From Dugesia japonica (Eukaryota), in the NCBI GenBank assembly GCA_001938525.1, contig MQRL01597604.1, forward strand, positions 1 to 35,186: a stretch of DNA of 35,186 bases, read 5' to 3'. Positions 1-35,186 of this stretch are shown one piece after another. How positions within the stretch are numbered: the first letter of the stretch is position 1; every line of letters begins with the position of its first letter. Made by a program: the position numbers and the translations under genes. Under the pieces are notes generated by a model. That model saw only the letters and a list, made by a program, of their open reading frames with translations. It did not search any database and was not told the DNA's origin.

Positions 1-290
1 ATATCCAATCCCACAATACAATCAAAAACTAAATTCTGCATTACTTGCATAGGATGCATAAATCGAACATTTCCGCACTGCATTCTACAATCCAGTTCAC
101 CCACTGCATTTACGGCTTGTCCGGTTACCGTTAGCATTTGGATTCCTTCTCTACGCATTCTAGCTTTATCTACCTCATACAACACTCGTCCATCGATGAT
201 TGATCTACACGCTCCGGTATCGATCATACAATCTATTTCTCTACCATTAATTGTCAATTTTTTTAGTATCACCCTACCACCAGGGCATTG
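1..290 (-). pseudogene. pol: Retropepsin aspartic protease (start of pol, element A)
   Basis: Manual translation, not in the ORF track: GRVILKKLTINGREIDCMIDTGACRSIIDGRVL...LTVTGQAVNAVGEL...FDCIVGLDI. It has the D-T-G-A catalytic motif and a C-terminal I-x-G-x-D motif, and resembles the PR at 35008 (RILKDLKIDGRILSALLDTGA). Confidence 0.9.
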
Positions 291-1419
291 TCATTGGCGC
301 AAGGCTTCTGGTATCCTTGTCTTTTAACTCTTCACTATCAGATATTATACTAAAATTGGTATCTTCGGGTGGCGCCGTTCCAATAATTTTGGCATCTGTT
401 ATTCCACAAGATTTCTTTTTAGCATCATGCTCTGCCAGAACTCGTCATTTGAGTTCCTCAAAGTCGTGTTGTCTGCGTATTCGTTGCAATTCATCATTTG
501 GTTAGTAAATTAACTCTCAATTCCCTGCTCCACAACTTGATTGCCATAACTGCTTCCATGCTTTACTGTTCCTCCGTACTCTCCCGTTCCCGGATCTGTA
601 CTGTCGTTCCTTTTCACTCCGATATCGGTTTAATTTTTCTCCTTTCCTAGATTGTCTTTCATCGTCACTTTGATATTTATTAGATTGTTTGTTATTCTCA
701 CAGTGTTGTGCTCCCATTTGTGGGTAACCATAACAATCAACTTCACTTTTGCCCTCGTGCTAATAGATATTATCTTTCACAATATTTCCATCTGATTGTT
801 GATTCCGATAATTCACTTGGAATACTTTCCGGTTCTTTCCATATCCGTAACTCGGTACCACTCTTTGTCTTTGTCGTTTGCCAAAAAAATCATCATCGCT
901 GTCATCACTACTACTATCTTGTCGTTTCCATGGTTTAAATACATCAAAATAGGATGTCTTCCTTGCTTTTCGCTTTCTCATGTCATCACATATTGAACGA
1001 ATTTGTTCAACTATCTGCCTATTACTTCCACCCACCTGACTCAGGTATTGTAATAACCTTCTGGTATTATGTAAGTCATTTGAATGACTATTGAGTANNN
1101 NNNNNNNNNNNNNNNNNNNNNNNNNNNNNNNNNNNNNNNNNNNNNNNACTTGGAATACTTTCCGGTTCTTTCCATATCCGTAACTCGGTACCACTCTTTG
1201 TCTTTGTCGTTTGCCAAAAAATCATCATCGCTGTCATCACTACTACTATCTTGTCGTTTCCATGGTTTAAATACATCAAAATAGGATGTCTTCCTTGCTT
1301 TTCGCTTTCTCATGTCATCACATATTGAACGAATTTGTTCAACTATCTGCCTATTACTTCCACCCACCTGACTCAGGTATTGTAATAACCTTCTGGTATT
1401 ATGTAAGTCATTTGAATGA
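291..1419 (-). pseudogene. Low-complexity charged linker between the glycoprotein tail and the protease
   Basis: ORFs 1041-1367, 760-1194 and 517-717. 1367 is in frame with glycoprotein ORF 1509-1913, and 1194 is in frame with 717. R/K/S/D-rich; product unknown. Confidence 0.45.
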
Positions 1420-1429
1420 CTATTGAGTA
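815..1429. repeat. ~283-bp near-identical direct duplication flanking an N gap (815-1097 / 1148-1429)
   Basis: The copies differ only in a poly-A length (7 vs 6), so this is probably a scaffolding overlap artefact. Confidence 0.8.
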
Positions 1430-3307
1430 CTACTCATTTAGCCCACGCTGGGAAAAATCCCATAATCATTTTCCATGACATTTTCCATGACATTTTCCTT
1501 TCCTTCTTTTATAAATCGAAACAAGCTAATAATTGTGTCAGCAACACTTTTATTATTTGTACTATAAAAATTATTCCCAATAATCCTGCCATTGCTTGTC
1601 CGAAAACTATAAATCGACCCCACATCTTCTTCATTACATTTGCTGTTGCTTGTTGAAAGTGATCTGGTGATAATAATAAATCATGATTCGGTCTCCACTC
1701 TGACGTAAATACCCCTCCAGCGACATACACAATGTTCGATAAAATTTGCATTCGTTTGACCCGAAATAACATGTGCTCTCTGGCCTTCTCCAGATCCTCC
1801 AATTTGTAGATACCACCTTCTGCTAGATTTAATGGGTTAAAAGTCTCAGTTTTATTGCTGGAAAATTTCTCACGAAGATATCTGCAGGTAGTCTCTCCAG
1901 AAAACTTATCCATTTATTGTTAGCCATTTTTAAATAAGGTCCAAATAAATTAGAACAGTTCAGTTTATTTGGTAAGAATCCTTTTGGTGATATTACTCTT
2001 GTAATAGGTTGTACATATCTTTTCTCTCCCATGTAGTTGATTTCCATCTCATTATAGCAAGTTTTCTCTCTCGATAAAATTGCTTCCACTCTCCTACATC
2101 GATAACTGAACATAACTTCGCCCACAATACGCCCAAATTGACCTTTTTCTAATGGTAACACTGGTGTTTAATTGTTGGGGTTTGTTATCGCTGTTACTAA
2201 TTTTGTCCGTAGTATTTCGCGATTTAACAAACAGTCATTATAGATCAGATCATGATACATTCGCTCCATAGATTGCTGCGCCAGGTGGAACAGGGTGTCC
2301 ACCTTATTATTCAGGTATAAATACAACTTATTATCTTGAGTCATAACTCCATCTCTCGCCTTTTCCAGTCTCCGCTTTGATACAAAGATTCTATTATAAT
2401 TCGTTTTATATGCAATTTCTCCACATTTGGCCTCGGATTTCTTACGGATTAATCTAATCATATCATTTGCATCGGTTGCTATTAATACGGTTGGTGTATC
2501 AGACCACAAGAGCGCTTCCTCCTTTGTTTTTATTTCCACATTTACTTTTCCAAAGGCTGGCATTCTCTCCTCTTTAACTGAGTAAACAATTTTCTTTCCT
2601 CGATACTCATCTAACAAAACCTCTCTAAGGAATGTCATTGTACATTCATGATGATTAACTTGATATACTAAGGTTGATTCTCCCGTATTGCAGGAATTAT
2701 CTGAGGCCAAACACATTGAATACATCTTCATCTTTTTGGTCGTTGTATCAAATTAAGCATCGAATTCCTTTAGTTCTGCTCTATAACTTTCTATGGCCAC
2801 AACTACAGTTGCATAGCCTAAAGGACTAGTGTATTTTCCTTGTACAGAAGTTCATGTTGCGTCCGAAATCGATCCTGCTGCGAATAAACGGGTTTGTACT
2901 ATTTGACCTCCTTTGGCATTAATTATCTTTCCTTCACCCACTGGTATTTTACCGGTTGTAAATCCAGATTCGCATTGTTGTCTTGTGAGGAGAACGGGTA
3001 TTACTTCCATACCTGGGGATATGACTGCCGAATAACTACTTTTCCCACACCAATATACAAATACTTGCATTGTTACTTTACATTCCCTCACCTTTGTCTT
3101 GTAATAATCAGATTCTTGGTACACAAAATAACTCATAGACTTTTGTACTACTTCCAACTTTTCTGGATTTGCTTCTGGACATTCTTCTGCATCGATTAAT
3201 GAATACACCGNNNNNNNNNNNNNNNNNNNNNNNNAATCATAAGCTCGGATTGCCGCACTTCGGCCCATTAAGAACATTAATATTAACACCATGAACATGG
3301 ATTGCAT
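1420..3307 (-). pseudogene. env: Chuvirus-like (Jingchuvirales-type) envelope glycoprotein, env-like
   Basis: Signal peptide MQSMFMVLILMFLMGRSAA, then IRAYD..VYSLIDAEECP, RECKVTMQVFVYWCGKSSYS, LTRQQCESGFTTG, GEVMFSYRCRRVEA..CYNEMEINY.GEKRYVQPITRVI..CS, TM FIVFGQAMAGLLGIIFIVQIIKVLL and a second hydrophobic segment SWKMIMGFFPAWAK. ORFs 2852-3577, 2168-2731 and 1829-2161 share a frame; there is one frameshift into 1509-1913. Confidence 0.8.
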
Positions 3308-3560
3308 ATTGCTGGTTCTTGTGCTGTGATTCGTTTCGGTTCCGTACTCATCGATATAATCTTTTAATAATTCATGAACCCGTTCATTTAATTTGTGACT
3401 TGAATTAGTTTTTGGTTTCATCTTTTCGATTATCCCATTCCACCCTCCGACAGTTACTAAGATNNNNNNNNNNNNNNNNNNNNNNNNNNNNNNTATTGGC
3501 AGGTTACTCAATTGAAATTTCATTCCTGGCCTACAACGAGCCACTGCTATTTGCGTTTGC

Positions 3561-5021
3561 TTAACCAAATATTTCAAATGCTACTAGTAATTTTGGAATT
3601 GTCGGGTGATTCGACAGTACCCCTTGTACTTCTTTTTCCATCGTTTCTCGATCCTTGAGGACTGTATGTTTTGCAACTGGTAATTTGACTATGATTGGTT
3701 CTAATATCGCTGCTAATTGTTTGCTCTCCGTTGACAAAATTGTATTTCCAATCCATAGTTTTAAATCTGGATACAGCGCTATTAATATCTGATGTACTCG
3801 CTTCTCGGTTGGTAACGTGTGTGATTCTAATTTCTCCATTATATCCGACGATAATTCGGCCATTTTTTTTATCTCTTGTTGGTTTTCGTCTGGTTGTACC
3901 ACCTGCTGTTGCTCCTTTTTGTCGACCTCTGGGTTTTTTATCCATCCACGTCTCCGCATCACGCATCACTCGTTGATGAGTTTCATTATCCGTCGTATCA
4001 TCCGTGTTATCCGTTGTCGTTTTCACTTCTTCAAACATTGCGGCAGGTGGTATTATTTCGTCTGCAATCTCGTCCAATCTAACTGATATATCGTCGTCTT
4101 CCAGATCTAGGTCCACTTGATTTGGATTAAATTTTCCTGACTTATTTAGTTTCGTTAATATTTCCGACTCTGACGTAGTCACTGGTTCCATTTGGGTTAT
4201 TTCAATCTCATCATCATCATCATCACGATCTAGAATCTGTTCGACTATTTCATCTTCTGTAGTATTTTCTGTTGTCGACTCCTTGATTGGCAATTTTCTT
4301 GGTCGTCCCCTTGATTTGACAACTACTTCATTCGTGTTATTCGATGTCATTGGTTGTACAAACGATTTTATCGATGTCTGACTTGATCCTAGTCCCGATT
4401 GCAATTTATTTTTAATCTCCTTGGCTGGTAATTTTCGTCTGATCAATCGTTTACTACCTTCCGGTTTGATGTACATTTTATTCTCTACCTTTTGTCGGAT
4501 ATCTAATGTTCCGATGATATCGTTGTTCAATAATTCCCGATTATTCAATAGTAGTACATAGGGTGGCTCGAATGATATTTTAGATTTCATCTGTTCTACT
4601 GTCTCGTACGCCAATTCGAGATTCTTGTTTAATGACCATCTGGTTCTACGGTTCTGAAGCTAAATATAAGTGGTAATACTTCATCTTGTTCGCATTTTCT
4701 CCATCTTGATATCAGTTGTTTAAATTGCTTTGGTCTCCATTTGCATTCCTCTTTACATCTGGATATTTTGTAAGTCAATGACGTCAACTCCTCAATTGAC
4801 AAATCGCTCTGCAATAATTGATCCGCTATATGCTCCCCACTGGTTTTGTTTATACTTTTCTCTTGAATTTTTGATATAAATTGATTTACCATATCGGCAG
4901 AATCTCCGCTACACTTTTTCGATTTACCAGTCATTACCACTACCATTTCTTGTGATCTACTCAACTCTTGATTTGATTTGTATTGTCGATGTAATCTCGG
5001 TCTCTGCTGTATTACCGCCAT
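3561..5021 (-). CDS. Unknown accessory region with an AT-hook (SRGRPRK, 4295-4315) and an acidic tract
   Basis: ORFs 4629-5021, 3574-4614 (346 aa) and the overlapping 3561-3962. RGRP core, DRDDDDDEIE tract. Confidence 0.5.
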
Positions 5022-5060
5022 CGTTTCTCGATTTACTAAGTCAATTTCCTCAATATGTAG

Positions 5061-5460
5061 TTACAATCCCCATGACAACTTTGGATTGATATTATCGACA
5101 TAATATCGTATTGTCTTTCTACATAAATTCTCTCTAATTGACTTAAACATATAAGGGTTTCTCTCATTCTCTCCACTTGCAAAAATATAAACATTCATCA
5201 TATGGCCTGGCCATAAACCTGATCTCTTTACTGGATACTCATCGTGATCATCTGTGATCTCTCCTCCACAATAAACTACAATATCCTCTTGTTTAGTAAT
5301 TGGTGTATTCTCTTTTCTTCTCGCTGTTTGTTTATTCAAATGTTTGATAATTTTCTTTATTAATTTTTCCCAGCTTGTCGTCGTTTTAATATCGAACTCC
5401 TTACTTCATTCATCCGGAAAATGTACTGTTACTTGCACATCTTGTTTTGATATGCTATCT
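5061..5460 (-). pseudogene. Ubiquitin/SUMO-like repeat unit 4
   Basis: VQVTVHFPDE*SKEFDIKTTTSWEKLIKKIIKHL...IVVYCGGEITDDHDEYPVKRSGLWPGHMMNVYIF fits a beta-grasp pattern. Confidence 0.55.
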
Positions 5461-5755
5461 GCATGAGTGATTGTTAACGTATGTATAAGCGTGTACAGCG
5501 CTTTTCCTCCTATCATAGACAATTGGTTTAATCTATTTATTATCTCTTGAATATTCAATTCTCTGTCATTTGACTGTAATTCTCGTAAAGGGTTAACGCC
5601 ATTTTGCCGTAGTTTGTTTCAAACTCTTCCACAATTCCCTTTCGTTTTCGACTTCGGCTATTCGTTCAATTTCTTCGTCAGTTACGATTCTCAAATATTC
5701 CATTTTATCTATTTCGTTTACATACACCTTTTACATTTTCGTTTACATACACCTT

Positions 5756-6412
5756 TTACATTCGACTAATTGATTGTAATTCAAATTTTTTCAGTTTTCC
5801 GTCATCTAATTCGAACGTTAATTCAGTAATCTCTCTTGGTCTCAATCGTAATTCGATCACATGTTGATCCCCTTTATTCAGTTTATCTCTTTGCATAATC
5901 ATGTGATCACACATAATCCGATATTTCTCAAATATTTTCTCCAAAGGTAATTTACTCAATATTGCTCGCAACTCACCTACTCGGGTGGTTTGAAATTTCT
6001 CAACTATGTTCGTCTGGATAGTCATGCACAAATTATCATCCATGGTAGCATAATAGATTTTTACCCCAAAATCCGATCCAACTGTTGTTGCTACGATCAT
6101 CTCTTGATACTCTTTAATTAATTCAGACCAGTTCCTCCGATGTTTCCATAATATATCATACTGATAATGCGCATCCCAAACTAAATTCAGCATCCTCCAA
6201 TACGTTTGTTTCGGAATTAATTCCTTCCTCTCCAATGTGATACTCACGTAAATGTTTATTGCAGCTAAGTTATGATAGTAGTCCTCATTGCTGTCCTCGT
6301 TGGAAGTAACTGATGTTTCACTCGGCGCATTCGCACTTCCGTCTCCCATATTATTTGCTTGTTTACCACTCTTTTTACCTTTATTTATTATTTTACTTGA
6401 AAATGATCTCAT
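5756..6412 (-). CDS. Repeat unit 3: helical YW-x-x-x-N module plus divergent ubiquitin-like domain
   Basis: KQTYWRMLNLVW..NWSELIKEYQEMIVATT..DF, then TTRVGELRAIL..EKYRIMCDHMIM..DQHVIELRLRPREITELTF. Confidence 0.5.
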   Translation of the reverse strand: MRSFSSKIINKGKKSGKQANNMGDGSANAPSETSVTSNEDSNEDYYHNLAAINIYVSITLERKELIPKQTYWRMLNLVWDAHYQYDILWKHRRNWSELIKEYQEMIVATTVGSDFGVKIYYATMDDNLCMTIQTNIVEKFQTTRVGELRAILSKLPLEKIFEKYRIMCDHMIMQRDKLNKGDQHVIELRLRPREITELTFELDDGKLKKFELQSISRM

Positions 6413-6499
6413 TATAAAAATTCTAGCTGGCCCTGGCTGCGTTCTCGATAACTGTTCATCATTAACTTCTGTAGTAGTTTTAATTACAACGCTCGGTAT

Positions 6500-7171
6500 T
6501 TAAAATTTTGGTAATTCACTTGACTGGATTACCAGTGGTGCCCTCTTTTCTGACAACGGCGCGATATATTTGATTTGGCCTTTATTCAACGAAATCATTA
6601 TATTTTCAGTTGTTCTAAAATAGAAATGAGGCCAAATTAGTTCGTTATATAAACGCATTCTCCGACTCTCTAACAACGTAATTACCATAGTAGTTCCAGG
6701 TTTCAGACCATATTCATAAATATGGGCATTTGCATCATTGATGCTAACTACTGACACCGGTGTACAAACAATATATTCGCCTATGAGTTTTGCCCACTCA
6801 ACATCCTCCAATGCATTGAGTAAATCTTTTACCGTCGTTCTTTTCGGTTTTAACACTCGTGGGATGTTCCACTTTGTCGCCACTGGTACTTTCTTCAAAA
6901 CCTGATCCATCGTAATGTATGCAGTTCTATCTTAATCCGGTCTCCAGGCTTCCACTGCTTTGATTTTATAATCCTCCACGGTTGTATTTTCTAATAACTC
7001 TTTCTCATACTCAGGAATTATTGGTCTCCACTTTTGATTGGTCATCGTGTCCATTTGTTCTGGCTCCGCTAATTCAACCAAATGATTCATTAATTTCCAA
7101 TAAGCCTTTCTGGTTAATTCATCTTTCAATAATTTAGCATTCTTTATGACTGTTTCTACATAATTATACAC
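6500..7171 (-). pseudogene. Repeat unit 2: helical module plus ubiquitin-like domain
   Basis: RKAYWKLMNHLVEL..KWRPIIPEYEKELLENTTVEDYKIKAVE (6932-7171) is in frame across one stop with TTVKDLLNAL..EYIVCT..NDANAHIYEYGLKPGTTMVITL (6500-6910). Confidence 0.6.
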
Positions 7172-7247
7172 TCTTGTTTTGNNNNNNNNNNNNNNNNNNN
7201 NNNNNNNNNNNNNNNNNNNNNNNNNNNNNNNNNNNNNNNNNNNNNNN

Positions 7248-7936
7248 CTCTTGTTTTTCGGGTCATTGGCTGTCTGATCTCCTTTACCACATCCGCCAGA
7301 AATCCTTGCTGTAATTTACTCATTAATTTGGTTGTAGTTGTTGACTTCGTTCGCAATAGCACTATGTATTTGTGATATTTCTTTTCAAATGATTTTACTA
7401 TTTGCTCGGTCGTTTTGAAATCCAAATAATATCACAATGGTCGTTTAATGCGATGCATTTCTACTAAATCTATTAATTTTATTGTTGTTTTACCTGGCCA
7501 GACTCCNNNNNNNNNNNNNNNNNNNNNNNNNNNNNNNNNNNNNNNNNNNNNNNNNNCTTTCAATAATTTAGCATTCTTTATGACTGTTTCTACATAATTA
7601 TACACTCTTGTTTTGATCGCGCTGGATCGCTTTTGGTTATCATACTGATTTGAGCCATGGTATTTTCTGTTTTCGATGCTCCTCTTGTTTTTCGGGTCAT
7701 TGGCTGTCTGATCTCCTTTACCACATCCGCCAGAAATCCTTGCTGTAATTTACTCATTAATTTGGTTGTAGTTGTTGACTTCGTTCGCAATAGCACTATG
7801 TATTTGTGATATTTCTTTTCAAATGATTTTACTATTTGCTCGGTCGTTTTGAAATCCAAATAATATCACAATGGTCGTTTAATGCGATGCATTTCTACTA
7901 AATCTATTAATTTTATTGTTGTTTTACCTGGCCAGA
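7248..7936. repeat. Identical duplicated blocks between N gaps (7248-7506 repeats ~7681-7940; ~7123-7181 repeats ~7557-7615)
   Basis: Identical ORF translations at 7156-7425 and 7590-7859 bounded by Ns; likely an assembly artefact. Confidence 0.75.
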
Positions 7937-8520
7937 CTCCATATTTCGATATAAGTGCTTTGCATAATCTTGTTCTATCACTCTGTTTCGAGAACACAAA
8001 ACATACTCTCTGATCGGCTTTGGCCATGCCAGCTCATTTACTGCTTGTAATAATCCACTCACAGTAGTATCCTTCAACACAATTTTCCTAGTATCTCTTG
8101 ATATTTTAATTCGGTTGAATCTTCTTCTAGGGCTGGCTCGTAAGCATTAATACTATAATCATCTGGTTTCGTGTGACTACGAATTTCCTATTCATATTCT
8201 TGCGCCTGAGAAAATCACACTTCACTGGTGTACACATCTAATTCACTGGACTCCATTAACTCCAACATATGGTTCATCATCGCCCAGTATGCTTCTCGGT
8301 AGACTACTGCCTTGAATGTTTGAATCATTGTAACTTTATCCTCCACCTGTCTTGTTATCACTGCTCTTTTTGCTGTTAATTTTGCTGATAGTTCTACCTC
8401 CATTGGCTGAGCTCTCATCATATTTATTCGTCCTTGATTATTCTCTTGCTTTTGCATTCTCTCTCTAGCCACTTGCTGCTCCTCCAATTGTAATTGTAAA
8501 TATTCCTGCTCTTGTTTCAC
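7590..8520 (-). pseudogene. Repeat unit 1: helical module plus ubiquitin-like domain (frameshifted)
   Basis: REAYWAMMNHMLEL..V*FSQAQEYE*EIRSHTKPDDYSINAYE; DTTVSGLLQAVNELAWPKPIREYVLCSRNRVIEQD / LISKYGVWPGKTTIKL..PL*YYLDFKTTEQIVKSF. It aligns by eye with unit 2. Confidence 0.6.
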
Positions 8521-8757
8521 TTGTCAAATACTCGCTGCTCTGTTTCATCTTACCGTCGCTTATCTTGTTGCATTAGATTCACTTGTTGTTGATTTTGGTT
8601 TCGATTATTTTAAATCTGGTCCCTTAATCTATCATTTTCGTCCATTATTTTCCCAATGGCCTGGTTGTTTCTTGATTTATTATTGAAGTTTGTATTAGAA
8701 TTCCCTTAGCCCGATCTTTGACTATTCTGGAAACAATTCTTACTGGTGTGACCAGGT

Positions 8758-10060
8758 TTATTGCATTGGTGATTTTGTGATAAAGCAATTTTCCGATTTA
8801 TGCCCTGGTTTCTGGCAATTTGTACAGATCATTGCCGATCTGCAATCTCTGGCATAATGACTGAGTTTACCACAGTTATAACAGGTAATTCCCTGGGGTT
8901 GCTGCCACGATCCTTGTCTATTTCCTCCATTTGATCTCGAATTATTATTTGATTGTCGCGGTGGAGGTCTATTCTGACCAGGTGACAGCCCTCTCAATAA
9001 TGGTTGCGTTCTGGCAGGTAAAAAATCTGCAATTTTCGGTTCGCTTTTCTCTTCCTCTTTTTGCTCTTCAATTTTAAAAACACTTGCTTGTTTTTGATTC
9101 ATTTCCACCTTATGGGCTACCATTGCCGCATTTATCGCCATATCTACCGTCGTTGGCTGAGATAGATTTACCCATTTTTTTACTTCTGCATTTCTAAGCC
9201 CTTTAATAAAAATACCGAGCACCGTTGGATCATCCAACTTATCTTTCATCGCCACTTTCCCGAGTTTACGTAATTCTGTTGCGTATGCCTGAAAGGTTTC
9301 ATCTCTTAGTTGTCTTCAACCAATGAACACTTGAATTTCTTGTCCTTGCAACATTAATAGCTTGAAGGTTTCTAATAATACTTCCTTCGCCTTTTCCCAT
9401 GGATCAACGGGTTCTTTACTACAACTTATTTTATCCCAATAAATAGTTTTAGCTGAATCCTTCAAATATAAAGGTAATCAATCGGCGCCTCTCTTGTCAC
9501 TCCATTGACACGCTTGTATATGTATCCATAGGCTGCAATAAAATCATTTAATTTCTCCGGTTGTCCGTTAAAATAATCTCCATTAAACTCTGCTTTCTAT
9601 TCCGAACTCCGTTTTGATTTCTGTCCACTTGTACTCTTGTCATCATCTGACAATTTCGAATTCTCCTCGTTGTCTTTTTCTTTACCGGTGGTTGACATGG
9701 TATCAGTATTACTTGTTTCCAAACTTGATTCCGAGTACTGTCGAATTCTACTTGACGCTCGGGTTGTAGGTACACTATCACTAGCTGATTTAGATTCGTA
9801 TAAACTTTCTAGATCAAGGTCTTCTACCAAATTGGCTCTTGAAGGATTTGATTCGGTTATGGTATCAAATTCTCCTTGTACGTCGTCGTTAGACGGGAAC
9901 GAATTGGGTGATTTGGATGCTGAAATTGATAGAGATTGGTTGAATTGTCGAGACACTCTGCTGTAGGAGACCGATTGCTTTATTTTGGCTGGATTGGGTC
10001 GTTTAATTACAAATGATCTTCTATGTTCTGTACTCCCTCTAAAATTATATCCGGATTCCT
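8758..10060 (-). pseudogene. gag: gag of element A: Ser/acidic N-terminal region, capsid-like domain, two zinc knuckles
   Basis: YFNGQPEKLNDFI, LPLYLKDSAK, WEKAKEVLLETF, RQLRDETFQAYATELRKL, FIKGL; CYNCGKLSHYARDC and CTNCQKPGHKSENC. Confidence 0.88.
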
Positions 10061-10543
10061 GATTATCTAAGATTGTTTATTTGGTTGATTCTCAGATTGA
10101 TTGGTTTATCGAATTTTGGAATATTGGAATGTTGATCGTTTTGGTTTTCTGAAAATCAAATAATATTGCCCTACGGCATCTGCATGCATTCAAATATTAT
10201 TATCGCATTCATTAATTGACTACTTTTAACTACTTTTATCTACTGATTGATACTTCTTATTACTAATAACTACACTACGATACATTATCATACTTGATTT
10301 CTATTATTTTAGCAGCGTATTTACGTAATTTACTTTTATTACTCAATCATTTATTATACATAAGCAGCAATTTTAGTCGATTGTGTCAACTGAACTCCCC
10401 ACTTCAATATTTATTGTTCTGGGACAGCTCCANTCAGATTAGTGATTCCAATTATAATTTATATAGTTTACAACTTACAATATTCCCATACTAATTTGTC
10501 TGGGCATTTTCAGATGTGTCTTCGACACATTACTCCACTAAAC

Positions 10544-11074
10544 AGAACATTTCCGCCTGCTCTTGGCAATTTGTCCTCAGGACAAATTTCGCAAATTGAT
10601 CGATGCCCAATTTATCTCCCTTTAATTTCCCATAATAGAACACTCCAGCCGGTTCCTGTCAATTTATCTTCCAAATAAATTTTTTCCTAATTGACGATTA
10701 ATTCAATTCGACTCCTTTTCTCGCGTTTGGCAATCCCACCTGCCCCTGGTAGTTTATCCTCCGGATAAACTTTTAATATCAATTATCAATTACTTAAATT
10801 TAATCCAACCTTCATTTTGAACCAATTCCGCCTGTTCCTGGCAGTTTATACCCTTGATAAACTTACGTGACTAATCAATGATTCCATTATCTCCATTTTA
10901 CATTGTCCATGTATAGGAGCATTTAATCATTTTGATACCATTCATTTCTCTTCGATTCGTTTTCATTTGCTAATAATTTTAATTATACCTTTCCTTTTAC
11001 CACTTCACATTAGTACCCCTCAATATCTACAATGGAACTCTTGCGCCGGTTCCTGGCAAATTTCCTTGTGAAAT
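10544..11074 (-). ncRNA. Array of five structured cis-RNA units (hairpin plus H-type pseudoknot) in the leader upstream of gag
   Basis: Units at ~10544-10588, 10637-10682, 10729-10771, 10819-10863 and 11034-11074; the first four have a ~92-nt period. Compensatory changes are seen in all three helices (see findings). Confidence 0.65.
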
Positions 11075-11137
11075 CTTTTAAGTTCAAAGCTCTCCTCCCA
11101 TAATAAGTATCAATAAAATTCTCCTCAACTAATTCAT

Positions 11138-11220
11138 TTTAACTATACACTCGGACAGTTTTCATTACTTCTCCCAATTTAACTATATCCTCGGATCGTT
11201 TTGTTATGTCTCCCAATTAA
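11138..11220. repeat. Two imperfect ~40-bp tandem repeats
   Basis: tttaactatacactcggacagttttcattacttctcccaat / ttaactatatcctcggatcgttttgttatgtctcccaat. Confidence 0.6.
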
Positions 11221-14200
11221 ACGATAATTTCACAATTTCATTATTTCCGACCAGGTCTTCCTTAGTTCTCTTTTCGGTGGCCAACCGACAAAGTATCCGG
11301 AATGAATTACTGGTAATCAACTAGCTACTCCAATATTTGTTTCGATATATTTCATTTAATTCTGTCATCATTTTTCTTTCAACTAAATTTCAACCTTTTT
11401 ATACTAGTTTATTTGCTTTGAACACTCTCTCTATGTAGCCGGTAGTCTATTATTTCAGCTCCAGCTGGGCGACAATTTTGATCCTCAATTTACACTAATA
11501 ATTCACTATCTCCATACTTGAGTCAGTTGACAGTCTATTTTAATTCAGCTTCAACCGCTCACTAATGTAAAGGTTCTCAGTCAGGATCCCATGATCCAGC
11601 TGATGTGTAACTACGACGCTACCCGCGATCGCATTATCAAATATTTTTCCAAAAATAAACAACAATACTGATGCCACGCTTGAGGCTAACTATTGTATCA
11701 TCTTGTCAACACTGAGTCCTCTGATCGCCAGATACCACGGACAATTTGCGGCCTTGTCCTTCCGGGATTTTTCACCCTAAAATCTAAAACTCGGTAGAGC
11801 TACGGGTAGTTAGCTGTAGGGGCGCACTCACGCCAACCGAACGCCATAAGTGGTTAGCTTAATAGATGTGGTGCTCGTTGCCGGCTCCTTCCCCTGAAAT
11901 TCCTGAGTTTATCTCGCCTGGACTAAACTCCATTCTCCCGGCATGAAAGTCAGACAAAGTATCCAACTTCCGAGATCGGTACTCCTTATTCGAAGCGTCG
12001 AAGCTCGAATTCCTTCAAAGCATATCCACGGAAGATCTTCCACTCCAATAACTACTTCGAAGATTCTTGTCCAACAGTCAATATCAATTTCCATCATTTC
12101 AGTCATTAGACGATCATTGCAGCTGTCCCTTCAAAGTTGATCAGGCTTCTAGTTCCAGCTTACTAATCGCGAGCCCTATTCTCCAAAATGGCATCCACCA
12201 TTACGACATCTTTTTCTCGGGTAATATCACATATCTATGGTTACGCTCGAAATTGTCTCTCTCCAACTCACTACGATAAAATCTCCAACCATATTTATTT
12301 CTAAATTCAAAATTAATTATCTCATATGAAACCCTCAATTTAATCACAGCTAATATCAATTCACCCTACCATATTTAATTCCACCATTATTCAACTATTC
12401 GGTTATTGTTTAATATGACTCCGTAACCATAGAACCCCCCTGTTACACCTCTTCCCCATCTCCGTTCATTTGTCGATCGAATTCTCAGTTACCACTCACC
12501 TGGGTGGCCTCCCTGTGTTGACTGCCCGATACCCATCCTACTCTTCTTGATAAAGTATAGCAATTTCTTCTCGAAATACATTTCATTGATTATCTCCATT
12601 AAATTATTTCAAATCATTTGTCGCCTCATCTTCTCCGTAAATTCGGTTAGTTTCTCGTCAATCTCATTCATTCTCTAATCCCCTTGTATTCTCATTACTT
12701 TCGTTTACTATTACTCGATTATCGATACAATATCGATACTACTCAATTTATTCATTATTCATCAATAACATTTAGCATATCATTGCCGCTCAACTCTAGA
12801 ATACATCTCCAGTAAAGTCTCTCGTCACAATATTAAATATCATTGTCATTTATTACTCATCCTCCATTTATGTTTCATTTATGAGCTCATCTCCTCACCT
12901 CGTTCACTTTAATATTATTATTCGTTCTGATTCATTAACGCCTACGATAGGATACGTCTCGATCCATTAATTTACTCCCAACATTTCTTCTCAGCGGAGG
13001 TTCTAATCTCAATAGTTCTCGCTTTACTGCTCATTTACCTTTGAGTTATCGTCATCATCACTTCTACCTTATTCTGCTCTGCTTCATTTACATTTAACCA
13101 TCTCTTCAACCCATTAAAAATTTATAACTCGCCTTGTTGCCTGTTATTTACTCATTCATTGCTGCATAAGTTTCAATTGCGCTTCTGTGACTATATTATT
13201 ACTGCTAATTGATTTTCCCACTCCACAAACTCGCTTCTCGATATGGTTTTCTGCTGCTAAATGCATGTTAAAATTTATTTAATACCTGCCTCATCACTAA
13301 TAAACTATTAGTGCTGTTTCTTTTGATGTATAAACGTCACATTTCTTTTGACTCCCATCCAGTTTCTACTACTGTTATCTTCGTAGTCAACTGACCTGTG
13401 TTTCAATCTAATTTTCTCCGCTTTTATCTACAATCCATGCTGATTACTCAACAGATATTTCATGATCAGCTGTAACAGTTTAGTTTTGACGTTTTACTCA
13501 AACTGTCCGCCCTGATCATTGTTTATTTACCGATTTATTCTAATACGCGTTGCTCGAATTGAGGCTCTCCGAATGAGACGAGTTGCGAGATCCTCTTGCC
13601 AATCTCACCACTATGCTCATTCAAAATCACTCCATCATCATCTCATCATTATTCGTTTATTTATTATACTTTATTTAGTTTAATATTTATACCCGCGTTG
13701 GATGCTCCATAGCCCATAATCCGGAGATGCAGTGCGTGTGAGTTCTGGTTTCTCTCTCACACACACTTCACTTCCAAATCATTTGGTATATTCATATTCC
13801 TACACATTCGTTTATCAATTACTCATTAGATGTTTAATATAAGTCGATCTCAATACTCGGTGTGTGCAAGTTCTCATGACCCACTCTCACCCACCAAGCA
13901 TTTGAAACACCCTCTCATTTTTATCATTATCTCATTTCATATTTAAGTTAACTGATGCTCATGGTAAAATATTCTCGCTGTCGAATGAGAGATAGTCCAA
14001 CTCTTCGAACTCTCTGTCATTTAGCAGCTTGTTTATCTCACTCTATTTGTTGACGCTCATCATAATCTTTGCAACACCACCAAAAGACACACAATAACTC
14101 GATGCCTGTGCCGAATCGCGATACAACAATTTTGACGTAACGCTTTTACGCTATCTGTATACTCGTATAAATTCGTCTCTCAATCTTTTATTACCTCTCT

Positions 14201-15537
14201 AAACGCTCAAATTTTTTACTATTCGCATGTAAAGATCTCGTTATGTTTTGCTTGTATCGTGTTATGTTCCTCTTCTCTGCGTGTAGTTCTCGTATGTATT
14301 ATCGATTGTTTTCCTCAGTATTTATTTGAATGCGTGCTATNTTCNTACTCNTCTGCATGTCTGTATTAACCAAGGTTATGTACTAAACGAACTTAATACT
14401 TCTACTGTACTTTAATTTTACTTTAATGATTAATGTTTACGAGACATTTTTAAATTATCTATACTAAAAAATAAAATATCAAAACATTTCCATTTTTGAT
14501 TTAGTTTTAATACTCTAATTTATACCGTTTCGATACGAGTTAAAATTAATTATTTATAGTATAATAATCATTAAAAAAATAAAATATCTAATAATAACAA
14601 TATCTAAATAAAATATTCCAGCACTAAAATTATTATTCAAATATTACACAAAATTTACTAACAAAACTCTTTAAATAAAATTTACTCAACTCCTTTACAA
14701 AATATTACTACAAAATTTACTAAAAGCCTAAATTTTCTAAAATATTAATCAATTTATTTACCAAATTCTTTACTGAAAATCAAGTATAGTAGTACTGGTA
14801 ATGATTATAACTTAACAATAATAATAAATAAATATCGGACATTAAATTATCAAATTTAATGCGCAGTTAAGAGAACACTAATAAAATATTAGTGCGCAAA
14901 TGAAGAATATTATCAAATTATAAATCTTACAAGATCCGAGTGCCATTCCCATCGTCAAATTAACTGCATAATTTCCCAAATTTATCCGCATATTTGAAAC
15001 ATAATTTTAATAGTCAATGCTATTCAATTACAGCAATAATTTTTGGCAAAATTAATCATTTTCCATTCTAACATTTCAGCGTATTATCATTTCCGATTTT
15101 ACAAATGTGCATATCACAATTATATATCTCCTCGGCCGTTATTTGATCGTCGAATTTCATTAATTCATCAACATCCATTTGTTAATCGCTTTCCGCATTT
15201 AATTCGCACGTTGCATCTTCATTCATTTACAAAATTGGTTCTACTCGATTCATTATCGTTGTCATAGCTATATTTCATTTGTGATTGCATCATTAAAAAT
15301 TATTTTAACTAGATAGCCAAATTTAAAACTTAGTTTCCTTGAAAATAATAATGCATAAAAAAATGAATAAGTATCCCGGCTTAAAAGATTTATAACCCCC
15401 AAAACACTTGTTGGGTTTTTAGGATTTACAATAATCTAATATCTATATTTTCATAATCGAATATTGTAATCAATAAATAAATCTACTTTANNNNNNNNNN
15501 NNNNNNNNNNNAAAACCACAAGCGTTTGAGTCACCTC

Positions 15538-18500
15538 TGTGACATGCCCCTTATTTCCTCAGGTTCAGCGCGACTTTGTGGTATCGACCTTGCTCAGTAT
15601 TCCGTCATAGTGATTGCAAAATTTGAATCTGGCCATACATAACCATTATAAATGAGAAAAACAAACTAATGCGACATCGAAAAATTTTATTAATCTAATT
15701 TTCCGCATCCAAATCGACCGTGGTGTGGTTCACTCTGGACCTTTCAGGTGGTTCTCGATACAACAACCACAGCGATCGTAAATTAGCAAATGTCACCGCC
15801 TCGCGATCGGCATAAACTTTGATTGTATCAGCCATCAAATGGTTTGCTTGTTGTAGAGCCAACTCCTTCTCTTTAAGCTGTTGATGTTTGAGGTTGTGTT
15901 TGGTGGCCTGACTCNNNNNNNNNNNNNNNNNNNNNNNNNNNNNNNNNNNNNNNNNNNNNNNNNNNNNNNNNNNNNNNNNNNNNNNNNNNNNNNNNNNNNN
16001 NNNNNNNNNNNNNNNACTAAATTATAAGGAGAATTTTAATTATTTTATAATTGAAAATGATCTAAATTTGTAGACTACCTCATATCGCCCTTACTTGTGA
16101 ATTTATATATATTATACTATTAAAACCCGTGCCATATAAATATACAATGTCAAATTTCATAATTGGGACGTTTTCCGTCACAACCTCACCGCTATCTGCC
16201 ATTTCACTCGAGCAAAATGTCTCTATCAATCGCTTGCTCCTCAAACCACTAACACCGAATAAACATAAAATANNACTAAAATCGTTATATCAATACACTA
16301 CCACCTCTGCAGCATTTTTTACTTTACTTGTGACCTACATATCACACTCTCTGTTCATTCGTATCACTCTGATCCATCAGATTACGGATTATTTCCCGCT
16401 CCTCGATCTCATCGTCTATCTCTGTAGCACTACTGAGTGAAAAAACACGAACGATTTTTGGCGAAGTGCCAGATAGCTCTCCATGAAGTTGTTTGATCTG
16501 TTTCTGCAGCGACTTTCAAGCTCGTTCCAACTGACACTCTAACGCATTTATTCTATTATTTTTTACCACCAACTGTAATCGGACCGTCTCGTTATCCGCN
16601 NNNNNNNNNNNNNNNNNNNNNNNNNNNNNNNNNNNNNNNNNNNNTATCATGGTCGGCACTTCGTTCCACTCAATATAATATCGGCCTACCTCGTCAATGT
16701 AGGGCCAGATATAACGAGGCCTTTGGAGATTGCGTCTACTTTTAACAATCTAATAGACCATAAACAATTAAATAAAGTAATGAAATAACACGAGCATTAA
16801 ATTGACAACATCATTGTGGGCTAATTGTGGAATGATTTTCTTCGGCCTATGGCCTAACATTTGGCTTCCAATGTTATATGACGCGAACCAGGAAAGATGA
16901 GCCTTAATTATGCATCTTTTCTCGTTCCCGTCATTGTCTTATGCTAGAATGGATTTTTCGTAATCATTATCAACAATTAATCGAAAATAATTTAGTCGGA
17001 CGATTACTCAAATTTAGGGTTGATTTATTATTCTTTTAAATAATATTTTACCTGAATTCATTTTATCACCTTAACGGAGTAAATATAATGAATACAGAGA
17101 TAGGTGAGATATTTTATTATTATTATCGTGACTGATATCGTCAAACCTTAAAGTGTGAGATATTTTATTGATAATGCAATAATGAATATTTAGAAAAATT
17201 GTACTTAATTATCAAATGCAGAATGAATACTATGGTAAATCAATGAAAATTATTTTATTATGATGATTTTATTAACATTAAATAGCTTGACTAGAACAAT
17301 AAAAAATAAAAATAAAAAAAATACTTAGTGACCAAAACACGAATGGACCCACTAATTTCCCATGAATTCAAACTCATAGCATTTTAAACTCAAATAACCA
17401 AACAATTACTCCCGAGATCGATCAAGCTCCGAATTCCTGCTAACTCATAATTTACAGATAATCCTACCAGATGCATTTTCTGGATTTGCTCTACGATGAC
17501 TCTCATTTCTTTTCATTCAGGTTATTCGTGGATAAGTAGAACCTCATAATATTTAGACACTCATTACTGATCGGAATATATCCGGAGCTCGATATATCCC
17601 AAAGAACTCAAATTTGGGCAATGGCACTCGTTTACATAAATTCCAAAAATGGGGTAAAACTATATATAAAGAACAAAAATTACTTTTCGTTTATCCAGAG
17701 TCCAAGATCCAACATTGAGAAATACGCGTTGAGTTATTAGCTATAAATTTAAACAAAGAATCTTTAATACTCCNCTATAAAATTTAACACAAGAATTTTT
17801 TTTAATACTCTGACTGATTGCTTCGCGTCAGCCCGTTTTATTTCCCCTAGGATAGAGAAATTATTTGGTTCTCGATTAGCCTGCAAATAGTAATGCGTAT
17901 TTCATTATCTGGATTTCTGATTAGCTGCCACAGTCCTAAATTCGGTGAGCATACCTCAGTGTTTCTGCACACGAACTCGGACTTTTGAATTTTGGTAAAT
18001 TTCAGTCATCACCTCATGTGACCTATGTGATGCATCTGTTAGTTTCTAGGCAAAGTCCTTGTCTGAACTTCTGGTGAATAATCAGTTTCTTTGTTTATGT
18101 ATGACTGCTATCATCCGATTCAGACAAGGTAAAAATATTACTGGACCAAATTAATTACTTCTCTAATAACATTAAACGTTAATTAGCGTTATTTATAATA
18201 AATAAAATGGGTCGTAGAGGCCCTTCTAATATATTATTATATTATTGTAGATTATTTTTATTATTTAATTCCTCATTCCCTTTCCACTCTTATAAATTCT
18301 ATTTCCGTATGATAAAATTTGGGTCCTCTACGCCCGAGTTTCGATTTTCGATATTTTAAGAATTAATTTTATAATAATTATACTAATAATAACTACATAA
18401 TAATAATAATAATAATTTCGCATATAATAAGCCATTTTCTGGTCCAGCACATCTACTTTTCCCTCTATTGTCCATATTTTCCTCGTTTATTTTCACACTT

Positions 18501-18700
18501 TACGGAGCTACAATTTTCTATTCTTGAATGTGTTTCAACCCAACACATATATTATTTTCATTAAATTCTATACAGAACTACTTAGATTTAATATACTTAA
18601 TATACTCAATTTGATCAGTCATACACAAAATTTTTGTAAGTATACATAATCTCGCACCATTCTAATCACATTTCAATACAATTATATCACTTTTATTCAA
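15538..18700 (-). repeat. Putative long 5' LTR of element A (distal end undefined)
   Basis: The minus strand reads ...GGGGCATGTCACA|GAGGTGACTCAAACG, an LTR-like CA end followed by an imperfect PBS-like (T)GGTGAC. No second LTR is in the window to confirm it. Confidence 0.3.
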
Positions 18701-19255
18701 ACTTCAATACAAATATACTTAATGTTCAATAAAATCTACAGCAATTTTGACAGGATGTATACAAATTTCATAAAATAAACCTTTCATCAAAAACATACAA
18801 ATTATAGTCAATTAATACATCAGAAACAACATTAAATTAGTCATTGAAGCCGATTTTGTCTATTTAGCTATAAATTTTTCTCATTTATGTGTAATATAAC
18901 TACAATATGGGTGAAATTCGATAACAATACATATGCAGCAGAACAAGAGTCAAGTATATAGTAATCAGTTCTTATTGTGTGAATTATTATGTGAATATAA
19001 TATCTATAGTAAAAAAAATAGTCACTTTATTGTGGAAATAGACACTTTATCATAGAAATACAGGATTCATCTCAGAATATACATTTTTCGTCACATATTA
19101 TTCGGGCTTTATTTCAGAAAATATACGATTCACCATAGAAATTAAGAGTTTTACTATGGAAAATAAGCTTTTAACATAGAAAATATTAGTTATAACGTAA
19201 AAATTAATAATATAATTACAATTATTGTTGGAATTAACCATTGATCACATTTGAG

Positions 19256-19366
19256 ATTTCATTAAAATAAGAATAAGCTTCGATCAAAATAAAATTTATT
19301 TGTAAAAAGATTCAAATTTTCGACAATAGTCTTCTTCAGGAACATCTTCAAGAGTATGTTCCTGAA
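19256..19366. mobile_element. Palindromic foldback element/MITE, left part (interrupted by element B)
   Basis: Joining it to 23601-23683 rebuilds a ~190-bp near-perfect palindrome centred on ggaacat-cttcaagagt-atgttcc. Confidence 0.85.
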
Positions 19367-19457
19367 TGTTATTGTAATTAAATAAAGGAACTTGAGTTTA
19401 CTAAATTTTATTTAAAATCTACACAAATTAATTAATATTATTAAAACACATATCACA
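19367..19457 (-). repeat. 3' LTR of element B (91 bp)
   Basis: Direct repeat of 23510-23600 with 3 mismatches, preceded on the minus strand by the PPT. Confidence 0.95.
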
Positions 19458-19459
19458 AT

Positions 19460-19471
19460 CCCCTTTCTTTT
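19460..19471 (-). other. Polypurine tract of element B
   Basis: AAAAGAAAGGGG ends 2 nt before the TG of the 3' LTR. Confidence 0.9.
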
Positions 19472-20620
19472 AAGAGTTCATCACATATTTGGGATTTGGC
19501 TTCCTCTCTCTCGTTGAATATCGCCTTTTGCATTGTTCTGAGTTGTCTATAAGAACACGCTTTATATCACTTTTGTTAGATCTCGAATGTGTGGCACTAA
19601 TGATTGATTCTTTTACCGTTTCTTTTTTATTTCTAAATACTCCATGGAATCGTTTTACTTGGTGAGGATTATGACGAATTACTTTCATTCCATCATCTAA
19701 TTCTAAATAATAATTACTGAGAAACTTGCTAACCATCCACGGTCATGTATATATTTTTTTTAGTAACCCTGTCTCTTCTGTTTTTACCAATACCCAATCA
19801 CCAATCTTTAACATAGTGTTCTTATTTTCTGCTTTATTTTCTTTTGGAATCTGTTTTCTCTTTTCTGTAATTCTCTCCCTTTGTTTTTTTAAAGTTTTTC
19901 TGAAAATCCATCTTGTCAATTCCTACATTGGCAGTCAAAATATCTGGTTTTAAATCCATCTTTTTTCCAAAAAGAATTTCATAAGGTGAGACCTCCATTT
20001 TTTTGTTATTTGATTATCTCATACTTAGTTCAACAAAAGGAATTGCTTTAACCCACGATTGGTTATGCGACTTACAAGATGCATATAATTTGTCTTTGGC
20101 TGTTCTAAATACGCGTTCTATAAGCCCATTACCCTGATGATAATATGGTGCTGAAAATGATTGCTTTATTTATAATTTATTCCACAATTCCTTCATTATT
20201 TCCGATTTAAATTGTGTTCCGTTATCAGAATGAATTATCCTGGGAATACCAAAGTACGCTATTCATCTTTCAAATATCATTTCGGTAACTGTCTTTGCAG
20301 AAATATGTTTCAATGGTATTAACGCTATGTATCTAGAAAAAACATCGATGATTCCTAAAATATATGAATATCCCTCGCAATTTGGTAGTGGTCCCGTTAT
20401 ATCGCAACATATCATTTCAAATGGTTCTATCGCTGTAAAAGAGTTTTGGATATTGTAACCCATTTAATTTCCCTGCTTCCACCCAGCACATGGCATACGA
20501 TTTGCCACAAACTTCTCCGTATCTTTTTCCATGTCTATGCATTCATGATATCTCTTGATATTAGTCAAAGTTTGATTAGCGTTTGGATGACCTAATCGAC
20601 CGTGAAAATATTTTAANNNN
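19470..20620 (-). pseudogene. pol: Integrase of element B
   Basis: FHGRLGHP (zinc-binding), ICCDITGPLP, IIDVFSRY, IHSDNGTQF, GLIERVF (DDE); stops and frameshifts present. Confidence 0.9.
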
Positions 20621-20879
20621 NNNNNNNNNNNNNTTTCATTATACTCTTTATGGGTATCTTTTAATTCATGAATTTGTCGATAACCTTCATCATCTGAATC
20701 GCTTTTGTTGGACTTTGACACTTTAACATTTCGTCTAGTTTTTTGATCGATATGTTTATATTTCACCTTGTTCGCACTGAAATTCTCTGGAAAGTGCATC
20801 TGCGTTGGCATGTTATTTTCCTTTTCGATGCTGAATTTCAAAATCATACATACTTAGTTCATCAATCCAGGAGCAGTAC

Positions 20880-21540
20880 TGTGATGTATTTGGACTTTTA
20901 CAATTCAACATTCATGTTAAACTCTTATGATCTGTACGAATAATAAATTTCTTCCCCAATAAATAATGCTTGTATTTCTTCACAAAGTAATAAACTGCCA
21001 TAAGTTCTTTCCTGGTTATACAATACATTTTTTCTGCTTTCGAAAACATTTTAGATCCATAGCATATTACTTTTTTTTCGTTATCTTGAATTTGACTTAA
21101 AACTGCTCCCATTGCAAAGTGACTAGCATCTGTATACAATACGAAAATATCATTGCTATTTGGAAACGATAAAACTGGTGCGCTTGTGAGAGCATGTTTC
21201 AGATTTTCGAAAGATTCCTTATGAAATTCTTCCTATGTTAAATCTACCTTTTTTCCGTTTTTCGTGATGTTCGCATCTCTTAACAAATCTTCTAGAGATT
21301 TAAAGATTTTGGCATATCTCCAAATAAATCTTCTGTAATAATTGCAAAATCCTAGAAAACTTGATAATTCTTCATTTGTCTTAGAAATACTCCAATTCTT
21401 TACTGCAGTAATTTTTTTCTGGATCAGTTGTCACTCCGCTTGATATTATGTGACCCAAATATTTTACTGAAGTTTTCAAAAAAACGCATTTCTTTGGAGA
21501 TAACTTAACTCCTGACTGCTGTATCTTCTCTAATACCATT
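20880..21540 (-). pseudogene. pol: C-terminal RT remnant plus RNase H of element B
   Basis: KLSPKKCVFLKTSVKYLGHII, FLGFCNYYRRFI, YTDASHFAMGAVLSQ, YCITRKEL, IRTDHKSL. No YxDD motif. Confidence 0.9.
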
Positions 21541-21675
21541 TAAAAGTTCAAATTTTCGACAATAGTCTTCTTCAGGAACATCTAGAAAGAACATGAAGAA
21601 GACTATTGTCGAAAATTTGAACTTTTTACAAATAAATTTTGTTTTGATCGAAGCTTTATCTTATTTTAATGAAAT
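21541..21675. mobile_element. Second, one-arm-truncated copy of the same palindromic MITE, inside element B
   Basis: ttcaaattttcgacaatagtcttcttca...tgaagaagactattgtcgaaaatttgaa...ttattttaatgaaat matches the flanking MITE. Confidence 0.85.
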
Positions 21676-21722
21676 TATTTTCTGTATCATCTAAAATCTC
21701 AATGCAGCCTAATCTCGTGTTT

Positions 21723-22028
21723 CTAAACATTGTAATATCTTTTTTTAAAGTTAATTATTCTTACTGTGATTTTACCAGTTTCTCTAACATAAGACACACT
21801 ANTCGCAGCTAAAATCACTATCTTAGCTAACTTATCTTTATATAGACTAAATAAAACTTTCTTCAAACAAAAAATATCGCTATCTACACTCGCTAAAACA
21901 GATACTTCCTCTTTTCTCAAAATTGTAACTGTATTTTCTAATATAACTCTTACTGTACACATTTGAGCCCCCTTCCCACTTTTCGCACTATTATCTGGAC
22001 CCTCGGACACAGTGCTCTTTAGTTTTCC
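21723..22028 (-). pseudogene. pol: Start of the pol frame in element B (post-protease beta-rich linker)
   Basis: ORF 21723-22010 lies in the -1 frame relative to the PR ORF and resembles the post-PR region of ORF 34064-35008 (KITVRIINF vs KVPVNVLNI). Confidence 0.6.
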
Positions 22029-22501
22029 GCTAACTCTCTTATTTTGGATATGAAAGGTACTTTTATTTCATCTACAGTTACACAGTTTAGTTTTGATAAG
22101 ATCGAAATGTTCATCTTTTTCATATCTCTTATTCCTATTATGACTTTTGGGAACAATTTATCTACAATAGTCATCATAATTTGATTAGTTTTATTTCCTA
22201 TAGTTACATTTATAAAAGAATATCCAATTACCTTAATTGGTGAGCCATTTGCACTTGTTAACGTCTTGTTTGATCGAAGCTGCTTGACTTTTTCTTTTTC
22301 TCTGATCATTTGAAATAGTTTGAAATCCACGATGCTGGACTCTGCTCCAGAATCTATAAAAATTTTCTCTTCTTGTTGTTCTACTTTGCCTTTGATTATT
22401 GGTTTGTTTGCTGCGGGTTCGCTTCTTGTATCTGATATCATTGTTCTTTGTCCTATGTGAATTGGAAATTTGTGTCTTGAACCTCGAATATATTCATCCA
22501 A
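22019..22501 (-). CDS. Aspartic protease of element B
   Basis: IFIDSGAESS, LTSANGSPIKVIG, VIIGIRDM. Confidence 0.88.
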   Translation of the reverse strand: MDEYIRGSRHKFPIHIGQRTMISDTRSEPAANKPIIKGKVEQQEEKIFIDSGAESSIVDFKLFQMIREKEKVKQLRSNKTLTSANGSPIKVIGYSFINVTIGNKTNQIMMTIVDKLFPKVIIGIRDMKKMNISILSKLNCVTVDEIKVPFISKIRELAEN

Positions 22502-22668
22502 TTTAATAATATCGTCTGGGTAGTTGATATTTCTTTTTGTTTCCTTTTGTCTTTTAGTTTTCCTTTCTTTCGAAACAATTTTGAAAAATTCATTATTATC
22601 TTCAGATTCCTTTTCANNNNNNNNNNNNNNNNCATCATATTCAATATTAGAATTGTCATTTGTTTCTT

Positions 22669-23510
22669 CTAGTCTTCGAAAAGCTTCTTTCTGAATATTA
22701 GATCTTTTTGCTGCTCGGATTTGTTACAGTTCCTGCATAGCAATGGTTTGTAACAATTTCGAGCAATATGACCTTTCCCGTTACAATTATAACATTTTAA
22801 TTCGTGTTTGAACTTTTGAACTGCATACTTTGGAGAATCTGTTTCATGGTTTCTTTCCAAATACTTTATACGATTTTCAAGCTCAATAATTTTTCGTTTT
22901 AATATTTCCATTTCTTGCCATTTTTCAGTATTAACATCATTGCTAATAATTCGCAATTTATCATTATGTCGAGGTTTATGTTCCTTTTTATAAAATTGAA
23001 AGCTTCTTCCAGAATGTTTGGTTTTATAATTTCCGTGGCTCTGGCTGCCAAACGATTATTAACTCCTTTCAAAAATATTGATAAAAGAGTCTTTTCTCTA
23101 TAAAATTCATCATAATCTGGCATTTTGCGAATTCCAGCAACTCTGATAGCAGTTAGATACTGTCTAAGAGTCATATCTTCCTGCTTCAAGGATAAAATAT
23201 TAATTATTGGAGTTACCTTGGTTGACTTGATTTGATATAATTCAAATAACTTTGTCTTCAGTCATTCATAATTCAATTTATTAGATTTAAACTCTGGGAT
23301 TGATTGGAGTTCAAATAATGCTTCTTCTTCTAAACTTTTCAATAACTTCTCTGAGCGTTGTGTTGGATCCCCGATTTTTTGTTCTTCTGCAAATTTTTCG
23401 AATTCGGTAATATGATTTGAAATATTTTCTCCAATCGTAAATTTCTTCGAAAACATCTTTTTTCCATTTAGCCAGTCGATAGGTTCCTCCAGCAATGATC
23501 GTGACGCCAT
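22669..23510 (-). pseudogene. gag: gag of element B
   Basis: ORFs 23262-23510, 22899-23189 and 22669-22956; KQEDMTLRQY, IFLKGV, CYNCNGKGHIARNC plus a degenerate second knuckle. Confidence 0.85.
23497..23509 (-). other. Primer-binding site of element B
   Basis: TGGCGTCACGATC directly follows the LTR-terminal CA; the cognate tRNA is not assigned. Confidence 0.8.
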
Positions 23511-23600
23511 GCTATTGTAATTAAATAAGGGAACTTGAGTTTACTAAAATTTATTTAAAATCTACACAAATTAATTAATATTATTAAAACACATATCACA
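23510..23600 (-). repeat. 5' LTR of element B (91 bp)
   Basis: TGTGATATGTG...ACAATAGCA. Confidence 0.95.
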
Positions 23601-23683
23601 CTGAAGAAGACTATTGTCAAAAATTTGAACCTTTTTACAAATAATTTTATTTTGATCGAAGCTTTTTCTTATTTTAATGAAAT
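23601..23683. mobile_element. Palindromic MITE, right part
   Basis: Reverse complement of 19256-19340. Confidence 0.85.
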
Positions 23684-24606
23684 AAAAATTAATAGTTAAA
23701 TCATGACAAATATAGATTTCATTAAAAAAAGCATTAGATTTTATTATTTTTTCTATTTTAAACAATTTTACACAAATCTAAATTTTTACTAGAATATATA
23801 GTAATTTCATACAAATATAACTAGATTTTCGATACAATTAACCATTATACATTTAATTTATTCAATAATTATATTATATAATACCACTACACTCATTAAA
23901 CTAGATACACTCAATAAACAGTTTATTGAAAATTTGTGACCCCACCAATAAGTTTTCATTCCAGTTTATCTATCCTCAACTTAAAATACTTTTTTAATCG
24001 TACTATCTATCTATCAATCATTCGCTTAATCCACTGTGATACTTATATAATACACTTAAATTTTTAAACTGTATAAAAACGTTTATAAAAATATACACTA
24101 ATAGTTGAGTCTAAAGTTTGCTAGTTTACTTTGATTCAATAAAATTTAAAATAAAATTTCATTAAATCCAGTTCGATAGATCATCAATGAAAACATGTAA
24201 TGCTGGAATTATTTTAGTTAAAATAATTAAAATTAATACAAATGTGATGATGTCAAATAAAGTTATATATAAAACATTCAATTTAATAAATTGCCTCGTA
24301 GTTGACAACTTTTTAAAAATAATAAAAAATACTTTTCATATGACAAAATATTGTGTAAAAAAGCTAATTCTTTTAACTAAGTAGCTACGCATTGCCAAAA
24401 ATAAAAGTTAATTTGGCAGGAAAAGATTCAGAAAACGTATTTCTCCCAAATGAGTAAGCCCTATTAACTATTTAAATTTTTTTATTATTTAAAGCTGTAC
24501 TAATAATAACTATTATAATAAACATTCATACGAATTATTGTTTACAAATAAACAAATAAATAAATTTTTATTTTTTATAATTTATTAAAAGATTTCATTT
24601 ATTATT

Positions 24607-25040
24607 TTATAAACATTTATCAAGTATTTCATTGTCTTCTTTATTGCATTGTTTTCCTATTGCGGAGTATTCAGCGTTGCATGAAATATCAAGTTTGTCA
24701 ATTTCTTCAAATATTGAATTATCCAATTTGTTTAATTCTTCATAACATTCTGTCGACATTTTATCAATATCATCACCACATCTCGATTGTTGGTCTTTGA
24801 ATCCTTGAGAAAATTGACNTTTTATTTTTAAATAGGACATTTTACAATCAGAATCTAATTTATCAAGAGCTTTATTACATTTATCATAAATTTCGTCTTG
24901 GATTTTCAGACATTCTTCGCTTATTTCTCTTTTTTCAATTTGTTCTAAATTTTCACAATAATTATGAGATTTATAAAAATAATATTTTACTAATTCTACA
25001 TTCGCTATAAATTAGCATTGATAAAAATAAAACCAAAATC
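24607..25040 (-). CDS. Putative secreted helical protein with Cys-anchored 11-residue repeats (5' end in the gap, one frameshift)
   Basis: The frame of ORF 24607-24840 extends upstream to ~25010. Hydrophobic ILVLFLSMLI lies in the adjacent frame. Cys spacing is 11,11,22,11,22,11,11. Confidence 0.55.
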
Positions 25041-25322
25041 NNNNNNNNNNNNNNNNNNNNNNNNNNNNNNNNNNNNNNNNNNNNNNNNNNNNNNNNNNNN
25101 NNNNNNNNNNNNNNNNNNNNNNNNNNNNNNNNNNNNNNNNNNNNNNNNNNNNNNNNNNNNNNNNNNNNNNNNNNNNNNNNNNNNNNNNNNNNNNNNNNNN
25201 NNNNNNNNNNNNNNNNNNNNNNNNNNNNNNNNNNNNNNNNNNNNNNNNNNNNNNNNNNNNNNNNNNNNNNNNNNNNNNNNNNNNNNNNNNNNNNNNNNNN
25301 NNNNNNNNNNNNNAATTTTGAT

Positions 25323-25742
25323 TTGATGGATATTGCTAAATTTCTAAACATTAAAGTAAATGTAATGATGAATCCTGATATGAATCCAGTAAACTGGCCA
25401 CCAGTAAACTGGCCACCAGTAAACTGTCCACCAGTAAACTGGCCAATTAATTGGATAATTAATTATCAAAATAAAAAAGAAAAAGGAAGTCATTGGGTTG
25501 CATTAGTTGTTATTAAAAGTGATCATCAAGATGGTTATTATTATTATTTTGATTCTTATGGACTACCTCCTTTAGAATTTCTTGATGTTAAGAAGATTAA
25601 ATGGAATAAAACACAAGTTCAACCATGGAAAACAAAAATATGTGGAGTATTATGTATTTATTTTATTTACTGTATGAATAAAGGAATTCCATTTGATGAT
25701 ATTATTAAAGAGTTGAAGAATACATTTAAANAATGGTTATAG
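25323..25742 (+). CDS. Adenain-like (C5) cysteine maturation protease
   Basis: IINYQ..GSHWVAL, YYFDSYGLPP, QVQ..TKICGVLCIYF give the His-Asp-Gln-Cys arrangement. Confidence 0.9.
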   Translation: MMDIAKFLNIKVNVMMNPDMNPVNWPPVNWPPVNCPPVNWPINWIINYQNKKEKGSHWVALVVIKSDHQDGYYYYFDSYGLPPLEFLDVKKIKWNKTQVQPWKTKICGVLCIYFIYCMNKGIPFDDIIKELKNTFKXWL

Positions 25743-25762
25743 TCTAATATTTTATATAATAA

Positions 25763-26983
25763 ATGACTCACAGTTTTTCTAATACAATAATGAATAGATT
25801 TGGTGAAACTTTAGATAGTAAAAATTCTTCTGAATTACTAGAAGCTTTTGATGGTAAGGTAGAAAGAAAAATTAGATCAAAATTAAAAATACATGAAGAA
25901 CAAGAAGAAATTAAAAATAGAAAATATGATGATAGAAAATATATTGATAATAAGATTGGAAACATAGTTACTAACGTGATTGATAAAGAAATTAAAAAAC
26001 TAACCGACAACTTTAGACAACAAATTATTAAACAACAGGTTACTATAGATACTTTAATAGAAAGTAATAAATTAAATTTAAGTGATAGGAAAAAAGAATT
26101 TATTAATCTAAAAAGTGAAATGTTGAATCAATTAAAAGATTTGAAAGATTTTAATATTATTCAAGTTGATAAATTAAATAAACAAGTTAAAGATTTAACA
26201 AGTAAGTGTAGTGAAGAGAAATGTAACAAGTTGAAAGAACAAGTAGATAAACTAAAATATGAATTTGATTTTTATGTTCAAACTAAAAATAATCCTCTAC
26301 CTAAATTAGAAAGAAAATTAATGTCATTAAAGTACATGTATAAAAAAGAAAAAGAATATCTTTATACTATTATATTAAAGTTGAGGCAGGAAAGAAGTCA
26401 AAAGAAAGTTTATTCAGCTGATTTACTTAAAACTTTAAAAGATGGAATTAATAATTATATTCCATATACATTAGATTATGTAATAAAATACCAAATTAAT
26501 AAAGAACGTATGATATTTTTTTTATCAATAGAAAATGTTATAGAAGAACTACCATGTGTTTTAATTTATAAATTAAAAAAATTTACTTGTTATAGAAGTG
26601 GAGTATTTATTGATAAGGGAGAAAATAACAAGTATTATCTACTTGATGAAAATATGGTATTAAATTTTAAATTATTAAAAGAAGAAAAGGGATTATTTTT
26701 TGTATTTCAATTTGGTATTGAAAGTAAAGATATCCATCCTGGTCTAATCATTCATGAAACTAATGAAATTTTAATAAAAAAAGAATCCAATCCAGTAGTT
26801 TTTAAAAACTTTAAATTTAAAACAGAGTTAACTGATAGTGTTGTAAATTATCTTCATATAAATACTTTTGAAGTAGATAGAGATGAAACAAAATGGTTAA
26901 ATTTTTCAATAACCATTAGTAGTGATACTTATTTTAAATCTCTTTCTATATTAGCCCGTCCAAATTTTAATTTAATAAAATGA
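25763..26983 (+). CDS. Unknown 406-aa protein: coiled-coil N-terminal half, beta-rich C-terminal half
   Basis: Intact ORF; its stop overlaps the next ATG (ATGA), a virus-like packing. Confidence 0.7.
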   Translation: MTHSFSNTIMNRFGETLDSKNSSELLEAFDGKVERKIRSKLKIHEEQEEIKNRKYDDRKYIDNKIGNIVTNVIDKEIKKLTDNFRQQIIKQQVTIDTLIESNKLNLSDRKKEFINLKSEMLNQLKDLKDFNIIQVDKLNKQVKDLTSKCSEEKCNKLKEQVDKLKYEFDFYVQTKNNPLPKLERKLMSLKYMYKKEKEYLYTIILKLRQERSQKKVYSADLLKTLKDGINNYIPYTLDYVIKYQINKERMIFFLSIENVIEELPCVLIYKLKKFTCYRSGVFIDKGENNKYYLLDENMVLNFKLLKEEKGLFFVFQFGIESKDIHPGLIIHETNEILIKKESNPVVFKNFKFKTELTDSVVNYLHINTFEVDRDETKWLNFSITISSDTYFKSLSILARPNFNLIK

Positions 26984-27342
26984 ATGACAATAATCAAGAT
27001 AGTAAACTATATCGTGATCAAGATAGTAAACTATATCGTGATCAAGATAGTAAACTATATCGTGATCAAGATAGTAAAATATACGATAGTAAAATATACG
27101 ATAGTAAAATATACCCAGATTTAGATTTAGATTATACTGATAAGATTACTGATAAGATTACTGAAAGAAGTACTATAGAAGATTTAAAAAATAAATTAAA
27201 TAAAACTAGGATAAGGGATTTTGAAAGTGATTNNNNNNNNNNNNNNNNNNNNNNNNNNNNNNNNNNNNNNNNNNNNNNNNNNTAGTGATACTTATTTTAA
27301 ATCTCTTTCTATATTAGCCCGTCCAAATTTTAATTTAATAAA

Positions 27343-28285
27343 ATGAATGACAATAAATTGTATGACAATAATCAAGATAATAATCTATACGATAGTAAAC
27401 TATACCCTAATTTAAATGACAATGAAAGGTCTACTGAAAGATATACTGAAAGGTCTACTGAAAGGTCTACTATAGAAGATTTAAAAAATAAATTAAATAA
27501 AACTAGGATAAGGGATTTTGAAAGTGATTTAGAATGGATAGATGATAAACTAAAACATTATAATAAATTAAAAAGAAGATGGAGTAGATTTGATAATGGA
27601 ATTAGGTTTGCAGATGTAGGAATATCAACTATAGTTGGAATAGCATCAGGAAGTATAATATTAATGTCCACTTTATCTTTTACAGTTCCATTAATTGTAA
27701 CTGGAATAGTAACTGGAATACCAATAATATATTCTATTGCTCATGGATCTTTAAGAGTTAGTTTAATTAAAAATAGNNNNNNNNNNNNNNNNNNNNNNNN
27801 NNNNNNNNNNNNNNNNNNNNNNNNNNATATCAACTATAGTTGGAATAGCTTCTGGAAGTATAATATTAATGAGTACTTTATCTTTTACTGTTCCATTAAT
27901 AGTAACAGGAATTGTAACTGGAATACCAATAATATATTCTATTGCTCATGGATCTTTAAGAGTTAGTTTAATTAAAAATAGAATAAATAAATATACATTA
28001 AAAATTAAATTACTTGAAGAAACAAAAAATAAATTATTCATCTTTCATACAAAAGCTTTGGAAGATAATGAATTAAGTAATGAAGAAATTAAAACTTCTA
28101 AAGATATAATTAATAATCTAAAGACCCAGTTGGCTGGAAACCAGTTGGCTGGAAACCAGTTAATGAAACAGTCAACAAAGCAACAACCAGTTGACCAGTT
28201 GGCTGGACAGCTTGAAGAATTTAGTAAAACATTTCCAATATTACTAAGCCAGTTAACTAATCAGTTGGCTGCCCATAAAAAATAA
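27343..28285 (+). CDS. Polinton PX-like two-TM membrane protein (variant 5' copy at 26980-27232)
   Basis: LKHYNKLKRRWSRFDN, two Gly/Ile-rich hydrophobic segments, then KLFIFHTKALEDNELSNEE, recalled as the Maverick PX pattern. Split by N gaps. Confidence 0.6.
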
Positions 28286-28357
28286 TGTTAATGTTATTGT
28301 TAATATAAAAAATAATGATAATTGGAAATTAATAAGCTCAAAAGTTTACTATAAGAA

Positions 28358-28920
28358 ATGGCATCATCTACTATTGGTAAATTTTGTGAAATCTGTAATC
28401 AAGTTTTTAGAAGTGATTATCATTTACAAACACATCTAAAAAGTAAAGCACATTTAAGAAAAGTTGAAATAAATAATACTGGAAATATTTGGAGAAGATG
28501 TCATATTTGTAATATTAATTTTGACAATTTAACAAATTACAACAGACATTTAAATGGAAGAAAACATGTTGAACAATTAGCTAGAATTGATCAATTAGAT
28601 CAAGATAATGATCAAGATAATGATCAAGATGATAACTTTAATATAAAAGATTTATTCAAAGATTATCTTTATCCTAATAATAATTATAAAATTGAAACTT
28701 GTCATCAATCAATGATTAAATTGAAAAAGGAATTCTTTATTTATAAAAATGAAAATCAACCTGCAATTGAAAATATTTATCAGTTTGAACACAGAATTAA
28801 CTTTAATCTTTTGAAAGAATATTCTACAGACATGAAGGAAATGGTTATCAAGTTTTTAAACCAATTTCAAAAAGCTGCAATTTCAATAAGTTGTTCTACT
28901 ACTTATACTAAAGATTATGT
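28358..28920 (+). pseudogene. Two U1/matrin-type C2H2 zinc fingers, probably the truncated N-terminus of the Polinton pPolB ORF
   Basis: CEICNQVFRSDYHLQTHLKSKAH and CHICNINFDNLTNYNRHLNGRKH. The tail after ~28920 is antisense integrase sequence. The PolB identity is inference. Confidence 0.6.
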
Positions 28921-29043
28921 AGTTGACTCGATAACCACTTTTTTGTCTTTGATTTTTTTTTGTGATGCTTTCATTAATTTTTCTACGCCACGAAAACCTG
29001 CTGGATTTTCTGCATCCGTCCATATCTTCTTCAGCTTGCCCAT
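28921..29043 (-). pseudogene. N-terminus of Polinton retroviral-like integrase (truncated)
   Basis: MGKLKKIWTDAENPAGFRGVEKLMKA, then after a poly-A slip KTKKWLSSQL. This matches the recalled Maverick integrase start pattern L.KIYYDP..PA.F.GV.KL....V..WL..Q. Confidence 0.7.
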
Positions 29044-29204
29044 TACAACAATTAGATGAGAATTTGAAATCAAAATTAGGTAATGATTGTAAACCGCCCA
29101 TTGTTTATTTTAAATCAGTNNNNNNNNNNNNNNNNNNNNNNNNNNNNNNNNNNNNNNNNNNNNNNNNNNATCATTATAATGCTTCTATAAAACCAACAAT
29201 TGTT

Positions 29205-29312
29205 TATTTGAAATGAGTTAGTCCTAGTGCGGCTAATGCAATTAGTAGTAATGCTGCTATAAAACCACCACTTTGATTATCTCGTATTACTCGTCTCATC
29301 AAATTCTTATTT
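29205..29312 (-). CDS. C-terminus of a small Polinton core-type protein with a GG|F motif
   Basis: NKNLMRRVIRDNQSGGFIAALLLIALAALGLTHFK*: an xGG-F adenain-type cleavage site followed by a hydrophobic helix. Confidence 0.6.
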
Positions 29313-30559
29313 NNNNNNNNNNNNNNNNNNNNNNNNNNNNNNNNNNNNNNNNNNNNNNNNNNNNNNNNAGCGTTACTCACATTTACATTTCCGCGAACAA
29401 TATTTATAATAATTTCAATTAAATCATCTATAACAAACGTTGTGCTTGGTAAGTTCTAAATAGAACTGTTAGATTTTAGCTATTATTATAAAATAGTATA
29501 AAAACTTAAAAACGAATAAAATAACTCTCAATAATTTATTTTCAATCACCAAAGTTTAACACAACTGCGTTTTATAAAAATGACAATTTTTTAAGTAAAA
29601 ATTGTTACACGTTTTACCCAGCGTTTTCCTATAAAGATAAGAGTAACACAAGATACAATTACCAAAAATAAACAGAGGTTTTCCTTTACCGTTTTTGGAT
29701 CAACGTTTTATCAAAAAATGGATAAATGGGAAGATTTAAATTACTTAGAAGCAAACCGTCCAGATTGTAGCAATCTGCGTTTGCAAATGATTTTAGGTCG
29801 TTCAAATGATTTTAATTCCTAACTCGATACTGTTGATTGAGGGGTTATAATTTACAAGCTTCGTAACGCTTGAAATATAACTTAATATTTTAAATTTTGA
29901 TTTTACAAAAATTAAATTTACCTTTGCTATTCAATTCAACTTTCAATAAATTAATCTAGCAAAATTTTGTATTTTACTTTTCGTTCTGCTTTATCTGGTT
30001 GCAATATATAAATATTGTCCAACCAATCAGAATCAACCACCTGTGTCTGAATTAAGTAATTTAATGTGAACAAATTAATTACCAAATATAGACATATTAC
30101 TAAATTTAGCGATACAATTTGCTAAATTTCCATGTGACTTATTAGTCACGATTTTCTAAATTGAGATAAAGTTCAATTAAAATTAATTATTTAAAATATA
30201 ACATAATTTGTTATATTATTATATTATTTTTATTATTATTCTTCTTATCTATTCATTTTTTCAAATTGTTATTATTTTTACTAAACGTTAATTTATTATT
30301 TAAAGATAAGAATGGTATTAGTACGCCTGTAAATATGCATAAAAGGAACATAAGATTGAGGACAGGATTCACACGAATGGATTTTAAAATTTGGAACCCC
30401 GAAAACAATTTATGTAGACAGAAGAAAAAGTTTCGAATCAAATCTATTACAAAATTTGTCAGAAAGATTTAATTTCTATATTATTTATTCAAGTCTTATT
30501 CATCACCATGCCAATAGACAAATACAAAGACGATTTTGTACAATAAAAGATTAGCTGTC

Positions 30560-31185
30560 TAGTAGTTTAAAGGCCGAATTACATAAAAATTGGGAAGATG
30601 CACTACAAAATATAAATTTTGCTTTGAATGCAACAACACAGAAAATTATAAGATGTAGGTTTTTTCTCAAAGAAACTTAAAACACACCAAATTCGTTATT
30701 CTACTTTTGATCGAGAATTATTAGCGATGCATGACTCGATCAAACAATTTTAACACTTTCTAGAAGGAAGAAAATTCATAATTTATACTGATTACAAACC
30801 TCTAGTAAACGCAATGCAAATGAAACAACCGTCACCAAGACAANNNNNNNAGTTAAACTATATATCCCAATTCAATTGCATCATCAATTACATTGCAGGT
30901 TCCGCAAACATTGCAGCTGACACACTATCCAGAATCGAAAGGGACGTCAACTCAATAGAATTCAAAGATGGCTTCAACTTAGAAGAAATTAACGAGAAAC
31001 AAACTGAAACAATAAAAGAAATGCCAGCTAAAAACTCTTTAAAGCTCACAAAAGTAAATGACATCTGGTGTGGCATGCAAAACGAAGGAAACATAAGGAT
31101 CCTTCTACCAAAAGAATATAGAAGTGAATACATAACCAGGATTCGCAACAATCATCATCCCGGAAACAAATCAACATATATTTAC
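30560..31185 (+). pseudogene. pol: Gypsy pol fragments: short integrase-like piece, then RNase H and the start of the integrase zinc domain
   Basis: KNWEDALQNINFALNAT; VGFFSKKL..YSTFDRELLA..HFLEGRKFIIYTDYKPL..YIAGSANIAADTLSRI; NHHPGNKST. Confidence 0.8.
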
Positions 31186-32520
31186 ACATTTTACATCGCA
31201 AGTCTAGATTCTCCTGATTGCATGTACTCGGATTGATGTCTACCGATTTGATCGTTTTCCCCGTTATCATCATTATTTGCTGTCTGGAACTAACCACGTA
31301 TCGATTCTCTTCATCAATTAATCTCGTTTTGAAACTAACTCTTTTTATCTTTTTAATTTTTTGTTTAACCTCCTTGTCTTTGTCCTCCAATTTTCGCTTG
31401 ACTGGGACTCGTCTCACTCTTTCAACAGTCTCCTCATCGCTTTCTTTATCATTGTCGTCTTTGGTTGCTGCTTGTTTACATCTCGATACGTGAACAATAC
31501 TTGGCTTCTTGAGTGGCTTTCCCACTTCTTTTACTTTTAGATTTGTTGCAGTTGTCTCTAACACTAAATATGGTCCTTTGTTTGGTCGTTTTAATTTATC
31601 TGTGGTTCCAATTTCGATTGTTGGTGTATTAATTAATACCATATCACCCCTTTTAAACGTATGGCGTTTTGTATCTCGATCATAAAATGCCTTATAACTC
31701 TCTTGATTAAATTTTGCATTTAAAGCGGCCAATGTCCATATTTCTTGCATTCTCTCTTTCATGCCGGTAACATAATCATCCTCGTCCATATACTGCGATA
31801 TAGGTGGCTGATGCTCCAAATCTATTGGCATATTACATTCTCGGCCGTACATTAATTTAAAAGGTGAAGCTTTGGTCGTGGGATGTTCCCCCATCCGATA
31901 TGCAAATAAACATAAATTCAAATGTTTGTCCCAATCCTTCTGGGATTTCGTCACGTAACTCGATAACATTCTAGTCAATGTCTGATTAAATCGTTCTTTC
32001 ATCCCATCCGTTTGTGGATGATACGCTGATGTCCGTACTTTATGAATATTAAATTAACTAGTCACTTCTTTCATTAATTCACTCATGAAATTCTTTCCTT
32101 GATCTGTCAATATCTTTTTCGGTGGACTTTATCGACTGAATAATTTATCCACTAATACTCTTGCGATTGTCGACGCTTTCTAATCCTTTAATGCAAATGA
32201 CTCGGGAAATTTTGATAAATAATCCACTGCTGTCAAGATATACGCTTTTCTACTATCCGTTGGTGAGAATAGTCCAATTATGTCCATTACAATTATATCC
32301 ATTGGTGCTGCTGGCACTGGTATTGGTTCTAACGGCACTTTAAATTTCTTTCCCGTTCCTTTTCTTGCCACGCCAAATCTCGCATTTACTAATCCATTCT
32401 TTCACACATGTCGTATTATGAGGCCAATAATATTTTGCTCTCAACTTTGATTCGGTTTTCTTTGCTGACATATGACCTCCTAGAATTCCATTATGCTCAA
32501 TTTTAATTATTGCTCAAGTA
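31186..32520 (-). pseudogene. pol: Integrase of element C with a C-terminal extension
   Basis: HNGILGGHMS, MDIIGLF, AVDYLSKF, ILTDQGKNF, YHPQTDGMKERFNQTL, KGPYLV (GPY/F). Confidence 0.92.
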
Positions 32521-32663
32521 TTTTTGCTCGTCTTCATTTTGGTATTACTAATAACAGTTGATCACCTTCCTTCATCATTAACCACTCATTTACTACGATA
32601 AATCTGCCACCTCGTTTCTTTAAATGTTCCTTCATCGCTTTGTTACACTCCACTTTGCTCAAA

Positions 32664-33960
32664 TCAAAGTGAGATATATACTCTAGAATTATTTTCACTT
32701 CCTCGTCCTTGTCCTGATCCTTTTTTTAATCCGGTAAAATCTTTATTCTCTGCCAATATCATACATAGGGATCGTATGTCTCGATTCATTAATTGCCTTA
32801 AGTCTATCCATTCACATCGGGTTGCTTTATTTTCTACCACTTCCTCTGGTTCGTCTTCAAATTTTGCTCTTGACATATAATCTGCATTTGAATTCGCTTT
32901 TCCCGTTTTGTATTTGACGAGCGGTGCATATTCTTGTAGCTTCATCGCCCATCTGGCTATTCTGTTCGCTTGTAATGGTTTCTGTCCGATCATTGTTATT
33001 GGCTGATGATCTGTATAGATTACTAATAGATGTCCAAGTATTAACTGATTAAATTGTTTTACAGCCTTTACTATTGCCAAAATTTCCCGTGTAGTGGTGC
33101 TAAAATTCTTTTCGGATCCTTGAAATGTTTTACTAAAATATCCGATCACTCTTTCTCGTCCTTCTTCATCTAATTGACTCAATAATGCACCCATTGCATA
33201 ACCGCTTGCATCTGTTGCAAGTATAAATGGTTTCCTAAAGTCTGGTTGTACTAATATCGGTGCGGTCATTAACTTTTCTCGAATTGTTTCAAATGCCTTT
33301 TGATGCTCCTCTGTCCAAATGAATTTTACGTCTTGTTTTACTAGCGATTGAATCGGTCTCACAAAAGTCGCAAATCCTTTAATAAATTTTCGATAATAAT
33401 TCGCCATACCTAGTAACACTTGAATGTCGTTCACATTTCTCNGCGCAGGTAAATTCTTGATTTTCTCGATATTCGTCGGATTCAGTTGCTTCCCTTTGTC
33501 TGATATCAGATGCCCCAAATAAGTCACCTGATTTTTCGCCCATTCACACTTCGTAGGTTTCCCTCGTAGTTTCCATTCTCTAATTCGTACAAATACATTC
33601 CTAAAATCTTTCAAATGTTCTTCAAACGTGACTGAAAATATCAACAAATCGTCTATATATACCATACACTGAGGTATACCATGTGTCACAAAATTCATGC
33701 ATATCTGAAATGATGCAGGTGAGTTTGTCAATCCAAACGGCATTCGAACAAATTGATATAAATCTTTTCCAACTGAAAACACAGTTTTATCTTTATCCGC
33801 TTCTTCTATTTTGATTTGTCAATATCCACTCCGCAAATCTAATGTCGTAAATATCTTTGCATTATATAAGAGCGTTAACATATCGTTAATGTCTGGTAAC
33901 GGATAGGTATCCTTTTTCGTTTTCGATTCAGTTGTCTGTAATCAATACAGAATCTCATTG
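32664..33960 (-). pseudogene. pol: Reverse transcriptase plus RNase H of element C
   Basis: RFCIDYR, YPLPDI, LDLRSGY*Q, RMPFGLTNSPASFQ, VYIDDLLIFS, LATDASG, IYTDHQP, NADYMSR. Confidence 0.95.
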
Positions 33961-34063
33961 TTCCGTATTTCTTTTTCACCAATACTACTGGAAATTGTCA
34001 TGGTGAACAACTTGGCTCGATTACTTTACATTTTAGCATCTCGTCAATTTTTTCCTCACAGAT

Positions 34064-35008
34064 CTATCGGTTTGCTTCGGCTTGTTTGTAAGTTCGCAAT
34101 TTTATTGGTGTTTCGTCTGTTAGTACTATTGAGTGCTTGGTCCCCGCACACGTACCTAATTCGTTGTCCGTCCACGCAAAAATATCTCTGAATTCCTCCA
34201 GTAGTTGTAATAATTCAGCTTTTTCAGCTGCTGATAGAATCGTTGACGTCCGATCTACTTCTTCTGAGTTTGTCGGTAACTCGATTTCCATTTTCTTTGC
34301 CTTTTCTTCTTTTAATTTCTCATAATCATTATTTATCACATTATTCATTTCCGTCTCTTCGTCTTCCAGTGGGGTTAATACTCCGATTATGGAATTCGGA
34401 TAAATAGTAATGTCTTCCCTTGATATATTCAAAACATTCACTGGCACTTTGCCATCGTCGGACACTTTTACTATTTCCTTTGCCGCAGGCAATTTATATT
34501 GCTTTGAGAACCCTTCATGTGGTTTAAAAATCATATCCTCTTTACAGTTTGCTTGGGTTTTTGCAATACAAAATACTTGACTCCTCCTCGGTATCACCAA
34601 TTTTTCGTTTGTATATACTTCATTATCCTTTATATATAAATTTTCTCTGGAATTCAATATTTTCAATGTTGTCATATTCAAAACTACATTTTTCATCAAT
34701 AATGGAATTAGATCCGTTCCTAATATACAATCCTCACTCATATTCATTATTGTCATTTCATGCGATACCGTTCTCCCTTGATATTCAACTTCACATCGTA
34801 ATTTGCCACACACTTCTGGTTGCCATTCATCTGCTAGAAATATTTCTGATTTATTCTGGGTAATGTATGGCCACTTGGTTGGTGATATTAGATTATAATT
34901 TAATACTGATATTGTTGCTCCGGTATCCAACAACGCTGATAATATCCTCCCATCAATTTTTAGGTCTTTTAGTATTCGATTCCCAGCCTCAGAATAATTA
35001 TAACACAC
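34064..35008 (-). CDS. pol: Aspartic protease plus linker of element C
   Basis: ALLDTGATISVL, CILGTDL, EEFRDIFA. Confidence 0.92.
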   Translation of the reverse strand: MCYNYSEAGNRILKDLKIDGRILSALLDTGATISVLNYNLISPTKWPYITQNKSEIFLADEWQPEVCGKLRCEVEYQGRTVSHEMTIMNMSEDCILGTDLIPLLMKNVVLNMTTLKILNSRENLYIKDNEVYTNEKLVIPRRSQVFCIAKTQANCKEDMIFKPHEGFSKQYKLPAAKEIVKVSDDGKVPVNVLNISREDITIYPNSIIGVLTPLEDEETEMNNVINNDYEKLKEEKAKKMEIELPTNSEEVDRTSTILSAAEKAELLQLLEEFRDIFAWTDNELGTCAGTKHSIVLTDETPIKLRTYKQAEANR

Positions 35009-35074
35009 ATAATCCTTCTTCTTTGTTCGAGTAATTTTAACTGTATTTCCGATTTCTGGTTTGAGTTCAACTCG

Positions 35075-35186
35075 TCTCTAACTCTTGATAAATGCCCCAT
35101 TAAACCACAAAGATAGCATCGATTCAATTTCTCACATTCCATTTCGGAATGTCCCTTTTTCCCGCAAGTTACACAATGTTTGCCTT
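35075..35186 (-). pseudogene. gag: gag zinc knuckles of element C
   Basis: Manual translation: CVTCGKKGHSEMEC..CYLCGLMGHLSR. Confidence 0.85.

Follow-up and report, generated by a model that had tools for sequence, protein, structure and literature searches.

The window analysed here comprises 35,186 nt of Dugesia japonica DNA (contig MQRL01597604.1, forward-strand positions 1 to 35,186), and the envelope sequence on its minus strand is, with a probability of about 0.9, the decayed envelope domain of one copy of a giant Ty3/gypsy element of the Burro type, that is, of a GAG-ENV-POL errantivirus with a gB-type envelope. Gypsy elements that carry a fusogen of the chuvirus kind have been published before, and the present analysis is mainly annotation. 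It adds a link between two seemingly unconnected literatures, the one on Burro and the errantivirus paper of 2026, as well as structure-model support for a class III envelope and a Bcl-2 fold in the domain preceding it, and tandem conserved proteases.

The envelope runs on the minus strand from position 3307 to about 1434, a span of about 625 codons in the window translation. Its N-terminus from 3307 is hydrophobic, with an internal signal-like stretch at 3307-3244, and is followed by a cysteine-rich ectodomain of predicted class III gB type and a transmembrane (TM) helix at 1595-1539. The initial annotation had described a gene of about 630 codons with signal, ectodomain and TM helix, recognized by a series of four motifs. 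All four were found by minus-strand read-through, beginning at positions 3244 (AYD..YSL....EC), 3082 (CKV..CG), 2122 (GEV..C..VE) and 2059 (CY.E..I.Y..TRVI), respectively; the cysteine following AYD falls inside an assembly gap of the window (N 3211-3234) and is visible in sister copies only. The motifs, the length and the TM helix of that description were thus recovered, but the sequence is not a separate ORF, and its frame is interrupted five times by stops (near 2853, 2754, 2169, 1510 and 1435) and once by a frame change between about 1910 and 1830. The window copy itself is dead. When read through with X, the envelope matches the Pfam family PF24664 (Monjiviricetes_fusion) with an E value of 4.4e-49 over amino acids 3-472, and its C-terminal piece matches the same family with 3.4e-21; by sequence comparison, the match is far above chance level. 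At least 94 matches to the envelope, 46-90% identical, are present in the same genome (87 scored of 3,680 candidates), and ten positions, nine of which are cysteines, are invariant across 103 aligned envelope sequences.

The envelope has no ORF of its own; its frame continues stop-free from the upstream domain (ORF 2852-3580), and in sister copies it continues into the proteases. Open frames span the gag-accessory joint in the copy L016, the region from the accessory part through the Bcl-2-like domain and the envelope to the first protease in L013 (1752 aa), and the region from the envelope through two proteases to the start of the reverse transcriptase (RT) in L014 (1103 aa). Because the frames cross these joints, the envelope reads as an in-frame domain of a polyprotein and not as a stand-alone captured gene. 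Its top database relatives are likewise polyproteins, of 1,250-4,844 aa, and in distant polyproteins, for example P0005, P0010, P0012, P0016 and P0018, the envelope is in frame with pol. One of these, P0010 (HBK71150.1), an envelope-pol polyprotein of the envelope's own group, has been assigned in its database record to a Flavobacteriaceae MAG, as a hypothetical protein; its presence there is probably due to contamination of the bin with host sequence.

An AlphaFold2 model of the envelope was built for window 3208-1910 from a 103-row alignment and had a mean pLDDT of 90.4. Foldseek comparison of the model with the PDB gave 104 matches at E<=0.001, the best of which was herpesvirus (HSV) gB (E 6e-10); a PDB sequence search with the envelope gave three matches, all of them chance. 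Among viral models, the best matches were the glycoproteins of soybean thrips chu-like virus 4 (E 4e-26) and Tacheng tick virus 4 (E 1.6e-25). These results, together with the PF24664 match, agree with the earlier assignment to the chuvirus-type class III fusion glycoproteins. Since xinmovirus and qin-related glycoproteins score close behind the chu-like ones, and identity to the nearest named viral glycoproteins is only 15-20% throughout, the model points to a member of a broad class III fusogen family and not to a chuvirus gene specifically.

The carrier of the envelope is, by sequence, a Ty3/gypsy element and not a BEL/Pao element, as the initial annotation had proposed. The best solved relative of the family RT in the PDB is that of Ty3 (E 1.5e-51), and in a 15-row RT tree the 10 envelope-linked RTs lie on one side (94/99), apart from the 3 BEL rows. 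The zinc-knuckle count from which the Gypsy assignment had been argued does not carry it: the gag of the window has two CCHC knuckles, against the triple expected for BEL/Pao, but three were counted in the gag of 5 out of 19 further loci (L022, L067, L069, L089 and L091), so that the number of knuckles is not diagnostic of the carrier class. A glycoprotein borne by a BEL/Pao (Anakin-like) element, or a lone chuvirus insertion among Gypsy fragments, has precedents in the literature in so far as such elements exist, and BEL/Pao elements are present in this genome, as indicated by 40 Peptidase_A17 matches. It has nevertheless next to no probability here: several copies have the envelope and a Gypsy-type pol in collinear arrangement, no BEL row is matched significantly by the family RT (lowest E 0.37), and a DUF5641-linked BEL glycoprotein, P0040, is found on the opposite side of the envelope tree described below. 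Membership of BEL/Pao was accordingly rejected, the RT lying outside that group and neither Peptidase_A17 nor DUF5641 having been found in the element.

The envelope tree was a quick LG tree of 48 rows, taken from the best 150 of 2,124 matches to a family-built profile plus 2 cluster members; 28 of 122 available stand-alone rows were used, and the group labels of 5 fragments were set by hand. A branch with an SH-aLRT of 99 separates 20 retroelement-side envelopes from 28 stand-alone glycoproteins, among which are those of Tacheng tick virus 4 and P0040. The window envelope and the chuvirus thus lie on opposite sides of a tree that is unrooted and contains a single named chuvirus protein. The RT tree is likewise without an independent root. 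The RT and envelope trees of the matched elements have three groups in common and differ in the placement of P0010 and P0012. Because the two trees largely agree, they fit a long co-descent of envelope and pol, i.e. an old pairing and not a fresh chuvirus capture.

It had been proposed that a chuvirus glycoprotein was captured anew and independently by this Gypsy element. For a recent event of this kind it can be said that the nearest named viral structures are chu-like, and that the trees, being unrooted, are compatible in either direction with an ancient transfer, such as the acquisition of the gene long ago from a virus of the Monjiviricetes type. The low identity to viral proteins, the similar scores of xinmovirus and qin-related ones, the separation of the 20 retroelement envelopes from the stand-alone glycoproteins, and the sharing of most groups between the RT and envelope trees all speak against it, and Chary and Hayashi (PMC13524379) argue for an ancient pairing. 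We therefore consider a recent capture very improbable; elements of the kind have moreover been published (PMC13524379, PMC6431247). The phylogeny supported the placement of the RT apart from BEL, and it set the envelopes apart from the viral ones, in a group of their own that largely tracks the RT.

The element has the order LTR, gag, accessory region, Bcl-2-fold domain, envelope, protease, CCHC knuckles, second protease, RT, RNase H and integrase, and the same order was seen in sister copies. Both the polyprotein and the length of about 33 kb, the latter obtained by adding overlapping match lengths, were assembled from overlapping copies, with no single contig or intact copy covering the whole element. 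The 5' LTR, delimited by copy comparison, occupies 15409-18545 (minus strand), is about 3.1 kb long and has 7-bp inverted ends (TGTTGGG...CCCAACA). Its start at 18545 is the point at which many copies begin with unrelated flanks, and the 3' tails of L061, L096, L097 and L099 run into the same LTR start after a shared sequence; its end at 15409 is where matching stops in L129 and L136, with the flank beyond demonstrated for L129. Short ORFs lie within the LTR on the minus strand (15695-16021 and about 16350-16700), with similar ones in L041 and L127, and a Pfam scan of the piece scanned gave no match. The element Troyka (PMC12440569) was rejected as a candidate because the LTR ends here are TG...CA and not CG...CG. 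The LTR is followed by a long, apparently non-coding 5' leader (10077-15408, minus strand), which is common to the copies at about 75-95%; no canonical tRNA primer site was seen by eye after the LTR, and ARAGORN reported 0 tRNAs. At the other end, the 3' tail reaches about 8.4 kb beyond the break in the pol of the window and then meets the same LTR start. The family tail (L061:937-9387; L059:4949-5158) contains several unknown ORFs, among them cysteine-rich and coiled-coil ones, one that has TM-like segments, and what looks by eye like a remnant of a RING domain. Four copies, L039, L042, L146 and L006, are internally deleted derivatives joining distant parts of the element, and are possibly non-autonomous.

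The gag (8758-10076, minus strand) is broken and consists of a low-complexity N-terminus, a capsid region and two CX2CX4HX4C knuckles at 8883 and 8826 (zf-CCHC, E 2.9e-10); a Retrotrans_gag match (E 3.7e-6) was obtained in the sister copy L022. Between gag and envelope lie about 5 kb of accessory coding sequence. At 5720-8500 (minus strand) this contains a region in which a domain of unknown function is apparently repeated about three times; self and cross tblastn placed the units at 8496-8149, 7159-6845 and 6262-6056, and the domain had no match in Pfam or in the ESM Atlas. It is followed at 5178-5438 (minus strand) by a possible ubiquitin/SUMO-like domain, 36% identical to a domain of L013 (E 2e-14); the assignment is weak, and the corresponding ORF of the sister L014 matched Rad60-SLD (E 0.0025) and UBL families below the cut-off throughout.

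Directly before the envelope, at 3392-3842 (minus strand), lies a domain that has a Bcl-2 fold according to the model of a sister copy. In the window it contains a frameshift near 3578 and an N gap (3464-3493), and the model was made from L012, which is 90% identical to window 3579-3842. The model had a pLDDT of 83 and matched Bfl-1 with a VIA Z score of 11.3 (rmsd 2.7 over 127 residues); the top 36 rows of matches were all Bcl-2-fold proteins, after which Z dropped to 4.4. Sequence-only matches of the domain were weak, and Foldseek gave no match at E<=0.001, the rows listed being all of the Bcl-2 family. ProQ-like matches in the ESM Atlas (under 0.9) were dropped in favour of the Bcl-2 fold result. 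Behind the integrase, a sister subfamily (L066/L070) carries a BIR (E 9e-14) and a RING domain (E 8e-15); tblastn found neither in the tail of the window subfamily.

Downstream of the envelope, a cytoplasmic tail or linker (285-1433, minus strand) leads to the first aspartic protease (3-284, minus strand; DTGA at 227; gag-asp_proteas, E 6e-8), within which the element runs off the contig. Within the linker, 815-1097 repeats 1148-1429 across an N gap, a probable assembly overlap. A pol half of the same family lies at the other contig end (31184-35186, minus strand), with a CCHC knuckle at 35175, a second protease (DTGA) at 34933, a weak dUTPase-like stretch, RT-RNase H at 33920-32868 and an integrase truncated at 31184. 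At the DNA level it is 83-88% identical to pol in L019, L021, L031 and L032, copies in which this envelope is likewise present. In longer copies, the envelope is followed by protease, CCHC knuckles, second protease, RT, RNase H and integrase. A dUTPase-like stretch between protease and RT was seen in one of three ORFs scanned (L029, L014 and L019), below the cut-off (PF00692, E 0.057). In family coordinates (L019, L021 and L031), the two contig ends (window 1 and 35186) are only about 200 nt apart, which means either that a pair of head-to-tail copies broke at one and the same place or that the scaffold is collapsed or circularly permuted.

The remainder of the window contains other sequences. 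A second, small decayed Gypsy element with gag CCHC, protease, RNase H and integrase zinc finger and with short terminal repeats lies at about 19250-23740 (minus strand), nested with palindromic repeats, and an RNase H fragment of another Gypsy element at 30655-31236 (plus strand) abuts the truncated integrase. A very AT-rich block at about 24600-29100 (plus strand) has a match to the adenovirus-type protease Peptidase_C5 (E 8e-4, below the cut-off) and contains an ORF of 406 aa of no known kind, ORFs with TM segments and one with a C2H2 zinc finger; it resembles a Maverick/Polinton fragment. Near-exact repeats flank N gaps at 7123-7506/7557-7940, 26920-26993/27283-27356 and 27622-27776/27827-27981, and they are probably scaffolding overlaps and not real duplications.

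The comparison of dN/dS among copies, which the initial annotation had suggested, showed purifying selection. The envelope ratio against the window copy was 0.12-0.35 in all 29 copies with enough overlap, and the pooled value was 0.24 (14 copies). Pooled values were 0.14 for each protease (4 copies each), which places both proteases under purifying selection, 0.14 for the RT and 0.21 for the acidic linker; the accessory region had 0.40, and non-coding controls from the 5' leader in an arbitrary frame had 1.13 and 0.78. The reading frame was thus constrained while the family spread. Since all pairs share the branch of the window copy, the identity filter biases the ratio downward, and the acidic linker also has 0.21, the ratio cannot be read as specific to the envelope. 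That the whole frame, linker included, is constrained would also suit an envelope that is retained for some non-infectious function, such as the anchoring of pol to membranes, in an element that moves within cells only. We regard this as unlikely, because a complete multi-domain class III ectodomain with its invariant cysteines would be hard to square with an anchor alone. As judged from the sequences and a dN/dS of about 0.24, a formerly infectious element is plausible. In four raw RNA runs, 4, 121, 86 and 76 reads of the 10-13.6 million read fell on window 1150-7180, and 12 of the 287 had at least 95% identity; this low signal comes mostly from other copies and has no bearing on infectivity.

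From what is generally known about signal sequences and about the polyproteins of retroviruses, the following course may be proposed for a Burro-type element with this envelope. The LTR would drive one long RNA, to be read as a single polyprotein. The internal envelope signal would thread the ectodomain into the ER, where signal peptidase would separate the envelope from the gag and accessory/Bcl-2 portions. Transfer would stop at the TM helix, so that the proteases and pol stay cytoplasmic, tethered to the envelope tail until released by protease. After maturation, budding would yield particles that bear a gB-like trimer and can fuse with other cells, the passage being probably from the soma into stem or germ cells, and the Bcl-2-like modules (BIR/RING in the sister subfamily) may damp host cell death.

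Because signal peptidase, cutting at the envelope within the polyprotein, would part gag and pol from each other, pol could not ride in as Gag-Pol. It may instead ride tethered to the envelope tail, with its own extra protease and, in the window subfamily, a nucleocapsid-like second CCHC cluster; we put this packaging idea forward tentatively, as a possibility with the odds somewhat against it. In its favour, both proteases keep DTG and the low ratio given above, and among distant relatives, P0153 (4844 aa) has 7 aspartic-protease-like stretches in one polyprotein and P0007 has 3. Against its generality, the second knuckle cluster is absent in one sister subfamily, and several distant polyproteins have one protease stretch only. 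If true, it would explain how a gag-env-pol polyprotein could make particles, and it would be an undescribed assembly route, used by a retroelement that is infectious and modulates apoptosis in an animal capable of regeneration. No description of tandem proteases with a second knuckle cluster behind an envelope was found in the literature searched; Grohme 2018 with its supplements, Repbase and the eLife figure supplements lay outside that search and may already show extra proteases.

Chuvirus glycoproteins have been described in mosquito BEL/Pao elements (Dezordi 2020; Dezordi 2023), and Gypsy fragments beside such glycoproteins are noted in the latter paper (PMC10084718). The window envelope has in common with these and with the chuvirus (Jingchuvirales) glycoproteins the family PF24664, the fold and the cysteine pattern. 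In contrast to the mosquito carriers, the carrier here is Gypsy, and the envelope is embedded in a polyprotein, has 15-20% identity to the viral glycoproteins and falls in a separate tree group. Closer are the gypsy elements with a chuvirus-like gB-type envelope and gag-env-pol order, nine of which are listed for flatworms by Chary and Hayashi in the sections concerned. With these Platyhelminthes errantiviruses (e.g. Smed_errantivirus_5 and _6) the window element shares a gypsy pol, a gB-type class III ectodomain with signal and TM helix, and the gag-env-pol order. The listing of six Smed elements in that paper is without a tRNA primer site, as is the window LTR by eye in its canonical form. 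By hand count, 70 of 157 ungapped positions (about 45%) are identical to the Smed_errantivirus_6 envelope; among 12 Smed-Smed pairs, 11 have 31-38% and one 64%. Their elements are intact by the inclusion rule given there, whereas the window copy has stops and frameshifts, which bears on activity and not on descent. The main text of PMC13524379 contains no mention of Burro, Bcl-2 or multiple proteases.

The planarian Burro/GYPSM1 elements (Grohme 2018 and Jurka 2007, as described by Arkhipova and Yushenova 2019, PMC6431247) exceed 30 kb according to the passages on them in that review, and have a gag with two to three CCHC knuckles, a SUMO-like and then a Bcl-2-like domain, and an env that lies in frame between BCL2 and PR and matches mononegavirus glycoproteins; a dUTPase-like stretch before RT and a BIR in the family are also reported there. 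Apart from PMC6431247, only PMC10175614 surfaced as Burro literature in our search; derepression of Burro1 upon PIWI knockdown is reported in part of PMC8532177. The comparison made here is with the published description of Burro1-4 and GYPSM1. Burro is given one ORF1 of about 5,000 aa; in the window family each joint is spanned by an open frame in one copy or another. Matches to a SUMO-like domain and to a dUTPase-like stretch were obtained here below the cut-off. The differences are that no MATH was seen and ankyrin was not found in the window family, the latter occurring in the distant P0153 only, with BIR confined to a sister subfamily; that those passages liken env to gypsy Env, whereas the window envelope is modelled as class III gB-like; and that they list one protease, whereas the window family has two, plus a second knuckle cluster in some subfamilies. 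Common to both are a Ty3/gypsy RT, RNase H and integrase, a gag with two (window) or three (some sisters) CCHC knuckles, a Bcl-2-like domain right before env by the L012 model, an env with mononegavirus-glycoprotein kin in frame between Bcl-2 and protease, and a size over 30 kb with long LTRs.

What the first reader, a model, noticed from the sequence alone, without database searches (positions are those of the whole stretch)
10544..11074. Periodic array of covarying hairpin + H-type pseudoknot RNA units in the 5' leader
Seen on the sense (minus) strand: five units, four of them at a ~92-nt period with dissimilar spacers. Hairpin A covaries: AAUUUGUCC/GGACAAAUU (10568-10588) vs AGUUUAUCC/GGAUAAACU (10751-10771). 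It is followed directly by a short stem GCC-7nt-GGC, which becomes ACC-7nt-GGU in unit 3 (one mismatch in unit 2). The 7-nt loop pairs 3-7 nt downstream and also covaries: AGAGCA/UGUUCU, GGAAC/GUUCU, GGCA/UGCC, GAAC/GUUC, GGAAC/GUUCC. G-U pairs work only on the minus strand, which is the element transcript. Inference: a selected, multimerised cis-RNA about 0.5 kb upstream of gag. Candidates are a packaging/dimerisation signal, an IRES module for the very long leader, or an exonuclease-blocking (xrRNA-like) fold.
Basis: partly seen in the sequence, partly recalled or inferred. Interest (0 to 1): 0.82.

Follow-up and report, generated by a model that had tools for sequence, protein, structure and literature searches.

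The report
Pseudoknot array in retrotransposon RNA leader
A giant virus-like jumping gene carries five to seven small knotted RNA folds in a row just ahead of its capsid gene; their base pairing has been preserved by selection, and they most likely help the element pick out its own RNA for packaging, though that role is untested.

Summary
Five units lie on the minus strand at 10544-11076. Each is a 7-9 bp hairpin followed directly by an H-type pseudoknot (3-bp stem, 1-nt loop, 6-bp stem, 5-nt loop). They sit in the ~5.3-kb internal leader of a decayed Burro-like gag-env-pol Ty3/gypsy element, ~0.47 kb before gag. I recovered 343 units from 95 loci; copies carry 5-7 units. Stem columns carry inherited variants in 5 of 102 cases versus 36 of 104 spacer columns (p=5e-8), while post-insertion decay is equal. 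Pairing covaries (p=0.002-0.004 with one real copy per unit class) and established G-U pairs outnumber A-C 9:2 on the sense strand. So this is very probably a selected RNA structure (~0.88). No Rfam family matches; tRNA-like-structure and flaviviral xrRNA membership tests fail. A sister family shares the colinear leader and an apparent non-AUG gag start but lacks the array, which argues against an IRES role. Best guess: a family-specific, multivalent Gag-recognition/packaging signal (0.4), working like the tandem FMDV pseudoknots; nuclear export is next (0.18). Function is inferred, not shown.

The parts
11034..11076 (-). Unit 5: 7-bp hairpin A (11076-11058), S1 11057-11055/11047-11045, loop 11054-11048 pairing with 11039-11034 (5 bp)
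10819..10863 (-). Unit 4: hairpin A 10863-10843, S1 10842-10840/10832-10830, S2 partner 10824-10819; duplicated 2-3x in some copies
10727..10771 (-). Unit 3: hairpin A 10771-10751, S1 (A-U version) 10750-10748/10740-10738, S2 partner 10732-10727; carries three of the compensatory pseudoknot changes
10637..10681 (-). Unit 2: hairpin A 10681-10661, S1 with one mismatch (subfamily trait, 18 of 77 copies), S2 partner 10642-10637
10544..10588 (-). Unit 1: hairpin A 10588-10568, S1 10567-10565/10557-10555, S2 10563-10558 with 10549-10544
15409..18545 (-). 5' LTR of the host element (TG...CA ends); unique flanks upstream and solo/3' LTR ends in other copies
15370..15402 (-). Primer-binding site, tRNA-Pro-like; interrupted in the window copy
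   Evidence: tRNA-Pro-like sequences seen by eye; ARAGORN called none
11430..11560 (-). Motif B: two bulged hairpins with covarying outer stems, shared with the sister family; a second structured leader module
10149..10165 (-). Conserved T-rich YAG, candidate splice acceptor (AG kept in 31 of 36 copies); use not shown
8761..10076 (-). gag (broken in this copy); frame opens about 123 codons upstream of the first AUG, near 10070; two CCHC knuckles
1512..3580 (-). env-like glycoprotein in pieces (Monjiviricetes_fusion, PF24664)
3..290 (-). Aspartyl protease; RT follows in a family copy

Best explanation
The array is a selected cis-acting RNA module of the full-length transcript of a Burro-like envelope-bearing Ty3/gypsy element. 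SHOWN (sequence level): the units arose by tandem duplication of a ~92-nt block; the spacers then diverged to randomness while hairpin A, S1 and S2 kept pairing on the sense strand during active replication; unit number varies from 5 to 7. INFERRED: each unit folds into a coaxial 16-18 bp stack (hairpin A / S1 / S2) that displays purine-rich loops, and several units give an avid, family-specific landing pad for the element's own Gag nucleocapsid knuckles. This would sort genomic RNA into particles (a Psi-like packaging signal), as the tandem pseudoknot region does for FMDV. It lies upstream of a conserved candidate splice acceptor, so it would be absent from a spliced gag-env-pol mRNA if that site is used. 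Probability that it is a selected sense-strand RNA structure ~0.88; that its job is Gag recognition/packaging ~0.4.
For: Selection: common alternative bases in 5 of 102 stem columns vs 36 of 104 spacer columns among 52 copies (p=5e-8); internal:terminal tree changes 42:187 vs 135:287 (p=2e-4); rare-variant rates alike, 0.035-0.060 vs 0.051. Covariation: 8 of 17 pairs change on both sides, 92.4% of cells paired vs 87.1+-0.6 shuffled and 32-49% slid; one real copy per class, S1+S2 p=0.002-0.004, hairpin A p=0.04. Strand: G-U 9 vs A-C 2. Position between PBS and gag. Family specificity: none in 20 sister-family loci, 7 of which span the orthologous interval; that interval holds 22-nt UG-rich repeats instead, and UG repeats are good nucleocapsid ligands (recalled, no call). 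Two deletions that remove the array are each single-copy among 40 scored candidates (weak). Analogies: FMDV has 2-4 tandem ~48-nt H-type pseudoknot repeats in its 5' UTR, needed for infectious virus and holding a packaging signal (PMC9203018, PMC11734982); the CaMV purine-rich leader packaging signal is virus-specific (PMC5902531).
Against: No binding or packaging data. The array lies 4.3-4.9 kb from the PBS, whereas retroviral Psi elements are usually close to it (recalled). A viable sister family does without it. Hairpin A loops differ between units, so any protein contact must be structural or in the pseudoknot. Three of the pseudoknot compensations fall in a single unit class, the structure was derived from these same sequences, and R-scape could not be run. 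S1 alone is not significant with six classes (p=0.17), so S1 and S2 could be alternative hairpins rather than a simultaneous pseudoknot. Use of the candidate splice acceptor is not shown.
Confidence: 0.4

Rival explanations
1. Nuclear export or localisation element for the unspliced genomic RNA (CTE/MusD-MTE-like), multimerised to raise avidity for a host export adaptor.
For: Same selection evidence. Lies upstream of a conserved candidate acceptor, so it would mark intron-retaining RNA. The MusD transport element uses a pseudoknot and kissing loop (PMC5767303 passages).
Against: A host-factor element should be kept by the sister family, which lacks it; motif B, which both families share, is the better candidate for a host-factor site. 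No Rfam match.
Confidence: 0.18
2. Translation module (IRES part, shunt element or enhancer) that delivers ribosomes to the non-AUG gag start across a leader that cannot be scanned.
For: 149 AUGs in 5221 nt of leader; the gag frame starts at a conserved Ile codon in strong context rather than an AUG; the 3/6 pseudoknot has the stem lengths of a viral tRNA-like acceptor arm (PMC7749636); non-AUG starts follow shunting in RTBV (PMC5902531).
Against: 12 AUGs lie in the 473 nt between array and start. The sister family has the same start region and candidate acceptor with no array. Splicing to the candidate acceptor would leave a 78-nt AUG-free, A/C-rich leader and need no IRES.
Confidence: 0.12
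3. DNA-level repeated protein-binding sites (enhancer/insulator, like the Su(Hw) repeats in the Drosophila gypsy leader; recalled), the 'stems' being palindromic binding sites.
For: All three stems are inverted repeats in dsDNA; the ~92-bp period is kept across diverged spacers; purifying selection alone does not distinguish DNA from RNA.
Against: Double-sided G-C/A-U swaps in all three helices and the sense-strand G-U excess are not expected of a DNA motif; three interleaved palindromes in pseudoknot order would be a coincidence.
Confidence: 0.08
4. Exonuclease roadblocks (xrRNA-like) that stop 5'-3' decay after decapping or small-RNA slicing in the long leader, leaving a stable gag-env-pol fragment.
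For: Tandem pseudoknots upstream of a coding region; some non-flaviviral xrRNAs lack an obvious ring-knot (PMC11929477 passages).
Against: No helix closes a three-way junction around hairpin A and S1 (6 of 343 units); a two-stem H-type pseudoknot gives no ring for 5'-end threading (inference).
Confidence: 0.07
5. Dimer-stabilising or reverse-transcriptase pausing/template-switch module (loop of one RNA pairing with the S2 partner of the other).
For: Unit number varies and unit 4 is often duplicated, so recombination occurs here; a Ty1 pseudoknot lies near the dimer interface and is needed for transposition (PMC5767303).
Against: Loops are not self-complementary; fixed 1-nt and 5-nt linkers fit an intramolecular H-type fold.
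Confidence: 0.07
6. Neutral amplified repeat whose self-complementarity is accidental.
For: Single-unit folding z-scores are weak, -2.1 to +0.3; the sister family lacks it.
Against: Seven-fold deficit of inherited variants in stems with equal decay rates; cores conserved while spacers are random.
Confidence: 0.02

Closest known systems
FMDV 5' UTR tandem pseudoknots PK1-4 (PMC9203018, PMC11734982; passages read)
   Same: Duplication-born tandem ~45-48-nt units with small H-type pseudoknots in a long 5' leader, variable in number, covarying; the best functional analogy (packaging).
   Different: Picornavirus, no homology claimed; FMDV has 2-4 abutting units with 4-bp stem and 3-4 bp pseudoknot next to poly(C). 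Here 5-7 units with a 3/6 pseudoknot, a stacked 7-9 bp hairpin and ~47-nt spacers.
Valine-accepting tRNA-like structure, T-arm plus acceptor pseudoknot (PMC7749636; passages read)
   Same: Hairpin directly followed by a 3-bp/6-bp pseudoknot (the 3/3/6 arrangement of ~30% of TLS-Val).
   Different: Stack is 16-18 bp not 12; no T-loop, D or anticodon arm; internal, with no 3' CCA end; repeated.
Retrotransposon pseudoknots: Ty1 5' pseudoknot and MusD transport element (PMC5767303; passages read)
   Same: Pseudoknot-containing cis RNA elements of LTR retrotransposon genomic RNA.
   Different: Those are single, large or long-range folds; this is a local 45-nt unit repeated 5-7 times far from the PBS.
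Flaviviral xrRNA (PMC11929477; passages read)
   Same: Tandem occurrence; loop-to-downstream pseudoknot.
   Different: No three-helix junction or ring; located in a 5' leader.
Burro / GAG-ENV-POL gypsy elements of flatworms (PMC6431247 section 7; PMC13524379 passages and section 14)
   Same: Host element: long LTR, two-knuckle gag, extra domains, mononegavirus-type fusion glycoprotein in frame between gag and protease.
   Different: Neither text, in the parts read, describes leader RNA structure (0 occurrences of 'pseudoknot' in the main text of PMC13524379); BIR/ankyrin/MATH domains were not detected here.

Membership tests
Any Rfam 15 family | Covariance-model score at gathering threshold | tested here: not met
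   best hits E 1-9, far below gathering scores, unrelated families
Viral tRNA-like structure (TLS-Val) | Hairpin followed by 3/5 or 3/6 acceptor pseudoknot | tested here: met
   3/6 pseudoknot after a hairpin
Viral tRNA-like structure (TLS-Val) | 12-bp T-arm plus acceptor stack | tested here: not met
   Hairpin A is 7-9 bp, total 16-18
Viral tRNA-like structure (TLS-Val) | Conserved T-loop | tested here: not met
   T-loop motif (recalled) in 0 of 343 hairpins
Viral tRNA-like structure (TLS-Val) | Anticodon arm and 3'-terminal CCA | tested here: not met
   Internal position; bases after S2 are not CCA; ARAGORN none
Flaviviral class 1 xrRNA | Three-helix junction closed by P1 | tested here: not met
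   Adjacent 3-bp closing helix in 6 of 343 units; a looser test finds non-adjacent 3-mers in three of six classes only
Flaviviral class 1 xrRNA | Xrn1 resistance | not testable with these tools
   Needs a bench assay; RNA reads too thin to show ends
FMDV-type tandem pseudoknot packaging region (works like; not a homolog) | Tandem duplicated small H-type pseudoknots in a 5' leader, variable number, covarying | tested here: met
FMDV-type tandem pseudoknot packaging region (works like; not a homolog) | Required for encapsidation | not testable with these tools
   Only indirect: two array-less deletions are single-copy
Retroviral Psi / dimer initiation site | Between PBS and gag on unspliced RNA | tested here: inconclusive
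   Between PBS and gag yes, but 4.3-4.9 kb from the PBS; splicing not shown
Retroviral Psi / dimer initiation site | Palindromic kissing loop | tested here: not met
   17 of 343 loops hold a self-complementary 4-mer
Burro-like GAG-ENV-POL Ty3/gypsy (host element) | env in frame between gag and protease, RT downstream | tested here: met
   Order; gag and following ORF share a frame in 11 of 18 copies covering both, env end and protease in 7 of 12
Burro-like GAG-ENV-POL Ty3/gypsy (host element) | BIR, ankyrin, MATH, BCL2, dUTPase-like accessory domains | tested here: inconclusive
   No significant Pfam hit on the broken pieces; HHpred not available
Troyka LTR retrotransposons | CG...CG termini (PMC12440569, abstract only) | tested here: not met
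   Ends are TG...CA

The most novel reading that the evidence does not exclude
The units are a new class of compact 5'-3' exonuclease block and/or ribosome-recruiting module, without the flaviviral ring junction. After the 5-kb leader is decapped or sliced by host small RNAs, they would leave a stable uncapped gag-env-pol RNA that starts translation at the conserved non-AUG codon: an RNA-structure counter-defence in an animal retroelement.
Probability: 0.1. Interest if true: 0.87.

Novelty: new variant of a known kind. Interest (0 to 1): 0.62.

Why it matters
Little is known about how envelope-bearing invertebrate gypsy elements recognise their own RNA or express gag across multi-kilobase leaders. 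A 45-nt, selected, repeated pseudoknot unit that is present in one family and replaced by simple UG-rich repeats in its sister is a small, directly testable handle on that question. If it is a packaging signal it converges on the FMDV tandem pseudoknots in an unrelated kind of element. The same leader also holds a second conserved hairpin module and an apparent non-AUG gag start.

Tried and rejected
Rfam scans found nothing. A unit pattern had 0 exact matches in viral and in metagenome contigs; these collections hold little animal DNA and the pattern is sequence-specific, so this says little about distribution. Model R1 and a sequence-free descriptor found no array in 20 sister-family loci; only 7 span the orthologous interval. 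The genome as a whole was not scanned with the covariance model, so distant look-alikes in other families remain open. RNA: no RNA holder listed; four runs laid on 8300-14300 gave 2, 153, 10 reads and 130 contig records, no pile-up of ends and no joint at the candidate acceptor: too thin to use either way. A third hairpin in the spacers was not consistent across classes. Spliced-leader AUG in frame at the candidate acceptor was rejected: stops intervene and phase varies. The donor-like site at 12499 keeps a full donor in only 8 of 35 copies. Self-cleaving ribozyme (HDV-like, hammerhead) was considered from recalled motifs and dropped: purine-rich 7-nt loop, no Rfam hit. A protein search with the gag piece among longer proteins found nothing (weak). 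A genome pattern for motif B was mis-sized and gave 1 match, so motif B has no genome-wide count. Earlier scan findings: none returned. Literature searches that found no description of this array: (open-access library only). Supplements were not opened; the element lists of PMC13524379 may include this family.

Full report
Observation. The minus strand of 10544-11076 holds five units as described. A covariance model made from 28 family units scores them at 31-67 bits and nothing else in the window above 15 bits (four of the five were in the training set, unit 5 was not). Spacings are 215, 92, 90, 93. The four evenly spaced cores are 62-71% identical, while their spacers align no better than shuffles (z 0.4-1.8). 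Pseudoknot-free folding of single units is unremarkable (z -2.1 to +0.3), so the case rests on comparison of copies.

Context. The units lie in a decayed LTR element on the minus strand. Its LTR runs 18545-15409 with TG...CA ends, unique upstream flanks and matching solo or 3' ends in other copies. A tRNA-Pro-like primer site follows, interrupted in this copy (ARAGORN called no tRNA in the 8 loci checked). Then come ~5.3 kb of leader, gag with two CCHC knuckles, ~5 kb of unassigned ORF pieces, a Monjiviricetes-type fusion glycoprotein and a protease, with RT downstream in a family copy. Gag and the next ORF share a frame in 11 of 18 copies covering both, and the env end and protease in 7 of 12. 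This matches the Burro architecture of planarians (PMC6431247, section 7 read) and the GAG-ENV-POL order reported for flatworm, nematode and bryozoan elements (PMC13524379, passages and section 14). The host is therefore probably a flatworm; that is inference.

Copies. The array region has 55 matches from 40 scored candidates, and a unit pattern has 517 genomic matches against 0 for the control. From fetched loci I extracted 362 unit matches, dropped 19 that lay more than 14 differences from any reference unit, and kept 343 in 95 loci. They fall into six positional classes. One subfamily has a sixth unit 128 nt downstream, and several copies have unit 4 two or three times. The geometry is fixed: hairpin A 7-9 bp, no gap, S1 3 bp, L1 one A, S2 6 bp, L3 5 nt.

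Selection. In 52 copies of the unit 4-3-2 block, common alternative bases occur in 5 of 102 stem columns, 5 of 33 loop columns and 36 of 104 spacer columns (stems vs spacers p=5e-8). Rare variants, which reflect decay after insertion, run at 0.035-0.060 in stems and 0.051 in spacers. Internal to terminal tree changes are 42:187 in stems and 135:287 in spacers (p=2e-4). The cores were thus constrained while the element was replicating.

Structure. On 28 hand-picked units, 8 of 17 pairs change on both sides; 92.4% of cells pair, against 87.1+-0.6 shuffled and 32-49% when slid (pseudoknot only on 40 units). Relatedness inflates these numbers, so I repeated the test with one real copy per class: S1+S2 p=0.002-0.004, S2 p=0.008-0.028, S1 alone p=0.17, hairpin A p=0.04. 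Established non-Watson-Crick types are 9 G-U, 2 A-C and 3 other mismatches against 81 Watson-Crick; rare variants are 125 G-U to 132 A-C (p=0.027). This favours pairing in the sense RNA over DNA palindromes. Caveats: three pseudoknot compensations sit in unit 3, the model was read from these sequences, some subfamilies tolerate a broken S1 or terminal S2 pair, and simultaneous formation of S1 and S2 is inferred from its textbook H-type geometry.

Sister family. A gag search found relatives at about 47-58% identity. In 20 of their upstream regions neither the model nor a sequence-free descriptor found an array. Seven span the orthologous interval, and the leader is colinear on both sides of it. 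There the interval holds 22-nt UG-rich repeats. Both families share motif B, a bulged hairpin whose outer stem covaries (275 of 300 cells paired vs 249+-3, 60 distinct types), a T-rich YAG just upstream of gag, and a gag frame that opens right after a stop about 123 codons before the first AUG. The codon before the conserved D-N is AUA or AUU in 35 of 37 true matches (3 of 40 rows were off-target), with A at -3 in 36 of 37 and G at +4; 8 of 14 copies are open for 101-130 codons above the first AUG, or 7 without the window copy. A non-AUG start is the simplest reading and has precedent in RTBV (PMC5902531 passages); it is not shown.

Mechanism. The leader has 149 AUGs, which invites an IRES reading, but 12 AUGs separate the array from the likely start and the sister family manages the same start without it. 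A host-factor role should also be conserved, as motif B is. A module that is selected, multivalent, variable in number and family-specific fits best a ligand that changes with the family, namely Gag. I put Gag recognition/packaging at 0.40, export or localisation 0.18, translation 0.12, DNA element 0.08, exonuclease block 0.07, dimer or RT role 0.07, neutral 0.02. Two array-removing deletions are single-copy, as a cis requirement predicts, but most deletions are single-copy anyway. Against packaging: the distance from the PBS and the complete lack of binding data.

Comparison. No Rfam family matches. It works most like the FMDV leader: 2-4 duplicated ~48-nt H-type pseudoknots needed for infectious virus and holding a packaging signal (PMC9203018, PMC11734982, passages). 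The 3/6 pseudoknot after a hairpin recalls the TLS-Val acceptor arm (PMC7749636 passages), but stack length, T-loop, anticodon arm and CCA end are all missing. The flaviviral xrRNA junction (PMC11929477 passages) is absent (6 of 343). Retrotransposon pseudoknots in Ty1 and MusD are single and larger (PMC5767303 passages). Six literature searches found no description of such an array in an LTR element; the library is open-access only and supplements were not read.

Verdict. A real, selected and apparently undescribed RNA module in a known kind of element; function inferred. New variant of a known kind, interest 0.62.

Noticed in passing
window 11430-11560 (-); L142:1170-1335; L143:570-740: Motif B: 2-4 bulged hairpins with a fixed inner part and A-rich loop and a covarying outer stem rich in sense-strand G-U pairs, shared by both families. 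More deeply conserved than the pseudoknot array; candidate host-factor or export site.
   Followed up: partly
window ~10070 (-): Gag frame opens about 123 codons upstream of the first AUG at a conserved Ile codon in strong context in both families; likely non-AUG initiation. The window copy is altered at this codon.
   Followed up: partly
window 10149-10165 (-); L142:2238; L143:2774: Conserved T-rich YAG followed by a 78-nt AUG-free, A/C-rich stretch before the likely start; candidate splice or trans-splice acceptor, use not shown.
   Followed up: partly
L142:1970-2130; L143:2535-2700; L144:1777-1940: Sister family has 22-nt UG-rich tandem repeats where this family has the pseudoknot array.
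   Followed up: partly
window 11909-12270 and 12450-12561 (-): Leader segments 70-88% identical between the two families, with no long ORF; unexplained conservation.
   Followed up: no
window 11135-11200 (-): Two ~25-nt related hairpin-like repeats 42 nt apart, just upstream of unit 5 (seen).
   Followed up: no
window 30814-35186 (-): The pol at the right end belongs to the same family (84-90% DNA identity to copies) and begins about 200 nt downstream of where the left end stops in element coordinates: tandem copies or a scaffolding artefact.
   Followed up: partly
window 34757-35186 (-): A second pair of CCHC-like knuckles and a second aspartyl-protease motif lie between the first protease and RT, so the family seems to carry two proteases.
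   Followed up: no
window 25326-28285 (+): Cluster of ORFs with a weak adenain/Ulp1-like protease hit (E 9e-4) and short tandem repeats; possibly a Polinton-like insert.
   Followed up: no
L193: An LTR-adjacent primer site of another element extends into most of a tRNA-like sequence, as if more of the primer tRNA had been copied.
   Followed up: no
window 815-1429, 7123-7940, 26920-27981: Exact duplications flanking N gaps are probably assembly artefacts.
   Followed up: no
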